Positions 1-64,000 are shown, counted from the stretch's first letter. The stretch is DNA of 64,000 nucleotides from Candidatus Latescibacterota bacterium (GCA_964291625.2 OZ220089.1:1856001-1920000), one strand, 5' to 3'. Translations and numbers: made by a program. The notes: generated by a model not told the origin, from the sequence alone.

Positions 1-891
1 GCGCAGCTCCACGTCGGCCTCGGTCAGCCGGCCCAGCGCCGTCCCGAGGAAGGCCTCGGCCACGTCGGCGTGGACCAGCAGGGTCTCGGCGGTGCAGCAG
101 GTGGAGACGTCCTGCACCTTGGCGTCCACCGCCACCTGGAGGGCCTTGTCGAGATCGGCCGCGGCGTCGACGTACACGTGGCAGACGCCGTCGGAGTGGC
201 CGGTGACGGGGATCTTGGTGTTGTCCATGATGTAGCGCACGAACTCGTTGCTGCCGCGGGGGATGATCAGGTCGATGGCGTCGTCCTGGTCGAGCATGGA
301 GCGCACGTCCTCGCGCGTCTCCAGCAGGGTGAGCCAGCCCTCGGGCAGGCCCTCGACGGCCGCGGTGGCGCGCGCGATCAGGTCCGCCAGGGCGCGGTTG
401 GAGCGGGACGCCTCGGAGCCGCCCTTCATGAGCACGGCGTTGCCCGACTTCAGGCAGAGGGCGGCGATCTGCACGAGGGCGTCGGGACGCGACTCGAAGA
501 TCACGCCGAGGACGCCGATGGGCACGCTCACCTTGAAGAGGCGGAGCCCGTCGTCGACCTCGGTGGCTCGCTGGGTCTGCCACAGCGGGTCCTCCATGGC
601 GGCGACGCTGCGCACGCTCTCGACGGCGCGCTCGTACTTGCCCGAGGACAGGTCGAGGCGCGACACCAGCGGCTGGCCCAGCTCGCCCCGGGCGGCCAGC
701 TCCTGCGCCTCGCTACGGTCGGCGGCGTTGGCCTCCAGCATCGCCTCGCGCTCGGCCTCCAGGGCCCGGGCGATCGCCTCGAGGCCGGCGTCGCGCACGT
801 GGCCCGGAGTGGCCGCCAGCTTGCGCGCCGCATCCCGCGCCTCCATGGCGATCGCGCGCAGATCGGCGGGGGCCTGGGCAGCGGTGCTCAC
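1..891 (-). CDS. proA: Gamma-glutamyl phosphate reductase (glutamate-5-semialdehyde dehydrogenase); 3' end runs off the window
   Basis: Manual minus-strand translation gives IDLIIPRGSNEFVRYIMDNTKIPVTGHSDGVCHVYVD...CCTAETLLVH, the ProA signature. The GTG start at 891 overlaps the htpG stop (GTGA). Confidence 0.92.
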   Translation of the reverse strand, partial: MSTAAQAPADLRAIAMEARDAARKLAATPGHVRDAGLEAIARALEAEREAMLEANAADRSEAQELAARGELGQPLVSRLDLSSGKYERAVESVRSVAAMEDPLWQTQRATEVDDGLRLFKVSVPIGVLGVIFESRPDALVQIAALCLKSGNAVLMKGGSEASRSNRALADLIARATAAVEGLPEGWLTLLETREDVRSMLDQDDAIDLIIPRGSNEFVRYIMDNTKIPVTGHSDGVCHVYVDAAADLDKALQVAVDAKVQDVSTCCTAETLLVHADVAEAFLGTALGRLTEADVELR

Positions 892-3080
892 GAGTCCTCC
901 TGCTTGCGCGCCGACAGGGCCGCCTCGCTGGCGGCGCCCATCATCTTCTGGATCTGCCCCATCACCCGCTGCGGGTCCTCCACCTGCCCCTCGGCGAGGA
1001 GCACGTAGTCGACCAGGAAGTGGGACCACGACTTCAGCTCCTCCGAGTCGCGCTGGGCGCTGAGCAGCTCGCCCATGTTGCGGATCGCCGCGTGCCCGGG
1101 GTTGATCTCGAGGGTCCGCTTGGTGAGGGGGAAGCTCTCGTCGCTGATGCGCATGAGCCGCTCCATCTGCTGGCTCACGCCTCCCTTGGGCGTCACCAGG
1201 GCGCAGGGACTGTCGCTCAGCCGGCTCGACTCCCTCACGTCCCCCACCCGCTCCTCCAGCTCCTTCTTCAGGTAGCTCACCAGCTCGATGGTGCGCTCCT
1301 TCTCGCCGGCGTCCTCGGCGCCTTCGAGCTTGACCTCCTCGGGCAGCTCCACGTCCTCGGCGTCGATCGCCTGGAAGGGCTTGCCGTCGAAGTCCTGCAT
1401 CGAGCCCACCACCCACTCGTCCACCGGGTCGGTGAGGTAGAGGACCTCCAGGTCGTGGCGCCGGAAGGCCTCCAGCAGCGGGCTCTGCTCGACGGCCGGC
1501 CGGCTCTCGCCGCTGAGATAGAAGATCTTCTCCTGGTCCGACTTCATGCGGTCCACGTAGTCCTGCAGGGCGACGAGCCCCTCGGTCTGTGGCGTGCGGC
1601 TCTTCTCCTCGCTCCCGGCGCCCTCATCGGCGTCGGCCTCCGCGTCGGCCACGGCGTCAGCGTCCTGAGCCTCCTCCGCGGTGTGCCCCTCCGCGTCCGC
1701 CTCCTGGGCCGCCTCCTCGGCTTGCGCCTCCCCGGTCTCCGGCTGACCCGCCTCTTCGGCCTGCGCCTCCCCGGCGTCAGCCTGCTGCCCCGCCTCCTCG
1801 GCCTGAGCCTCCCCGGTCTCCGCCTCCGCGGGGCCGGCGTCGGTGGCCAGCTTCCGGGAGAAGGAGGAGTAGAAGCGCAGCAGCTTGCCCACCTGCTCGC
1901 GGTGCTCGAAGTCGCGGGCCACCCCCTCCTTGAGGACGATGCCGAAGGACTCCCAGAAGGTCAGGAAGGCCGCCGGGTCCCGGTCGACGAGACCTTCGAT
2001 GCAGGACAGGACCCGCCGCGTCAGGGTCTGCCGGATCTTGGCCACCACCGGGTTGTTCTGCAGCGACTCGCGGGCCACGTTGAGGGGCAGGTCGTCGCAG
2101 TCGACGACGCCGCGCACGAAGCGCAGGTACAGGGGCAGGACCTCGCAGTCGTCCTGGATGAAGACGCGCTTCACGTGCAGGTTGACGCGCACCTTGGGGT
2201 CGGGGCTGAACAGCAGCTCCAGCGGCGACTGCCGCGGCACGTAGAGGACGGCGTAGAACTGGATCGGCACGTCCACGGCCACGTGCTCCCAGACGAGGGG
2301 CTCCTGGTGGTCGCCGGACAGATGCTGGTAGAACTCCTTGTACTGCTCCTCGGTGATCTCGTTGCGGGGGCGCGCCCACAGCGCCGACGCCTCGTTCGAC
2401 TGCTTGCCGGCCACCTTGATCGGGTAGGCCACGTAGTCGGAGTGGCGGCGCACCACGGACTCCAGGCGGTGGGCGTCGAGGTACTCCTCGCAGTCGGAAC
2501 GCACGAAGACCTCGATCTCGGTGCCGCGGTCGGTCTTGTCGCGAGTCGTGGCCACGGTGTAGCTGCCGTCGCCCGTGGACTCCCAGACCACCGCCTCGGC
2601 GTCGGAATCGGCCGACCGGGTGGTGAGGACGACGCGCTCGGCGACCATGAAGACCGAGTAGAAGCCGACGCCGAACTGGCCGATCAGCTTGAGCCGCTGC
2701 TCCTCGTCCTGCTCGGACGACAACCTCTCCAGAAACTCGCGCGACCCGGAGTGGGCGATGGTGCCGATGTTGCGGTTCACCTCGTCCCGGGTCATGCCGA
2801 CGCCGGTGTCGCGGATGGTCAGCTTGCTGGCGCTCTTGTCGACGCGGATGTCGATCTCGAGCTGGGCGTCGGGGTCGACGATGCCCTGGTCGGTGAGGGA
2901 GCGGAAGCGGATCTTGTCGAGGGCGTCGGAGGCGTTGGAGACCAGCTCCCTCAGGAAGACGTCCTTGTCGGTGTAGAGGGAGTGGACGAGGATCTGCAGG
3001 ACCTGCTGGACCTCGGTCTGGAAGGCCCGCTCCTCGACCTGGGCGTCCTCTTCGCTGGTGGTGCGATGTTCGGTCGTCAT
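888..3080 (-). CDS. htpG: Molecular chaperone HtpG (Hsp90) with a long acidic insertion
   Basis: Motifs FQTEVQQVLQILVHSLY, FLRELVSNASDALDKIR, IGQFGVGFYSVFMV and LPLNVARESLQ; ATG at 3080. Confidence 0.97.
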   Translation of the reverse strand: MTTEHRTTSEEDAQVEERAFQTEVQQVLQILVHSLYTDKDVFLRELVSNASDALDKIRFRSLTDQGIVDPDAQLEIDIRVDKSASKLTIRDTGVGMTRDEVNRNIGTIAHSGSREFLERLSSEQDEEQRLKLIGQFGVGFYSVFMVAERVVLTTRSADSDAEAVVWESTGDGSYTVATTRDKTDRGTEIEVFVRSDCEEYLDAHRLESVVRRHSDYVAYPIKVAGKQSNEASALWARPRNEITEEQYKEFYQHLSGDHQEPLVWEHVAVDVPIQFYAVLYVPRQSPLELLFSPDPKVRVNLHVKRVFIQDDCEVLPLYLRFVRGVVDCDDLPLNVARESLQNNPVVAKIRQTLTRRVLSCIEGLVDRDPAAFLTFWESFGIVLKEGVARDFEHREQVGKLLRFYSSFSRKLATDAGPAEAETGEAQAEEAGQQADAGEAQAEEAGQPETGEAQAEEAAQEADAEGHTAEEAQDADAVADAEADADEGAGSEEKSRTPQTEGLVALQDYVDRMKSDQEKIFYLSGESRPAVEQSPLLEAFRRHDLEVLYLTDPVDEWVVGSMQDFDGKPFQAIDAEDVELPEEVKLEGAEDAGEKERTIELVSYLKKELEERVGDVRESSRLSDSPCALVTPKGGVSQQMERLMRISDESFPLTKRTLEINPGHAAIRNMGELLSAQRDSEELKSWSHFLVDYVLLAEGQVEDPQRVMGQIQKMMGAASEAALSARKQEDS

Positions 3081-3203
3081 GGGCGTGTTCGGAAGGTGGG
3101 TGGTGTCGCGGCTTCGGGAAGCCAGTGAATTTACGGCCGCCCCCGACCGGGGCAAGACGGGCCTTTGGCCGGTCTCCGGCGGCGCCCGTATCTTCCTGCT
3201 GCC

Positions 3204-4478
3204 ATGGGAACCGACTGCGACCTGCTCATTGTCGGCGCCGGCCCGGCCGGCACCGCCGCCGCCATGTACGCCGCCCGCCAGGGCCTGACCTCCATCGTCG
3301 TCGACCGTGACACCTTCCCGCGCGACAAGATCTGCGGCGACGCCCTGTCCGGGAAGGCCCTCTCCGTCCTCGACGAGCTCGGACTCCTGGAGGGCACGGC
3401 CGCCCTGGAGGGCAGCGAGATCAACCGCGTCCTCATGGCCAGCCCCGAGCACGTCGGCCTCAGCGTCGACCTGCGCGACCGGCGCCACCACGACCCCCTC
3501 ACGGGCCGCGAGCTGCCGCTTCGCGGCTACGTGATCCGCCGGCGCGTCTTCGACCACTTCCTGGTGCGCCAGGCCCGCGCCCAGGGTATCGAAGTGCGGG
3601 AGGGGTTCGCCGTGAAGGACCTGGTTCGCGACGAAGGAGGCCGCGTCGTCGGGGTGCGGGGCCATCGGACGGGCGGCTCCGGCAACGGCAACGGCCACCG
3701 CGGCCCCGAGGAGACCCTGACGGCCCGGGTCGTCCTCGGCTGCGACGGCTTCAACTCCATCGTCGCCCGCCGCGCCGGACTCTACTCCCACGATCCCCCG
3801 CACTGGGTGGTCGCCCTGCGCTGCTACTACGAGGGCGTGACCGGCACCACCGACGAGATCGAGCTGCACTTCGTCGACGAAGTCCGGCCCGGGTACTTCT
3901 GGATCTTCCCCTTGGAGAACGGCGGCGCCAACATCGGCATCGGCATGGTGCACTCGGAGATGAAGCGCCGGGACGTCGACCTGAAGGCCGCCCTGGAGCA
4001 GGTCATCGGCCGGCCGCCCTTCGCCGAGCGCTTCGCCGAGGCCCGGCGGTTGGAGCGGCCCGTGGGCTGGAACCTGCCCGTGGGCAGCCGCCGGCGCCCG
4101 TGCCACGGCGACGGCTTCCTGCTGCTGGGCGACGCCGCCAGCCTGATCGACCCCTTCACCGGCGAGGGCATCGGCAACGCCCTCTACTCGGCCCGCATCG
4201 CCGCCGAGGTCTGCCGCGAAGCCGTGGACGAGGACGACACCTCGGCCGCCGTCCTGGGCCGCTACGAGGACCGCCTCTGGGAGGCCCTCGGCCCCGAGCT
4301 GAAGGTGAGCTACCAGATGCAGCGCATGGGCCGCGTGCGGCCGCTGCTCAACTTCGTCATCGGCAAGGGCGCGCGCTCGCCCAAAGTCTCGGAGCACATC
4401 TGCGGCATGATGGCCAACGCCGTGCCGAAGAAGGAACTGACCAGCCCCCTGTACTACCTCAAGCTGCTCTTGACCTGA
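3204..4478 (+). CDS. Geranylgeranyl reductase-family FAD-dependent oxidoreductase
   Basis: IVGAGPAG, FPRDKICGDAL, GYFWIFP and LLGDAASLIDPFTGEGIGNAL motifs. Confidence 0.9.
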   Translation: MGTDCDLLIVGAGPAGTAAAMYAARQGLTSIVVDRDTFPRDKICGDALSGKALSVLDELGLLEGTAALEGSEINRVLMASPEHVGLSVDLRDRRHHDPLTGRELPLRGYVIRRRVFDHFLVRQARAQGIEVREGFAVKDLVRDEGGRVVGVRGHRTGGSGNGNGHRGPEETLTARVVLGCDGFNSIVARRAGLYSHDPPHWVVALRCYYEGVTGTTDEIELHFVDEVRPGYFWIFPLENGGANIGIGMVHSEMKRRDVDLKAALEQVIGRPPFAERFAEARRLERPVGWNLPVGSRRRPCHGDGFLLLGDAASLIDPFTGEGIGNALYSARIAAEVCREAVDEDDTSAAVLGRYEDRLWEALGPELKVSYQMQRMGRVRPLLNFVIGKGARSPKVSEHICGMMANAVPKKELTSPLYYLKLLLT

Positions 4479-4488
4479 AGAAGATCCA

Positions 4489-4508
4489 CCCGGGGCCGGC
4501 GCCCCGGG
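4489..4508. terminator. GC-rich hairpin between convergent genes
   Basis: CCCGGGGC-CGGC-GCCCCGGG, an 8-bp stem between the stops at 4478 and 4510. No U-tract. Confidence 0.35.
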
Positions 4509-4509
4509 C

Positions 4510-5316
4510 TCAGACCGCCGTGGCCAGGAAGCCGCCGTCGACGCACAGGTCGGCGCCGGTGACGAAGGAGCTGGCCTCGCGGGAAGCCAGGAAGACGGCC
4601 GCTCCCACCAGTTCCGACGGATCGCCGAAGCGCCCCATGGGCGTGTGCGCCAGGATCTGGCGGCCGCGATCGGTGGGCTCCCCGTCCTCCTGGAACAGCA
4701 GCCGGCGGTTCTGCTCGCCGGGGAAGAAGCCCGGGGTGATCGAGTTGACCCGCACCGCCGGCGCCCACTCGCGGGCCAGGAACCGCGTCAGATTGACGAC
4801 GGCCGCCTTGGCCGCCGAGTAGGCCACCACCCGCGACAGGGGCACGTGGGCGCTGATCGAGGCGATGTTGACGATGGAGCCGCGGCCGGCGGCCCTCATG
4901 GGCGGTCCGAAGACCTGGCACGGCAGCAGCACCCCGGCGGACAGGTTGAGATCGAGGCAGTCACGCCAGGCCTGCAGGTCCACCTCCTCGAAGCGGAGCT
5001 GCTCGTTCAGGGTGACGGCGGGCTGGTTGCCGCCGGCGGCGTTGACCAGCACCGATGGCTCGCCGAGCCGTTGCAGGACGAGCTCCCGCGCCTGTGCCAG
5101 CGGCTCCCGGGAACCCGCGTCGCAGGTGATGAAGGCGGCGCGTCCTCCCGCGGCCTCGATGTCGGCGACAACCCGCCCGCCGCGGGTCTCGTTGCGTCCG
5201 GCCACGGCCACCGCCGCTCCGGCCGCGGCCAGACCGCGGGCCATGGCGCCGCCGAGGGCCCCGGTGCCGCCGACGACCACGGCGACCTGTCCGTCGAGGC
5301 GGAAGCGGTCGGTCAC
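4510..5316 (-). CDS. SDR-family oxidoreductase (gluconate 5-dehydrogenase / D-mannonate oxidoreductase-like)
   Basis: GGTGALG, LVNAAGGN, YSAAK catalytic motif and HTPMGRFG. Confidence 0.9.
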   Translation of the reverse strand: MTDRFRLDGQVAVVVGGTGALGGAMARGLAAAGAAVAVAGRNETRGGRVVADIEAAGGRAAFITCDAGSREPLAQARELVLQRLGEPSVLVNAAGGNQPAVTLNEQLRFEEVDLQAWRDCLDLNLSAGVLLPCQVFGPPMRAAGRGSIVNIASISAHVPLSRVVAYSAAKAAVVNLTRFLAREWAPAVRVNSITPGFFPGEQNRRLLFQEDGEPTDRGRQILAHTPMGRFGDPSELVGAAVFLASREASSFVTGADLCVDGGFLATAV

Positions 5317-6143
5317 GGCACCCCCCGCAGGCCCCAGCCCGCGGCCACCGCCCTCGACAGCAGGCCGATCAGGCCCCCGAAGACGTTGCCCCAGACGATC
5401 AGCCAGCCGAGGTGGCGGCGCATCACGTGCTCCATCATCTCCTTGACCACGGCGGGCGTCAGCTCCTCGAGCTTGGCCTCCAGCAGCCGGTCGACCTGCG
5501 CCCGCAGGGCCGGGATGCCGGCGGACGGGTCCTCCCGCAGCCGCTCCTCCACCATGGGGGCCAGGCGGTCGATCAGGGCGCCGACGAACTGGTGCGCCAG
5601 GACCTTGACCACGTCGGGGCCGGCCATGCGGATCATCATCCCCATGGGGCCCTGCTTCAGGCTCTCCACCTCCGCCTCGATGGCGGCGTCGGCCTCCTCC
5701 GACTCGAGCAGGGCCCGCATCTCCTCTCCCAGGCGCGGCCCCTCGCCGCGGCCCCCCTGTTCCTCGAAGAACCGGCGCAGGTAGGCCTCGTCGAAGAAGT
5801 GGGTCATGATCAGCGTCTTGATGGTGGCGCGGATCTCGCGGAAGCGGTTGGGGATCACCCCCGACCCGTAGAGGCCGGGCACGCGGTCGAAGAGCATCTT
5901 CACGGCGAGCCAGTTGGTGATGCCGCCGGCGAACCCGAAGAGCCCGGCCGCCAGCGCCCAGGGAGCGGCCGCCACCAGCCAGCCGGGGGTCCCGGGGGAT
6001 CCCGCGGACAGGCCCAGCCCCGCCAGCAGCACCAGCAGAGAGCAGCCGTTGGAGATCTTCCCCTTGGTCCAGAAGCCGGGGTCTTGTCCCCGGAGGCCCG
6101 GGATCTCCGCCGCCGGGCCCGCGGGCGCGGAACCCTCGCTCAC
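5313..6143 (-). CDS. DUF445-family membrane protein
   Basis: FGFAGGITNWLAVKMLF and HLGWLIVWGNVFGGLIG; GTG start overlaps the ddl stop. Confidence 0.8.
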   Translation of the reverse strand: MSEGSAPAGPAAEIPGLRGQDPGFWTKGKISNGCSLLVLLAGLGLSAGSPGTPGWLVAAAPWALAAGLFGFAGGITNWLAVKMLFDRVPGLYGSGVIPNRFREIRATIKTLIMTHFFDEAYLRRFFEEQGGRGEGPRLGEEMRALLESEEADAAIEAEVESLKQGPMGMMIRMAGPDVVKVLAHQFVGALIDRLAPMVEERLREDPSAGIPALRAQVDRLLEAKLEELTPAVVKEMMEHVMRRHLGWLIVWGNVFGGLIGLLSRAVAAGWGLRGVP

Positions 6144-7243
6144 GGCAGGCCCCGGTCGGTGGAGGTGTCCGTCCGGTCGCGGTGGCGCTCGAGGGCCAGC
6201 TGGATCAGGCGGTCGATCAGCTCGGCATAGCTGACGCCGCTGGCCTCCCACAGCCTGGGGTACATGCTGATCGGCGTGAACCCCGGCATGGTGTTGATCT
6301 CGTTCACGTAGACCCGTTCCTCCTCGCCGTGGCTGACGAAGAAGTCGACCCGGGCCAGGCCCGCCGCCTCCACCGCCAGGAAGGCTCGCCGCCCGAGGTC
6401 GCGCACCCGCTCCTGGGTCCGCGGGTGGATGCGCGCCGGGATGATGAGATCCGAGTTGTCGTCGAGGTACTTGGCGCGGTAGTCGTAGAACTCGTTGCCG
6501 GGCACGATCTCCCCCGTCACCGAGACCTCGGGATCCTCGTAGCCGAGGACCGAGACCTCCACCTCGCGGCAGTCGGCGGCCTCGGCCTCGACGACGAGCT
6601 TGCGGTCGTAGCGGGCGGCCTCGTCGAGGCCGGCGGTCAGCTCCGCCGCATCCCGCGCCTTGGAGATGCCGACGCTGGAGCCGAGGTTGGCGGGCTTGAC
6701 GAACATGGGATAGCCGAGCCTCTCCTCCAGCTCGCTCCGCACGGCCTCCGGCTCGGCGCGCCAGCGGCTGCGCAGCACCGGGGCGTACTCCACCTGGTCG
6801 AAGCCCTCGGCCTGGAAGACCCGCTTCATCATGTCCTTGTCCATGCCCACCGCCGAGCCGAGGACGCCGGATCCCACGTAGGCGACGCCGGCCAGCTCCA
6901 TCAGGCCCTGCACGGTGCCGTCCTCGCCGTAGGGGCCGTGGAGGATGGGGAAGATGACGTCCACCGCCTGGGTGCCGGCGGTGCCGTTCTGCATGACCAG
7001 ATCGCCCCCCGGGTAGTCGAGGGCCACGGGCTGGAGGCCCTCGCCCCCCACCCGGCCCGCGGCCAGCAGGGCCGTGGCGTCGCCGGCGGCCAGCCAGCGG
7101 CCGTCGCGGTCGATGCCGATCATGGTGACCTCGTACTTCTCGCGATCGATCGACTCCAGCACGGAGCGCGCCGAGGTGACGGAGACCTCGTGCTCGGCGG
7201 AGCGGCCCCCGAAGAGGACGCCGACCCGGATCTTGTCGGCCAT
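6140..7243 (-). CDS. ddl: D-alanine--D-alanine ligase
   Basis: LFGGRSAEHEVS, LHGPYGEDG, VKPANLGSSVGIS and NEINTMPGFT. Confidence 0.97.
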   Translation of the reverse strand: MADKIRVGVLFGGRSAEHEVSVTSARSVLESIDREKYEVTMIGIDRDGRWLAAGDATALLAAGRVGGEGLQPVALDYPGGDLVMQNGTAGTQAVDVIFPILHGPYGEDGTVQGLMELAGVAYVGSGVLGSAVGMDKDMMKRVFQAEGFDQVEYAPVLRSRWRAEPEAVRSELEERLGYPMFVKPANLGSSVGISKARDAAELTAGLDEAARYDRKLVVEAEAADCREVEVSVLGYEDPEVSVTGEIVPGNEFYDYRAKYLDDNSDLIIPARIHPRTQERVRDLGRRAFLAVEAAGLARVDFFVSHGEEERVYVNEINTMPGFTPISMYPRLWEASGVSYAELIDRLIQLALERHRDRTDTSTDRGLP

Positions 7244-7382
7244 TTGGGGTTGCGCCTTTCTGTGTGGTCAAAGGGGGGGTGTCACGAAGATACACAGGCG
7301 GCCGCAAACCGGCCCCCCGGATCCTTGCCCGGCCGCCGCGGCGCGAGGTAGATTGGCCTGCCCTTGCAGGAGGATCCAACCC

Positions 7383-7781
7383 TTGATCAGAGCCCTGCTC
7401 GCCGTCGCCGCGGGGATCGCCGTCGCCTTCGGCGGCATCGCCCTGTTCCAGTCCCTCGGCCACCAGCTCTACCCGCCGCCCGAGGGCCTCGACCCGTCCG
7501 ACCCGGAGGCGTTCGCCGAAATCGTCGGCCAGATGCCGGTGGGCGCCCTGCTCATGGTCCTGCTCGCCTACGCGCTGGGCACCTTCTGCGGCGCCTGGCT
7601 GGCGGCGCGCATCGCCGGCCGGCCCTTCCCCGCTCTGCTCGTGGGCGGCGTGATGATGCTCGCCGGTATCTCCAACCTGGCGGTGATCCCGCACCCGTTG
7701 TGGTTCATGGTGCTCAGCGTTCTCGTCTTCGTGCCCTCGGCCTGGCTCGCCAGCCGCGTGGCCGGGGTCCACCCCTCGTGA
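7383..7781 (+). CDS. Hypothetical multi-pass membrane protein
   Basis: Four hydrophobic segments and a YPPPEGLDP motif; TTG start inferred downstream of AGGAGG. Confidence 0.7.
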   Translation: MIRALLAVAAGIAVAFGGIALFQSLGHQLYPPPEGLDPSDPEAFAEIVGQMPVGALLMVLLAYALGTFCGAWLAARIAGRPFPALLVGGVMMLAGISNLAVIPHPLWFMVLSVLVFVPSAWLASRVAGVHPS

Positions 7782-8053
7782 GCGCCGCCCCTGCGCGGGC
7801 GCGAGTGCCCGCCGACGCCCGCACGGTCTCCGTCTTCTGCGCCGGCTGCCGGACGCGGCTGCTGCGCTACCGCAAGGGGGGCGACGGCGGCCTCGTGAAG
7901 ATCCGCCCCGAGCGCATCGCCGAGGACTTCACCGGCGGCGACTACCGCTGCCCACGGTGCGGCCAGCTCTTCGCCCGCGAGCGCGGCCCCGGCGGCGGCC
8001 CCGCCTTCCTCATCGGCGGCAAGGTCTTCACCCGGGGCCTGCGCCGGCGATGA
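7778..8053 (+). CDS. Small Zn-ribbon protein (CxxC...CxxC)
   Basis: FCAGC and CPRC pairs; overlaps both neighbours (GTGA and ATGA). Confidence 0.7.
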   Translation: MSAAPARARVPADARTVSVFCAGCRTRLLRYRKGGDGGLVKIRPERIAEDFTGGDYRCPRCGQLFARERGPGGGPAFLIGGKVFTRGLRRR

Positions 8054-9345
8054 GCGAATCCTCGGCCTCCCCCGCTCCCGCCTTCGGCCGGACTCGCGAG
8101 GTCGACGTCCTCGTCGTCGGCGCGGGCTCCGTCGGCGTCTGCAGCGCCTGGTTCCTGCGCCAGGCCGGCGCCGAGGTCGTCCTCCTCGACAAGGGGGCCG
8201 TCTGCTCGGGCAGCTCCCATGGCAACGCCGGCCTCGTCGTGCCCAGCCACAGCGTGCCCCTGGCCGAGCCGGCGGCCCTGCGCGCCGGGTTGCGCTACAT
8301 GATGAGCCCGGACAGCCCCTTCTACATCAAGCCGCGCCTCGACGGCGACCTGCTGCGCTGGCTGTGGCGCTTCCGCCGCGCCGCCACCCAGGCCCGCGTC
8401 GACCGGGCGGTCCCGATCCTCCGCGACCTTCACCTCGAGAGCCGCGGCCTCTTCCGCGAGATCGCCGACAGCGGCCTCGACTTCGGCTACGGCGAGATCG
8501 GGCGGCTGATGCTGTGCGACACCCCGGAGGGGCTCGCCGCCGCCGAGGAGGAAGCCCGCCACATGGGCGCCGCCGGCATCGAGGTGGAGAGCCTGGACGC
8601 GGCCGAGGCCGCCGCGAGACTGGGCGGCTTCGAGGTCCGCTGCGTGGGCGGCGTCTTCTACTCCCAGGACTCCCACATGGACCCCGGACGCTTCGTGCGC
8701 GGCCTCGCCGGCCGCGCCGCCGAGGCCGGTGTCACCGTCGTCGAGGGGGCGGAGGTACTGCGGCTGCTGACCCGCGGCGACGCCGTCGAGGCGGTGGAGA
8801 CGACTCGCGGCGCCTTCCGCCCCCGGCAGCTGGTCCTGGCCGCCGGCTCCTGGAGCCCGGAGCTGGCCCGCGGCCTCGGCGTGAAGGCGCCGATCCAGCC
8901 GGCCAAGGGATACTCGGTCACCGTCGAGTCCCCGGAGGGCACGCCGGAACTGCCCCTCATGCTGACCGAGGCCCGGGTGGCGATGACGCCCATGGGCCGG
9001 GGGCGGGTGCGCTTCGCCGGCACCCTGGAGCTGGCCGGCATGGACCTGTCGATCAACCAGCGGCGCGTCGACGCCATCATGCGCGGCGTGCCGCGCTACA
9101 TCCCCCACTGGGACCCTTCGAGCTTCCGCGTCCACGAGGTCTGGCGCGGGCTGCGGCCTTGCACCCCCGACGGCATGGCCCTCCTCGGCCGGCCGCGGCG
9201 GTGGCGCAACGTGGTGGTCGCCGCGGGCCACGCCATGATCGGCCTCTCCCTGGGGCCGGTGACCGGGCGCATCGTCTCCCGGCTGGTGGCCGGCGAGGAG
9301 CCCGGCCACGACCTGGACCTGCTCGATCCCGACCGCTTCTCCTGA
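8050..9345 (+). CDS. D-amino-acid dehydrogenase-like FAD-dependent oxidoreductase (DadA family)
   Basis: VVGAGSVG, SSHGNAG, QPAKGYS, WRGLRPCTPDG and GHAMIGLSLGPVTG. Confidence 0.88.
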   Translation: MSESSASPAPAFGRTREVDVLVVGAGSVGVCSAWFLRQAGAEVVLLDKGAVCSGSSHGNAGLVVPSHSVPLAEPAALRAGLRYMMSPDSPFYIKPRLDGDLLRWLWRFRRAATQARVDRAVPILRDLHLESRGLFREIADSGLDFGYGEIGRLMLCDTPEGLAAAEEEARHMGAAGIEVESLDAAEAAARLGGFEVRCVGGVFYSQDSHMDPGRFVRGLAGRAAEAGVTVVEGAEVLRLLTRGDAVEAVETTRGAFRPRQLVLAAGSWSPELARGLGVKAPIQPAKGYSVTVESPEGTPELPLMLTEARVAMTPMGRGRVRFAGTLELAGMDLSINQRRVDAIMRGVPRYIPHWDPSSFRVHEVWRGLRPCTPDGMALLGRPRRWRNVVVAAGHAMIGLSLGPVTGRIVSRLVAGEEPGHDLDLLDPDRFS

Positions 9346-9356
9346 GAAAGGGCGAC

Positions 9357-10403
9357 ATGCTACCCATCGACCTGGGCAACCTCTACCTCGACCGGCGGGC
9401 GGAGTCCCGCTCCCTGAGCGCCGAGAACCCCGACGGCGCCGTCGGCGGCGGCGCCCGCGCCGAGCCCGGCCCCGGCAGCGCCGCCCGCGACCTCGGCAAG
9501 GGCTGGAAGGTGCGGCCGTGCCTGAAACTGGCCCCCGGCAGCACCACCACCCTGATGGACCACGAGGGACCCGGCGTCATCCGCCACATGTGGTTCACCT
9601 TCCGCAACAGCTTCTACCGCTCGGTCATCCTGCGCATCTACTGGGACGGACAGGACCACCCCTCGGTGGAGGCGCCCCTGGGCGACTTCGGCTGCAACGC
9701 CTGGAACGAGCGCCAGGACGTGCTCGGCGCGCCGGTCAACGTCAACCCCCACGGCGGCATGAACGTCTACTTCCCCATGCCCTTCCGGAAGCACGCCCGC
9801 ATCACCGTGGAGAACGACGGCGTCAACGAGCTGTCCGGGTTCTTCTACACGATCAACTACACGCTGGAGGAGGTCCCGGCCGAAGCCCTCGCCTTCTGCG
9901 CCCAGTGGCGGCGCACGAACCCGCTGCCCTACGCGCAGGAGTACGTCATGGCCGACGGCATCCGAGGCCGCGGCCAGTACGTGGGCACCTTCATGGCCTG
10001 GCAGCAGAACAGCGCCGGCTGGTGGGGCGAGGGCGAGATCAAGATGTTCCTCGACGGCGACGGCGAGGACCCGACGATCTGCGGCACCGGCACGGAGGAC
10101 TACTTCTGCGGCGCCTGGGGCTTCGACCGCCGCGACTTCTCGGGACCCTACGCCGGCTTCCGGCAGGTGGTGAAGACCTCCGGCGAGCCGGGCTGCCGCA
10201 TGACCTTGTACCGCTTCCACGTCCACGACCCCGTGTTCTTCAAGAGCGGCCTGCGGGTCCACATGCAGGCCCTCGGCTGGCGCTCGGAGGGCCGCTACCT
10301 GGCCCTGCAGGACGACATCTCCTCCGTCGTCTACTGGTACCAGACGCTGCCGTCGGCGGCCCTTCCCGAGCTGCCCGACGCGGACGCGCGGGAGGTGATC
10401 TGA
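9357..10403 (+). CDS. DUF2961 / glycoside hydrolase family 172-like protein
   Basis: SAENPDG, GKGWKVRP, WWGEGEIKMFLDGD, GTGTEDYFCGAW and DDISSVVYWYQ. Confidence 0.88.
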   Translation: MLPIDLGNLYLDRRAESRSLSAENPDGAVGGGARAEPGPGSAARDLGKGWKVRPCLKLAPGSTTTLMDHEGPGVIRHMWFTFRNSFYRSVILRIYWDGQDHPSVEAPLGDFGCNAWNERQDVLGAPVNVNPHGGMNVYFPMPFRKHARITVENDGVNELSGFFYTINYTLEEVPAEALAFCAQWRRTNPLPYAQEYVMADGIRGRGQYVGTFMAWQQNSAGWWGEGEIKMFLDGDGEDPTICGTGTEDYFCGAWGFDRRDFSGPYAGFRQVVKTSGEPGCRMTLYRFHVHDPVFFKSGLRVHMQALGWRSEGRYLALQDDISSVVYWYQTLPSAALPELPDADAREVI

Positions 10404-10684
10404 GCCGAAGCTCCCTTCCAGGCCGCGGCTCTGGGAGGGCGGACAGGACGTATCTGCAGTCCGAAAGCTCGGTCTGGTCAGTCCGGCACAAATGTTGCTT
10501 TGGGAGGATTGACCCGCCATGATTCGAGAGCTACTTTCGCAGACTGATTTGCGCCTGCCCGCCCGGGAGTCGCCACCCTCGTTCCCATCCTTCGGCACGA
10601 GACCCAAACGCAAGGGGCCCTTCGACCTTCCCACACCTTCCCAGAGTCTCCCAACGAGGAGCCGGCCACGGTCTGGGGGAGCCA

Positions 10685-11350
10685 GTGATCTTCACTGAGG
10701 ACGTTCGTACTCTGCCAGCCTATGGAGTCGTCGAGGTTGCGCACTATCTGCGCATCCCATCTTCCACATTGAGGTCCTGGTTTCGCGGCGGCCGTGGCTT
10801 TGCGCCCATATTCCATCTTCCAGTGGGCAGCGACCAACTCTCCTTCACCAATCTGGTGGAAGCGCATGTTCTTGGTTTCATCCGGAAGAGACACAGGATC
10901 TCCTTCCAAAGGATGCGTCGCACCATTGACTATATGCAGGGGGCCTTTGCCTCCGGGCATCCCCTTGCCGAACTGGACATAGACACCGACGGCATCGATC
11001 TCTTCGTAACCCGGATTGCAGTATCGAGGAGTGGCCAGTTGGTTCTCCGAGAGTTGATCGAAGCAAGTCTGAGCCGAATTGACAAGGAGGATGGACTTGC
11101 CGTTCGGCTGTTTCCCCTCACCACCAGAGCGGCCGACTCACTGAGCGAACCACGCATTGTCGTAATCGATCCAAGCAAGTCCTTTGGTCGTCCATCCATC
11201 TTTGGAACCGGAATACCCACTGCTGTCATAGCCGAGCGTTTCGGGGCCGGCGAGTCCATCGAAGAGTTGTCCTATGACTATGGGCGAGAGCCGCTCGAAA
11301 TCCAGGCAGCCATCCGGTTCGAAGCCCAAGGCCTCCCCCTCGCCGCCTGA
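10685..11350 (+). CDS. DUF433-domain antitoxin (VapB45-like), HTH + DUF433
   Basis: N-terminal EVAHYLRIPSSTLRSW HTH, LSFTNLVEAHVL, and C-terminal IDPSKSFGRPSIFGTGIPT...AGESIEELSYDYG. Visibly lower GC than the flanks. Confidence 0.88.
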   Translation: MIFTEDVRTLPAYGVVEVAHYLRIPSSTLRSWFRGGRGFAPIFHLPVGSDQLSFTNLVEAHVLGFIRKRHRISFQRMRRTIDYMQGAFASGHPLAELDIDTDGIDLFVTRIAVSRSGQLVLRELIEASLSRIDKEDGLAVRLFPLTTRAADSLSEPRIVVIDPSKSFGRPSIFGTGIPTAVIAERFGAGESIEELSYDYGREPLEIQAAIRFEAQGLPLAA

Positions 11351-11738
11351 CCTACCTCCGCTCTTTCTGGATCACTCCATAGGAAGCAGGATTGTTGTAC
11401 AGGTACTTCGAGATGAAGGGGTTGTGGTGCATACACTCGAGGAGCATTTCGACCCCGCCGCGGCTGACGAGAAGTGGATCGCTGAAGTTGGAGAACGCGG
11501 TTGGATTGTGATCACAAAGGATCGAAGGATCAGGTACAGGCAGCATGAGAGGATGGCCGTCAAGAACGCAGGAGTGGCATTGTTCGTACTGATCAGCAGC
11601 AATCAGCGCGGAGAGAGCATGGCCGCTGCACTGGCAAAGGCCGTTCCCCGACTTGGGCGTTTCCTCGCTGCCCACGATAGGCCGTTTATCGCCAAAGTGT
11701 ACCGAGATGGGACGCTGGCCCTGGACTGCAAGCTGTGA
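11274..11738 (+). CDS. PIN-like domain toxin (VapC45-like)
   Basis: LFLDHSIG, ADEKWI and GWIVITKDRRIRYR; overlaps the antitoxin 3' end. Start may be 11274 or 11280. Confidence 0.85.
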   Translation: MTMGESRSKSRQPSGSKPKASPSPPDLPPLFLDHSIGSRIVVQVLRDEGVVVHTLEEHFDPAAADEKWIAEVGERGWIVITKDRRIRYRQHERMAVKNAGVALFVLISSNQRGESMAAALAKAVPRLGRFLAAHDRPFIAKVYRDGTLALDCKL

Positions 11739-11873
11739 GAGTACCGCTCCACCGGGCGCATCTACGGCACTACCGGCGCCAGCGGGAGCTTGTCGTCAAT
11801 GGGGACCCTGCGTACCTTGCGCCGTTCCCCCTTCGCGACGGCAGCGGACCTCCACCGGAGCGCGTAACCGCAC

Positions 11874-12932
11874 ATGGCTGACCGGGTACTCGTCTTCATC
11901 GGCAACTACACCAGCGGTGACGACGCCGCCATCTACTACGGCGAGGCCGACCCTGATTCGGGGGCCCTGCGCATCCACGGCCGCACCCCCTGCGAGGACA
12001 ACCCCTCCTTCCTGGCCCTGCATCCCAACGGCCGGTTCCTCTACGCCGTGAACGAGGTCGCGCACTTCGACGGCGGCGGCGCCGTGAGCGCCTTCTCCAT
12101 CGACGCCGACTCGGGGGCCCTCACCTTCCTCAACCTGCAGCCCACGGGCGGCTCGGCGCCGTGCCACAACACCGTCGACCACAGCGGCCGCTACGTCCTC
12201 AGCGCCAACTACGGCGGCGGCAGCGTCTCCATGCACCCGGTGCGGGGCGACGGCAGCCTGGGCGAGATCTCCGACTTCCATCAGCACGAGGGCTCGAGCG
12301 TCGACCCGGGGCGCCAGCAGGGGCCGCACGCCCACTCGATCAACGTCGATCCCGACAACGGCTTCGCCTTCTGCGCCGATCTCGGCCTCGACGAGATTCT
12401 GGTGTACGCCCTCGACCTGGAGGCCGGCCGGCTGGTCCCCCGCGGCTCGGGCCGGGTGACCCCCGGCGGCGGTCCCCGGCACATGGCCTTCCACCCCAAC
12501 CGTCGCTTCGCCTACGTCATCAACGAGATGTCCAACACCATCACGGTCTTCGCCCGCGGGGACGACGGCGGCTCCCTGATCGAGGTCGAGGAGGTGACCA
12601 CCCTCCCCGCCGGCTACGCCGAGACCACGCACACCTCCGACATCCACCTGTCGTCCGACGGCCTCTTCCTCTACGGCTCCAACCGCGGCCACGACTCGAT
12701 CGCCGCCTTCGCCGTCGACGCCGGCAGCGGACAGCTCACCCTCCTCGGCCACACGCCGGTGCCGTCGGCGCCGCGCAACTTCGCCATCGACCCCACGGGC
12801 CGCTGGCTCCACTCGGGCGGACACCACACGGACCGCATCGCCAGGCTCCGCGTCGACGGGTCGGGCCGGCTCGAGGACACGGGAGAGAGCGTGGAGACCC
12901 CTTCCCCGGTGTGCATCAGGATGCTTCGCTGA
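11874..12932 (+). CDS. pgl: 6-phosphogluconolactonase-like beta-propeller lactonase
   Basis: NPSFLALHP, ANYGGGSV, RQQGPHAH, GPRHMAFHP and SNRGHDSIA. Confidence 0.88.
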   Translation: MADRVLVFIGNYTSGDDAAIYYGEADPDSGALRIHGRTPCEDNPSFLALHPNGRFLYAVNEVAHFDGGGAVSAFSIDADSGALTFLNLQPTGGSAPCHNTVDHSGRYVLSANYGGGSVSMHPVRGDGSLGEISDFHQHEGSSVDPGRQQGPHAHSINVDPDNGFAFCADLGLDEILVYALDLEAGRLVPRGSGRVTPGGGPRHMAFHPNRRFAYVINEMSNTITVFARGDDGGSLIEVEEVTTLPAGYAETTHTSDIHLSSDGLFLYGSNRGHDSIAAFAVDAGSGQLTLLGHTPVPSAPRNFAIDPTGRWLHSGGHHTDRIARLRVDGSGRLEDTGESVETPSPVCIRMLR

Positions 12933-13001
12933 GAAACCGCCCGCCCCGGCTGCGCGTCGGAATCGACAGCGCCGCGAGGCCACGGTCTGAAGGAGGCCAT
13001 C

Positions 13002-13787
13002 ATCCAACCGAACAAGCTCCGCCAGCTCCTCAAGGACGGGAAGCCGACCCTCGGCACCCACGTGCACACCACCTGGCCCAACGTCGTCGAGATCCTGGGT
13101 CAGACCGGCCTCTACGACTACGTCGAGTTCGTCGCCGAGTACGGCCCCTACGACCTCTACGCCTTCGACGACATCTGCCGCGCCGCCGAGCTCCACGACC
13201 TCGGCACGATGATCAAGGTCGAGCAGGAGCCGCGCTCGTGGATCGCCCAGCGCGCCATCGGCTCGGGCTTCGAGTCGGTCCTGTTCTCCGACAGCCGCGG
13301 CGTCGACGACGCCCGAGAGTGCCTGCGCATCGCCCGTCCCGACACCCCGGAGGACGGCGGCACCTACGGCGTCGCCTCGCGGCGGTTCACCCACGCCGGC
13401 TACGGCGGATCGATGGACTACGTGCAGACCCTGCGCGACATCGTCGTCGTCCTGATGATCGAGAAGAAGGGGGCCGTGGAGAGCCTGGATCAGATCCTAG
13501 AGCTGCCCATCGACATGGTGCAGTGGGGGCCGTCCGACTACTCCATGAGCGTCGGCAAGGCCGGCCAGGGAGGGTCGCCCGAGATCAAGGCGGTGGAGAA
13601 GCGCGTCATCGAGGCCTGCCTGGCTGCCGGCGTGCACCCGCGCGCCGAGATCGGCGGCGCCGACGGCGCCAGGTACTACCTCGACCTGGGGGTCCGGCAC
13701 TTCTGCATCGGCACCGACGTCTCCATCCTGTTCAACTGGTGGAAGGCGAACGGCGACGACCTGCGCAAGGCCGTGGACGGTGCCTGA
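13002..13787 (+). CDS. HpcH/HpaI aldolase/citrate lyase-family protein; probable non-canonical ATC start
   Basis: IQPNKLRQLLKDGKPTLGTHV continues in frame upstream of the called GTG at 13062. VEFVAEY, LMIEKKGAVE and WGPSDYSMS motifs; AGGAGG at 12991-12996. Confidence 0.82.
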   Translation: MQPNKLRQLLKDGKPTLGTHVHTTWPNVVEILGQTGLYDYVEFVAEYGPYDLYAFDDICRAAELHDLGTMIKVEQEPRSWIAQRAIGSGFESVLFSDSRGVDDARECLRIARPDTPEDGGTYGVASRRFTHAGYGGSMDYVQTLRDIVVVLMIEKKGAVESLDQILELPIDMVQWGPSDYSMSVGKAGQGGSPEIKAVEKRVIEACLAAGVHPRAEIGGADGARYYLDLGVRHFCIGTDVSILFNWWKANGDDLRKAVDGA

Positions 13788-13802
13788 GAGAAGGGCCTCG
13801 CC

Positions 13803-14747
13803 ATGACCCTGGCCCCGGCCCGCCTGGACCCCCGCAAGTTCCGCGATCCCGACATCACCGCCGGCGGCGAGGAGCGGGCCCGGGTGGCTCTGACCCGCCT
13901 CGACACCCTCTGGTTCAACACGGGTACCCTCTGCAACCTCACCTGCGCCAACTGCTACATCGAGTCGAGTCCGCGCAACGACCGTCTCGCCTACCTCACG
14001 GCGGCCGAGGTCTCCACCTTCCTCGACGAGATCGAGCGCGGCGGGCTGGGCACCCGCGAGATCGGCTTCACCGGCGGCGAGCCCTTCCTGAACCCCGACA
14101 TCCTCGACATGCTCGGGGAGGTTCTGGAGCGGGGCTTCGAGTGCCTGGTGCTGACCAACGCCATGCGGCCGATGATGAAGTGCGGCGAGGAACTGCTGAG
14201 GCTGCGAGACGCCTGCGGCGACCGGCTGGCGATCCGCGTCTCCATCGACCACTACGACCCGGTCCTGCACGAGGAGGAACGGGGGCCGCGCTCCTGGGCG
14301 CCCATGGTCGAGGGCCTGCGCTGGCTCTCGGACTCCGGCTTCAACCTGACCGCCGCCGGACGCACCCTCTGGGGCGGCGGGGAGGACGAGCTGCGCGCCG
14401 GCTTCGGCCGTCTCTTCGCCGACCTCGGGGTCATCATCGACGCCGCCGACCCCGCCCGGCTGGTACTCTTCCCGGAGATGGACACGTCCGTCGACGTGCC
14501 GGAGATCACCAGCGGCTGCTGGGAGATCCTCGGCCAGTCCCCCGACGACGTCATGTGCGCCTCGTCGCGCATGGTGGTCAAGCGCAAGGGCGAGCCAGCC
14601 CCCGTCGTCCTCTCCTGCACCCTCCTGCCCTATGACGAGGCCTTCGAGATGGGCGCGACCCTGGCCGAGGCCTGGGGGCCGGTGAAGCTCAACCATCCCC
14701 ACTGCGCCAAGTTCTGCGTCCTCGGCGGGGCCCGCTGCTCCGCCTGA
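13803..14747 (+). CDS. Radical SAM protein
   Basis: CNLTCANC motif, FTGGEPFLN and a C-terminal Cys cluster HCAKFC...C. Confidence 0.9.
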   Translation: MTLAPARLDPRKFRDPDITAGGEERARVALTRLDTLWFNTGTLCNLTCANCYIESSPRNDRLAYLTAAEVSTFLDEIERGGLGTREIGFTGGEPFLNPDILDMLGEVLERGFECLVLTNAMRPMMKCGEELLRLRDACGDRLAIRVSIDHYDPVLHEEERGPRSWAPMVEGLRWLSDSGFNLTAAGRTLWGGGEDELRAGFGRLFADLGVIIDAADPARLVLFPEMDTSVDVPEITSGCWEILGQSPDDVMCASSRMVVKRKGEPAPVVLSCTLLPYDEAFEMGATLAEAWGPVKLNHPHCAKFCVLGGARCSA

Positions 14748-14751
14748 CCCG

Positions 14752-15417
14752 CTAGTCCAGCAGCTCGATCCGCCCCGAGGCGCTCTGCCGCTGCACGCAC
14801 AGCAGCAGGTCGCCGCGCCCCACCCGGATCTCCACCGGGCTGGCCGTGACCTCGTTCGAGATGCCGTCGCGGCGGCCCGGGACGAGGCTCTCCCCCCGCA
14901 GGGGCCACCTCAGGCCCTCGGTTTCGATGCCGCCGGCCGGTCCGTCGAGCGGGCACAGGGAGAGCTTCTGCCCCACGTCGGCGCGGAAGCGCACCCGGCC
15001 GCGGATCAGGCGGATCTCGCAGTGGTCGTCGATCAGGCGCAGGTCCAGCCGCTCGCCGAAAGTCCGCAGCAGGCTCAGGTTCCACAGGGTGTGGTCGGTG
15101 CGCCCCCCGGTGAAGCCCAGCAGGTCGGCTTGGCCGACCCCTATCTCCAGGGCCAGCCGCAGGATCTTCTGCATGTCCGTTCCCGTGTCGTCGGCGTCGA
15201 CGCGGACGAGGCGGTCGGCGCCGATCCCCTCCATCCCCGGGCCGCTGACCGAGTCGAGGTCGCCGGCGATGTAGTCGGGGGCGCGACCGAGGCGCCGGGC
15301 GGTGTCGGCGCCGCCGTCGGCGCACAGGACCAGGTCGGCCTCGCGGACGCAGGCGGCGAACAGCTCCCGCGAGGGGGGCTCGCCGTTGCCGACGATCAGC
15401 GCCGAGCGGCCGCCCAT
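14752..15417 (-). CDS. thiN: Thiamine pyrophosphokinase
   Basis: CADGGA, IAGDLDSV, DTGTDMQK, GGRTDHTLWN and GISNE; lies downstream of a TPP-riboswitch-controlled receptor. Confidence 0.92.
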   Translation of the reverse strand: MGGRSALIVGNGEPPSRELFAACVREADLVLCADGGADTARRLGRAPDYIAGDLDSVSGPGMEGIGADRLVRVDADDTGTDMQKILRLALEIGVGQADLLGFTGGRTDHTLWNLSLLRTFGERLDLRLIDDHCEIRLIRGRVRFRADVGQKLSLCPLDGPAGGIETEGLRWPLRGESLVPGRRDGISNEVTASPVEIRVGRGDLLLCVQRQSASGRIELLD

Positions 15418-15422
15418 GGCCT

Positions 15423-17777
15423 TCAGTCCCCCGCCGGCAGCCGCGCCGTCAGCCGCAGGCCCACCTGGCGCGGGTCCCCATAGCTCTTGTAGAGCTTCTT
15501 CTCGTAGTCGGGCGGCTCGAGACGGAAGTAGAATCCCCTCACCGCGTAGCGTTGATCGAGAAGGTTGCGGCCCCACATCTGCAGGGACCACGCACCCCAG
15601 CGGTAGGAGATGTGGCCGTTGATCAACTGGTAGGGTTCCGAGACCTGGTTGTGGCTGCCCGAGTAGAAGAACTCGTCCATGCCCACCACCTCCCAACGCC
15701 CGCCAAGGCCCGACCGATGGCGATACTCGCCTCCCAGGCTGAAGGTGTACTCCGGCGCGTGGGCGGCGGCCCGACCGCCTCGCGTCTCAGATCCCTTGTC
15801 GGTCTCGAAGGTATAGGGATCCACGTGGGTCTTCAGGAATCCCAGCGAGCCGAACAGATGCAGTCCGGGCAGCGGCCGGTATCTCTGTTCCAGCTCGATG
15901 CCGCTGCTGCGCCCCTTGGAGGCATTGTCTATGAAGAAGGAGAAGCTGTTGGGGTCGTCGGGATTCTGCTGCCTGGAGAGGCTGACCTGCTGGTCGAACC
16001 GCAGGGTGTGGAAGAGCGTCAGCGCTGTTCCCCCCATGCGCAGACCCGTCTCGAGGTTGGTCACGTACTCCGGGTCGAAGGGCCGGTCGCGATCGCTCAG
16101 GCGCGGGTTCTGATTCACGCCGCCGGCCCGGTAGCCCCGCGAGACTGCACCGTAGATGGTCGTACCGGGAGCCAGCCGCCAAGTCAGGGCGAGCTTGCCG
16201 CCGCTGAGCCACTGAGCCACGTCGAAGCTCACGTCGTCTTCGTCCGCCGTGGCCCCTTGATAGGAAGTCGAATTGCGGTCCAGACGAAGATTGAAGGCCA
16301 GCTTCACGGCATCGCCCAGACCTCGGCTGTACTGACCGTAGAATGCCAGGTTGTCCACCTCGAAGGTGCTGTTGTGATCGATGGGGACAGAGCTGCCGAA
16401 GACCCAGCTGGTGGCATCGTCCGATTCTTCGAGGGCTTTGAGGAAGGTCCCCGCAACCGCCTCTCCATGGCCGCCCAGATCGCTCTTCAGCAGGCGCAGT
16501 TCCTGGGTGAAGGTCGTGCGCTCCCGGAGGGTTCGGTCGAAGAAGTCGTTGGTCCATCCATCCCTCTCGGGATCGAGGTTGTACGGTTCCCCGCGCCAGT
16601 ACTCCTCGTCATTCCCCCAGTCGCCGTCGAAGCTGTACTCCAGTTCGGTCTTCGACCAAGCCGTGATCGAGACCAGTTCCAGACCTCCGAGGGGGGCCTC
16701 CGCCTTGAGGGAGAAGGCGGTGGTCTCCTGGTGGTCCTTGCCCGGATTGTCGGAATGGGTGACCAGCTCCTCGTTGTTGTCGTGGGCCCAGGCATCGTAG
16801 CCATTGTCCAGGTTGGCGCTGAAAACGGTGCCCAGGAGACGCAGGCCGTTGTCGAGAGTGTAGCGCACCTTGGCACGGCCGAACCTCTCCCATCGGCGGT
16901 TGGAATCCTCTCGATCCAGAAACAGGTTGCTCCTGAAGCCGTTGGACCTGGCTTCGTGGTAGCCGGCGCGGATCGCCAGTCTCTCACTCAGCGGCACATT
17001 TACGGTAGCGGCGGCCTGCAGCAGGTCGTCGTTGCCCCGGGAGACGGTGACCCCGTGGCTTGAGAACGGCAGCGGATCGGCCGACTCCATGCTGATCAGG
17101 CCGGCCATGGCGTTGGGCCCGAAGATCGTCGACTGGGGGCCCTTGAAGATCTCGACACGGTCCAGGTCGAAGAGCACGCCGGCCGTGCCCAGGCCGCTCA
17201 GGTCGACGCCGTCGAGGACGAAGCCGACCAGGTAGTTGGGCGGCTTCTCGCCGACGAAGTGGCTGTTCTCCCCCATGCCCCGGATCTGGAAGTAGCGTGG
17301 CCGGGACGTGCCGCCGGCCCAGTTGAGGTTGGGCACGGCCTGGATGAGATCCTGGAAGTGGTGGCCCTCGGCTCCCTGCAGGCGCCGCCGGTCGAGGACG
17401 GTCACCGAGGAGGCGACCTCCGCCAGGGCCTGCTCGATCAGCCCGCCGGTGACCACGGTCTCGGGCACCGGCAGGGCCACGGGAACGAGCCGCACCGTGA
17501 GGGGCAGCGCCGCTTCCGGCCCGGCGTGGAGGACCGCCGGCTCGTAGCCGACGTGACTGACGATCGCCGAGTCACCCGCGGCCAGGGAGAGCTCGAAGCG
17601 GCCGTCGCCGTCGGCCGCGACGACGCCCTCTGCGGAGGTCAGATGGGCGCCCGCCAGGGGCTCCCCGGTCGAGGCGTCGACGACGGTGCCGCGAAGGGTA
17701 TCTGCGGTGGCGCCGGAAGCGGCGAGGAGAATGGCGATCGACGCCAGGACGGCGCCGAGGGGAATCGCGTTGCGCAT
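15423..17777 (-). CDS. TonB-dependent receptor, probably for thiamine or a precursor
   Basis: Signal peptide, CarboxypepD_reg-like N-domain, plug (RVEIFKGPQSTIFGPNAMAGLI) and C-terminal GRNLLDQRY...GDPRQVGLRL; TPP riboswitch upstream. Confidence 0.92.
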   Translation of the reverse strand: MRNAIPLGAVLASIAILLAASGATADTLRGTVVDASTGEPLAGAHLTSAEGVVAADGDGRFELSLAAGDSAIVSHVGYEPAVLHAGPEAALPLTVRLVPVALPVPETVVTGGLIEQALAEVASSVTVLDRRRLQGAEGHHFQDLIQAVPNLNWAGGTSRPRYFQIRGMGENSHFVGEKPPNYLVGFVLDGVDLSGLGTAGVLFDLDRVEIFKGPQSTIFGPNAMAGLISMESADPLPFSSHGVTVSRGNDDLLQAAATVNVPLSERLAIRAGYHEARSNGFRSNLFLDREDSNRRWERFGRAKVRYTLDNGLRLLGTVFSANLDNGYDAWAHDNNEELVTHSDNPGKDHQETTAFSLKAEAPLGGLELVSITAWSKTELEYSFDGDWGNDEEYWRGEPYNLDPERDGWTNDFFDRTLRERTTFTQELRLLKSDLGGHGEAVAGTFLKALEESDDATSWVFGSSVPIDHNSTFEVDNLAFYGQYSRGLGDAVKLAFNLRLDRNSTSYQGATADEDDVSFDVAQWLSGGKLALTWRLAPGTTIYGAVSRGYRAGGVNQNPRLSDRDRPFDPEYVTNLETGLRMGGTALTLFHTLRFDQQVSLSRQQNPDDPNSFSFFIDNASKGRSSGIELEQRYRPLPGLHLFGSLGFLKTHVDPYTFETDKGSETRGGRAAAHAPEYTFSLGGEYRHRSGLGGRWEVVGMDEFFYSGSHNQVSEPYQLINGHISYRWGAWSLQMWGRNLLDQRYAVRGFYFRLEPPDYEKKLYKSYGDPRQVGLRLTARLPAGD

Positions 17778-17825
17778 GAGAAAGGCCGCTTTCTCCAGCA
17801 GGGGAAAGCGGCCGTCCAGGGCGCC

Positions 17826-17912
17826 TGTCCGTTTCCCTACGCTGGAATGATCCAGGTCAGGTTCGAAGGGTATCTGATCTCAGGCCGGAGCACCGGCCAC
17901 CCCCAACGGTTG
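17826..17912 (-). ncRNA. TPP riboswitch (THI element)
   Basis: Minus strand reads GGGGTG...CTGAGATCAGATACCCTTCGAACCTGACCTGGATCATTCCAGCGTAGGGA, the canonical TPP aptamer motifs. Confidence 0.95.
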
Positions 17913-17921
17913 TCGTCTCTC

Positions 17922-17949
17922 AAGGTAGGCGGCGTGGAGAAGGGGTCAA
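17922..17949 (-). promoter_or_regulatory. Sigma70-like promoter for the thiamine operon
   Basis: TTGACC-N16-TACCTT immediately upstream of the riboswitch. Confidence 0.6.
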
Positions 17950-18293
17950 GAGAACCTCGGCTGCCATGAGGGGTGGTCCTCGAGGTCTCGGGATCTCCAC
18001 GGACCGCCGTGACGGACAGCGCACACCGCGGTTCGCTGGAGCAGCCATCGAGGCCGGCGTGCTGGTGCCGGCCATGCGGAATCGGTCCGGGAGATGCGGG
18101 CATGTTACCTCCGGTGTCATGAGTGTGGCATCCGGGAGGCGCGGAGAGGGACCCCTGGAAGATCCGGGAGACCTCCACGCTCACGAGGCGGGTCCCTCGA
18201 CACAGGGACGGGAACCGGGCATGGAGGTTGCTTGGCTTTCCCTTGAGTCGTCATATTCCCCCCATCCCCCTGCAGTTGGAAGGAGCCGCGGCG

Positions 18294-18863
18294 ATGCCCG
18301 AAGGCGCCACCCCCCAATCCCGACCCACCCCCGAAGAGTTGCACAGGGGCCTCGGCTTTCTGCGGGAAGATATCCAGGATCTGCGCAACCAGGTAGGGAG
18401 CGTTCATCACCGCATCGACGAGACCAACCGGTCTTTGGGCGAGCGTATCGTCGAAACCAACCGGTCTTTGGGCCAGCGTATCGACGAGACCAACCGGTTC
18501 CTGGGCGAGCGTATCGACGAGACCAACCGGTCCCTGGGCGAGCGTATCGACGAGACCAACCGATCCCTGGGCGAGCGTATCGACGAGACCAACCGGTCCC
18601 TGGGCGAGCGTATCGACGAGACCAACCGGTCCCTGGGCGAACGCATCGACGAGACCAACCAGTCCCTGGGCGAGCGTGTCGACGAGACCAACCGCCGTAT
18701 CGACGAGACCAACCGATCCCTGGGCGAGCGCATCGACGAGACCAACCGGTCCCTGGGCGAGCAGATCCAGACGCTGCACAAGGGCATGCAAGCCAACTTC
18801 AGGTGGACCATGACCACCCTGGTCGCCATCACCGGCATCCTCATCGGGGTTATCAAACTCTGA
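18294..18863 (+). CDS. Hendecad-repeat coiled-coil protein with C-terminal membrane anchor (CCDC90/DUF1640/Bdr-like architecture)
   Basis: AAGGAG RBS; (RIDETNRSLGE)n stalk followed by FRWTMTTLVAITGILIGVIKL. Confidence 0.8.
   Translation: MPEGATPQSRPTPEELHRGLGFLREDIQDLRNQVGSVHHRIDETNRSLGERIVETNRSLGQRIDETNRFLGERIDETNRSLGERIDETNRSLGERIDETNRSLGERIDETNRSLGERIDETNQSLGERVDETNRRIDETNRSLGERIDETNRSLGEQIQTLHKGMQANFRWTMTTLVAITGILIGVIKL
18411..18761 (+). repeat. 33-bp coding tandem repeat: 10 full units plus one 21-bp unit
   Basis: Consensus CGTATCGACGAGACCAACCGGTCCCTGGGCGAG, read directly from the sequence. Confidence 0.97.
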
Positions 18864-18864
18864 C

Positions 18865-18884
18865 GGCAGGCCCAGGGGCCTGCC
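18865..18884 (+). terminator. Hairpin directly after the repeat gene
   Basis: GGCAGGCC-CAGG-GGCCTGCC; weak U-tract. Confidence 0.4.
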
Positions 18885-19108
18885 TCTCGCAAGCGGTATC
18901 CAGCATTGGCGAGCGCCGCCCGGTGTGGGCCGCCGGACGCCCCGGTCCAGCCGCTGGAGAGGCATACCTCCCGAGAGATCAGGACCTCCGGGAGGCGCCG
19001 GAGACGACCACCGCGATTGGTCCCTCCTGGGCAGATGCCTAGTTTACGGCGCCCCATGTCCCCAAGCCGCCCACATCCTCCCCCCTCTGTCCCGCCCCAC
19101 CCGCCCCT

Positions 19109-19432
19109 GTGCTGACCTCCTGGCGCGCCCCGGCGGTGATGCTGCTCTTCGTCGCCGGCCTCTACGTCCTCGCCCGCCCGTGGCTGATCGAGCGCTTCGG
19201 GCTGGTGACCTGCCTGATCGTCGTCCTCGCCGCCTGCCTGGCGGCCGGCATCGGCGCCGCCGCCTGGCAGGCCCGCCGCCGGCGCTACGCCTGCCCGGAC
19301 TGCGAGCACCTCTTCGGCGCCTCCACCATGCGCCATCTGCTGAGCCAGGACTGGTTCGGGCGGGTGCGCTGCCGCTGTCCCTCCTGCGGGCGGGTCCATC
19401 ACTGCCAGCCGGTGGGATCCGGGGCGGGCTGA
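19109..19432 (+). CDS. Small 2-TM protein with C-terminal Zn ribbon
   Basis: Two hydrophobic segments, then YACPDCEH...CRCPSCG. Start may be the ATG at 19139. Confidence 0.65.
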   Translation: MLTSWRAPAVMLLFVAGLYVLARPWLIERFGLVTCLIVVLAACLAAGIGAAAWQARRRRYACPDCEHLFGASTMRHLLSQDWFGRVRCRCPSCGRVHHCQPVGSGAG

Positions 19433-19436
19433 AGGA

Positions 19437-22400
19437 TCAGCCTCCGGCCAGCCTCTCCACGGCGGCCGCCACCTCCCGGCGCCGCACCTCGATCGGCGCC
19501 GGGTCCTTCGTGAAGCGGGTCAGGGAAACCCTGATCTCCGGCGGCACCGACAACAGCGCCTCCAACCGGCCGCGCTCGGCCTCGACCAATTCCGTCCCCG
19601 AGCGCAGCGACCGCCTCAACATCGCCAGGTACTCGTAGTCCTCGATGCCGTCGCGCAGCATCTCCCAGCGCACGCTCTCCACGGGGCCGGCCAGCACCGG
19701 AGCCCCCCCGGGAGCCCCCGGGGGTGGGTAGAGAAAGCGGCCGTCGCCGTTGCCCCACGGCCTCCGGGAGCCCACGGACCCGGAGTGGAGCGACACCCAG
19801 CTCATGGGGTCCTCGTACGGGTCCTGGAGGCCTTCGGGATAGGCGGCGGCGCTCGTCCAGTAGTTGGTCGCCCACACGAGGATCCCGTCGACGCCGGCCT
19901 GCCACGTCTGCCACAGCCAGACGCGCGGATCGGTGCCGGCGCGGTCGATGAACAGGCCGGGGTAGGGCGCCTTCGGCACCGTGCACAGGTACCACCAGAA
20001 GCGGTCTCCCGCCTCCCGGCGCGGGGCCGAGGCCGCCGGGTCGAAGCGGCTCGCCAGCGGGCACCAGAGGTCGGGGCCCCCTGCCAGCGCCGGCTCGACC
20101 TGCTCGGTGAGCATGCGGCGCAGACCGGGGGCGGCCTCCGCCAGCCGGCGGAAGCCGTCCATGACGAAGGCGTAATCCTTCGGCTGCGGCTCGTCGAACC
20201 AGTAGACGAAGGCCTCGTCCAGCCAGCCCTTGCCGCGCAGGTGGCGCTCCAGGGCGCCGGCCCAGCCGCGGAACAGGGCCTGGTACTGCGGCGTGTCCGC
20301 GGCGAATCCGCGCAGCGCCGGTTCCCGCCGCCGGTGATAGCTGCCGCCCCCCATGCCGGGCAGGCGCAGGCGGAAGGTGTTGAAGCCGTGCTCCTCGATC
20401 GCCCGCGTCATGGCCGCGTCCCAGGCGGTGAAGTCGATCTCCGGCTCGATGACCTCTCCTTCGGCGACGGCGCGTCCCGCCAGGTCCGGCCAGGTAGTCA
20501 CGGGCGGATCGAGAGGGGCGGGATCGTAGGGGGAGATGTGATGGCGGGAGAAGCTCTCGAGATAGAGATCGAGGAGGAGCCGGCGGTCGGCCTCGTCGTC
20601 GACGCCGTGATAGCGCCAGATGTGGCCGGGGTGGAACCCGAAGGCGGTCTCGCAGGTCATGCGGCGGGGGAGGTCGAAGCCGAAGACCTCGACGCGCAGA
20701 GGAACGCGGGTCTCGTAGTCGGCGGCCGTCAGCACGAGGGCCCCCTCGTAGGTCCCGGCGGGGGTCGAGGGCGGCACGGATACGCGGACCCAGAAGGGCT
20801 GATTGCGCCGCGCCGGCAGGTCGAGGGCGGAGTCGATGGGAAGGAGGGGATCGGGCCACCACGCCGCTTCGCCGGCCAGGTCGGTGGGGCGCCGCACCGG
20901 CACGTATCCCACGCGCAGCACCTCGATGCGATCGGCGGGGATGCCCGCGCCCTCCGGGCCGGTCAGGTCGGTGGGCCGCAGGCGCAGCCCGCGCAGGGGG
21001 TAGCCGGGGCGCAGGACGAGCTGGGCCGCCTCGGTCTCGTTGCCGGCGGCCGAGATCGCGATCGACGTGCCCCGCCGCCGCGGCGCGGCCCTCGTGCGCG
21101 ACACCTTCCAGCCGGAGGAGGCCCACCACACCGCCGGGTCGGCGCTCTCGGCGCTCAGCAGCTCGCCGTAGCCGTCGGCGTGCAGCATCGACAGGGCCAG
21201 ATCGGCCTCGGCCCTCCAGAGCCCGTCCGCCTGCACCTGCAGGTGCAGGACGAGGGCGCCCGTCCCCGAGATGCGGCAGGGCACGGCGAGGTGGTTCTCC
21301 CCCGGGTGGAGCTCCACCGGCCGCCAGCCCCCTTCCGGCGGCTCCTCCCCGAGGGCCCCCGTCACCGCGCGCACCCGGGCCGGCAGCGTCTCGGCGGAGG
21401 AGCTGTGGACGAGCAGGCGCAGGGTGTCGGCCAGACCCGGCCGCAGCAGGCCCGGGTCCTGCACCCGGCAGCGCAGGGACCCCGCCCGTCCGCCTTCCGA
21501 CACCAGGAGGGTGGACCCCTCCCCCTCCGGGACCTCCCCGTCGAGGCGGGCCTGGTACCCGTAGTCGTCCACCTGGAAGGCGCCGCCGCCCTCGCCGGCC
21601 GCGCGCAGACGCACCCGCACGGCGGCGGCGGGCAGCAGCGAGTCGGGCACGTCGAAGGAGGTGGAGGCGACCTCCGGCATCACCCCGAGGGGGATCCACC
21701 CGCCGCCGGTGGAGACCTCGACGAGCAGGTGGCCCCCGGTGTGGTGGTTGAGGTTCACGCGGAGTCCTGCCTCCCGCTGCGGGAAGTCCCCCACCTCGTG
21801 CCGGAAGACGACCTCCTGGCCGGGGCCGAAGACCCAGCGGTAGGTGTTGAAGCCGGCGTCGTGGCTCTCCAGGGGCCGGCTGATGTTGGCCAGCGGCGTG
21901 TGCTGGGGGGAGTCGAAGACGTACCGGCCCGCCTCGAGGCGCTCCCCCTGGCCGAGGCGCAGACCGCCGCCCACGAGGCGGTGCACGGCGCGCACCCGGT
22001 CCAGCTCGATGTCGTCGAAGGCCGCGGCGCCGGGCAGCCGCCACTGGCCGAAGCGCAGCCAGCGGTACGGGTTCGAGGCCGAAGGGGCGGCGAAGCTGGA
22101 GCTGAACCACCGCCACTCGAAGCCGGTCTCCCCCAGGTCGCGGTTGGCGAATCCCGCCCCCGAGGTGACGGTGCCGCCGCCGCTCCCCTCCAGGCGCCGC
22201 GCCCGGAAGCGCACGCGGTAGTGGCCGCCGGCCTCGAAGGCGAGGGAGTCCGAGCGCCACCAGCCCGAGCCCCGGCCATCGCCGCGGACGACGATCCCGG
22301 GATCGCCGGCGATGGTCCGCCACTCTCCCTCGCCGCGCAGGCTCCATCCGGCCGGCAGGGAGTCCCCCCGGGCAAAGGTGGGGTTGGGCGCCTTCTGGGC

Positions 22401-22457
22401 CTGGGCAGCGGTCAGACAGCCCGCGCACAGAGCGAGGACGATTCGATACTTCGGCAC
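19437..22457 (-). CDS. Secreted DUF4091/DUF6067 glycoside hydrolase-like protein (GH123-related)
   Basis: Signal peptide, NETEAAQLV, WPDPLLP, YWFDEP, GDGRFLYP and SVRWEMLRDGIEDYEYL. Confidence 0.85.
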   Translation of the reverse strand: MPKYRIVLALCAGCLTAAQAQKAPNPTFARGDSLPAGWSLRGEGEWRTIAGDPGIVVRGDGRGSGWWRSDSLAFEAGGHYRVRFRARRLEGSGGGTVTSGAGFANRDLGETGFEWRWFSSSFAAPSASNPYRWLRFGQWRLPGAAAFDDIELDRVRAVHRLVGGGLRLGQGERLEAGRYVFDSPQHTPLANISRPLESHDAGFNTYRWVFGPGQEVVFRHEVGDFPQREAGLRVNLNHHTGGHLLVEVSTGGGWIPLGVMPEVASTSFDVPDSLLPAAAVRVRLRAAGEGGGAFQVDDYGYQARLDGEVPEGEGSTLLVSEGGRAGSLRCRVQDPGLLRPGLADTLRLLVHSSSAETLPARVRAVTGALGEEPPEGGWRPVELHPGENHLAVPCRISGTGALVLHLQVQADGLWRAEADLALSMLHADGYGELLSAESADPAVWWASSGWKVSRTRAAPRRRGTSIAISAAGNETEAAQLVLRPGYPLRGLRLRPTDLTGPEGAGIPADRIEVLRVGYVPVRRPTDLAGEAAWWPDPLLPIDSALDLPARRNQPFWVRVSVPPSTPAGTYEGALVLTAADYETRVPLRVEVFGFDLPRRMTCETAFGFHPGHIWRYHGVDDEADRRLLLDLYLESFSRHHISPYDPAPLDPPVTTWPDLAGRAVAEGEVIEPEIDFTAWDAAMTRAIEEHGFNTFRLRLPGMGGGSYHRRREPALRGFAADTPQYQALFRGWAGALERHLRGKGWLDEAFVYWFDEPQPKDYAFVMDGFRRLAEAAPGLRRMLTEQVEPALAGGPDLWCPLASRFDPAASAPRREAGDRFWWYLCTVPKAPYPGLFIDRAGTDPRVWLWQTWQAGVDGILVWATNYWTSAAAYPEGLQDPYEDPMSWVSLHSGSVGSRRPWGNGDGRFLYPPPGAPGGAPVLAGPVESVRWEMLRDGIEDYEYLAMLRRSLRSGTELVEAERGRLEALLSVPPEIRVSLTRFTKDPAPIEVRRREVAAAVERLAGG

Positions 22458-22510
22458 GGGACGGCTCCGGGCTCTTGCGATGGTGCCGGCGCCGGGCGAA
22501 TCTAACCGCC

Positions 22511-23629
22511 GTGAACCGCGTCGAGAAGCTCCACATCGGCATCGCCGGCGCCTGCGCCCGGGGGCGGGCCTTCCTGACGGGGCTCTCGGCCCGGGAGTCG
22601 GTGGCCTGCGTCGCCGCCGTGTGCGATACCGACGTCGAGGGCCTGCGGCAGGTCCGCCGCCAGACCGGCGCCGAGCACGCCTTCACCTGTTTCGACGACC
22701 TGCTCTCCTGCGGCGGCCTCGACGCCGTGGTCGTGGCCACGCCGATGCACCTCCACGCCGGGCAGTCCACCGCCGCCCTCGACGCCGGCCTGCACGTGCT
22801 CAGCGAGGTCACCGCCGCCGTCGACCTCGAGCAGTGCCGGCGCCTGGTGCTCGCCGCCCACCGTTCCCCCGGCCTCTACATGCTGGCCGAGAACTGCAAC
22901 TACACGGTGCCCAACCTCGTGGTGGCCGCCCTCGTCGACCAAGGCCTCTTCGGCACCCCCTACTTCGCCGACGGCGAGTACCTCCACGAGGTGAAGGCCC
23001 TCAACGAGCGCACCCCCTGGCGGCGGCGCTGGCAGACCGGCGTCGACGGGATCACCTACGGCACCCACAGCCTCGGGCCGATCCTGCGGTGGCTGCCGGG
23101 GCGGATCACGGAGGTCTGCTGCGCCGGCAGCGGCCATCATCATCTCGACCCCCGGGGCGATCCCTACCACCAGGACACGCACGTCATGCTCGGCCGGCTC
23201 TCCGGCGGCGGGCTGGTCAAGGTGCGCGTCGACATGATCTCCGACCGCCCCAGCGTGACCACCACCTACCAGCTCCAGGGGACGGACGGCTGCTACGAGT
23301 CGTCCCGCGCCCCGGGCGAGCGGCACCGCCTGTGGCTGCGGTCGCGCTCGCCGGACGAGGGCACCTGGCTCGACCTGGAGGACCTGGTGGAGGAGTTCCT
23401 GCCGGCGCGCTGGAGCGGCACCGTCGACGACGCGCACGGCCACGGCGGCAGCGACACCCGCGTGATCTGCGCCTTCGTCGATGCCGCGCGCGGGGACGCC
23501 CCGGCCGAGTTGGGGGTTCACGAGGCCATGGACCAGACCCTGCCGGGCCTGGTGAGCCAGACCTCCATGGCCGCCGGCGGCGGCTGGCAGCCGGTGCCGG
23601 ACAGCCGCGCCTGGACGGGGACGCCGTGA
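22511..23629 (+). CDS. Gfo/Idh/MocA-family oxidoreductase
   Basis: VVVATPMHLH, HVLSEV, YMLAENCNY, YGTHSLGP and GHGGSD. Confidence 0.88.
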   Translation: MNRVEKLHIGIAGACARGRAFLTGLSARESVACVAAVCDTDVEGLRQVRRQTGAEHAFTCFDDLLSCGGLDAVVVATPMHLHAGQSTAALDAGLHVLSEVTAAVDLEQCRRLVLAAHRSPGLYMLAENCNYTVPNLVVAALVDQGLFGTPYFADGEYLHEVKALNERTPWRRRWQTGVDGITYGTHSLGPILRWLPGRITEVCCAGSGHHHLDPRGDPYHQDTHVMLGRLSGGGLVKVRVDMISDRPSVTTTYQLQGTDGCYESSRAPGERHRLWLRSRSPDEGTWLDLEDLVEEFLPARWSGTVDDAHGHGGSDTRVICAFVDAARGDAPAELGVHEAMDQTLPGLVSQTSMAAGGGWQPVPDSRAWTGTP

Positions 23630-24204
23630 GCCCCAGGCCCCAGCTGATCATGCGCCGGCCCCACCTGCGGGAGGTGCCGGCCGCGGTCCCTCCCGAGGGC
23701 TACGAGCTGCGCCACTTCCGCCCCGGCGACGAGGCGGGCTGGAACGCGCTCATGGACCTGGCCTTCGAGCGCCGGGCGGGGCAGTCCGACTTCGCGCGCG
23801 AGATGGCCGCCGACGACCCCTACCGGCCGGAGCGGGTCAAGCTGGTCCTCGACGGGACGGGGCGCATCGTGGCCACCGCCTCGTGCTGGCGCCTGCCCCG
23901 GTTCGGCGATGAGGCGGCCATGCTGCACTGGGTGGCCCGCCACCCCGGCCACGGCGGCCGGGGCCTCGGCGGGCTGGTGTCGCTGGCCGCCCTGCACCAG
24001 GCCGCCGCCGAGGGCCTCCGGCGGGCCTTCCTGCTCACCGACGACTTCCGCGTTGCCGCCCTCCGGATCTACCTGCGCATGGGGTTCGAGCCCGTCATCG
24101 CCCACGGGAGCCATCCCGACCGCTGGCGCCGGATCCTGGAGGACCTGGACTGGCCCGAGCGCTTCGAGCCGATCCTGCGCGGCCCCCGCGAGCGCTACGA
24201 ATAG
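23626..24204 (+). CDS. GNAT-family acetyltransferase
   Basis: LHWVARHPGHGGRGLG and TDDFRVAALRIYLRMGF. Confidence 0.85.
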   Translation: MSPRPQLIMRRPHLREVPAAVPPEGYELRHFRPGDEAGWNALMDLAFERRAGQSDFAREMAADDPYRPERVKLVLDGTGRIVATASCWRLPRFGDEAAMLHWVARHPGHGGRGLGGLVSLAALHQAAAEGLRRAFLLTDDFRVAALRIYLRMGFEPVIAHGSHPDRWRRILEDLDWPERFEPILRGPRERYE

Positions 24205-24209
24205 GGCCG

Positions 24210-25475
24210 GTGGACTCCCTCTCCCAGGCCGCCCTCGGGGCCGCCGTCGGACACGCGATCGGCGGACGCCGCGCCGGTCGCAAGGCCGCCGCCTGGGGCG
24301 CGGCCCTGGCGACCCTGCCCGATCTCGACGTCTTCATCCCCCTCGGCAACGATGTCCTCGAGTTCACCTCCCACCGCTCCTTCACCCATTCCCTGCCGGT
24401 GATGGCCGCCGCCGCGCCTGTCCTGGTGTGGGCCCTCGGCCGGCTGCACCCCCAGGTGCGCGAAGATCGCCGCCGCTGGTCGGTCCTCGTCCTCGCCTGC
24501 CTGTGGACCCACGCCCTCCTCGACGCCTTCACCGCCTACGGCACCCAGCTGCTGTGGCCGCTGCCGGCGACGCCGGTCGCCTGGTCGACGATCTTCATCG
24601 TCGATCCCGCCTACACCCTGCCGCTGCTGGCCGGGGTGATCGCCGTCCTGGTGCGGCCGGGCCGGGTGGCGCACCGATGCAACACGGCGGGCCTCTGCCT
24701 GAGCACGGCCTACCTGCTGTGGACGGCCGCGGCCCAGAACCACGTGGAGGAGGTGGGGGCCCGCACGGCGGCGGCCGATGGCGTGGAGGTGGAGCGCATC
24801 ATGGCCACGCCCACCCCCTTCAACAGCCTCCTGTGGCGGATCCTGGCGATGACGCCGGAAGGGGACTACCTGGAGGGCTACCACTCCCTGGCCGACGGCG
24901 TCGACCGGCCCCCCGCGCTGCGCCGCGGCGACGGCGGACGCCGGCTGCTGGAGCCCCTCTCGGGGAGCTGGGCGGTGCGGCGGCTGCAGTGGTTCACGGA
25001 CGGGTACTACGCCGCGCGCCTCGACGGGCGGCGGGTGGTGCTCGTCGATCTGCGCATGGGCCTGGACCCGTTCTACGTCTTCCAGTTCGTCGTCGGCGAG
25101 ATCACCGCCGGAGGGGCGGAGCCCATGGCGGTGCGGGCCGGGACGGCGGGCGCTTCGCGGAGTCAGCTCGCCTGGGTCTGGCGCCGCATCCGCGACGCCG
25201 ACGCGGTCTGGGTGGACAGCGGCAGGCCCGCGCCGAGGATCCCCCGGAGCGGCCACCCTGAAATCCAAGAGGAGAGACAGCAATGGCAGAGTCGAATTCG
25301 CGGACGGTACTCATACGGCCCGGGCTGCTCGCCGACGGCCTCGGCGGCAGGGCCCGGGCCGGGGAGTCGGTCTTCGTGCGGGACGGCCGCATCGCCGCGG
25401 TGGGACCGGCGGCAGCGGTCGACAAGGAGGTGCCCCCCGGGACCGAGGCCGTCGACCTGCCCGGCTGCTGTCTGA
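24210..25475 (+). CDS. YdjM-like membrane-bound metal-dependent hydrolase; true 3' end probably near 25260
   Basis: MDSLSQAALGA, LPDLD, HRSFTHSL, THALLDAFTAYGT and IFIVDP. As called it overlaps the next gene by 193 nt. Confidence 0.82.
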   Translation: MDSLSQAALGAAVGHAIGGRRAGRKAAAWGAALATLPDLDVFIPLGNDVLEFTSHRSFTHSLPVMAAAAPVLVWALGRLHPQVREDRRRWSVLVLACLWTHALLDAFTAYGTQLLWPLPATPVAWSTIFIVDPAYTLPLLAGVIAVLVRPGRVAHRCNTAGLCLSTAYLLWTAAAQNHVEEVGARTAAADGVEVERIMATPTPFNSLLWRILAMTPEGDYLEGYHSLADGVDRPPALRRGDGGRRLLEPLSGSWAVRRLQWFTDGYYAARLDGRRVVLVDLRMGLDPFYVFQFVVGEITAGGAEPMAVRAGTAGASRSQLAWVWRRIRDADAVWVDSGRPAPRIPRSGHPEIQEERQQWQSRIRGRYSYGPGCSPTASAAGPGPGSRSSCGTAASPRWDRRQRSTRRCPPGPRPSTCPAAV

Positions 25476-26545
25476 CCCCCGGACTGATCGACGGCCACAC
25501 CCACCTGAGCCTGCCCGGCGACGGCCGCCCCTACAACCAGACCTTCGGTGAGAGCGACGAGACCATGGTGCTCATCGGGGCCATGAACCTGCGCCGCCAC
25601 CTGGACGCCGGCATCACCACCCTGCGCGAGCACGGGGCCCGCAACCGGGTCGGCTTCATCCTCAAGGAAGGACTGCGGCGGGGGTACATCCCCGGGCCTC
25701 GGATGCTGGTCAGCGGCCGCCCGATCACCTGCACCGGGGGCCACTTCCACATGTGCAACGAGATCGCCGACGGCGAGGAGGAGATCCGCCGCTCGGTGCG
25801 GCGGCTGGTGCACGAGGGGGCCGACTACATCAAGGTGATGGCCTCCGGCGGCGGCACGGCCGGCACCATCCCGGGGCTCGCCTCCTACTCCACCCGGGAG
25901 CTGCGGGCGCTGGTGGGGGAGGCGCGCCAGTTCCACCGCCTGACGGCGGCCCACTGCCGCGCCAAGGAGTCGATGGTGCGGGCCGTCGAGGCCGGCATCG
26001 ACCTGATCGAGCACGTCGAGTTCCTCGACCCGGACCACCAGATGCGTTTCGATCCCAAGGTCGCCGAGATGCTGGCCGAGTCGGGAGTCTGGCTCAGCCC
26101 CACCCTGCAGGCCTGGACCAACTACCCCGCCATGGTGCGGCTGCGCCGGCGCCGCGAGCAGGGGGATCTCGGCGCCGCGGAGGAGGCGCAACTGGCCCAC
26201 CTGGAGCAGCGGGCGGGGAAGCGCATCGACCTGATGCGGAGGATGCTCGACTACTGCCTGAAGGAACGGATCGTCCCCGGCACCGACTCCGGGGTGGGAA
26301 CCCTCGAGTTCGGCCACATCGACTACGACCTGCAACTGCTGGTGGAATGCGGCTTCACCGCCGCCGAGGCCCTGGTCGCGGCGACCCGGATCTCGGCGGA
26401 AGCCGCCGGCATCGCGGACGAGGTGGGGACGATCGAGGCGGGAAAGGCGGCCGACCTGGCGGCCTTCGGCGGAGATCCGACCGAGGACGTGGCCGCCCTC
26501 AGCGACGTGAGGGCGGTCTTCCAGGCGGGGGTGCGGGTCAGGTAG
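25283..26545 (+). CDS. Amidohydrolase-family protein
   Basis: PGLIDGHTHL, GADYIKVMASGG, AAHC, IEH, GTDSG and GKAADL. Confidence 0.9.
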   Translation: MAESNSRTVLIRPGLLADGLGGRARAGESVFVRDGRIAAVGPAAAVDKEVPPGTEAVDLPGCCLTPGLIDGHTHLSLPGDGRPYNQTFGESDETMVLIGAMNLRRHLDAGITTLREHGARNRVGFILKEGLRRGYIPGPRMLVSGRPITCTGGHFHMCNEIADGEEEIRRSVRRLVHEGADYIKVMASGGGTAGTIPGLASYSTRELRALVGEARQFHRLTAAHCRAKESMVRAVEAGIDLIEHVEFLDPDHQMRFDPKVAEMLAESGVWLSPTLQAWTNYPAMVRLRRRREQGDLGAAEEAQLAHLEQRAGKRIDLMRRMLDYCLKERIVPGTDSGVGTLEFGHIDYDLQLLVECGFTAAEALVAATRISAEAAGIADEVGTIEAGKAADLAAFGGDPTEDVAALSDVRAVFQAGVRVR

Positions 26546-26585
26546 AGGAGCGGGGGTCCCGCGAGGGGGCCTCTCCCCGGGGGGA

Positions 26586-27383
26586 CTAGGTCTCCTCGTC
26601 GCCGACGGCGACGGTCTCGATCTCGAGATCTTCGCGCAGCTGAATGCGCTCGACCTGGCCGTCGCTGACCCGCACCACGCGGTCGGAGACGCTGAGCATC
26701 TTGTGGTCGTGGGTCGCGGAGATGACGGTGACGCCGAAGCTCTCGTTCATGCTGCGCAGCAGCTCGATGATCTCGGTGCCCGTGCGCAGGTCGAGGTTGG
26801 CCGTCGGCTCGTCGGCCAGCACCACCGCCGGGTCGTTGGCCAGGGCCCGGGCCACGGCGACCCGCTGCTGCTGGCCGCCGGACAGCTCGAAGGGCTTGTG
26901 GGAGTGGCGCTCGCCGAGACCGACCTTGCCCAACAGGTCCATGCCCTTGTCGCGGGACTCGTCGCTCGTGAGCCCGGCGAAGACCATGGGCAGGGTCACG
27001 TTCTCGAGGGCGGTCATCACCGGGATCAGATTGAAGGACTGGAAGATGTAGCCGATCTTGCGGCACCTCAGCCAGGCCAGCTCGTAGGCGTCGAGCTGGG
27101 CCACGTCGACCTCGTCGATGTAGACCTTGCCCTCCGTCGGCTTGTCGAGGCCGCCAACCATGTTGAAGAAGGTGCTCTTGCCGGAGCCCGAGGGGCCCAT
27201 GATCGACAGGTACTCGCCGGCGTAGATCTCGAGGTCGACCCCGCGCAGGGCGTGGACCTCGATCTCGCCCATCTGGTAGACCTTCTTGACCTGCTGGGTG
27301 CGCACCACCGTGCGCTTCTCCTCCTCGGCGCCGTCGCGCTTCTCGGCGGTTGCCGCAGCCGGTGCTGCCGTCGTCTCTGTCAT
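26586..27383 (-). CDS. ABC transporter ATP-binding protein (LolD/MacB type)
   Basis: GPSGSGKST, LSGGQQQRVAVARAL and LADEPT. Confidence 0.95.
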   Translation of the reverse strand: MTETTAAPAAATAEKRDGAEEEKRTVVRTQQVKKVYQMGEIEVHALRGVDLEIYAGEYLSIMGPSGSGKSTFFNMVGGLDKPTEGKVYIDEVDVAQLDAYELAWLRCRKIGYIFQSFNLIPVMTALENVTLPMVFAGLTSDESRDKGMDLLGKVGLGERHSHKPFELSGGQQQRVAVARALANDPAVVLADEPTANLDLRTGTEIIELLRSMNESFGVTVISATHDHKMLSVSDRVVRVSDGQVERIQLREDLEIETVAVGDEET

Positions 27384-27399
27384 GGTCAGCCGCCTTTTC

Positions 27400-28104
27400 T
27401 CAGGTGTCGGAGCGCATCGCCTCGACCGGCTCCATCTTGGCCGCCTTGTAGGCCGGGAGCATGGCGCCCACGAGGGACAGCAAGGTGCCCGAGACGATCG
27501 CCGCGAGGGCCGATCGGAGGATGCCCGCAGTGGGGAAGTAGTCGATGACGAACATGCCGTAGTCGAGCAGGGCCAGGGCCAGGGTCATCAACAGACCGAG
27601 GACGATGCCCACGGCCGTGCCCGCCGCCCCCTGGAAGGTCGACTCGAGGAGGAAGAGCTTGATGATGAAGGAGTCGAGGGCGCCGAGGCACTTCATGGTG
27701 CCGATCTCGCGGAAGCGCTCGGTCACCGACATGAGCATGGCGTTGGCGATGCCGACGACGCAGACCAGCAGGGACAGGCTGATGAGCCACGCCTGCTTGG
27801 AGCGCTCCTCCTCGAGGCGGGCCATGGCCTCGCCCGAGGCGGCGGCCTCGCCTTCGGCGGACATCGTCTCGATGCCGTTCTTCTGCAACAGCAGGTTGAT
27901 GTCGCTCTTGTTGGCCGCCCGCAGGGCGCCGATGATCTCGTTGTTGCTCCACACGGACATCAGGAAGGCGATGGCGAGGATGATGCCGCTGGTCGTGATC
28001 AGGGAGCGGCCGAAGCGGATCTTCAGGCTCCGCAGGCTGATCTCCAGGGCCTTGCTCATGGGCAGGGAGATCGAGCGCCCGCCCGCCAGTGCGTGTTCCG
28101 TCAT
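27400..28104 (-). CDS. FtsX-like ABC transporter permease
   Basis: GIANAMLMSVTERFREIGTMKCLGA and PAYKAAKMEPVEAMR. Confidence 0.9.
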   Translation of the reverse strand: MTEHALAGGRSISLPMSKALEISLRSLKIRFGRSLITTSGIILAIAFLMSVWSNNEIIGALRAANKSDINLLLQKNGIETMSAEGEAAASGEAMARLEEERSKQAWLISLSLLVCVVGIANAMLMSVTERFREIGTMKCLGALDSFIIKLFLLESTFQGAAGTAVGIVLGLLMTLALALLDYGMFVIDYFPTAGILRSALAAIVSGTLLSLVGAMLPAYKAAKMEPVEAMRSDT

Positions 28105-28169
28105 CTCGTCCTCTCAGAGTTGGCCACAGGACCCGGGAAGGTACGGCCCCGCGGGGGCGGCCATCAAGC

Positions 28170-29903
28170 TCAGCCGGAGTGGATGTCGACCAGGGGCAGG
28201 TCGTCCACCGACTCCGGCGCCAGGTCGAGGCCGGCGAGGCCGCCGGGCACCAGCCGCCGCCGCGGGGACCGCCGCCAGCGGCCGCGCACGTGGCCCAGAC
28301 CGTCGGTGACCGTGTCGGCGGAGAACAGGACCTCGTCCACGTCGTACTCCTGCACGAGCCTGCTCAGCTCCTCCAGCACCCCCAGGACGGGAGCCCCCGA
28401 CACGATCCGGCCCCGCTCCTCGCTGCTTCCCGCGAAGCCGACGATCTGGCAGTCGAGCCCGCCCCGGGCCTGGACGAGCTCCACGAACTCCCGCATGGCG
28501 GGGTCGGTGCCGGCCATGAGCAACCGCCGCCGCCCGAGGCGGCGCCCGGAGGTGGAGCGCGTCAGCCAGCGGGCCCCGAGGCGCCAGCCGGCGACCAGCA
28601 CCGTGCTGCAGACCCAGGCGGCGCCCGCCGCCAGACGCGAGAAGCTGTAGTCCCTGAAGAAGAAGGCGGTGGTCACCACCGCGGCGAATCCGAGGGCCAC
28701 CGCCAGGGCCGCCACGCCCGGCGAGTAGCGGCGGCGGTCGTAGAGACCGAGAGCGAAGAAGCAGGCCGACCAGATCGCCACCGGCACGATGTAGACCAGG
28801 AGCCACTGGAAGTCGGTGTAGCTCGGCGGCGCCACCCACTTGGTCGGGGTCACGTCGAGGCCGAGACCCCGGCAGACGCGCTCCAGGGCGGCGATCAGGG
28901 GCAGCAGGTCGGCGTGGTAGCGGACCAGCAGGGCCAGGCGCACGGAGAGGAGGAAGAGCAGCCCGTCGAGTACGGGCAGAGCCAGGTTGCGCGCCAGATG
29001 GCCGAGGAAGGAGTAGAGCCCGTAGGCGAGAATGCCGGCGTGGAGCATCCACGTGGGGAAGAACCGGTAGCGGTCCCGCATGTGCTTGCTGACGAAGGTC
29101 GACATGGCCGAGCTCTTGCGGAACTGGATGCGCATCGACTCGGCGCGCCCGCTCGCTCCTCCGAAATGGATGATCTGCGTCGCCGGCACGTAGTAGATCT
29201 TCCATCCCGCCTGGCCCATGCGGAAACACCAGTCGAGGTCTTCCCCGTACATGAAGTAGTCCTCGTCGAATCCCCCCACCTCCTCCAGGACCCGGCCCCG
29301 CACGATCATGCACGAGCCCGACAGGGCGTCGACCTCGCTCGTCTCCTCCGGGTCCAGGTAGGTGAGGTTGTAGCGCGCGAAGCGGCGGCTCCGCGGGAAG
29401 AGGCGGCTGAGGCCGGTGAGCTTGTAGAACGCCGCCGACGGCGTCGGGAAGCCGCGCCGGCAGTCGAGCTGCAGGCTGCCGTCGGGGTTGAGGATCCGGC
29501 ACCCCGCGGCGCCGGCCTCGGGATGCCGGTCCATGAACTCCACCAAGGTGCGCAGGGTGTCGGCGCGGACGATGGTGTCGGAGTTGAGCAGCAGGACGTG
29601 GCGTCCCTTCACCCGCCGGAAGGCGATGTTGTTGGCGCCGCCGAAGCCGAGGTTGCGGTCGTTGCGGATCAGCTCCGCGTGGGGGAACCCGGCCTCCACC
29701 ATCTCCTGGCTCCCGTCCCGGGAGGCGTTGTCGACGACGATCACCTGTACCCGCAGACCCTCGCTGGCCTCGTCCACCGTGCGCAGGGCCTGCTCCATCA
29801 GCTCCCGCGTGTTGTAGCTGGGGATGACGACGCTCAGGTCCACCCCGGCGGCGGAGTCGTCGGGGGCGGAGCCCGCGTCGCGGGTCGGTTCGGCGGCCGT
29901 CAC
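28170..29903 (-). CDS. GT2 glycosyltransferase (WbbL-like) fused to membrane segments and a CoA-binding-like domain
   Basis: LSVVIPSYN, VVDNASRDGS, LLLNSDT and FMYGEDLDWC, then TM segments and VDEVLF. GTG start overlaps the upstream stop. Confidence 0.85.
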   Translation of the reverse strand: MTAAEPTRDAGSAPDDSAAGVDLSVVIPSYNTRELMEQALRTVDEASEGLRVQVIVVDNASRDGSQEMVEAGFPHAELIRNDRNLGFGGANNIAFRRVKGRHVLLLNSDTIVRADTLRTLVEFMDRHPEAGAAGCRILNPDGSLQLDCRRGFPTPSAAFYKLTGLSRLFPRSRRFARYNLTYLDPEETSEVDALSGSCMIVRGRVLEEVGGFDEDYFMYGEDLDWCFRMGQAGWKIYYVPATQIIHFGGASGRAESMRIQFRKSSAMSTFVSKHMRDRYRFFPTWMLHAGILAYGLYSFLGHLARNLALPVLDGLLFLLSVRLALLVRYHADLLPLIAALERVCRGLGLDVTPTKWVAPPSYTDFQWLLVYIVPVAIWSACFFALGLYDRRRYSPGVAALAVALGFAAVVTTAFFFRDYSFSRLAAGAAWVCSTVLVAGWRLGARWLTRSTSGRRLGRRRLLMAGTDPAMREFVELVQARGGLDCQIVGFAGSSEERGRIVSGAPVLGVLEELSRLVQEYDVDEVLFSADTVTDGLGHVRGRWRRSPRRRLVPGGLAGLDLAPESVDDLPLVDIHSG

Positions 29904-30616
29904 GTGGAGCCGCGGCGTCGGAGAAGGCGCCGCCAACCGAAGACCAGGACCTGCTTGGCGAAGAGCAGGTACTCCCGCCAGTCGAGCTTGCTGGCGCTGA
30001 ACTGGCGGTTGCGGAAGACGTAGGGGATGGAGCGGTGGGAGCGGTACCGGCCCTTCACCAGGATCTCGAAGAGGATCTTGTAGCCGCCGGAGGTCAGGCG
30101 CAGGTCTCCCAGCACCTCCCGCCGCAGGCAGAAGTACCCCGAGAGCGGATCCTCGGCCCCGGTGATGAGCCGCGCCAGGCCGACGCCGAGGAAGGAGATC
30201 ATCTTGCGGTGCAGGGCCCACTTCATGACGCGGCTGGTCTCGCCGAAGCGGCTGCCGATCATCAGGTCGTGGGTGCGCAGGCCGCGCACGAGATCGGCCA
30301 GGATCGCCGGGTCGTGGCTCAAGTCGGCGTCGATGACGCCGAGGCAGGGGCGCTCGGAGTGGCGCCATCCCTCCATCACCGCCGAGCCGAGGCCGAGCTT
30401 GCCCGGGCGGTGCACAACCCTCACCGGGAACCGCCCCGTCAGCTCCTCGGCGGCCTGCCCCGTGCCGTCGGGCGAGTTGTCGTCGACGATGATCAGCTCC
30501 AGGTCGATGTCGTCGCAGCCGCCGAGGAGGCCGAAGATCTCCTCGGCCAGGAGGACGACGTTCTGGCGCTCGTTGTAGGTCGGAGCGACCAGGGAGATGG
30601 AGAGCCGGTCGTTCAC
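29900..30616 (-). CDS. Polyprenol monophosphomannose synthase-like GT2
   Basis: PTYNERQN, IVDDNSPDGT, GKLGLGSA, IDADLSHDP and DPLSGYF. Confidence 0.88.
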   Translation of the reverse strand: MNDRLSISLVAPTYNERQNVVLLAEEIFGLLGGCDDIDLELIIVDDNSPDGTGQAAEELTGRFPVRVVHRPGKLGLGSAVMEGWRHSERPCLGVIDADLSHDPAILADLVRGLRTHDLMIGSRFGETSRVMKWALHRKMISFLGVGLARLITGAEDPLSGYFCLRREVLGDLRLTSGGYKILFEILVKGRYRSHRSIPYVFRNRQFSASKLDWREYLLFAKQVLVFGWRRLLRRRGST

Positions 30617-31545
30617 CTGCGGGGCATCTCCCCAAGGTCGACGAGGTTCGCGAAGTCGCGGCGGAAGGGTTCTGCGGAGGCCATCCGTTCCAGCCCCGAC
30701 TCCAGGTCGGCCGGGGCCCAGCCGAGCTCGCCCTCGAGCCGCTCCGTGCGCAGGCCCGAGCGCAGCGGCCGCGCCGCCGCCTGCCCGGCCTCGGCGGTGG
30801 TCACCGTCTCCAGCCTCCCGCAGTCCAGCTGGAAGAAGGCCGCGGTGCGGCGCACCAGCTCCTCCCGGGTCATGAACGAGGCCCCCCCCACGTGAAAGCA
30901 CCCGGCGGCGCCGCGGATACACAACTCGACGGCCGCCCGGGCGAGATCGGCCACCGGCGTCGGGTTGCCCCACTGATCGGCGACGACGCGCACCGTCTCG
31001 CCGCGGGCCAGGGCCGCCAGCGGCCAGGTGACCAGGTTCGGCCGCGCCCCCCGGCGGTGACCGTAGAGCCACAAGGTACGCACCACCAGTCCGGGGCCGG
31101 CCCCTTCGAGGACGACGGCCTCGCTCGCCAACTTCATGCGCCCGTAGCGCGACAGGGGGTTGGTCTCGTCCTCTTCGGAGTAGGGTCCGGCGGCGCCGTC
31201 GAAGACGTAGTCCGTCGACAGCTGCACCACGCCGCAGCCCGAGGCGGCGCAGGCGTTCACGAGGTTGGCCACGGCGTCGACGTTGATCCGCCGCGCCGGC
31301 GCGGGGTCGGTCTCGCACAGATCGACGTTGGTCTCCGCCGCCGTGTGGATGACCCGGTCCGGCCGCTCCCGGGAGATCAGCTCGCCGACGGCGCCCGGTT
31401 CGGTCAGGTCGACGACCCGGCACTCGCGTCCACCCACGGCACCGGGACGCCGGCCGCACCCCACGAGTTCCGCATCGGCGCCCCAGTCGGTCTCCAGGAG
31501 GGTGCGTCCCAGCAGCCCGTGGGCGCCGGTGACCAGCAGCTTCAT
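30613..31545 (-). CDS. rmlD: dTDP-4-dehydrorhamnose reductase-like protein
   Basis: MKLLVTGAHGLLG, STDYVFDG, YGRMKLASE and DQWGNPT. Confidence 0.88.
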   Translation of the reverse strand: MKLLVTGAHGLLGRTLLETDWGADAELVGCGRRPGAVGGRECRVVDLTEPGAVGELISRERPDRVIHTAAETNVDLCETDPAPARRINVDAVANLVNACAASGCGVVQLSTDYVFDGAAGPYSEEDETNPLSRYGRMKLASEAVVLEGAGPGLVVRTLWLYGHRRGARPNLVTWPLAALARGETVRVVADQWGNPTPVADLARAAVELCIRGAAGCFHVGGASFMTREELVRRTAAFFQLDCGRLETVTTAEAGQAAARPLRSGLRTERLEGELGWAPADLESGLERMASAEPFRRDFANLVDLGEMPRR

Positions 31546-33050
31546 CGCGGCTCCGCCCCGTCCTCGAGCCTCAGCAGGAGGGTGGCCATCGACGCCTGGG
31601 GCCGTGCCGGCGGAACCGGGTAGCGGAGGCCTTCCACGATCCTTCGGGCGCGGTCGGTCTCGCCGGCGGCGAGCAGCGCCTCGACGGCCAGAGCCTGTCC
31701 CGCCGGCCGCCGGCCGTCGTCGTCGAGGGCGTACCGCCGCGGCCAGGCCCCGGGGGCGGCCGGGTCGGGGGCGTCGGCGTAGGCGCCGGCGGTCGCCTCC
31801 CACAAGTGGCGGTCCGCCCATCCGAGGGCCTTCCGCGCGGCATCGGCGAAATCGTCGCGGCCGCTGTGACGGCCGAGGTCGCCGAAGGCGAGGGAGGCCA
31901 GCATCTGGTCGCTCAGCAGACCCGCGCCGGACTCGGGGCCGTCGTCGCGGCGGACCCTGCCGTCGGCGTCCAGGCATTCCCGCAGCAGGAAGTCGCCGGC
32001 CGCTGCCGCCATCTCCCGCGCGGCGGCCTCCCGGCCGAGGGCGGCTCCCGTGCCCAGGAGGACACGGATCAGCAGCAGGTTGTCCCCGCTGTAGACGGTG
32101 GGATCGGACCACCACCGGCCGTCGGAAGCACCCAGCCTCCGCGTGCGGAAGACGCCGCGGTCCGCGTCGTACCAGTCCCGCCGCAGGATCTCGAACAGAG
32201 TCCCGGCCGCCTGGCGGTGGGAGGAGGAATCGGAGGCGGCCAGCACCCTCAGCAGGCCGGCCTGCGCGGCGCCGCTCATCTCCCGCCGCGGCGTCGTCCA
32301 GTCGGGCGTGTGGGAGTAGGCCAGGACCCCCCTCGAACTCCACAAGGGGCTGGCCAGGACCGCGTCGAGGGTGTGACGCGCCATCCGCCGCGCCTCGGGG
32401 TCTGCGTGGAGGTCCGCCCAGGCCTGGAGGAAGGCGATCACCTGCGGCTCGGGGAACTTGTGGGGTCCGCCGAAGCCGCCGAAGCGCTCGTCGTAGTCGG
32501 AGAGCACGGCGGCATGGACGCTCTTCGCCGAGAGCCGGTGGCGGCGGGCGGCGGCGGGCGGCGGCGGCACCCGCAGACGGGAGGGATCCTGGCGCCGGTG
32601 GTGGTGGACGCGCGTCAGCAGCCGGGTCACGTTGTCCGCGGGAATGTCGGTGGCGCGAACCACCTCCCGGCCCGTGGAGTCGAGGACGCTGATCGACGGG
32701 CATCCCGCCGGCGCGTAGCGGCGCGCCACGTGAGGCTGTCTCTCGGGATCGATGCGCACGGGCAGAAAGCGCGTCTCCGCGTTCCAGGCGGCCACCCCCT
32801 CGTCGCCGGCGAAGAGGCCCCCGCAGCCGGGGCCGGAGACGTAGAGCAGGACCGGCATCCCTCGGCGGCGGGCGTCGTCGAAGGCCGCGGGCCCCCAGGA
32901 CCGCCAGGCCACGGCCGAGTCGGGATCGGGCCAGATCATCGCCGTTTCGGAAGCCGGGACCGCCGACGCGTCCGGGCTCGGGCCGGGCTCCGGCTCCGGG
33001 CTGCAGGCTCCCGCGAGCACGATCGTGAGAAGGAGGCCCCCAGCGGCCAT
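31542..33050 (-). CDS. DUF255/YyaL-like thioredoxin + alpha/alpha-barrel protein, probable lipoprotein
   Basis: VAWRSWGPAAFDDARR, IDPERQPHV and GGFGGPHKFP; LAGAC lipobox-like signal. Start uncertain (33050 or 33077). Confidence 0.75.
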   Translation of the reverse strand: MAAGGLLLTIVLAGACSPEPEPGPSPDASAVPASETAMIWPDPDSAVAWRSWGPAAFDDARRRGMPVLLYVSGPGCGGLFAGDEGVAAWNAETRFLPVRIDPERQPHVARRYAPAGCPSISVLDSTGREVVRATDIPADNVTRLLTRVHHHRRQDPSRLRVPPPPAAARRHRLSAKSVHAAVLSDYDERFGGFGGPHKFPEPQVIAFLQAWADLHADPEARRMARHTLDAVLASPLWSSRGVLAYSHTPDWTTPRREMSGAAQAGLLRVLAASDSSSHRQAAGTLFEILRRDWYDADRGVFRTRRLGASDGRWWSDPTVYSGDNLLLIRVLLGTGAALGREAAAREMAAAAGDFLLRECLDADGRVRRDDGPESGAGLLSDQMLASLAFGDLGRHSGRDDFADAARKALGWADRHLWEATAGAYADAPDPAAPGAWPRRYALDDDGRRPAGQALAVEALLAAGETDRARRIVEGLRYPVPPARPQASMATLLLRLEDGAEPR

Positions 33051-33114
33051 CGACGGGGGGCGCGAGGGGCGCCGCATGGCGGCGGGGAAGGGTAGCCTCC
33101 CATGTCCCGAAGCG

Positions 33115-33702
33115 TCAACTGTCCGGCGGCGGGTCGAGATCGGAGGCCAGGATCGCGTAGATCGCCAGGTCCTCGAAGGATTCCCACTTCAGCACCTGCT
33201 GCCTCAGGATGCCTTCCAGCTTGAGCCCCGCCTTCTGCATCACCCGCCCCGAGGCGGGGTTCTTCGTCATGTGTCGCGCCTCGATCCGGTTCAGGCCGAG
33301 CTCCTCGAAGCCGTACCGGACCACCCCCTGCACGGCCTCGGTGCAGTAGCCCAAGTTCCAGAAGGCCTTGCCGATCCAGTAGCCCAGCTCTCCCCGTCGA
33401 TGCTTCTCGTCAATGCTCATGCCGATGGCGCCGACAAGCTCTCCCGATCTCAGGGTGATGGCGAATACCATCCGGGACCCCTGCTGGAAGGCGGCCTCAT
33501 GACCGCCGATCCACTCCTCGGCCACGCCGTCCTCGTAGGGGTGGGGCACGTTCGTCGTGGCGGCCACCTCCCGGTCGCCGGCCAGCCTCTGCACGTCCTT
33601 CGCGTCCTCCAGGGAGAAGGGGCGCAGGACCAGCCGACCGGTGGTCAGCCGCGGCCAGGTCTTCGTGGAGGTCTTGCCCTCCGGCTGCGGGGCCTCAGAC
33701 AT
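33115..33702 (-). CDS. RimJ/RimL-type GNAT N-acetyltransferase
   Basis: RLVLRPF, ELGYWIGKAFWNLGY and NPASGRVMQKAG. Confidence 0.92.
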   Translation of the reverse strand: MSEAPQPEGKTSTKTWPRLTTGRLVLRPFSLEDAKDVQRLAGDREVAATTNVPHPYEDGVAEEWIGGHEAAFQQGSRMVFAITLRSGELVGAIGMSIDEKHRRGELGYWIGKAFWNLGYCTEAVQGVVRYGFEELGLNRIEARHMTKNPASGRVMQKAGLKLEGILRQQVLKWESFEDLAIYAILASDLDPPPDS

Positions 33703-33748
33703 CAGCCATTCGACCTCGCCCGCAGAGAACGGCGTCTTCCCGTCCCCG

Positions 33749-35098
33749 TCACGCCGGGCATGTGGAGAGCCTCCCTTCGGCCGCTGCCGCCGGATCGCGG
33801 CCGATCCGGCCGAAGTTCCTGAGAGCCAGGTGGTATCCGACGTTCCGGAGAATGTTCCACCAGAGGCCTGTCCTCGACCGCCGCATCCGCTCGGCCATGG
33901 AGCCGATCGAGTAGAACTCCCGGGCCGCCCACTCCGTCCCCATCAGCAGCTCCTCCGGGGACATCCGGGCGGGCTCGAAGACGACGTGCTTCTTGCCGTC
34001 GTACTTCGACCAGTCCCGGGTCAGGATGCGCCCCTCCGCGTCCAGCCGGCGGAACAAGGCCGTATTGGGGAACGGCACCAGAATCCCGATGGTGGCCGAA
34101 TCGACGGCGATCTCCCGGAAGTGGTCCACCGTGTCCCGGAAGATGGACCGCTCGTCGCTGTCGAAACCGAAGACGGTACCGGCCTGGATCGCGATTCCGT
34201 GCGAGTGAAGTCGGCTCACCGCCTCGTGGTACCGAGAGACGTCGTTGTGCTTCTTGTTGGCGCCGTTCAGGCTCGCCTGCGAGACCGACTCGAGGCCGAT
34301 GAAGAGGGCCTTGCAGCCGCTCTTGGCCGCAAGGCGCAGAAACTCGTCGTCGAAGGCCGCATCCAGAGTCGCCTGGCTCGTCCACCACCGGCCCAGTGGA
34401 GCGATCGCCTCGAAGAGCTCCTTGGAATACCTGCGGTTCGCGCTGATGTTGTCATCCCAGAACACCAGCGCCTTGCCGGGCATCCGGCGGATCTCGTCCG
34501 CCACCTCGCCGACGGGGCGGTAGCGCATCCGCCGCTTGTACATCGCCGGTATCGTGCAGTAGTCGCAGTCGAAGGGGCAACCGCGCGTGGCGATGGTCAC
34601 CCCCTTGCAGTAGACACGGCCCTTGATCAGGTCCCAACGGGGCGGCGGCATGCCCTTCAGGTCGGGCAGGGTCTCGCAGTCATAGACCTTGGCCAGCCGC
34701 CCCTCCTCGAAGTCCTCGAGGAGACGCGGCCAGAGCAGCTCTCCTTCGCCGACGACGACGGCATCCGCGTGCTCGCCGACCTCTTCCGGCATGAGGGTTG
34801 CGTGAGGACCGCCGATGGCCACCGGGATCCCCAGGTCGCGGTATCTCCCGGCCAGCCCGTAGGCATGAGGGGCGGCGGCGGTGTTGGCGGTGATGCCCAC
34901 CAGGGAGTAAGGGCGGTCGAAGCGGACCCGCTGGACGATCTCGTCGGTATGCGTGACCCGCCAGTGCTCGGGGGTGTACGCCGCGATGAGCGGCATGGTG
35001 AGCTGGGGGAAGCGGATGATCCGGCGGTGGCGGACGAACCGCGACGCTTCGGACTCCGCCGTGATCAGCTCAACCCAGTGTGTGTAGCGCCGGCCCAC
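33749..35098 (-). CDS. B12-binding-domain radical SAM protein
   Basis: GGPHATLMPEE and VVGEGE (cobalamin-binding domain); TRGCPFDCDYC, DDNI and FIGLES. Confidence 0.92.
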   Translation of the reverse strand: MGRRYTHWVELITAESEASRFVRHRRIIRFPQLTMPLIAAYTPEHWRVTHTDEIVQRVRFDRPYSLVGITANTAAAPHAYGLAGRYRDLGIPVAIGGPHATLMPEEVGEHADAVVVGEGELLWPRLLEDFEEGRLAKVYDCETLPDLKGMPPPRWDLIKGRVYCKGVTIATRGCPFDCDYCTIPAMYKRRMRYRPVGEVADEIRRMPGKALVFWDDNISANRRYSKELFEAIAPLGRWWTSQATLDAAFDDEFLRLAAKSGCKALFIGLESVSQASLNGANKKHNDVSRYHEAVSRLHSHGIAIQAGTVFGFDSDERSIFRDTVDHFREIAVDSATIGILVPFPNTALFRRLDAEGRILTRDWSKYDGKKHVVFEPARMSPEELLMGTEWAAREFYSIGSMAERMRRSRTGLWWNILRNVGYHLALRNFGRIGRDPAAAAEGRLSTCPA

Positions 35099-35374
35099 TC
35101 TTGTGCTCCCGGCAAGCCCCGCTATTCGGAGCCTCCAGTTGCTCTCCGTGTGGCGAGGTACTCACGTAGCCTGTCGATCGCCACAGTGTCAACGTCCCGG
35201 CACGGCGCACCCGCAGGGCCCTCGTGGGGATTATCCTTCTCGTCCAGTTGGGCCGGGTCACGGTCATGTTGCACGGTTCCCTCCCGGTGTAGCAGGGCGA
35301 ACTGCCCTGAGGCTATCTTCCCGGCCTGGCACCGCGCAGTGCGCCGCTCTCCCGCTGGAGTCTCCCTGTAGACA

Positions 35375-35932
35375 ATGCCGTCGTCCAGAACACCCTGCCG
35401 TCGTGGCCCTCGAGCCCTGACAGCCGCAGCGATCGCCGCCGTACTCGCAACGACGGCATGCGACCGCGGCCTCGAGGCCGAGCCGCCCCTCACCGGCATC
35501 GCCGGCACCGTGACCTTTCTGGGGGAGTGGCCGGAGGAGATCGGCGAGGTGGCGGTCGCCGTGTACCGCGATCTGCCCGAGGAGCCGGCGGACCTCTTCG
35601 GGCTCAGCGGCACCGATCAAAACGTTCCCCTCGGCAGCCGCAGCTACGACTACTTCGTGCCCATCCAGAGGGAAGGGACATACCGCTGGATCATCGTCGC
35701 CTGGCGGCGGCCGGAGGCCTTCTGGGACTTCACCTCCCTCCTCGGGTGCTATCACGCCGAGGGCGATTCGCTTCCCGGGGCGGTCGATGTCTCTCCCGGC
35801 CTCGTCACCAGCGGCATCGATCTGACCATCGACCTCGGCGTGATCGCCGATCCTCCCGAGCTCGGCTCCACCCCCTGCACGGCGGTGCTGCCCCAGAGCC
35901 TGATCGAGGCGGCCCAGGCGGGACAGGAGTGA
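35375..35932 (+). CDS. Hypothetical lipoprotein
   Basis: Hydrophobic signal ending LATTAC; coupled to the downstream receptor (TGATG). Confidence 0.7.
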   Translation: MPSSRTPCRRGPRALTAAAIAAVLATTACDRGLEAEPPLTGIAGTVTFLGEWPEEIGEVAVAVYRDLPEEPADLFGLSGTDQNVPLGSRSYDYFVPIQREGTYRWIIVAWRRPEAFWDFTSLLGCYHAEGDSLPGAVDVSPGLVTSGIDLTIDLGVIADPPELGSTPCTAVLPQSLIEAAQAGQE

Positions 35933-38211
35933 TGGCGGCCCGTCCGTTCCTCCTGGCGCTGCTGGCAGGCGGCCTGCTCTCGTCCGCCTCCGCGGCCCCG
36001 GCGGCCGGCGCCGGGATCAGCGGCCGGATCGCGGCGGCCGGCGACAGCTCCGCCCTGGCCGGGGCGAGTCTCTACCTGAAGAAGAGCGGACAGGGGGTCC
36101 TCGCCGGGAAGGGAGGCCGCTTCCGATTCGCGGTGGAGCCGGGGTCGGAGCTGCTCGTCGTCTCCTTCCTCGGCTATGGCACCCGCACGGTTCCCGTCGA
36201 GGTCGGGGAGGGGGAGTCCCTCGATCTCGGAGTCCTGCTCCTGGAGGAGTCCGCGGTGGAGCTGCCCGGAGTGGTGGTCACGGCGACCCGCAGGCCGCAG
36301 CTGTTCTCCGAAGCGCCGATCAGCATGTCGGTGACCGACCGGCGCGAGCTGACCGGCTTCAACTCCTTCAGCCTGTCGGGGCCCCTGCGCCATCTGCCCG
36401 GTGTCAGCCAGGTGGGCAGCCAGGTCAGCATCCGCGGCTCCAGCGGGTACAGCCGCGGCACCGGCAGCCGCGTGCTCCTGCTCTTCGACGGCGTCCCCGC
36501 CCTCTCGGCCGACCAGGCCGACATCAAGTGGGACATCATCCCCGTCACCGAGGTGGAGCGGGTCGAGCTGATCAAGGGGGCCGGCTCGGCCCTCTACGGT
36601 ACCGGGGCCCTCGGCGGCGTCATCAACGTCATCACCCGCTCGCCGTCGGAGCTTCCGGAGACCCGCTTCCGCCTCGTGAGCGGCCTCTACGACCAGCCGG
36701 CCCACCCGTCCTGGGAGTGGCGGGACCTCATGTACCTCGGCGGCGTCGACCTCAGCCACTCCCGCACGACGGCCGCGGGCGGCTACCTCGTCTCCGCGGG
36801 ACACAAGCGCCGGTCGGGGTACCGCGAGAACAACGAGGCGACCCGCTACAACCTCTTCGCCAAGGGGACCCGCCGGCTCGGCCGGCACACCCGCTGGACC
36901 GGCCTGGCCAGCTGGGCCCACGACGACCACGGGGTCTTCCTGCAGTGGAAGGACCGCGCCACGCCGCTGCTGGTGCCGGAGGGCGACCGCGGCGCGGCCA
37001 CCGTCTCGTGGAAGCTCAACCTCAACACCGAGGTGACCCACCTACTGAACCCCGGGACGAATCTCACCTGGCGCGGGTTCTACTTCCGCACCGACTTCGA
37101 CAACACCCGCGCCGCCGGGGGCCTGGCGTCGGCGGGACACAAGATCGGCACCGAGACGCAGCTCGACCTCGGGGAGCGCCTCGGCAGCCGCGGAGTCATC
37201 GTCGGCGCCACCGGGATCTACGACCTGGCGCGGTCGCCGGCCGACTTCCTCGGGCAGCGGACCGTGCTCAACACGGCGCTCTACGCCCAGAACGTGGTGG
37301 ACCTCCGGGACCTGGAGCTCACCCTCGGACTGCGCGCCGACCTCCATCGCCGCGGCGCCGGAGAAGCCGCGCCGGCCGGCGGCCCGTGTGGGTCGGCGGC
37401 GGGAAGCGACGGAATCGCGGCGCACTCGGAGGCCCAGTTCAGCCCCCAGATCGGGTTGTCATGGAAGGCGGCCCCGGGCGCCTTCCGGCTCTCGGCCGGC
37501 CGCGGCTTCAGGGCCCCCTCGGTCACCGAGATCCACGTCCAGGCCGACGCTTCGGGAATCCTGGTCTGTCCGAACCCCGATCTCGCCTCGGAGAGCAGCT
37601 GGTCGTACGAGGCGGGGATCCGGCGGGTCCTCGGCGGCGCGCTCGCCGTCGACGCCGCCCTGTTCTGGAACGAGTTCGAAGGGCTGATCGAGGCCCGGCC
37701 CGATCCGACCTCCTCGGTCGTCCCGAGGGCCAGCTTCCGCAACATCTCCAGGGCGCGCATTCGCGGACTCGAGCTGGAGCAGCAGCTGGCCCTTCCCCTC
37801 GGGGCGCTGTGGAAGGCCTCCTACACCTACGTCGATGCCGAGGAGTTCCTCGCGGAAGGGGTTCCGCTGCCGCCCTACTGTCACGACGACCTGAGCCCCG
37901 GGGATACGGCGCCCCTGCCGTACCGATCCCGCCACGCCGTCACGACCAGCCTGGGAATGGCGAGGGGGCACGGCCGCGGCGGGGTGACCTTCCGCTACAC
38001 GAGCCGCTTCGACAGGGTGTCAGGGCTGTTCGCGGAGTGTGGGCGGGACCACCTGCCCGTCTACCTCGTCGACGCCTTCGTCGAACGCCGAATCGGCGCG
38101 GCGACGCTGACTCTTCGCGTCGACAACCTGCTGCGCTACCACTACATCCTGTCGGAGCGCGAGATACGCCCCCTGCGGCGGGTCACGCTGGCGCTGTCGG
38201 GGACGCTGTAG
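35932..38211 (+). CDS. TonB-dependent receptor
   Basis: Signal peptide, VVVTATR TonB-box-like motif, RVELIKGAGSALYGTGALGGVINVIT, GFRAPS and VDNLLRYHY. Confidence 0.92.
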   Translation: MAARPFLLALLAGGLLSSASAAPAAGAGISGRIAAAGDSSALAGASLYLKKSGQGVLAGKGGRFRFAVEPGSELLVVSFLGYGTRTVPVEVGEGESLDLGVLLLEESAVELPGVVVTATRRPQLFSEAPISMSVTDRRELTGFNSFSLSGPLRHLPGVSQVGSQVSIRGSSGYSRGTGSRVLLLFDGVPALSADQADIKWDIIPVTEVERVELIKGAGSALYGTGALGGVINVITRSPSELPETRFRLVSGLYDQPAHPSWEWRDLMYLGGVDLSHSRTTAAGGYLVSAGHKRRSGYRENNEATRYNLFAKGTRRLGRHTRWTGLASWAHDDHGVFLQWKDRATPLLVPEGDRGAATVSWKLNLNTEVTHLLNPGTNLTWRGFYFRTDFDNTRAAGGLASAGHKIGTETQLDLGERLGSRGVIVGATGIYDLARSPADFLGQRTVLNTALYAQNVVDLRDLELTLGLRADLHRRGAGEAAPAGGPCGSAAGSDGIAAHSEAQFSPQIGLSWKAAPGAFRLSAGRGFRAPSVTEIHVQADASGILVCPNPDLASESSWSYEAGIRRVLGGALAVDAALFWNEFEGLIEARPDPTSSVVPRASFRNISRARIRGLELEQQLALPLGALWKASYTYVDAEEFLAEGVPLPPYCHDDLSPGDTAPLPYRSRHAVTTSLGMARGHGRGGVTFRYTSRFDRVSGLFAECGRDHLPVYLVDAFVERRIGAATLTLRVDNLLRYHYILSEREIRPLRRVTLALSGTL

Positions 38212-38249
38212 GGCCACTCCGTCTCGGGAGTGTCCCTCGGCTCTGATCC

Positions 38250-38723
38250 TCAGTACCGATAGGGGATCAGGCACAGGCCCAGTTTCGCAAGCAGCAGGAT
38301 GACGATTGCGCTGCCCCAAATGAGGCTCCCGTCACGCACCTTCAGAAGCCAGTTGAGAAGTCCGCCCTTTATGGCAACACCCGACTTCGAGAGCAGGAAC
38401 AGTATGTCGGACAGAATGAGAATGCCCAGAACCAGGCCGGCAAGGTTTGAGAGGAAGGCCCCGCAATAGGACAGAAAGACAAAGAAAGTCGCCGCAGTCC
38501 ATCCACCGGGGACACGATCCAGATCCGAAAGCTCCACTCCCAGGCGCACAGCGGGCGACGCCCATGCCAATACGCCCGACCCGAAGATGTAGACCCCCAG
38601 CCAGCGCAGACTCTCGAGCTTGCAGCTTCGGCTCATCCTGATGCCGAAGATCAGGAGCAGAGCGCACAGGACGAGGGTGGGAGCCCAGGCAAGAACTGCA
38701 AGAATACCCAGGTACGGATCCAT
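38250..38723 (-). CDS. Hypothetical membrane protein (paralog B)
   Basis: Four hydrophobic segments, similar to 38757-39149; AAAGGAGG RBS. Confidence 0.65.
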   Translation of the reverse strand: MDPYLGILAVLAWAPTLVLCALLLIFGIRMSRSCKLESLRWLGVYIFGSGVLAWASPAVRLGVELSDLDRVPGGWTAATFFVFLSYCGAFLSNLAGLVLGILILSDILFLLSKSGVAIKGGLLNWLLKVRDGSLIWGSAIVILLLAKLGLCLIPYRY

Positions 38724-38756
38724 CTGTTCCCTCCTTTCAGGCGCGGCTCTTGGAGA

Positions 38757-39149
38757 TCAGGGGACCAGGACCAAAGCTGCGCTCGACAGCAGTAGTATGA
38801 GCATGACGATCCCCCAGGTGGTACTGCGTTCCCGCACCCTGATGAGCTTGTTCCACAGCCTGCCTTCCACTGCAATGTTGGCCTTCGAAAGCACGAACAG
38901 TACATCCGACAGAACCAGAATGGCCAGAACCAGTCTGGTCGCGTCATGCAAGAAGGCAGCCCAGAGGATGTCATGGACGTCGAGCGCCTTCCATACCACT
39001 TCCACTCCGAAAGATGCAACAATGTACAGGGCCAGCCAGGGCAGACTTACCAGCTCGTACCTCCGGTATGCCTCGACCCCGACGATCAGAAGCAGCACCC
39101 AGAGAGCCAGACGGGGAAGAAGCGCCACAAAGCCGAAGTCCATTCCCAT
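38757..39149 (-). CDS. Hypothetical membrane protein (paralog A)
   Basis: LVLAILVLSDVLFVLSK matches LVLGILILSDILFLLSK of the neighbour. Confidence 0.65.
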   Translation of the reverse strand: MGMDFGFVALLPRLALWVLLLIVGVEAYRRYELVSLPWLALYIVASFGVEVVWKALDVHDILWAAFLHDATRLVLAILVLSDVLFVLSKANIAVEGRLWNKLIRVRERSTTWGIVMLILLLSSAALVLVP

Positions 39150-39191
39150 CCTACTTGCTCACTTCCAGTTCAGAGGGGGCGTTCCGCTCAG

Positions 39192-39617
39192 TCACCTGAG
39201 ATCCACGATCGAGAAGTGATGACTCGCGATTTTGAACCCCTCGCGAAGATAGAACCTGTGGGCGGGAAACCGCTTAACGCCCGAATCCAGATGGATCTGC
39301 TCGCATCCACTCTCTCGGGCATGACACTTGAGCCAGTCCATCATGGCACGGCCCAGACCCGAGGATCGCCGCTCCGAGTCCGTGACCAGATCTTCGATGT
39401 ACATGTGCTTTCCCCAGGCCAGCCTGGTCTCGATCACGAATCCCGCGGCACAGACCGCCCGGCCATCCTCCTCGGCGTAGGCGATCCTGTACCCCCTCTC
39501 CTGCTGGGCCTCGATCTGCGAGACCATGCCGTCCAAGTCATAGCCGGATCGCAGCTGGAGCATCAGACTTCCGACGACCTCCAGCTCGGATCCGCCCTCC
39601 GCAATCCTGATTTCCAC
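39192..39617 (-). CDS. GNAT-family acetyltransferase
   Basis: YIEDLVTDSERRSSGLG and IHLDSGVKRFPAHRFYLREGF; GTG start after GGGGAG. Confidence 0.88.
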   Translation of the reverse strand: MEIRIAEGGSELEVVGSLMLQLRSGYDLDGMVSQIEAQQERGYRIAYAEEDGRAVCAAGFVIETRLAWGKHMYIEDLVTDSERRSSGLGRAMMDWLKCHARESGCEQIHLDSGVKRFPAHRFYLREGFKIASHHFSIVDLR

Positions 39618-39672
39618 TGGGTCTCCCCCTGGAGCTGGCTGCGGCCGGATCCCACACCTGCTCATGGCTTGC

Positions 39673-39966
39673 TCACAGTTGACAGGACTGGGGATGCTCC
39701 TTCAGGACCTCGGCACACAGCTTCTGGCACTCGCTGCAGATCGTGCCCGCGGCGCCACGCTTCGAGAGAATGGTGGGCACTTCGTCCAGCCCCCGATGAC
39801 AACACCGGCACGGCTCTTCGGCATTGATCTGCCAGCCGGGGGCGGCCTCTCCCGCTAGCACCCCACCGCACGCGGCCACGCAGTCACTGCAGATGTGCAC
39901 GGACCGGCCCGTAACGAGCAGGACGGAACCACCGACCGACTGCCCGCAGAACGAACATGGGTGCAT
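39673..39966 (-). CDS. Stand-alone tandem ClpX C4-type zinc-finger protein
   Basis: CSFCG...ICSDCVAAC and CRCC...ICSECQKLC. Confidence 0.72.
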   Translation of the reverse strand: MHPCSFCGQSVGGSVLLVTGRSVHICSDCVAACGGVLAGEAAPGWQINAEEPCRCCHRGLDEVPTILSKRGAAGTICSECQKLCAEVLKEHPQSCQL

Positions 39967-39973
39967 GTCGGAC

Positions 39974-41044
39974 CTACCCGTACACGGCCTGGATCATGGC
40001 ATTGATATAGCCGAAGCAGTAGGCGTAGGACTGGTAGTGGCCCTTCGGATCGTCCGCGGTGCGCGGGACGTGGTCGGGATCGATGCCGTAACAGTACCCG
40101 GTGTCCTTCAGGGCCTTCAGCACCAGGTGAAAGTCCATGTCTCCTTCGTCGGGCAGGGCCTCGCGGAAGCTGTACCGTCCCCCCAGCAGGTTGCGGTAGT
40201 GAACCAGGAAGATCGTATCGCGGCGGCCGAAGTACTCGATGATGGGGTAGATCTCAGTCGCCGGATCTTCCAGTCCTTCGGCGACGGAACCAACGCAGAA
40301 GTTCCACCCGTGATACGGACTGCGCTGTATCTCGATGAAACGCTTCATGCCCTCGAACTCGTTGAGGACCTTGTCCACGCCCCTGTACCCGAGGGGTACG
40401 GCAGGATCCTCCTGGGAGTTGCCCAGCCGAACCTTGAACTCCTCCGCCACGGGTATCATGCGATCGAGGAGATACTCGATCCGCTCCCAGTGCATCTCCG
40501 CGGTGACACGCCCCGCTTCGGTGAGCTTGGCCTGCTCTTCCGCCGGGATCTTCTCCAGGCGGAAGGCGGTGTGCATGTAGCCGCCGCGGCCTTCCTCCTG
40601 TTCCGTGCGGTCGATGTTCAGGATGCAGGTGTTGTAGCGGAGAGAGTCGATGCCGGCGCGTGAGGCGGTGCGGATCATTTCGCACACGAGGTCGATGTCG
40701 CGGTCCCGATCCGGGCTCTTCCCCCAGTAGATGATGCTGGGGAACTCCTGATATATGGGCAGCAGGCTCAGATCCAGTGACAGGCCGAAGGCCTCGTGGC
40801 GCTCTCTCTCCTGGATCAACTCCTCGAGGACCCAGCCCCGGCCGGGGTGGAAGGGGAAGTTGGCGGCCTTGTGGCGGACGCCGCAGCGCTGCAGGAAACG
40901 CAACTCCTCGTCCGTCGACCCGAAGCCCTGGGTGCGCACATACATGCGCTCCCCATTTCCCGATGTCTGCGATGCGCCTCCGGCGGCGGAAGCCGCAGCC
41001 TCACCGGCTGCGATGCCTCTCTCAAGTGGATCGGATGCCTTCAT
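39974..41044 (-). CDS. Mannonate dehydratase (UxuA)-family protein
   Basis: IPVAEEFKVRL, NFCVGSVAE, VHYRN, DEGDMD and IDPDHVP. Confidence 0.82.
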   Translation of the reverse strand: MKASDPLERGIAAGEAAASAAGGASQTSGNGERMYVRTQGFGSTDEELRFLQRCGVRHKAANFPFHPGRGWVLEELIQERERHEAFGLSLDLSLLPIYQEFPSIIYWGKSPDRDRDIDLVCEMIRTASRAGIDSLRYNTCILNIDRTEQEEGRGGYMHTAFRLEKIPAEEQAKLTEAGRVTAEMHWERIEYLLDRMIPVAEEFKVRLGNSQEDPAVPLGYRGVDKVLNEFEGMKRFIEIQRSPYHGWNFCVGSVAEGLEDPATEIYPIIEYFGRRDTIFLVHYRNLLGGRYSFREALPDEGDMDFHLVLKALKDTGYCYGIDPDHVPRTADDPKGHYQSYAYCFGYINAMIQAVYG

Positions 41045-41127
41045 TTCTGGTCCTTTCGTCTGATTTGGCGTTTTCTGGTGAGAACGGGAGACCGACGCGG
41101 GATCCGCTCGGCAGAGGCGTATTTCGC

Positions 41128-41544
41128 CTACTCCGCGTCGTGCCTGCAGGACCGGGACCGGCAGAGCATGTAGTTGCGGGTGTGGGCGACGACGAGCAGG
41201 GCTGCGGACCCCAGGGTCGCAAGCCGCTCCCCCAGCTCTCCAACCAGGTCGTGCAATACCAGGCCCGATAGGACAATGCCCGTGAGACCTAGCGCTCCGA
41301 AGAGGACCATCCATCGGTCCCTGTGCCGCCAGCAGCCAAGGGAGAAAGCCAGCACGGCAGAAGGCACAAGGAACCACAACATCAGGCGATGGAAGGCTTC
41401 ATCCTCAAGGAATACAGTGGGCACCGCGGCCCCGAGAACGAGAAGGGTGGGCATGGCGATACAGTGGACAGCGCAGACACTCGCGCCCAGCATTCCGATG
41501 CCGTCCGCTACGGTCCTGACATCCAGTGCAAGGGTTCGCTTCAT
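41128..41544 (-). CDS. MerC-domain membrane protein
   Basis: DGIGMLGASVCAVHCIAMP, EAFH and LVVAHTRN; RBS GAGGA. Confidence 0.85.
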   Translation of the reverse strand: MKRTLALDVRTVADGIGMLGASVCAVHCIAMPTLLVLGAAVPTVFLEDEAFHRLMLWFLVPSAVLAFSLGCWRHRDRWMVLFGALGLTGIVLSGLVLHDLVGELGERLATLGSAALLVVAHTRNYMLCRSRSCRHDAE

Positions 41545-41697
41545 CCGATCTTCCTCTTGGCCAGGTGGGATATCCGACTCGAAGGTATGTGCAGGTGTAG
41601 AGAGCCGCAAAGGTGGACCCCGACGATCGATCCGGTTCCGCAGAGGCCTTCGCCTTGGCCTACACGAATACTGAGGGCGAGACGCCGAATCGCCTTG

Positions 41698-41864
41698 ATG
41701 CTGTTCCTCCCAGGCGTGGACAACGGCACCAAGCGTGTCGAGCAGAGAATAGAGCGGATGCTGCTCATCAGTGCCGACTTCATCGATCAGGCCGTTGAGC
41801 CGATCCAGGGCCAAGTCGTATTCCTCTCGTTCTCAATCTTGAGCAACGCGCTCACTCGCTTCCA
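41698..41864 (-). pseudogene. Frameshifted, truncated HigA-type HTH antitoxin (N-terminal fragment)
   Basis: WKRVSALLKIENE / EYDLALDRLNGLIDEVGTDEQHPLYSLLDTLGAVVHAWEEQH, split by a 1-nt shift near 41825. No HTH follows. Confidence 0.65.
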
Positions 41865-42013
41865 GGGTCGGAGGTACTCCGGCAGCCCGCGGATCAAGAT
41901 TCCACTCGCCCCGTTGCTGGACCCTTACGATCGATCCTGTTAGGTTGCGCACCCCCGCCCACCGGCGCCGGGCCGGCCATGGCGCCGCCAGATCATGAAA
42001 GGATACGAACACC

Positions 42014-42817
42014 ATGAGCACTTCAGCGTCCACAGAGCAGTCCTGCCTCGCCAACCAGCCCCCCGACGACGCCGTCATCGACGACTGGGTCCAGCGCTTT
42101 CACCGCGAGGGCTGCCTCTTCCTGCGCAACGTGCTGCCGCCGGACTGGTGCGCCGAGCTGCGCCGCGACCTCGAGAGCGCTCTGGGCCGCCCCGAGGCGG
42201 GGACCGGGAAGCAGCTCCACCCCCGCATGTTCGAGACCAGCGAGGCCAACCTGCGGCTCTTCGACCTGGAGCCGATCGTCACCTTCGCCGAGCGCCTGGT
42301 GGCGCCGGACTGCCACGTGATGCACAACAACAGCTTCCGTACCCCGACCGGCGGCGGCATCAGCAGCTGGCACCAGGACGACGCCCCCCATTTCGAGGTC
42401 ACCCACGGGGAACCGCCTGACAACGTCCATCTGCCGGTGCTGCTCTTCACCTGCAACTACTACCTCACCGACGTCGACACCGTGGAGCACGGGCCCACCC
42501 AGACGGTGCCGCGCTCACACCTGTTCGGCGCCGGGCCGCCGAACCCGATCGAGGGCAGCGGTTACGAGGACCGGGTGGTCTCCAACGTCGGCCCGGCGGG
42601 GAGCGTGATCATGTTCAACAACCAGGTCTGGCACCGGGGCGCTCCCAACCAGAGCGACCGCACCCGCTACATCACCCAGATCAGCTATGCCCGGCGCCTG
42701 ATCGGGCACAAGTACCATCCCTTCATGAACTACCAGATGCCGGAGCACGTGTACGCCGGCGCCGACGACCGGCGCCGCCGTCTGCTCGGCTTCCTGCCGA
42801 GCGGCGCCTACGGGTAG
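42014..42817 (+). CDS. Phytanoyl-CoA dioxygenase-family (Fe/2OG) protein
   Basis: WHQD, GPTQTVPRSH and WHRGAPNQSDRTR. Confidence 0.9.
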   Translation: MSTSASTEQSCLANQPPDDAVIDDWVQRFHREGCLFLRNVLPPDWCAELRRDLESALGRPEAGTGKQLHPRMFETSEANLRLFDLEPIVTFAERLVAPDCHVMHNNSFRTPTGGGISSWHQDDAPHFEVTHGEPPDNVHLPVLLFTCNYYLTDVDTVEHGPTQTVPRSHLFGAGPPNPIEGSGYEDRVVSNVGPAGSVIMFNNQVWHRGAPNQSDRTRYITQISYARRLIGHKYHPFMNYQMPEHVYAGADDRRRRLLGFLPSGAYG

Positions 42818-42819
42818 GC

Positions 42820-43224
42820 CTACTGCATCGGAGAGCAGGCCCCCGGCGTCAGGATGACCGCGCGCTCCTCGGCGACGATGGCGCCGTGGCGCTCCTCGCT
42901 CTCGGCGCGGAGGGCGTGCCACTCGGGGTCGGCGACAAACCGCCGCCAGACGGCGTCGCGCTCCTCGAGGCTGTCGAAGGAGACGATGTAGGCGACCTCG
43001 TCCCGCCCGAACCGGGTGCCCTCCGCCGGCAGCACGATGCCTCCGGCCGAGTGCTCGGCCACCGCCTCCGCCGGAACCTCGCCGATCTCGAAGAAGCCGT
43101 GGAGCTTCACGCCGTGCTTTTCGAAGCAGCGGGCGCTGCCCTCCTCGAAGCGCTTCCGGAAGGCTTCCAGCTTGCCGGGGTGCAGCTTGTAGGTGCGGAA
43201 CTCGTAGATCCGTCCCATGCTCAT
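42820..43224 (-). CDS. NIPSNAP-family protein
   Basis: IYEFRTYKLHPGK...FDSLEERDAVWRRFVADPEW...SPMQ. Confidence 0.85.
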   Translation of the reverse strand: MSMGRIYEFRTYKLHPGKLEAFRKRFEEGSARCFEKHGVKLHGFFEIGEVPAEAVAEHSAGGIVLPAEGTRFGRDEVAYIVSFDSLEERDAVWRRFVADPEWHALRAESEERHGAIVAEERAVILTPGACSPMQ

Positions 43225-44291
43225 GCCGCCGCCGGGGAACGCCAGCTGATCTCGGGCAGGTCCGCGGTAACCTCCGCGAGCCGGGCCAGCTCGTCCTCGG
43301 AGAGCGGACCCTGCGAGGCGGCGGCCACGTTCTCCTCGATCTCGGCGATGCTGCGGATCCCGGAGACGATCGACGAGACCGCCGGGTTGGAGAGGGCGAA
43401 GCGGATGCCGAGCCGGCGCAGGCCGGCGGACCCGCCCCCGGCGAACTCCTGGAGCCTGCGGGCCCCCTCGAGGATCCGTTCGGTCTCGTGCAGCCCCGGG
43501 TCGCCCTTCTCGTAGAAGCGCTCGGTCGCCGTCAGGGACCGACAGGCCGCGTCTCCCGACAGCAGGCCGCCGTGGAAGACGCCGGCGAGCAGAACCCCCA
43601 CGTCTCGCTCCGCCGCCACCGGCAGGAACTCCTTCTCCGCGTCCCGGACCAGCAGGTTGTGGGTGTTGTAAGTGAGGGCCACGTCGAACAGCCCCGTGCG
43701 GACGGCCTCGGTCAGCTCCGGCAGCATGCCGCTGACCCCGTGGAAGCGGATCTTGCCGGCCGCCTTCAGCCGCTCCAGGGCCTCGACCATGCCGGAGTTG
43801 ATGATCCGCTCGACCGCCCCGGCCCCCTCTCCGTACTGGTCGACGCTGTGGATGAGGAGGATGTCGATCTCGTCGATCTGCAGCCGGGCGAGGCTGGCTT
43901 CGGCCTGGGCGGCGATCTCCTCGGTCCGCAGAGCCTCGCCGTCGCCCATGCTGCCGCAGACGCCGGTCTTGGTGCACACCACCCAGTTCCTCCGATGGGC
44001 GGGGTCCCTCAGGTAGTGGCCGAAGACCTCCTCGCTGCGGCCGTAGGAAGGGGCCGTGTCGAGGAGGTTCACGCCCAGTTCCTCGGCGCGCGCCATGGTG
44101 CGGGCGAATCCCTCGGGCGCCACCTCGAAGTGGGGGTTGCCGCGGTAGGTGCCCGTTGGCCGGCCCGGCTCATGCGGGGAGGTGCCGTCGGCGGCGACCG
44201 GGCCGTACTTGCCCATGGGGCCGATCCCCCCGATGGCGATCTCGCTGACCTTCAGGCCGGTCCGGCCCAGGGCTCGTTGTTGCATGGACAT
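43221..44291 (-). CDS. Aldo/keto reductase
   Basis: LGRTGLKVSEI, LDTAPSYGRSE, IDILLIH and GKIRFHGVS. Confidence 0.92.
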   Translation of the reverse strand: MSMQQRALGRTGLKVSEIAIGGIGPMGKYGPVAADGTSPHEPGRPTGTYRGNPHFEVAPEGFARTMARAEELGVNLLDTAPSYGRSEEVFGHYLRDPAHRRNWVVCTKTGVCGSMGDGEALRTEEIAAQAEASLARLQIDEIDILLIHSVDQYGEGAGAVERIINSGMVEALERLKAAGKIRFHGVSGMLPELTEAVRTGLFDVALTYNTHNLLVRDAEKEFLPVAAERDVGVLLAGVFHGGLLSGDAACRSLTATERFYEKGDPGLHETERILEGARRLQEFAGGGSAGLRRLGIRFALSNPAVSSIVSGIRSIAEIEENVAAASQGPLSEDELARLAEVTADLPEISWRSPAAA

Positions 44292-44325
44292 CCTCCCGAA
44301 GTCGATGGCTTATGGCTTCTGTGAT

Positions 44326-45908
44326 CTACTCGCCTGGGGCGTCAGGGTCGCCCCCGGCTGAAGCGGAGCCGCCGCGGGCCTCTAGCAGCTCCATGATGCC
44401 CCACGACGCCTGCAGGATCACCTCCCAGGTGACGGAATCGGCCACGAGGTCGTCCAGGCTGACTCCCCCGTGGTGGTAGACCGCCATCCCCCCCCAGAGG
44501 GCGTCGTCCCGCAGACTCTGCACGTGAACGGCGATCTTCCACGCCCTCTTGATCTCCTCAACTCGCCATATCAGCCGCCACTCCGGTGGATCGGTACCGG
44601 CCAGGACGCCGGCGGCCTCCATCTTCTTCTTCATGTAGGTGTCGACCAGGTGCCTGGAGAGGGGGCCGAGCCATGGCGCGTGCGTCTCGGGATTCCACCC
44701 CGGATCCAGGTCCTCCACCAGAAGCGCAGCGCGGCATGACCTTCCGGCGGCACGGGGGCGTGCTCGAAGACCGAGATCCGCACCAGCTCCGGCTCCCAGG
44801 AGACGGGCTCCGGCACCTCGAACCGGTCCGCCGTCAGGCCCGTGTTCAACTCCGTGTGCCACTGGTATCCGGTGATCGTGGGGGTTCCCCTGCACGGAAG
44901 GACGGGTTCGGTAACCCAGACCACGAAGGGGGTCAACACCCCCCGGCTTTCCCGGTACTCCCGGTAGGTGGTCCTGCGGCAACCCTCCACCTCGGCGTAC
45001 AGCAGGCCGTTTTCCTGGTCGAAGTAGGCGAGACGCTGGCGGCCGAACTTGGTGTCGATGACGCGCACCGCCTCCAGGGTCGGGAAGTGCAACTCCCGCC
45101 GGCCCACGTACTCCGCGATCACGCCGTCGCCGCGGAACCGCGTGAGGAAGTCCCAGCGCTCGGCGCTGTGCCTCTCGTCCCGGGGGGGAATGAGAAGTCC
45201 ATGGTACAGGTACCAGCTCTGCCGGCCGTCGTATCCGCGCGCCAGCCGGGGCCGGAGATCCAGGCGGTAGCGCTGGCCGCGTAGGTAGGATCTGACCTCG
45301 ATCCCCTCCCAGATACTGCGCCGGCCGTTCCACTGCTCGACCTCGATGCGCTTGTCCCGGATCGCCTGCAGCCGCTCGAGACCCCCCATGGCCTCGATGG
45401 CGCGGGCGATGATCTCCTGGGCCCGGCTGCGCCGCCGGCCGGCCTCGGAAGTGATGTCGGCCAGGGGCAGCACCCGGATGCGGCGGCCGTGCAGCTCCAC
45501 GAGCTTGCGGCGGTAGAGGTCGGTGAGGGCGTCTTCGTAGGAGAGGGTGTCCCGCAGAATGTCGGGTCCCGCCCCGGAATCGTCCTCCAGCCCCGGTTCC
45601 GGGGCGAGGTCCTCCGGCACGACCGCCGGCGGGGCCGCCGCCACCTCGGGCAGGGGCGCCTCCATCATCAGCTCGGCCAGGCGGAGCTGCTCCATCACCA
45701 CCTCGGGCACCGAGGCGCGCGGCTCGGGCTGGAAGCGTTGCGCCTCCAGGGCCGGGGCCAGCTCGAAGCGCGCCGGGCGCAGCACCCTCAGCACCCTCAG
45801 CACCCGCTCTGCCGCCCAGCGCTGGTAGGCCCACAGGAAGAGCATGTGCACCACCAGCGACGCCAGCAGGCACAGCAGCACGCGGCGGTTGCGGAAGAAG
45901 CGGATCAT
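44326..45908 (-). pseudogene. Array paralog 1 (TonB-like anchor / LolA-like / variable C-terminus); frameshifted near 44724
   Basis: Collinear with paralogs 2-4. One G is missing at ~44724 (GAAGCG versus GAAGGCG in paralog 3), and the C-terminal domain continues in another frame to the stop at 44326. Confidence 0.8.
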
Positions 45909-46121
45909 CGTCCGGCGTCCATGGTCCCGCGCCCCGTGGCCCCCGCGTTCCGGGCCGGAACTTCCTGCCCCTCCGGAGTCGCGCTGTCGGTGGTGCCTTC
46001 TGCATACGCAACGGACCGCGGCCGGGGCTCTGCAAACCGCGCCCGGGATCACGGCCGTCTTCCGGCCCACATGTCGCGGAGGCCCTGTCGCTACACGGCC
46101 CCAGGGCGCAACTTTGCCGGC

Positions 46122-46709
46122 ATGAACAACACCAACCTGCAGGCGATCCTCTTCGACATGGACGGCACCCTGACCGTCCCCCACATCGACTGGAAATCCC
46201 TGCGCGCCCGCGTCGGCGTGCCCGAGGGCGCCGGCATCATGGAGTACATCTACGGGCTGCCGCCGGACGAGGCCGGGCGCGCCGAGGGCATGGTCCTCGA
46301 GACCGAGTTGGAGGCGGCCGCGGCAGCGGTCCCCAACGAGGGGCTTGCGGAGCTCTTCGAGGGACTGGACCGCTCGCCCCTGATGCGCGCCCTGATCACC
46401 AACAACCACCGCGAGGCCATGGAGCGAGTGGTGGCGGCCTTCGGGCTGAGCTTCGACGTGATGCTCTGCCGGGAGGACGGACTGCTGAAGCCGGCCCCGG
46501 ACCTGCTGTGGCTGGCCCTGGAGCGGCTCGGCGTGGCCTCCGCCGACGCGGTCTTCGTCGGCGACGGGCGCTACGACCGCATGGCCTCGGAGGCGGCGGG
46601 CGTCCCCTACGTGCATCTGGACAACCACGGGGACGGCGAGGACGGGGACGGCCTGGTGATCTACTCGCTGCCGGAGCTGCTGCCGGCGCTCGGAGTCGAC
46701 GCCGGCTGA
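46122..46709 (+). CDS. HAD-family hydrolase
   Basis: ILFDMDGTL, LITNN, KPAPD and VFVGDGRYD. Confidence 0.92.
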   Translation: MNNTNLQAILFDMDGTLTVPHIDWKSLRARVGVPEGAGIMEYIYGLPPDEAGRAEGMVLETELEAAAAAVPNEGLAELFEGLDRSPLMRALITNNHREAMERVVAAFGLSFDVMLCREDGLLKPAPDLLWLALERLGVASADAVFVGDGRYDRMASEAAGVPYVHLDNHGDGEDGDGLVIYSLPELLPALGVDAG

Positions 46710-48250
46710 GCCGCGGCGGTGCGGGCATCGAGGAGCTCCTTGATGCCCGCCGATGCCCGCGAGATCCCCTCGAAGGTCAGGTGATCGGCCGCCTGGTCGT
46801 CGATGGCAGCGCCGCGGACCCTCCAGCGGTCCTTCACCTCCCCTTCCCACAGGCCCTCGTCAGTCAGGCTCTGCACTCGCACGGCGAACACGATCGTGGC
46901 CACCGGCGGGCCCCCATCCAGCCCGGGCACCACCCAGAACCCCTCCACCCACCACGTCAGCCGCCACTCGGGTTCGGCCTCTGCCAGGACGCCGGACGCC
47001 TCCAGCTTCCTCTTCATGTAGGTCCGGAGCAAGTTGGTTGCGATGGGGTCGATCCAGGCCCGGCCCTCGAGATTGACCCCCGGGTCCAGTTCCTCCAACC
47101 GAAGGCTCAGCGCGGGGGGACCTCCCGGCGGCACGGGGGCGTGCTCGAAGACCACCATTCGCACCGCCTCCGGCTCCCAGGAGACGGGTTCCGGCACCTC
47201 GAAGAGGTCCGCCGTCAGGCCGGCGTTCAGCTCCGTGTGCCAGCGGTAGCGCTTGACCCCGACCAGGACCTCGAAGGGCGTCAACACCTCTCCGGTCTCC
47301 CGGTACTGCCTGTAGGTGGTCGTACGGCCGCCCTCCACCTCGGCGTGAAGCAGGCCGTCGTAGGGGTCGAAGTAGGCGAGACGCTGGCGGCCGAACTTCG
47401 TGTCGATGACGCGCACCGCCTCCAGAGGCCGGTATTGCATCCGCCGGCGGCCCACGTACTCGACGATCACGCCGTCGCCGCGGAACCGCGACAGGAAGTC
47501 CCAGCGCTCGGCGTTGTAGCTCTCGTCCCGGGGGGGCAGGAGCAGTCCGTAGCGCAGGTACCAGCTCTGCCGGCCGTCGTGTCCCCGGGCCACACCAGGA
47601 GCGGTGTCGACGCGGTAGCGCCGGCCGCGCAGGTAGGAGCGCACCCCGGCGGGGTACCAGCGTTGGTCCTTTCCGCTCCATACCTCGGCCCGAACCCTCT
47701 TGTCCCGGATCGCCTGCAACCTCTCGAGCCCGCCCATGGCCTCGATGGCGCGGCCGATGATCTCCCGGGCCCGGCGGCGCCGACGGCCGGCCTCGGAGGT
47801 GGCGTCGGCCAGGGGCAGCACCCGGATGCGGCGCCCGTGCAGCTCCACGAGCTTGCGCCGGTAGAGGTCGGTGAGGGCGCTGTCGTAGGAGAGGGTGTCC
47901 CCCGGCAGGACGGCGGGTCCCAGCCCGGGATCCGCCTCCAGGCCCGGCTGCGGCGCCAGGCCTTCCAGCCCCACCGATGGCACCGCCGCCGCCGCCTCGG
48001 GCAGGGGTGCCTCCATCATCAGTTCGGCGAGGCGGAGCTGCTCCATCACCACCTCGGGCACCGTGGCGCGCGGCGCCGGCTCGAAGCGTTGCGGCTCCAG
48101 CGACGGGGCCAGCTCGAACCGCGCCGGGCGCAGCACCCGCAGCACTCGTTCGGCCGCCCAACGCTGGTAGGCCCACAGGAAGAGCATGTGCACCGCCAGC
48201 GACGCCAGCAGGCACAGGACCACGCGGCGGTTGCGGAGGGAGCGGATCAT
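46661..48250 (-). CDS. Array paralog 2 (529 aa)
   Basis: Intact ORF; N-terminal TM with SLAVH, then IIGRAIEAMGGLERLQAIRD. Confidence 0.85.
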   Translation of the reverse strand: MIRSLRNRRVVLCLLASLAVHMLFLWAYQRWAAERVLRVLRPARFELAPSLEPQRFEPAPRATVPEVVMEQLRLAELMMEAPLPEAAAAVPSVGLEGLAPQPGLEADPGLGPAVLPGDTLSYDSALTDLYRRKLVELHGRRIRVLPLADATSEAGRRRRRAREIIGRAIEAMGGLERLQAIRDKRVRAEVWSGKDQRWYPAGVRSYLRGRRYRVDTAPGVARGHDGRQSWYLRYGLLLPPRDESYNAERWDFLSRFRGDGVIVEYVGRRRMQYRPLEAVRVIDTKFGRQRLAYFDPYDGLLHAEVEGGRTTTYRQYRETGEVLTPFEVLVGVKRYRWHTELNAGLTADLFEVPEPVSWEPEAVRMVVFEHAPVPPGGPPALSLRLEELDPGVNLEGRAWIDPIATNLLRTYMKRKLEASGVLAEAEPEWRLTWWVEGFWVVPGLDGGPPVATIVFAVRVQSLTDEGLWEGEVKDRWRVRGAAIDDQAADHLTFEGISRASAGIKELLDARTAAAQPASTPSAGSSSGSE

Positions 48251-48278
48251 CGTGGTCCGGGGACGGAGGCCGCGTGAT

Positions 48279-49916
48279 CTACTCGCTGCCGGACCTGCTG
48301 CCGGCGCTTGGAGTCGACGCTGGCTGAGCCGCCGCGTCCCGGGCGTCGAGGATCGCCTTGATGCCTGCCGATGCCAGCAGGATCACCTGGGTGGTGAGGT
48401 TGTCGGCGCTGCCGCCGTTGATCGGCCGGCCGAGAACCTTCCATTGGTCCCGCACCTCCCCCTCCCACAGGCCTTCACCACGCAGGCTCTGCAGGCTCAC
48501 CGAGATCACGATGGAGGCAACGGGCGGCCTTCGATTCGGTCTGACCCAGAACTCCTCCACCCGCCAGGTCAACCGCCACTCCGGGGGTTCGGTGCCTGCC
48601 AGGACGCCGGCCGCCTGCAGCTTCCGCTTCATGTAGGTGTCGAGCAGGTGCATTTCCATGGACTCGAGCCACGGGCGGGGTTCGCGTCGCCGCCCCCGGG
48701 GCTGAAGCGGATCGTCCTGCGGGCGGTGCACCTGGCCAAGGTCCTGCACCTGAAGGCGCAGCGCGGCGGGACCTCCCGGCGGCACGGGGGCGTACTCGAA
48801 GACCAGGGTCCGCACCAGCTCCGGCTCCCAGGAGATCTGCTCCGGCACATCGAACCGGTCGGCCGTCAGGCCCGTGTTCAACTCCGTGTGCCAGCGGTAC
48901 CGGACATCCCTCGGCGCGTCGACCCGGACCTCGAAGGGCGTCAGTACGCCCCCGGTCTCACGGTACTGCCTGTAGGTGGTCGTGCGGCCGCCCTCCACCT
49001 CGGCGTACAGGAGGCTGTCGCCGACATCGAAATAGGCGAGACGGTGGCGGCCGAAGGCGGTGTCGATGACACGCACCGCCTCCAGGGTCCGGAACCTCAT
49101 CTCCCGCCGGCCCAGGTACTCCACGATCACGCCGTCTCCGCGAAACCGCGTCAGGAAGTCCCAGCGCTCGGCGGCGTACCTCTCGTCCCGCGGGGGCAGG
49201 AGGAGTCCGTAACGCAGGTACCAACTCCGCATGCCGTCGTACCCGCGCGCCATATCGGGGCTGATGTCGACGCGGTAGCGCTGACCGCGCAGGTACGAGC
49301 GCACGCTGCCCGGCTCCCAGACCCGGCGCCGTGCGTTCCACCTCTCGACCCGGACCTGCTTGTCCCGGATCGCCTGCAGCCGCTCGAGCCCGCCCATGGC
49401 CTCGATGGCGCGGTCGATGATCTGTCGGGCCCGGCGGCGCCGACGGCCGGCCTCGGAGGTGGCGTCGGCCAGGGGCAACACCCGGATGCGGCGCCCGTGC
49501 AGCTCCACCAGCTTGCGGCGATAGAGGTCGGTGAGGGCACTGTCGTAGGACAGGGTGTCCCCCGGCAGGACGGCGGGTCCCAGCCCCGGATCGGCCTCCA
49601 GGCCCGGCTGCGGCGCCAGGCCCTCCAGCCCCACCGATGGCACCGCCACCGCGTCCTCGGGCAGGGGCGCCTCCATCATCAGCTCGGCCAGACGGAGCTG
49701 CTCCATCACGACATCGGGCACCGTGGCGCGGGGCGCCGGCTCGAAGCGTTGCGGCTCCAGCGACGGGGCCAGCTCGAAGCGCGCCGGGCGCAGCACCCGC
49801 AGCACGCGTTCGGCCGCCCAGCGCTGGTAGGCCCACAGGAAGAGCATGTGCACCGCCAGCGAAGCGAGCAGGCACAGGAGCACGCGGCGATTGCGGAGGG
49901 AGCGGCTCATGCCCAT
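48279..49916 (-). CDS. Array paralog 3 (545 aa)
   Basis: Intact ORF with the same architecture. Confidence 0.85.
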   Translation of the reverse strand: MGMSRSLRNRRVLLCLLASLAVHMLFLWAYQRWAAERVLRVLRPARFELAPSLEPQRFEPAPRATVPDVVMEQLRLAELMMEAPLPEDAVAVPSVGLEGLAPQPGLEADPGLGPAVLPGDTLSYDSALTDLYRRKLVELHGRRIRVLPLADATSEAGRRRRRARQIIDRAIEAMGGLERLQAIRDKQVRVERWNARRRVWEPGSVRSYLRGQRYRVDISPDMARGYDGMRSWYLRYGLLLPPRDERYAAERWDFLTRFRGDGVIVEYLGRREMRFRTLEAVRVIDTAFGRHRLAYFDVGDSLLYAEVEGGRTTTYRQYRETGGVLTPFEVRVDAPRDVRYRWHTELNTGLTADRFDVPEQISWEPELVRTLVFEYAPVPPGGPAALRLQVQDLGQVHRPQDDPLQPRGRRREPRPWLESMEMHLLDTYMKRKLQAAGVLAGTEPPEWRLTWRVEEFWVRPNRRPPVASIVISVSLQSLRGEGLWEGEVRDQWKVLGRPINGGSADNLTTQVILLASAGIKAILDARDAAAQPASTPSAGSRSGSE

Positions 49917-49998
49917 CCTGCGGTTGATGACCTCCAGGCCGGCTCGTGTTCCAATCTCAGAGCCGTCGTCAAGACCACGGCACGGGCCGCCCCGTGAT

Positions 49999-51675
49999 CT
50001 ACTCGACGCCGGAGCTGCTGCCGCTCGGAGTCGACGCTGGCTGAGCGGCGGCGGCGCGGGCGTCGAGAAGCTGCTTCATGCCCACCGAGCCTTCAGGATC
50101 ACTTGCCAGGTGACGGCATCGGCCACGAGGTCGTCGATGGAGGTGGCCTTGAGGAGCCATTCGTCTTCCTCTGCCTCGGGAGTGGGGGACGATCCATCGG
50201 TGGTCCACAAACCCCTCCCACCAGTCTCCGTCTCGCAGGCTCTGGACGCGAACAGCGATCTTCAGCGTCGCTATCTCGATAGTATGGCCCTCCCCGATCG
50301 GCGGCGCCTCGTCATCGCGAAGCTGCTTTACTCTCCGGAACCCTTCCACTCGCCAGGCCAACCGCCACTCCGGGGGATCGGCGCCCGCCAGGACACCACC
50401 CGCCTGCAGTTTCCTCTTCATGTAGGTGTCCAACAGGTACGCATCAGGAGGCATGAGCCAGGGCCCTCCCCCGGCTATCAGTCCCGGCCTCGCATTGTCT
50501 GGCGAGCGCTCCCCCTGGGTCAGGTTCTCCACCTGAAGGCGCAGCCCGGCCGCTCCTCCCGGCGGCACGGGGACGTGCTCGAAGACCGCGGTCCGTACCG
50601 ACTCCAGCTCCCAGGAAGCCTCCTCCGGCACGTCGAACCGAGCCGCGGCCAGGCCCGTGTTCAGCTCCGTATGCCAGCGGTACCCGCCGCGGACTTCGAA
50701 GGGAGTCAGCACTCCCTGGGTCTGCCGGTACTCCCGATACGTGGTCGTGCGGCCTCCCTCTACCTCGGCGTACAGCAGGCTGTCTTCCATGCCGAAGTAG
50801 GCCAACCGCTGGCGGCCGAACTTCGTGTCGATGACGCGCACCGCTGCCAGGGTCCGGAACTGCATCTCCCGGTGGCCCACGAACTCCACGACCACGCCAT
50901 CCCCGCGGAACCTCGACAGGAAGTCCCAGCGCTCGGCGTTGTACCTCTCGTCCCGAGGAGGCAGGAGCAGCCCGTAGTACAGGTACCAGCTCCGATGCCC
51001 GTCATGCCCGCGCGCCATGTTGGGCCCGATGTCCAGGCGGTAGCGCTCACCGCGCAAGTAGGAGCGCGTGCCGACCGACTTCCAGATCTGGCGTTCGCCA
51101 TCCCACCTCTCGACGCGGATCCGCTTGTCCCGAATCGCCTGCAGCCGCTCGAGCCCGCCCATGGCCTTGATGGCGCGGTCGATGATCTCCCGGGCTCGGG
51201 CGCGCCGACGGCCGGCCTCGGAGGTGGCGTCGGCCAGGGGCAGCACCCGGATGCGGCGCCCCTGCAGCTCCACGAGCTTGCGGCGGTAGAGGTCGGCGAG
51301 GGCGCTGTCGTAGGAGAGGGTGTCCCCCGGCAGAACGGCGGGTCCCAGCCCCGGATCGGCCTCCAGCCCCGGCGCCGGCGCCAGGCCTTCCAGCCCCACC
51401 GATGGCACCGCCGCCGCGTCCTCGGGCAGGGGCGCCTCCATCAGCAGCTCGGCCAGGCGGAGCTGCTCCATCACGACATCCGGCACCGTGGCGCGCGGCG
51501 CCGGCTCGAAGCGTTGCGGCTCCAGCGACGGGGCCAGCTCGAAGCGCGCCGGGCGCAGCACCCGCAGCACGGGCTGGGCCGCCCAGCGCTGGTAGGCCCA
51601 CAGGAAGAGCATGTGCACCGCCAGCGACGCCAGCAGGCAGAGCACCACGCGGCGGTTGCGGAGGGAGCGGATCAC
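49999..51675 (-). CDS. Array paralog 4 (558 aa), with two compensating indels near the 3' end
   Basis: Open ORF, but between ~50088 and ~50186 the family-like sequence lies in another frame. Confidence 0.82.
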   Translation of the reverse strand: MIRSLRNRRVVLCLLASLAVHMLFLWAYQRWAAQPVLRVLRPARFELAPSLEPQRFEPAPRATVPDVVMEQLRLAELLMEAPLPEDAAAVPSVGLEGLAPAPGLEADPGLGPAVLPGDTLSYDSALADLYRRKLVELQGRRIRVLPLADATSEAGRRRARAREIIDRAIKAMGGLERLQAIRDKRIRVERWDGERQIWKSVGTRSYLRGERYRLDIGPNMARGHDGHRSWYLYYGLLLPPRDERYNAERWDFLSRFRGDGVVVEFVGHREMQFRTLAAVRVIDTKFGRQRLAYFGMEDSLLYAEVEGGRTTTYREYRQTQGVLTPFEVRGGYRWHTELNTGLAAARFDVPEEASWELESVRTAVFEHVPVPPGGAAGLRLQVENLTQGERSPDNARPGLIAGGGPWLMPPDAYLLDTYMKRKLQAGGVLAGADPPEWRLAWRVEGFRRVKQLRDDEAPPIGEGHTIEIATLKIAVRVQSLRDGDWWEGFVDHRWIVPHSRGRGRRMAPQGHLHRRPRGRCRHLASDPEGSVGMKQLLDARAAAAQPASTPSGSSSGVE

Positions 51676-51835
51676 AGGAGGTCGTCACAGAGGCCCGCCG
51701 GCGTTCGTGGCCCGCTCGGAACTGCGGCCTTCGGGGGCAGGCCCCTGGCGCCTAGTCTAAGGCGTGCCGTCCTTGCCCGCCCGTTCCACCCCCCCTACCT
51801 TCGCCCCTCCCAACCCCAACGCCTTCCGGCCGGTG

Positions 51836-52999
51836 ATGGCCCTTCCGAACAGTTTCGATTTCCGCTCTCCGACCCGCGTCGTCCACGGGGCCGGCTCGGT
51901 CTCCCGCGTGCCCGAGCTTCTCCCCGGGGGCGAGAAGGCCCTCGTCGTCTCCGACCGCGGCCTGGAGGAGGCCGGCGTGGTCGAGCGCGTCACCTCCACC
52001 CTCGACGACGCCGGCGTCGCCTGGGCCCTGTTCACCGACGTCACCGCCAATCCCGTGGCCCGCAACGTCTCCTCCGGCGCCCGCCTCTACGGGCGCGAAG
52101 GCTGCGGCGCCCTCCTCGGGGTCGGCGGCGGCTCCCCCATGGACGTGGCCAAGATGATCGGCGTCATCGTCAGCCACGGCGGCCGCATCGGCAGCTACAT
52201 CGGCTACCAGGACAAGGTCACCCGCCAGCTTCCGCCCCTGGTCTGCGTGCCCACCACCTACGGCACCGGCAGCGAGGTGACCCCCTTCGCCGTGCTCACC
52301 CACCCGCGCACCCGCAACAAGGAGCCGGTCATCAGCTGGCGCATCGCGCCCCGGGCCGCCGTCCTCGACCCGGAGCTGGCCGTGGCCCTGCCGGCCTCGG
52401 TGGGCGGCCCCACGGGCATGGACGCCCTGACCCACGCCCTCGAGTCGTACACCAACCTGCTGTCCACGCCCTTCACCGAGGGCCTCGCCTTGGGCGCCAT
52501 CGAGCTGATCGGCGGCAACCTGCGCCGGGCCTGCGCCAACGACCACGAGCTCGAGGCGACCGGGAACATGCTGATCGCCAGCTGCCTGGCGGGCCTGGCC
52601 TTCTCCCAGACCCGCCTCGGCAACGTGCACGCCATGTCCCATCCCGTCGGCGCCCGCCACGGCGTCCACCACGGCCTGGCCAACGCCGTGATCCTGCCCC
52701 ACGTGATGGAGTACAACCTGCAGGCCCGGGTCCCCGAGTTCGCCGCCGTCGCCGCCGCCCTCGGCGAGGAGACCGACGGCCACGGCGACTACGATGCCGC
52801 CTGCCTGGCGGTGGAGGCGGTGCGCCGCCTCAACGAGGACCTCGGCATCCCCGGGCACCTGGGCGATGCCGGCGTCCGGGACCCGGACATCGAGGGCCTG
52901 GCGGAGGCCGCCATGCGCAGCGGCAACGTGCAGGTGAACCCGCGCAAGACGACCTTGACCGACATGGAAGAGTTGTTCCGCAAGTCCTGCGGACTCTGA
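51836..52999 (+). CDS. Iron-containing alcohol dehydrogenase
   Basis: GGGSPMDVAK, PTTYGTGSEVT, DALTHALE, HAMSH and HGLAN. Confidence 0.95.
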   Translation: MALPNSFDFRSPTRVVHGAGSVSRVPELLPGGEKALVVSDRGLEEAGVVERVTSTLDDAGVAWALFTDVTANPVARNVSSGARLYGREGCGALLGVGGGSPMDVAKMIGVIVSHGGRIGSYIGYQDKVTRQLPPLVCVPTTYGTGSEVTPFAVLTHPRTRNKEPVISWRIAPRAAVLDPELAVALPASVGGPTGMDALTHALESYTNLLSTPFTEGLALGAIELIGGNLRRACANDHELEATGNMLIASCLAGLAFSQTRLGNVHAMSHPVGARHGVHHGLANAVILPHVMEYNLQARVPEFAAVAAALGEETDGHGDYDAACLAVEAVRRLNEDLGIPGHLGDAGVRDPDIEGLAEAAMRSGNVQVNPRKTTLTDMEELFRKSCGL

Positions 53000-53010
53000 T
53001 CGGAGGAACC

Positions 53011-54267
53011 ATGCCATTCCCGAGAATGATGAAGGTGCGCCAGCACTTCGAGGCGCCGGAGATCGAGGACGTTTCCGGCACCGTGAAGGAGCGCATCGGA
53101 ACGCTGGACCTGTCCCGCAAGGTGGCCAGAGGCGACTCGGTGGCGATCACCGTGGGCAGCCGCGGGGTCAACAACATCGCCGTCATCACCCGGGCGGCGG
53201 TAGAGGCCCTGAAGGAGCTCGGCGCCGAACCGTTCATCGTGCCGGCCATGGGCAGCCACGGCGGCGGCACCGCCGAGGGCCAGCGCGAGATCGTCGAGAG
53301 CTACGGCGTGACGGAGGAGTTCGTCGGCTGCCCGATCCGCTCGACCATGGAGGTCGTCCAGGTCGGCACCGTGGAGGGCGAGGTCCCCGTCTACTTCGAC
53401 AAGTACGCCAGCGAGGCCGACCACGTGGTCGTCGCCGGGCGGGTCAAGCCCCACACCGGGTTCGTGGGCGAGATCGAGTCCGGCCTCCACAAGATGATGC
53501 TCATCGGCCTGGGCAAGCACCGGGGCGCCGCCGTCTACCACCAGGCGATCGTCCAGTACTCCTTCGACCGCATCATCCGCGCCGTGGGCCAGCAGGTGAT
53601 CGACAAGTGCCGGGTCCTCTTCGGGCTGGCCATCGTCGAGAACCAGTACGACCGGACGGCCGAGATCGACGCCGTGCCGCCCGACAGGTTCGTCGAGCGG
53701 GAGAAGGAGCTGCTGGTCCTGGCCAAGCAGTGGATGCCGCGCCTGCCCTTCGACCAGGTCGACCTGCTCATCGTCGACCGGATGGGCAAGAACATCTCCG
53801 GCTCCGGCATGGACACCAACGTCGTGGGCCGCAAGTACTACGACCACTGCGCCGCCGCCAAGGAGTTCCCCAAGGTGACGCGCATCTTCGTCCGCGGCCT
53901 GACCCCGGAGACCCACGGCAACGCCGCCGGCATCGGCATGGCCGAGTACTGCCACCAGCGCCTCGTCGACGCCATGGACGTGAACGCCACCGTCATCAAC
54001 TGCATGACCGGGAACGCCCCCTCCGGCGCCGCCGTGCCCGTCCACTTCCCCACCGACCGCGAGTGCCTGGAGCAGGCCCTGACCACGGTGGGACTCGTGG
54101 AGCCCGCCAGGGCGAAGGTCCTGCGCATCCGCGACACCCTGCACCTCGGCGAGCTGCTGGTCTCCGAGGCCTACGCCAGGGAGGTGGAGGCCCGCCCCGA
54201 CCTGTCCGTGCTGGAGAAACCCGCTGACATGACATTCGACGAAAGGGACGATCTACTGGAATGGTGA
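53011..54267 (+). CDS. LarA-like (lactate racemase N-domain / DUF362-related) protein
   Basis: VAITVGSRG, VPAMGSHGGGTAEGQ, RVKPHT, ESGLHKMMLIGLGK and GKNISGSGMDTN; GGAGG RBS. Confidence 0.8.
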   Translation: MPFPRMMKVRQHFEAPEIEDVSGTVKERIGTLDLSRKVARGDSVAITVGSRGVNNIAVITRAAVEALKELGAEPFIVPAMGSHGGGTAEGQREIVESYGVTEEFVGCPIRSTMEVVQVGTVEGEVPVYFDKYASEADHVVVAGRVKPHTGFVGEIESGLHKMMLIGLGKHRGAAVYHQAIVQYSFDRIIRAVGQQVIDKCRVLFGLAIVENQYDRTAEIDAVPPDRFVEREKELLVLAKQWMPRLPFDQVDLLIVDRMGKNISGSGMDTNVVGRKYYDHCAAAKEFPKVTRIFVRGLTPETHGNAAGIGMAEYCHQRLVDAMDVNATVINCMTGNAPSGAAVPVHFPTDRECLEQALTTVGLVEPARAKVLRIRDTLHLGELLVSEAYAREVEARPDLSVLEKPADMTFDERDDLLEW

Positions 54268-55406
54268 GCCCCGGCGAGTACATCGGCATGCCCGTCGCCG
54301 AGATCGACACCCCCGCCCTGCTGGTCGATCTCGACGACCTGGAGTTCAACATCAGGAAGCTCGCCGGCCACTTCGAGGCCGCGGGCAAGCACCTGCGCCC
54401 CCACACCAAGTCCCACAAGACCCCCGCCATCGCCCACATGCAGCTGCAGGCCGGCGCCATCGGCGTCACCTGCGCCAAGGTCGGCGAGGCCGAGGTCATG
54501 GCCGACGCCGGTATCGACGACGTGCTCATCGCCAACGAGGTCGTGGGCCGCCGCAAGGTGGAACGCCTCATGACCCTGGCCCGCCGCTGCGACATCATGG
54601 CCGCCGTCGACCACCCGGACAACCTGGCCGACCTCGACGCCGCCGCCGGCGCCGCCGGCGTCACCCCGCGGATCCTGGTGGAGGTCAACATCGGCCACAA
54701 CCGCTGCGGCGTCCTGGCCAGCTCCGACGAGGCCCTGGAGCTGTGCCGCGCCGCCCACCGGGCCGAGCACCTGCGCTTCGCCGGCCTCATGGGCTACCAG
54801 GGCCACATCGTCGCCCTGGAGGACGCCGGGGAGCGCGAGGCCGGCGCCCGCGAGTGCCTGCAGCGGCTCTCGGACTGCGCCGGGCGGGTGAAGGCCGACG
54901 GCCTCCCCGTGGAGATCGTCAGCACCTCGGCCACCGGCGACTACTACGTGAGCACCACCTACGACGCCGTCACCGAGGTGCAGGCCGGCTCCTACGCCCT
55001 CATGGACGCCGCCTACGGCCGCCTCGGCCTCGGCTTCCGCAACGCCATGACCGTGCTCACCACGGTCACCAGCCGGCCCACCCCCGAGCAGGTGATCACC
55101 GACGCCGGCCTGAAAGCGGCGACCCCCGAGCACGGCTTCCCCCTCGTCAAGCTGCCCTCGCGGGATGGCGTGGAGGTCGGCTGGGACCCCCAGGGGCTGC
55201 GCCACCTGGAGTGCGAGTCCCTGTCGGAGGAGCACGGCCGCCTGCGCGCCAAGGGAGGGCCCTGCCACCTGGAGTGCGGCGACGTGATCGAGTTCATCCC
55301 CGGCCACGGCTGCACCACCGTCAACCTCTACGACGACCTCTACGCCGTGCGCGGCGGCCGGCTCGAAGCCGTGTGGCCCGTCGCCGCCCGCGGAAAGGTG
55401 CGCTGA
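54261..55406 (+). CDS. DSD1 / D-threonine aldolase-family PLP-dependent enzyme
   Basis: DTPAL, LRPHTKSHK, MGYQGH, EVQAGSY, LSEEHG and HGCTTVN. Confidence 0.92.
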   Translation: MVSPGEYIGMPVAEIDTPALLVDLDDLEFNIRKLAGHFEAAGKHLRPHTKSHKTPAIAHMQLQAGAIGVTCAKVGEAEVMADAGIDDVLIANEVVGRRKVERLMTLARRCDIMAAVDHPDNLADLDAAAGAAGVTPRILVEVNIGHNRCGVLASSDEALELCRAAHRAEHLRFAGLMGYQGHIVALEDAGEREAGARECLQRLSDCAGRVKADGLPVEIVSTSATGDYYVSTTYDAVTEVQAGSYALMDAAYGRLGLGFRNAMTVLTTVTSRPTPEQVITDAGLKAATPEHGFPLVKLPSRDGVEVGWDPQGLRHLECESLSEEHGRLRAKGGPCHLECGDVIEFIPGHGCTTVNLYDDLYAVRGGRLEAVWPVAARGKVR

Positions 55407-55408
55407 CC

Positions 55409-56527
55409 ATGGCCGCCGTGAAGGCTGCCGTCATGACCGGCCCCGGGGCCGTGGAGCTGCGCGAGTTCCCGAGGCCCGCCATCGGCGGCGGCGAGATCCT
55501 GCTGAAGGTGGAGCGCGCCGGCATCTGCGGCTCCGACAAGCACATGTACGCCGGCCACATGCCGCTGCAGTTCCCGGTCATCCCCGGCCACGAGCTGGTG
55601 GGCGTCATCGAGGAACTGGGTTCGGAAGCGGCCGACGAGATGGCCGTCATCGGCGGCCCCATCGCCGAGGGCCACCTCGTCACCACCACCCCCAGCTCGG
55701 TGGCCTGCGGCCGCTGCTGGTACTGCCTGCACCAGCCCCAGCGGCCGGCCCTGTGCGCCGACCGCTACGTCCACGGCTTCGTCTCCAGCGACGTGGCCCC
55801 GGCGCCGCGGGGAGGCTTCGCCGAGTACATGCACCTGACCTCCCGCTCCTGGATCTTCAAGATCCCCGAGGGCCTCTCCCCCGAGATCGCCGTCCTCACC
55901 GAGCCCGCCGCCGTCGCCACCCGCGCCGTGGAGCGCGCCCTGGCGCCGGGCATCCCCCACATCTCCGAGGGCCTCGGCATGGACAAGTCGGTCATGGTCC
56001 TCGGCGCCGGCCCTATCGGTCAGCTCGTCATCGCCGCCCTCGCCCACGTCGGCACCGACTGCATCATCGCCTCCGACCTGAGCCCGTCGAGGCTGACCCT
56101 GGCCGAGGCCATGGGGGCCCACCACCTCGTCGCCGCCGACGCCCCCCTCGACGAGCGCCTGGATCGGGTGCAGGAGCTGACCCACGGCGTCGGCCCCGAC
56201 ATCGTCATCGAGACCGCCGGCGTGCCCGTCGTCTTCAAGGAGTCCCTCGACTTCGTCCGCCGCGGCGGCATCGTCGTCGAGGTGGGCCACTTCACCGACC
56301 CCGGCGGCGTCGAGATCCGGCCGAACCAGGTCTGCTTCAAGGACCTCGACATCCGCGGCATGTGGGCCTACCCGGCGATGCAGTTCAAGACGGCCCTCTC
56401 CTTCCTCAGGAGCACCCGCGCTCCGCTGGATCGCTTCATCACCCACACCCTGGGCCTGGACGAGACCGAGGAGGGCATCGAGGTGACGGGGACCGAGGGC
56501 TCGATGAAGGTGGTCGTGGTTCCCTGA
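55409..56527 (+). CDS. Zinc-dependent MDR alcohol dehydrogenase
   Basis: GICGSD, GHE, CGRCWYC...C and GAGPIG. Confidence 0.92.
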   Translation: MAAVKAAVMTGPGAVELREFPRPAIGGGEILLKVERAGICGSDKHMYAGHMPLQFPVIPGHELVGVIEELGSEAADEMAVIGGPIAEGHLVTTTPSSVACGRCWYCLHQPQRPALCADRYVHGFVSSDVAPAPRGGFAEYMHLTSRSWIFKIPEGLSPEIAVLTEPAAVATRAVERALAPGIPHISEGLGMDKSVMVLGAGPIGQLVIAALAHVGTDCIIASDLSPSRLTLAEAMGAHHLVAADAPLDERLDRVQELTHGVGPDIVIETAGVPVVFKESLDFVRRGGIVVEVGHFTDPGGVEIRPNQVCFKDLDIRGMWAYPAMQFKTALSFLRSTRAPLDRFITHTLGLDETEEGIEVTGTEGSMKVVVVP

Positions 56528-56530
56528 GCG

Positions 56531-56959
56531 ATGGACAGACCCGTGGTCGTCTACGACGGCGAGTGCCGCTTCTGCCGGTGGAGCGTGACCCGCATCCAGC
56601 GCCTCGACCGTGACGGACAGTTCGAGTACCTGCCGCGGCAGGCCCCCGGCGCCGAGGAGCGCTTCCCGCTGCTCAAGCACAGCGACTTCAACACCGGCCT
56701 GCGGCTCGTGCCGGACACGGATACCGTCCACGTCGGCGCCGACGGCGTCTACCACATCTACCGGCGGCTGCCGCCCCTGAACCTGGTTGCCTGGCTCTAC
56801 CGGGTGCCGGTGCTCACCTGGCTCTTCCGGCTGGGTTACGCCATCGTCGCCCGCAACCGCTACCGCTTCGGGCGGGTCCCGCCCGAGATGGCCTGCGACG
56901 ACCTCTGCGACATCTCCTACGGCGAGCGCCGGGCGAACCCGCCGGCGCCGCCGCCCTGA
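56531..56959 (+). CDS. DCC1-like (DUF393) thiol-disulfide oxidoreductase
   Basis: VYDGECRFC and YAIVARNRYR. Confidence 0.88.
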   Translation: MDRPVVVYDGECRFCRWSVTRIQRLDRDGQFEYLPRQAPGAEERFPLLKHSDFNTGLRLVPDTDTVHVGADGVYHIYRRLPPLNLVAWLYRVPVLTWLFRLGYAIVARNRYRFGRVPPEMACDDLCDISYGERRANPPAPPP

Positions 56960-57856
56960 TGCGCTGTCGCCGGTTCGGCCAAACCGGCTGGCAAGGTCAG
57001 CGAGATCGCCCTCGGCGGCGCCTGGTTCTACGGCCGTCCCGAGTTCGGCCCGCGGCCCGTCTCCCACGGCGCCGCCATCGTCGAGCGCGCCCTGGAGCTG
57101 GGGGTCAACTACATCGACACGGCCCCCCTCTACGGAAGCGGCCGCAGCGAGGAGGTCCTGGGCCACGCGCTGAAGGGGGTGAAGCAGCCCTTCTATCTGG
57201 CCACCAAGGTCGGCTACCTCCCCGAGCCCTTCGACTACACCCGCGACACGGTGATGCGCGGCTTCGAGGCCAGCCTGAAGCGGCTGCAGCGGGACCGCGT
57301 CGACCTGGTGCAGATCCACGAGACCGAGAAGGCCGGCTGGGAGGGGGTCTTCGGCAAGGGGCGCACCCTCGAGGCGCTGATCGAGCTGCGCGAGCAGGGT
57401 CTGGCGACCCACATCGGCCTCACCGGCTCCGACCTGGACCTCATGGTGCGCATGCTCGGCGCCACGGACGAGTTCGTCTCCGTCATCACCTACCTGAAGT
57501 ACGACCTGCTGGTGCAGGACGCCCGCGAGGTCCTGGTGCCGGCCGCGGTCGCCGCCGACGCCGCCCTCATCTGCGCCTCGCCCCTGCACGGCGGACTTCT
57601 CGGCTCGCGGCGCGACCACTGGCGGCGGCAGGGCCGCTTCGAGGACCGTTACGCTCGCCTGGAGCGGGTCGAGGCGGTCCTGGACCGCCACGGCCTGAGC
57701 CCCGCCGACGCCGGGCTGCGCTACCTGCTGTCGGATGCCCGCGTGGGGACCGTCCTCTCCGGCGTCGACAGCGTCGCCGAGCTGGAGCGGTCCGTCGCCG
57801 CTTCGCAAGCCGGACCCCTGGACGCGGAACTGATCCGCCAGATCGAGGAGGCCTGA
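56959..57856 (+). CDS. Aldo/keto reductase with a +1 frameshift near 56993 (pseudogene or sequence error)
   Basis: MRCRRFGQTGW in one frame continues as VSEIALGG...YIDTAPLYGSGRSE...SLKRLQRDRVDLVQIH in the next frame. Confidence 0.82.
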
Positions 57857-58935
57857 TGGCCCGACCCGTGAGACTGGGATTCATCGGCGTGGGGTTCATC
57901 ACCCAGCGCGCCCACCTGCCCGCACTGCAGCCCCTGGTGGAGGCGGGCCAGGCGGAGTTCACCGCCTTCTGCGACCTCGACGAGGAGACCGGGAAGGAGC
58001 AGGCCGCCGCCTTCGGCGCCAAGGCGGTCTACACCGATCACGAACGCATGCTGGAGCGCGAGTCCCTCGACGCCGTGTACGTCAACCTGCCGCCGACCCT
58101 GCACACCGACCAGGTGCGCCTCGCCGCCGAGCGCGGCCTCCACCTCTTCGTGGAGAAGCCGGTGAGCCTCGACATGGCCCAGGCCGTGGGGTTCGCCGCC
58201 GCCATCGAGAAGGCCGGTGTCGTCTCCCAGGTCGGCTTCAACAGCCGCTACTGCCCCTCTTCCGCGGTCGTCGGGGAGCGCCTGGCCGCGCGCACCACGC
58301 GCCACGCCCAGGTGCAACTGCTCTACAGCGGCAGCCCGATCCGCTGGTGGACCAGCCGCTACGAGGAGTGCGGCGGCTCCTTCGTGGAGAACACCATCCA
58401 CATGGTCGACCTCGTGCGCTACTGGCTCGGCGACATCGCCCAGGTCTCCGCCTTCTACCACTGGCGGGAGCCCGGGGTGGGCCCCGAGCCGATGAACCTG
58501 CCCCACGCCTACGACGTGAACTACCGCTTCGACTCCGGGGTCACGGGCAGCTTCACCACCTCCCGGGTGCTCACCAACGTGCAGGTGGGGCGCCGCGAGG
58601 TGCTGGTCGTCTGCGACGACGCCCTGATCGAGTGGTCGGCGGCGAAGGTGGTGGAGAACGGCGAGACGGTGTGGGAAAAGGAGGCCGAAGGGCGGGCCTC
58701 CTTCGCCCTGCAGGCCGAGGCCTTCGTCGCCGCGGTGCGGGCGGCGGACCCGGCGGCAACCCTCAGCCCCTACGGTCCGAGCCTGAACAGCCTGGCCGCG
58801 GTTCTGGGCGCCAACGCCTCGGCCGAGCGCGACGGGGAGCGCCTGGCGCTGGAGGACGTGGTGTCAGGGGCCGTGGCCTGGAACCCGCGCTTTGCGGCGG
58901 CCCACGGCGTGCCGGCGCTGGATGGGTGCTGCTAA
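57856..58935 (+). CDS. Gfo/Idh/MocA-family oxidoreductase
   Basis: LGFIGVG, HLFVEKP, VGFNSRY and ENTIHMVD. Confidence 0.9.
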   Translation: MARPVRLGFIGVGFITQRAHLPALQPLVEAGQAEFTAFCDLDEETGKEQAAAFGAKAVYTDHERMLERESLDAVYVNLPPTLHTDQVRLAAERGLHLFVEKPVSLDMAQAVGFAAAIEKAGVVSQVGFNSRYCPSSAVVGERLAARTTRHAQVQLLYSGSPIRWWTSRYEECGGSFVENTIHMVDLVRYWLGDIAQVSAFYHWREPGVGPEPMNLPHAYDVNYRFDSGVTGSFTTSRVLTNVQVGRREVLVVCDDALIEWSAAKVVENGETVWEKEAEGRASFALQAEAFVAAVRAADPAATLSPYGPSLNSLAAVLGANASAERDGERLALEDVVSGAVAWNPRFAAAHGVPALDGCC

Positions 58936-59276
58936 CGTTGGCAAGAACAATGTGCGCCTCAGCCGCGGAGTTCACGCGGGGGAAGGCCAGGCAGGTACAA
59001 CTGCTGGGGCGGGAGTCTACCGGAGGACTCGGAGAATCAGAACGATGACGGAGACCTGCAACGCAGTCTGTCCCAATGCAAATAGAAACAATGCCTTGTA
59101 TAGATCGGCCTTGGTGGCGAGGTGCTGATAGGCGCCCTCCATGCGGGCAAGGCGCTCTGTGGCTGGGATATCGTCGGTTACGGTGGTCACGGGATTGCCT
59201 CCGGTCGGGCGGTTACAGAAGCAACTGCCTTTCTACTATACGGCTGGCCCTTGCAGGCCACAAGGCCACCATTCCT

Positions 59277-60140
59277 TTAGCTGCCGCGCAGCTTCTGTGT
59301 CGCCTTCCGTAGTTCAGCCATCACTTCCTTCGGCAATTTGATATTGTCCACGGCCCAATCGGCCAATTCAGCCGCCTCGGCGGTACTATGCGACTTGGCC
59401 TTGCCGACAAGACCAAGAATACGCGTATACAACGGCGACACCTGATGTCTATCCCATACGAAAGACAATCCCGAAACTTCAGAGTCTGGAGCAAAGGAGC
59501 GGTTCAGAAAAACGACAGCTTCGTACACCGAGAGATCCTTCCCCACTCCAGAAGCCGTCCAGAGACGTTCAAAAGGCCCTTTGCGAGGTTGATACTTGGG
59601 AAATCGCTCCAGCATTTCTCTGACGGTCTGAGGGCTCCCTGGTTTCCCGGTAGGCTTTCCGAAAAAAGGAAATGCGTCCAGCGGAAAGGCTACTCGCCTG
59701 AGCGCAAAGATCAGCTGATCCAGATGGATTAAGTCTTCGCCCCGGAGGGAAGTTCCGAACACGTTGTACCTCGTGTCAGGATCGGTGTAGACTCGAATCC
59801 TCTCCAGAAACGCAAGAGGAGTTTCTGCTTGCCAGGAATCCCCCGACTGAAACTCCAACCAACAGGGCTGATCCAGTTTCTCGGGCAGGAGGTCCGAAGC
59901 GTAGACAGTTACCTTCCTATAGAGCTCAACGAGGTTATGGCCGTCTCTTGCCGCCGAGTGCCCATTCAACAGTAGAGATGCCTTGAGCAGCTTCTCAACT
60001 GCCTGACCAGCCAGCCAGAAGAAGCCATTGTCCATCTGCATACGATGAGCTATCCGAGCAAGGGCATAGTCCGCAGTATCCACGAATAGGCGGGAAACCA
60101 GATCGTTCTTCAGGACTTCCAAGCGCTCATTGGAACCCAT
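59277..60140 (-). CDS. HEPN-domain protein (solitary)
   Basis: FFWLAGQAVEKLLKASLL...GHNLVELY...TRY, the HEPN pattern. Visibly lower GC than the flanks. Confidence 0.7.
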   Translation of the reverse strand: MGSNERLEVLKNDLVSRLFVDTADYALARIAHRMQMDNGFFWLAGQAVEKLLKASLLLNGHSAARDGHNLVELYRKVTVYASDLLPEKLDQPCWLEFQSGDSWQAETPLAFLERIRVYTDPDTRYNVFGTSLRGEDLIHLDQLIFALRRVAFPLDAFPFFGKPTGKPGSPQTVREMLERFPKYQPRKGPFERLWTASGVGKDLSVYEAVVFLNRSFAPDSEVSGLSFVWDRHQVSPLYTRILGLVGKAKSHSTAEAAELADWAVDNIKLPKEVMAELRKATQKLRGS

Positions 60141-60211
60141 TGATTCCGCTCTCTCCCTGACCCATCCAAAGATGCGATTCGGAGCCGCGCCGCCCCCCAA
60201 GAGGCCGCGCC

Positions 60212-60288
60212 TCGATCACCGTGCGCACTTGGCGCACGCCGACACACGCGGCGATAGACGCCGAGTGCTGGCCGGCCATGCCGAATGC
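60212..60288 (-). pseudogene. Decayed duplicate of an internal 3' segment of the phosphodiesterase gene
   Basis: 24-bp exact match 60262-60285 = 60731-60754. Translates AFGMAGQHSASIAACVGVRQVR versus AFGMAGQHSTFIAAGAGVR...QVR in the gene. Confidence 0.8.
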
Positions 60289-60302
60289 ACAGGGTCTCTC
60301 GT

Positions 60303-60347
60303 ACACAAAGCGATGCCCCCGACCCGGTGACCAGGGTCGGGGGCATC
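60303..60347 (-). terminator. Rho-independent terminator
   Basis: Perfect 14-bp stem GATGCCCCCGACCC / GGGTCGGGGGCATC with an 8-nt loop, followed by GCTTTGTGT on the minus strand. Confidence 0.75.
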
Positions 60348-60465
60348 TGCCGCACTATGTGGGGGCGAGGAGGCTACCACCTCCTGCCCCCGGGGGGCAG
60401 CCTGTAAGTCTCCATCCCAACCATGAACACCCGATGGACCGTGGCTGCTCCTCCAAATCCAGCTT
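60303..60465 (-). ncRNA. Putative ~160-nt structured small RNA or leader
   Basis: Lies between a promoter and a terminator; internal hairpins CTGCCCC..GGGGCAG and AGGAGG-TGGTAG-CCTCCT. Confidence 0.45.
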
Positions 60466-60470
60466 TGGTG

Positions 60471-60498
60471 AGAGTACAGGCTGCACAAGTACTGTCAA
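60471..60498 (-). promoter_or_regulatory. Sigma70-like promoter
   Basis: TTGACA-N16-TACTCT, the same spacing as the TPP-operon promoter. Confidence 0.6.
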
Positions 60499-60553
60499 CC
60501 CCTGCGATGTCACCCATCCCGGGTCAGCCCCCGACCCCCTGAAGCCGCCGCCA

Positions 60554-62461
60554 TCACCCCGCCCGGTGCAGGTCCGGGTCCCTCACCGCCTCGTAGATCA
60601 CCCCGCCCTCGACGTTGCGCGGCATCGGCGCCCCGGTGAGGTAGCAGATCGTGGGGGCCACGTCGATGACGCGCACTTGGCGCTGCAGTTGGCCTGAGGC
60701 GCGCACGCCGGCGCCGGCGGCGATGAAGGTCGAGTGCTGGCCGGCCATGCCGAAGGCGACCGAGGGCAGCTGCTTGCCGTGGGCGCCGTCGAACTCCGGG
60801 CGCAGGGCGTAGACCACGTCGCCCACCCGGTCCGACCACAGGTTCACCATCTCCGCGTCCTCCCGGGTCAGGGCGAGGGCGAAGGGACGCCGGCCCGTCT
60901 CGGGGTCCTCGTAGTCGTGGAGGGCCTGGATGATCTCGCGGCAGGTGGCGTCGTAGTCCCCGGGATCGACGATGCCGCCGGGCTCCCGCCCCTTCAGGTT
61001 CACGAAGATGTGCACCAGGCCCACGTCGGCCGCCCGGGTGCGCGTCCAGTCGACGCGGCGGTTGGGGCCGCGGCCCTCGTATTTCAAGAACCCCGCCTGT
61101 TCCAGCACCTTCGCCACGTTGACCACCGTGTGCTGCTGCGAGGTGCCGCCGTGGTCGGAGACCACGAAGAAGGCGGTGTCGTCGCCGGCCAGGCGGCGCA
61201 GGCGGCCGATCCAGCGGTCGATGGAGGCGTAGGTGCGCTCCACCCCCTCGCGGCAGCGCCGCTGCACCGACGGCGGCGCCCCGGAGTGGGGATCGGCAGC
61301 GCGCAGGAAGAAGTGGCTGGTGTAGTCGGAGGCGTGGGTCTCCGTCATCAGCAGGTCCCAGTCGCGGGAGCCGGCGAGGTACCCGGCCACGTCCGCCAGG
61401 CGCTCGTGGTGGAACTCCAGCAGCTCGAAGTAGGTGTCGTCGTCGATCAGGCCGAGGGCGTCGCGGGCCGGGTTCTGCAGGAAGTTGCCCACGTGGCGGT
61501 CGATCTCGCGGGCCACGGAGGCCGGCTTCGTGTAGCCGTCGGGGGGCCAGATCTGGGGGATGAAGAGCTCGAAGGCGTCGGCCCGCGCCGACAGGGTGAT
61601 CAGCTTGGCGCGCACGTATCCCCGCACCTTGCGGCCGTCGATCTCGAAGCGGTCCAGCCACCAGTCGCTCCACTCGCCCACGCCGAGGTCGGCCAGGGGC
61701 CGGCCCGCGTTCTTCGAGCGGCAGATCCGCACCCGGTCGTAGCCGCCCCCGCCGCTGGCGTAGATCAGGGCGTGCAGCTGCATCGGCGTCCCCTCCCGGC
61801 CCCGATTCATCTCCTCGCGGCCCCGGGCCAGGGGCTGGATGGTGAGGGCCGCCTCCTTCGGCATCCGCTTCGAGGCGGGCAGTCCCATCCAGCCGCGGGC
61901 CTCTTCCAGGGTCACGGGATCGAACTCGCGCACCCCCTGCAGGGCGCTCGGGTCCAGGGTCTCCGGGTCGCGCTGCGCCTCCAGCCGCCGCGGCGCCCAC
62001 TTGCCCCCGACGAACAGGTGGTAGCCGGCCACCTGGTGGTGGTTGGAGACGCCGGGGCCGGTGCCCTCCACCTGCACCCCCGAGCGCACCGTGGGCGGCC
62101 ACGACATCTCCCACTTCACCAGGATCGGCTTCTTGCCGCCGCGCTCGAAGGCGTTCCAGATGTACTCCGAGCGCGACAGGGAGGTGTCGATCCCCCAGAG
62201 GGTGCGGTCCAGGCCCTCGCCCACGTGGCGGATGTTGAAGTCCATCACGCCGTGGGTACCCGGCCACGATCCCGTGGACAGGGCCGTCCAGCCCGGCGGC
62301 GTGAGGGTTGGGAAGACGCCGACCATGGGTCGCCAGACGCCCGCATTCATCAGGGCGCGCACGTTCGGCATGTGGCCGGCCTCGGCCATGTTCCTCACCA
62401 GCTCCATGCTGGCGCCGTCCATGCCGGCGACGATGGCGCGCCGGGCGGGTGTCGCACTCAT
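60554..62461 (-). CDS. Alkaline phosphatase superfamily / type I phosphodiesterase-nucleotide pyrophosphatase
   Basis: GMDGA, PTLTPPGWTALSTGSWPGTHG, VVSDHG and DVAPTI. Confidence 0.9.
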   Translation of the reverse strand: MSATPARRAIVAGMDGASMELVRNMAEAGHMPNVRALMNAGVWRPMVGVFPTLTPPGWTALSTGSWPGTHGVMDFNIRHVGEGLDRTLWGIDTSLSRSEYIWNAFERGGKKPILVKWEMSWPPTVRSGVQVEGTGPGVSNHHQVAGYHLFVGGKWAPRRLEAQRDPETLDPSALQGVREFDPVTLEEARGWMGLPASKRMPKEAALTIQPLARGREEMNRGREGTPMQLHALIYASGGGGYDRVRICRSKNAGRPLADLGVGEWSDWWLDRFEIDGRKVRGYVRAKLITLSARADAFELFIPQIWPPDGYTKPASVAREIDRHVGNFLQNPARDALGLIDDDTYFELLEFHHERLADVAGYLAGSRDWDLLMTETHASDYTSHFFLRAADPHSGAPPSVQRRCREGVERTYASIDRWIGRLRRLAGDDTAFFVVSDHGGTSQQHTVVNVAKVLEQAGFLKYEGRGPNRRVDWTRTRAADVGLVHIFVNLKGREPGGIVDPGDYDATCREIIQALHDYEDPETGRRPFALALTREDAEMVNLWSDRVGDVVYALRPEFDGAHGKQLPSVAFGMAGQHSTFIAAGAGVRASGQLQRQVRVIDVAPTICYLTGAPMPRNVEGGVIYEAVRDPDLHRAG

Positions 62462-63694
62462 GGGGTCTCTCCCTGGTTGGAGTGGAACGCGGCGCCGCGG
62501 CCGGTTTCGGCCGTGCAGCGCGCGGCGGAGCGAGTGGAACTCCCTATGGAAGACGCGGGATGACTTCCTTCGCCATCAGTTCCATCGAGCGCTTCATCTT
62601 CGCCTTGTCGTCCCAGTCGTGGCCGATCATCAGCACCGTGCCGAAGCCGCCCGTCACGTCGTACAGCTCCTGCAGGCGCTCGGTCACGGTGTCGGGACTG
62701 CCGACGATGGCGATCTCGTCGATGAAGTACTCGCGCGTGAGGTCCGCGTCGGACATACCCGGGTCCCTCTTCGGCAGGTCCAGCATGTTGGCGATCTCGA
62801 GCATGCCCCGAAGGTAGACCAGCGAGTCGGCGAAGGCGCCGCCGAGGGCGTGTTCCCGTGCCTCGGCATCGGTCTCACCGACGCAGATGCTGCGCGAGAT
62901 CCGCCAGTCGCGCCGGTCCGGTTCGGGCCGGCCCCCTTCCGCGGCCCCCTCGCAGTAGATCTCCCAGTGCCGCTTCACCTTGTGGAAGGGCGCCATGTTG
63001 ATGCTGATCGGCAGGAACCCGCGGCGGCCGCCCGTGGTGGCCGCCATCGACTCCTCCTTGACGATGCTCATGGCGATCGGCGGATGGGGCTTCTGGTACG
63101 GCTTCAGCACCTCCCCCAACCCGAGCTCGGGGACCCTCTCCGCCATCGTCACGTTCCAGTAGTCCCCCTTGAACTCGAAGGGACCGTCTTCCGTCCACAG
63201 CTTCAGGACGATGTCCATCGCCTCCAGGTTCATCAGACCCTGGGTGCGCGGGTCCGGCAGATCGAAGAGCGGCCAGTCGGTCGGCACGCCCCCCTGCCCG
63301 AAGCCGACGTTGATGCGTCCCTTGGACAGGTGATCGAGATAGGCGAGGCGGACCGCCACGTTCGCCGGGTGATGCTGGGTCATGATGGTGACCCCGGTGC
63401 CCAGCCGGATCCTCTCCGTCTGCGGCAGGACGTGGGCGATGAACACGTCGTTGGCTGGGATCGGCTCCCACAGGGCGGTGTGGTGCTGCCCGATCCAGGC
63501 TTCGGTGAAGCCCAGCTCCTCGGCCCACAGCACGCACTCCACGTCCTCATCGAAGGTCTGGGTGCGATCCTTCTGCGGCGGATGCAACGGCATCATGAAC
63601 TTTCCGACTTTCATTCTTCATCCTCCCTGACAGTTGAATCCATGCCGGCGCCGATGGCGAGCCGGGCGGGTGCCGCACTCATGGGGTCTCTCCC
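62418..63694. repeat. 56-bp direct repeat (62418-62473 and 63639-63694) flanking the LLM gene
   Basis: 53/56 identical; covers the RBS and first 14 codons of the phosphodiesterase gene. Confidence 0.92.
62544..63614 (-). CDS. LLM-class flavin-dependent monooxygenase
   Basis: FMMPLHPP, GFTEAWIGQHH, IRLGTGV, KPYQKPHPPIA and IVGSPDTV. Confidence 0.93.
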   Translation of the reverse strand: MKVGKFMMPLHPPQKDRTQTFDEDVECVLWAEELGFTEAWIGQHHTALWEPIPANDVFIAHVLPQTERIRLGTGVTIMTQHHPANVAVRLAYLDHLSKGRINVGFGQGGVPTDWPLFDLPDPRTQGLMNLEAMDIVLKLWTEDGPFEFKGDYWNVTMAERVPELGLGEVLKPYQKPHPPIAMSIVKEESMAATTGGRRGFLPISINMAPFHKVKRHWEIYCEGAAEGGRPEPDRRDWRISRSICVGETDAEAREHALGGAFADSLVYLRGMLEIANMLDLPKRDPGMSDADLTREYFIDEIAIVGSPDTVTERLQELYDVTGGFGTVLMIGHDWDDKAKMKRSMELMAKEVIPRLP

Positions 63695-64000
63695 GGGCGG
63701 GCTTCAAGAAGGCTCGACGGCGAGACCGCAGGCGCCCCGGCATCGCCCCAGAAGGCGCCCACCTGCTCGCGGATCGCCTCGTCGCTGCGGGTGACCCGCG
63801 GCGTGCCCCAGGACGGCGGGTACAGCTCCCGGTAGTCGGCCCGCGAGAACCGCCGGTCGACGAGCAGCAGCAGCCCGCGGTCGGTGTCGGAACGGATGAC
63901 GCGGCCGGCGGCCTGGAGCACGCGGTTCATCCCCGGGTAGGCGTAGCCGTAGGCGTAGCCGTAGGCGAAGCCGTAGGCGAAGCCGGCGTCCTCCTCCTCG
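63679..64000 (-). CDS. DinG/XPD-family ATP-dependent DNA helicase, C-terminal part only
   Basis: YPGMNRVLQAAGRVIRSDTDRGLLLLVDRRF (helicase C2 motif VI region). Confidence 0.88.
   Translation of the reverse strand, partial: EEEDAGFAYGFAYGYAYGYAYPGMNRVLQAAGRVIRSDTDRGLLLLVDRRFSRADYRELYPPSWGTPRVTRSDEAIREQVGAFWGDAGAPAVSPSSLLEARPGETP
63937..63984. repeat. 4 x 12-bp coding tandem repeat (GFAY GFAY GYAY GYAY)
   Basis: GTAGGCGTAGCC twice, then GTAGGCGAAGCC twice. Confidence 0.9.

Follow-up and report, generated by a model that had tools for sequence, protein, structure and literature searches.

A partly decayed tandem array of putative inner-membrane-anchored proteins combining a TonB/TolA-like helix with LolA-like and LptE-like folds

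We describe an array of four homologous genes in the window (the whole 64,000-nucleotide stretch of DNA analysed), which we read, at a probability of about 0.5, as the partly decayed tandem expansion of a lineage-restricted family of bitopic inner-membrane proteins that serve as motor-docked envelope binders. Each protein begins with about 10 basic cytoplasmic residues and a single transmembrane (TM) helix with an invariant Ser-x3-His, followed by a conserved LRPxRF(E), a VxMExL helix and some 100 residues of Pro/Glu-rich spacer, and ends in a predicted head in which a LolA-superfamily half-barrel, with invariant AERWDF helices at the position of the LolA plug, precedes an LptE/PqiC/PelC-like domain. 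Such a protein would span the periplasm from the inner membrane; its two lipid/lipoprotein-handling folds may take up a hydrophobic component of the envelope or engage a partner in the outer membrane, and its anchor would, like that of TonB/TolA, dock on a stator of the ExbB/ExbD type whose genes lie elsewhere. This genome has 8 such stators against just 2 TonB_C proteins, and at least 2 of the stator loci stand without a neighbouring transducer. The paralogs are old lineages, distinguished chiefly by insertions and deletions at four surface loops, and swap segments through recombination. We rate the array as a putative variant of TonB/TolA-like transducers made of old, recombining paralogs, and not as a hypervariable set.

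The four genes, P1 to P4, are confirmed as real paralogs on the minus strand between positions 44326 and 51675:

44326..45908, minus strand: P1, a paralog belonging to a separate clade, its reading frame disrupted by a 1-nt deletion
46122..46709, plus strand: HAD-family hydrolase gene (Pfam HAD_2, 4.7e-16), between P1 and P2, not a family member
46661..48250, minus strand: P2, intact paralog of 529 aa, the copy used for modelling
48279..49916, minus strand: P3, intact paralog of 545 aa (543 aa in its database form, which starts two codons later); ortholog P0009
49999..51675, minus strand: P4, 558-aa ORF with TM Ser-x3-His, linker, LolA-like and LptE-like domains, its C-terminal helix region scrambled by frameshift
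50088..50184, minus strand: out-of-frame stretch in P4 between two compensating indels, from the sequence and relatives' contigs

The first-pass annotation had described four collinear paralogs; the four homologous minus-strand genes stand, but P1 and P4 are frame-disrupted, and the HAD gene, on the opposite strand, splits P1 off from P2-P4. P1 runs through two frames instead of one ORF, with a 1-nt deletion near 44722 (CGCCTT to CGCTT), and in a contig from one relative (X4) the base lost at this site is present, behind 44723; P1 is probably a pseudogene. In P4 a C-run near 50184 is one C too long (+1), for which a base missing at 50088 (-1) compensates, leaving about 33 residues that read HSRGRG...DPEGS; the other frame gives PTPEAEEDEWLLKATSIDDLVADAVTWQVILKA, as in relatives. 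The P4 indels are absent from near-identical X2 and X3 contigs and present in X1, whose contigs equal the window exactly (0 other letters, 0 gaps) across both broken places and the P3/P4 and HAD/P2 junctions; X1 is possibly the source sample, so its match is not independent support. Contigs from X2-X4 cover the array in part (17-21 of 30 bins), and our conclusions from them apply to the covered parts. P2 and P3 are likely the only functional copies. The last 49 nt of the HAD gene lie antisense to the 3' end of P2, and the tail of P2, AAQPASTPSAGSSSGSE, is conserved because of this overlap. The same HAD/family arrangement is found in a metagenome locus (L029), and the HAD neighbour marks the ancestral locus. 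Scans for consensus promoters and for terminators returned 0 of each and Rfam 0 matches; X2 RNA-library contigs at 99-100% identity give a weak hint of expression.

All four N-termini carry the basic patch RNRR and a single hydrophobic helix, LLCLLASLAVHMLFLWAY (LVVH in P1), followed by a Pro/Glu-rich stretch and the blocks RAIEAMGGLERLQAIRDK, AERWDFL.RFRGDGV and WHTELN, just as the first-pass annotation had read them; the four TPF...WHTELN variants that it quoted are exactly those of P1, P2, P3 and P4. On the P2 sequence the TM helix occupies residues ~10-31 (Ser17/His21), LRPARFE 40-46, the linker up to ~145, the LolA-like half-barrel ~155-357 and the LptE/PqiC-like domain ~369-511, ahead of the tail AAQPASTPSAGSSSGSE. 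Conservation of SxxxH among homologs had been set beforehand as a test of the anchor. Ser17 and His21 are at least 90% conserved in 26 close homologs (alignment A2), and among 39 wider representatives, defined by a profile match beginning at position 25 or earlier, 33 have SxxxH, 2 have AxxxH, 3 are N-truncated and the remaining one, outside the motif filter, has SLLLH; alignment A5, an N-terminal profile whose 15 added sequences were chosen for showing SxxxH, is uninformative on conservation. A near-universal helix His and the post-helix LRPxRF recur in more than 30 clusters that share <50% identity. Whether members are close or distant, LRPxRF(E) lies 12-17 residues past the helix, where AF2 predicts no strand (pLDDT <50). 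In the SHLS motif the Leu and Ser fall at His+7 and His+11, the spacing of E. coli TonB; here these positions are an invariant Tyr28 and, in close homologs, Ala32, so that the full SHLS spacing is not kept. Residues ~40-145 of P2 are Pro/Glu/Ala-rich, of low AF2 confidence and with two short helices, and make an extended spacer. A 70-residue N-terminal profile run against PDB sequences retrieved no TonB or TolA chain, its only match being a designed membrane peptide (E 9). A Tat signal or lipobox was rejected by eye, the hydrophobic stretch being 19 residues long; the sole Cys near the N-terminus (VVLC), judged against the common lipobox consensus, is preceded by Leu at -1, and the wider family does not conserve this Cys.

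The head was modelled with AF2 over P2 residues 145-529 using a 96-sequence alignment (pLDDT 95, pTM 0.86), superseding a first model from the 26 close homologs in which the middle domain was poor (pLDDT 56.6). Domain 1 is predicted as an open antiparallel beta-barrel of 13 strands with internal helices (244-248 and 252-257), and VIA-align places it with the DUF1329 protein 4z48 (Z 14.9, 188 aligned, rmsd 4.1), 3bk5 (Z 14.5), 3buu (Z 13.0), P. gingivalis LolA3 (Z 12.7) and LolB (Z 11.0). Domain 2, a two-layer alpha/beta fold, matches the DUF330 protein 2iqi (Z 10.9), CT253 (10.5), CsgG (10.4), TraT (10.0), PelC (8.8), LptE (8.8) and PqiC (8.3). Foldseek agrees on both folds, at E 2e-5 to 1e-3 for domain 2, and 13 of 21 weak ~240-aa profile matches have sub-threshold matches to LolA-clan Pfam families. 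The assignment of the middle to a LolA-superfamily half-barrel, and of the C-terminus to an LptE/PqiC/PelC/CsgG-like alpha/beta domain, holds in the predicted structure and agrees with what had been proposed from sequence. With P2, P3 and P4 as queries, Pfam and NCBIfam gave 0 families at E<=1, in keeping with the earlier statement that this is no named family; Pfam at the same threshold finds no TonB_C or TolA domain III head in P2-P4, the head being LolA-like plus LptE-like instead. Remote relatives score at most 29.7 bits against the HMM cut-off of 30 for Pfam LolA, LolA_like and DUF1329, ESM Atlas gave no usable match, and in the literature searched no paper describes a LolA-like domain on a TonB-like or SHLS anchor. 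We conclude that a TonB-like anchor joined to two lipid-handling folds is, as modelled, a new architecture and the family an unnamed one.

We only infer the link of this family to ExbB/ExbD motors. The surroundings of the array contain no ExbB, ExbD, TolQ or TolR gene; on the contig the closest MotA_ExbB match is at least 0.9 Mb away, and 0 of 59 ORFs match MotA_ExbB or ExbD in 8 metagenome loci, 6 of them with clear family members (L029, L030, L032, L033, L034 and L035). This genome has 8 MotA_ExbB matches versus only 2 TonB_C matches; DUF4159 proteins are found in 3 of the 8 MotA/ExbB loci, namely L048 (TPR-ExbB-ExbD-DUF4159), L045 and L046, and two others, L042 and L047, are ExbB-ExbD(-ExbD) loci with no transducer-like neighbour. 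In L030 the gene of an SxxxH-anchored DUF4159 protein follows a family gene at a distance of 60 nt downstream, and the N-terminal module of the family matches this protein in hhalign (E 1.5e-5, probability 79%); matches to the motor-adjacent DUF4159 protein of L048 (E 0.01, probability 4%) and to that of L026 (probability 12%) are weak. The helix of this genome's canonical TonB has no His, so that His-dependent docking is tentative for this lineage. Transducers with an SHLS helix and a non-TonB (vWA) head, with a beta-strand "motor box" predicted in the disordered region behind the helix, are described in PMC12204202.

The strongest competitor, which we hold to be a real if lesser prospect, is a static, signal-anchored periplasmic binder or sensor resembling LolA or RseB, in which the helix is an anchor or oligomerisation helix common to DUF4159 proteins, no motor is involved, and Ser and His serve another contact. 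The missing motor synteny in the window and in the six metagenome loci, the incomplete SHLS and an N-terminus that matches neither TonB nor TolA in sequence all suit this proposal, and RseB/MucB likewise pair a LolA-like domain with another, small one (Foldseek E 3.5e-7 over both domains, TM 0.2). A near-universal helix His with LRPxRF, held over more than 30 clusters at <50% identity, nevertheless exceeds the needs of an anchor, and the same module is borne by DUF4159 proteins encoded next to motor genes here. A rather doubtful extension of the motor-docked reading makes the family a new class of proton-motive-force transducer: its helix would sit on "orphan" ExbB/ExbD stators whose genes lie elsewhere, its LolA-like cavity and LptE/PqiC-like dock would be pulled, the force serving at the outer membrane to extract a lipid or lipoprotein, pass it on or tether it, the paralogs would differ in target, and together with SxxxH-anchored DUF4159 proteins they would be interchangeable heads for a few motors.

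How the paralogs differ bears on a further proposal, that of the first-pass annotation: a diversified binder set with antibody-like hypervariable loops on homogenised, nearly identical frameworks under diversifying selection. Near-identity of the framework applies over the first ~540 nt (84-96% mean) and gives way to ~80% beyond. Interposed variable segments do exist: identity over sliding 60-nt segments drops from 0.8-0.96 to 0.17-0.4 at four sites (alignment columns ~991-1021, ~1201-1261, ~1411-1441 and ~1531-1561), and indels cluster in four loops after P2 residues 331, 393, 442 and 477/480, of which the three C-domain sites would lie at one domain end, judging from the alpha-beta-beta-beta-alpha strand order. 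Substitutions, however, are not concentrated there (entropy 0.90 in loops versus 0.87 in secondary-structure elements, p=0.43). Region-wide Nei-Gojobori dN/dS in the C-terminal domain, the most variable one, is below 1 in 35 of 36 pairs (exception 0.46/0.44), and its values of 0.5-1.0 fit relaxed constraint; between ortholog pairs dN/dS is 0.3-0.75. Every window paralog has its own ortholog with matching loops in other assemblies (P1-P0024, P3-P0009/P0007, P2-P0002). Because the loops are shared by orthologs, entropy is equal and dN/dS is mostly below 1, the antibody-like reading is unsupported; with two copies broken, and related genomes managing with one or two, we consider such a binder set improbable. 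A mechanism of the DGR type was rejected, the variation consisting of indels inherited by orthologs.

The homogenisation that had been proposed is borne out for the 5' part by segment trees, which conflict along the gene: G007a and G007b are sisters in the 5' part only (99), and the partner of P2 changes from G006 over the LolA part (99) to G002 over the 3' part (100). Over the same course dS rises from 0.10-0.33 in the 5' part to 0.46-1.03 in the 3' part. Gene conversion has homogenised the 5' third; the remainder is mosaic. Copy number in related genomes is 4, 2, 1, 1, 1 (+ fragment) and so on, mostly 1, and among the genomes searched the four-copy array occurs in this one only; G014 has one copy with two in-frame stops, G004 a 111-aa fragment, and two types stand together on other contigs (P0009 with P0024, P0012 with P0017). 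Relatives of the host's uncultured lineage occur in sponge metagenomes. That the array is simply a decaying set of redundant duplicates, in which one copy suffices, the others drift and break, and the variation is functionless, we think very improbable: it would accommodate the frame disruptions of P1 and P4, the stop-bearing copy in G014, the fragment in G004, the single copy of most relatives and the high dN/dS of the C-terminal domain, but lineages of the P1, P2 and P3 types are each intact in other assemblies, two types co-occur on other contigs, and dN/dS between ortholog pairs is 0.3-0.75.

If the anchor docks on ExbB/ExbD-type stators, as the motor-docked reading supposes, a lipid/lipoprotein-handling head joins a cargo list of proton-driven envelope motors so far made up of TonB_C, TolA-III and, by computation only, vWA. 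Transducers could then be encoded far from their motors, and synteny-based surveys would miss such cases. Independently of motors, the family offers a clean case in which an anchor/linker module evolves in concert and head domains are shuffled as modules, and alignment A4 could yield a Pfam-type definition for it.

The array proteins resemble TonB and TolA in being bitopic, with a short basic cytoplasmic end, a Ser-x3-His helix and a Pro/Glu-rich periplasmic spacer; they differ in having no TonB_C or TolA-III, in replacing the Leu and Ser of SHLS by Tyr and Ala, in standing outside any operon with a motor or TonB-dependent receptor, and in showing no detectable sequence homology. With LolA/LolB, DUF1329 (4z48), 3bk5, NE2245 (3buu) and LolA3 (9tp6) they share a predicted open beta-barrel of ~185 residues (Z 11-14.9), at 8-10% identity and with no Pfam match; unlike soluble or lipidated LolA/LolB, they have an inner-membrane tether and a fused second domain. 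Their C-terminal ~140 residues form an alpha/beta sandwich like that of LptE, PqiC (DUF330), PelC and CsgG (Z 8.3-10.9); those proteins belong to the outer membrane, are lipidated at the N-terminus and in several cases form rings, whereas in the array the fold is the C-terminal domain of an inner-membrane-anchored protein that has no lipobox. RseB/MucB likewise place a large LolA-like domain before a small one in a single periplasmic protein, but the LolA-like part alone superposes (TM ~0.2 over both domains), they are absent from the best 50 VIA-align rows, and RseB is soluble and encoded with rseA/rpoE, whereas the array proteins are membrane-anchored. SxxxH-anchored DUF4159 proteins (L022, L023, L024, L026 and L048 of this genome, and the neighbour in L030) have a different head, and three DUF4159 genes lie in motor loci, against none examined for the LolA-type family; in common with it they have the His helix, the RF(E) segment and VxMExL. 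The transducers described in PMC12204202 carry vWA where the array family has a LolA-like half-barrel with an LptE/PqiC-like domain, and are syntenic with tolQ/tolR-like genes where it is not; both nonetheless have an N-terminal helix with the Ser/His of SHLS, then a spacer that is disordered or proline-rich and includes a conserved segment past the helix, and a globular head other than the C-terminal domain of TonB or TolA.

The array consists of four homologous minus-strand genes, P1 to P4, identified by ORF listing, by DNA alignment and by searching the genome that holds the window (two contigs totalling 5.9 Mb, ~70% G+C):

49999-51675, minus strand: P4, 558 aa, with a compensated +1/-1 frameshift
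48279-49916, minus strand: P3, 545 aa, intact
46661-48250, minus strand: P2, 529 aa, intact
46122-46709, plus strand: HAD-family hydrolase gene between P2 and P1 (Pfam HAD_2, 4.7e-16)
44326-45908, minus strand: P1, in two frames, with a 1-nt deletion

Spacers of 82 nt and 28 nt separate P4 from P3 and P3 from P2, and the final 49 nt of the HAD gene are antisense to the P2 3' end. The four paralogs described by the first-pass annotation are thus real, and its motifs and loop variants were all found as quoted in the ORF listing, but the corrected array has only P2 and P3 intact; the frame is disrupted in P1 and P4, and the HAD gene intervenes. At 35458-38211 (plus strand), 8 kb from the array, lies a TonB-dependent receptor whose N-domain is CarboxypepD_reg; a MerC-like protein follows it, and an ORF at 41128-41814 (minus strand) was noted with this pair. 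The other flanks belong to sugar and acid metabolism (aldo/keto reductase, PhyH, Fe-ADH and a D-serine dehydratase-like gene).

Conservation of the SxxxH motif in the N-terminal helix, the proposed TonB/TolA-like anchor, extends well beyond the array. Ser17 and His21 are conserved among close family members, and among 39 representatives whose profile match starts within the first 25 positions the helix carries SxxxH in 33 and AxxxH in two, while three are N-terminally truncated and one has SLLLH, outside the filter's count. After the helix, close and distant members share LRPxRF(E), a second RF, and then a (V/Q)MExL helix. A whole-genome regex scan gave 16 matches, 10 of them N-terminal RR-plus-helix SxxxH proteins: the four array genes, a distant 416-aa paralog (L006 670-1920, plus strand; G000:C1:1575336-1576592), the protein of locus L025, which has only its N-terminal 56 residues in common with the family (probability 85%), and four DUF4159 proteins. 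The 416-aa paralog has the same kind of SxxxH helix, an ERWNF motif and ERWNFVHRFLGEGV (hhalign probability 98.6%); several genomes of the genus have it in one copy, and it adjoins a leishmanolysin-like gene.

Predicted structures resolve the head into two domains. From 26 close homologs AF2 gave a good model of the C-terminal domain alone; once the alignment comprised 96 sequences, distant representatives among them, P2 residues 145-529 reached pLDDT 95 and pTM 0.86. VIA-align against 48,161 chains and Foldseek agree on a LolA-superfamily open barrel at P2 ~155-357 (VIA-align Z 14.9 for DUF1329 4z48, 14.5 for 3bk5, 13.0 for 3buu, 12.7 for P. gingivalis LolA3, 11.0 for LolB, 7-9 for classical LolA) and an alpha/beta domain at P2 ~369-511 (DUF330 2iqi 10.9, CT253 10.5, CsgG 10.4, TraT 10.0, PelC 8.8, LptE 8.8, PqiC 8.3). 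This agreement therefore supports both folds as predictions, in line with the earlier LolA-like and LptE/CsgG-like guesses and, more broadly, with the proposed order of anchor, linker and two-part head. AERWDF, the most conserved motif of the superfamily, is located in two short helices within the predicted barrel, which we take to occupy the place of the plug in LolA. Pfam gave sub-threshold LolA-clan matches in 13 of 21 weak ~240-aa profile hits, and no match of any kind in 19 stronger family members. The anchor plus LolA-like architecture is undescribed in the literature searched.

No Pfam or NCBIfam model matched P2-P4 at E<=1. Of the 35 proteins returned by a word-indexed search, 34 have 63-100% identity and the other has 43%; their labels are 'hypothetical protein' or, once, 'TolB-like protein'. 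Profile searching against 1.84 billion representatives gave 163 at E<=1e-3 (82 at <=1e-10, 27 at <=1e-30). Matches occurred in 14 of 41 related genomes, every one of which belongs to the same taxonomic family as the window; within that family 13 of the 24 other genomes matched, against none of 16 genomes from three other families of the class. Clear full-length matches number four in this genome, two in G007, and one each in G006, G002, G004, G001 and G010. Where records are named, they are MAGs that carry the label Gemmatimonadaceae or Candidatus Latescibacterota; three metagenome runs, two from sponges and one marine, contain contigs of 95-100% identity. A distant subfamily (L033 9248-10930 and L035 191-2089, both plus strand; proteins P0051, P0054, P0058, P0059 and P0061) keeps the anchor and LolA-like part and ends in a conserved CCYC(K/S/Q)EP motif instead of the tail of the LptE-like domain. 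Metagenome contigs also show ankyrin-repeat and leucine-rich-repeat proteins in the vicinity of distant members (L033 14368-16077, minus strand; L035 2115-2738, plus strand).

The variation among copies does not bear out the antibody-like hypervariable loops proposed by the first-pass annotation, as the same loops recur in sister proteins, entropy is equal in loops and secondary-structure elements, and dN/dS rarely exceeds 1. P2, P3 and P1 each have a sister from another assembly in a 27-protein tree (P0002, 99/100; P0009, 100/99; P0024, 100/99), with P4 unresolved, and in the alignment each of these sisters has the "hypervariable" loops of its own paralog. Over residues 145-514, the 248 helix and strand columns have an entropy of 0.87 bits and the 122 loop columns one of 0.90 (Mann-Whitney p = 0.43). 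Indels, by contrast, cluster at four sites, with 14 inserted alignment columns after P2 331 (tip of the barrel's last hairpin), 27 after 393 (inter-domain segment), 13 after 442 (C-domain beta1-beta2 loop) and 12 + 7 after 477/480 (beta3-alpha2 loop); given an alpha-beta-beta-beta-alpha order, the C-domain's three sites would be expected together at one end of that domain. Among the four window copies dN and dS climb along the gene (Nei-Gojobori), from 0.02-0.12 and 0.15-0.29 over P2 codons 1-145, through 0.16-0.22 and 0.35-0.61 over the LolA-like part (codons 186-325), to 0.26-0.44 and 0.46-1.03 over the C-domain (codons 401-515), the P4 figures being inflated by an out-of-frame stretch. C-domain dN/dS exceeds 1 in one of the 36 pairs of nine genes (0.46/0.44).

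Homogenisation across copies, also proposed earlier, is seen for the anchor/linker part within genomes. Trees built from the DNA of three segments in nine genes contradict one another with strong support: the 5' 555 nt unite the tandem G007 copies as sisters (99) and put P2, P3, P4 and G002 together in one group, the LolA part pairs P2 with G006 (99), and the 3' part pairs it with G002 (100) and groups G007b with P1 and G004 (100). We therefore conclude that the anchor/linker part has been homogenised within genomes and head segments exchanged between lineages. Locus L029 shares the window neighbourhood, with Fe-ADH, LarA-like and alanine-racemase-like genes on one side and an overlapping HAD gene on the other (family member 9599-11200, plus strand; HAD gene 11152-11742, minus strand, antisense), so the locus is old and was originally single-copy. 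Read in antisense, the C-terminus of the HAD gene (...SLPELLPALGVDAG) gives the family's invariant low-complexity tail AAQPASTPSAGSSSGSE. A remnant of the HAD tail persists in P3 and P4 (ORF 47977-48327, ending ...VIYSLPDLLPALGVDAG), so what was duplicated was the gene together with a few bases, and P2 occupies the ancestral place.

P1 is a damaged gene, and P4 probably is too. One base is missing from P1 near 44722 (CGCCTT to CGCTT), placing its C-terminal 140 residues in another frame. In P4 a C-run near 50184 contains a surplus C and a base is missing at 50088, so that 33 residues read HSRGRG...DPEGS; the alternative frame over that stretch is PTPEAEEDEWLLKATSIDDLVADAVTWQVILKA, matching the family sequence. 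Contigs from public sequencing runs were aligned to this stretch, and those of run X1, the best (0.89 of words) and possibly the source sample, show 0 differences across the broken places of P1 and P4 and span the HAD/P2 and P3/P4 junctions. A relative in run X4 has the base missing from P1, a 99% identical X3 contig has the base absent at 50088, and a 100% identical contig from X2, an RNA library, is without the surplus C at 50184. The indels are therefore features of the strain's reads, not typing errors. Decay occurs elsewhere: G004 has a 111-aa N-terminal fragment (L010 3831-4163) upstream of its full copy, and the G014 copy (G014:C8:14613-15995) has two in-frame stops, one TAG and one TAA.

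Coupling of the array family to a proton-driven motor is reasonable but indirect, with a probability that we put at roughly 0.4-0.5. The own genome has 8 MotA/ExbB-family matches vs only 2 TonB_C matches, and Pfam was run on 40 ORFs of eight motor loci, among them:

L043: TPR, ExbB and a TonB_C protein
L048: giant TPR, ExbB, ExbD and DUF4159 with His in its helix (DUF4159 at 3182-4522, minus strand)
L045: DUF5683, DUF4159, ExbB, ExbD, ExbD and TPR (DUF4159 at 3722-5296, plus strand)
L046: DUF5683, DUF4159, ExbB and TPR (DUF4159 at 8220-9461, minus strand)
L042: ExbB and ExbD (4883-6013, minus strand), without a transducer-like neighbour
L047: ExbB, ExbD and ExbD (4904-6444, minus strand), without a transducer-like neighbour

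The genes beside L042 and L047 encode a sulfatase, a GFO oxidoreductase and an ABC permease, with no TonB_C or DUF4159 among them. In a further locus, L049, a weak MotA-like protein (5098-7476, minus strand; 6.3e-10) has as neighbours a vWA-like protein, an FHA protein and ORFs resembling a kinase and a phosphatase. The canonical TonB near ExbB (L043 4835-5518, minus strand; G000:C1:4131837-4132520; TonB_C 7.9e-15) has neither His nor SxxxH in its TM helix. On metagenome contig L030 an SxxxH-anchored DUF4159 gene lies 60 nt after a family member, and its first 73 residues align with the family N-terminal module (E 1.5e-5, probability 79%). This module aligns weakly with the L026 protein (probability 12%) and the motor-adjacent L048 protein (probability 4%), although an RFQ...EVQMEML pattern is discernible in the latter. 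Four more DUF4159 proteins, encoded elsewhere, have an SxxxH helix (L022, L023, L024 and L026), and for three of these a MotA/ExbB match lies 9-22 kb away. Against coupling, there are no motor genes within 0.9 Mb of the array. Of 92 ORFs listed in 11 metagenome loci, 59 from 8 loci were sent to Pfam, after setting aside L027 and L028, which duplicate L029, the locus L031, which is short, and ORFs that were small or overlapped; MotA_ExbB, ExbD and TonB_C were matched by none of these 59.

A study of SHLS-helix transducers with a vWA head (PMC12204202) provides a precedent for alternative transducer heads, but there motor synteny is present. The complete SHLS motif is absent from the array family, the later positions being Tyr and Ala. 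We classify the family as a putative TonB/TolA-like kind of transducer with a LolA-plus-LptE-like head.
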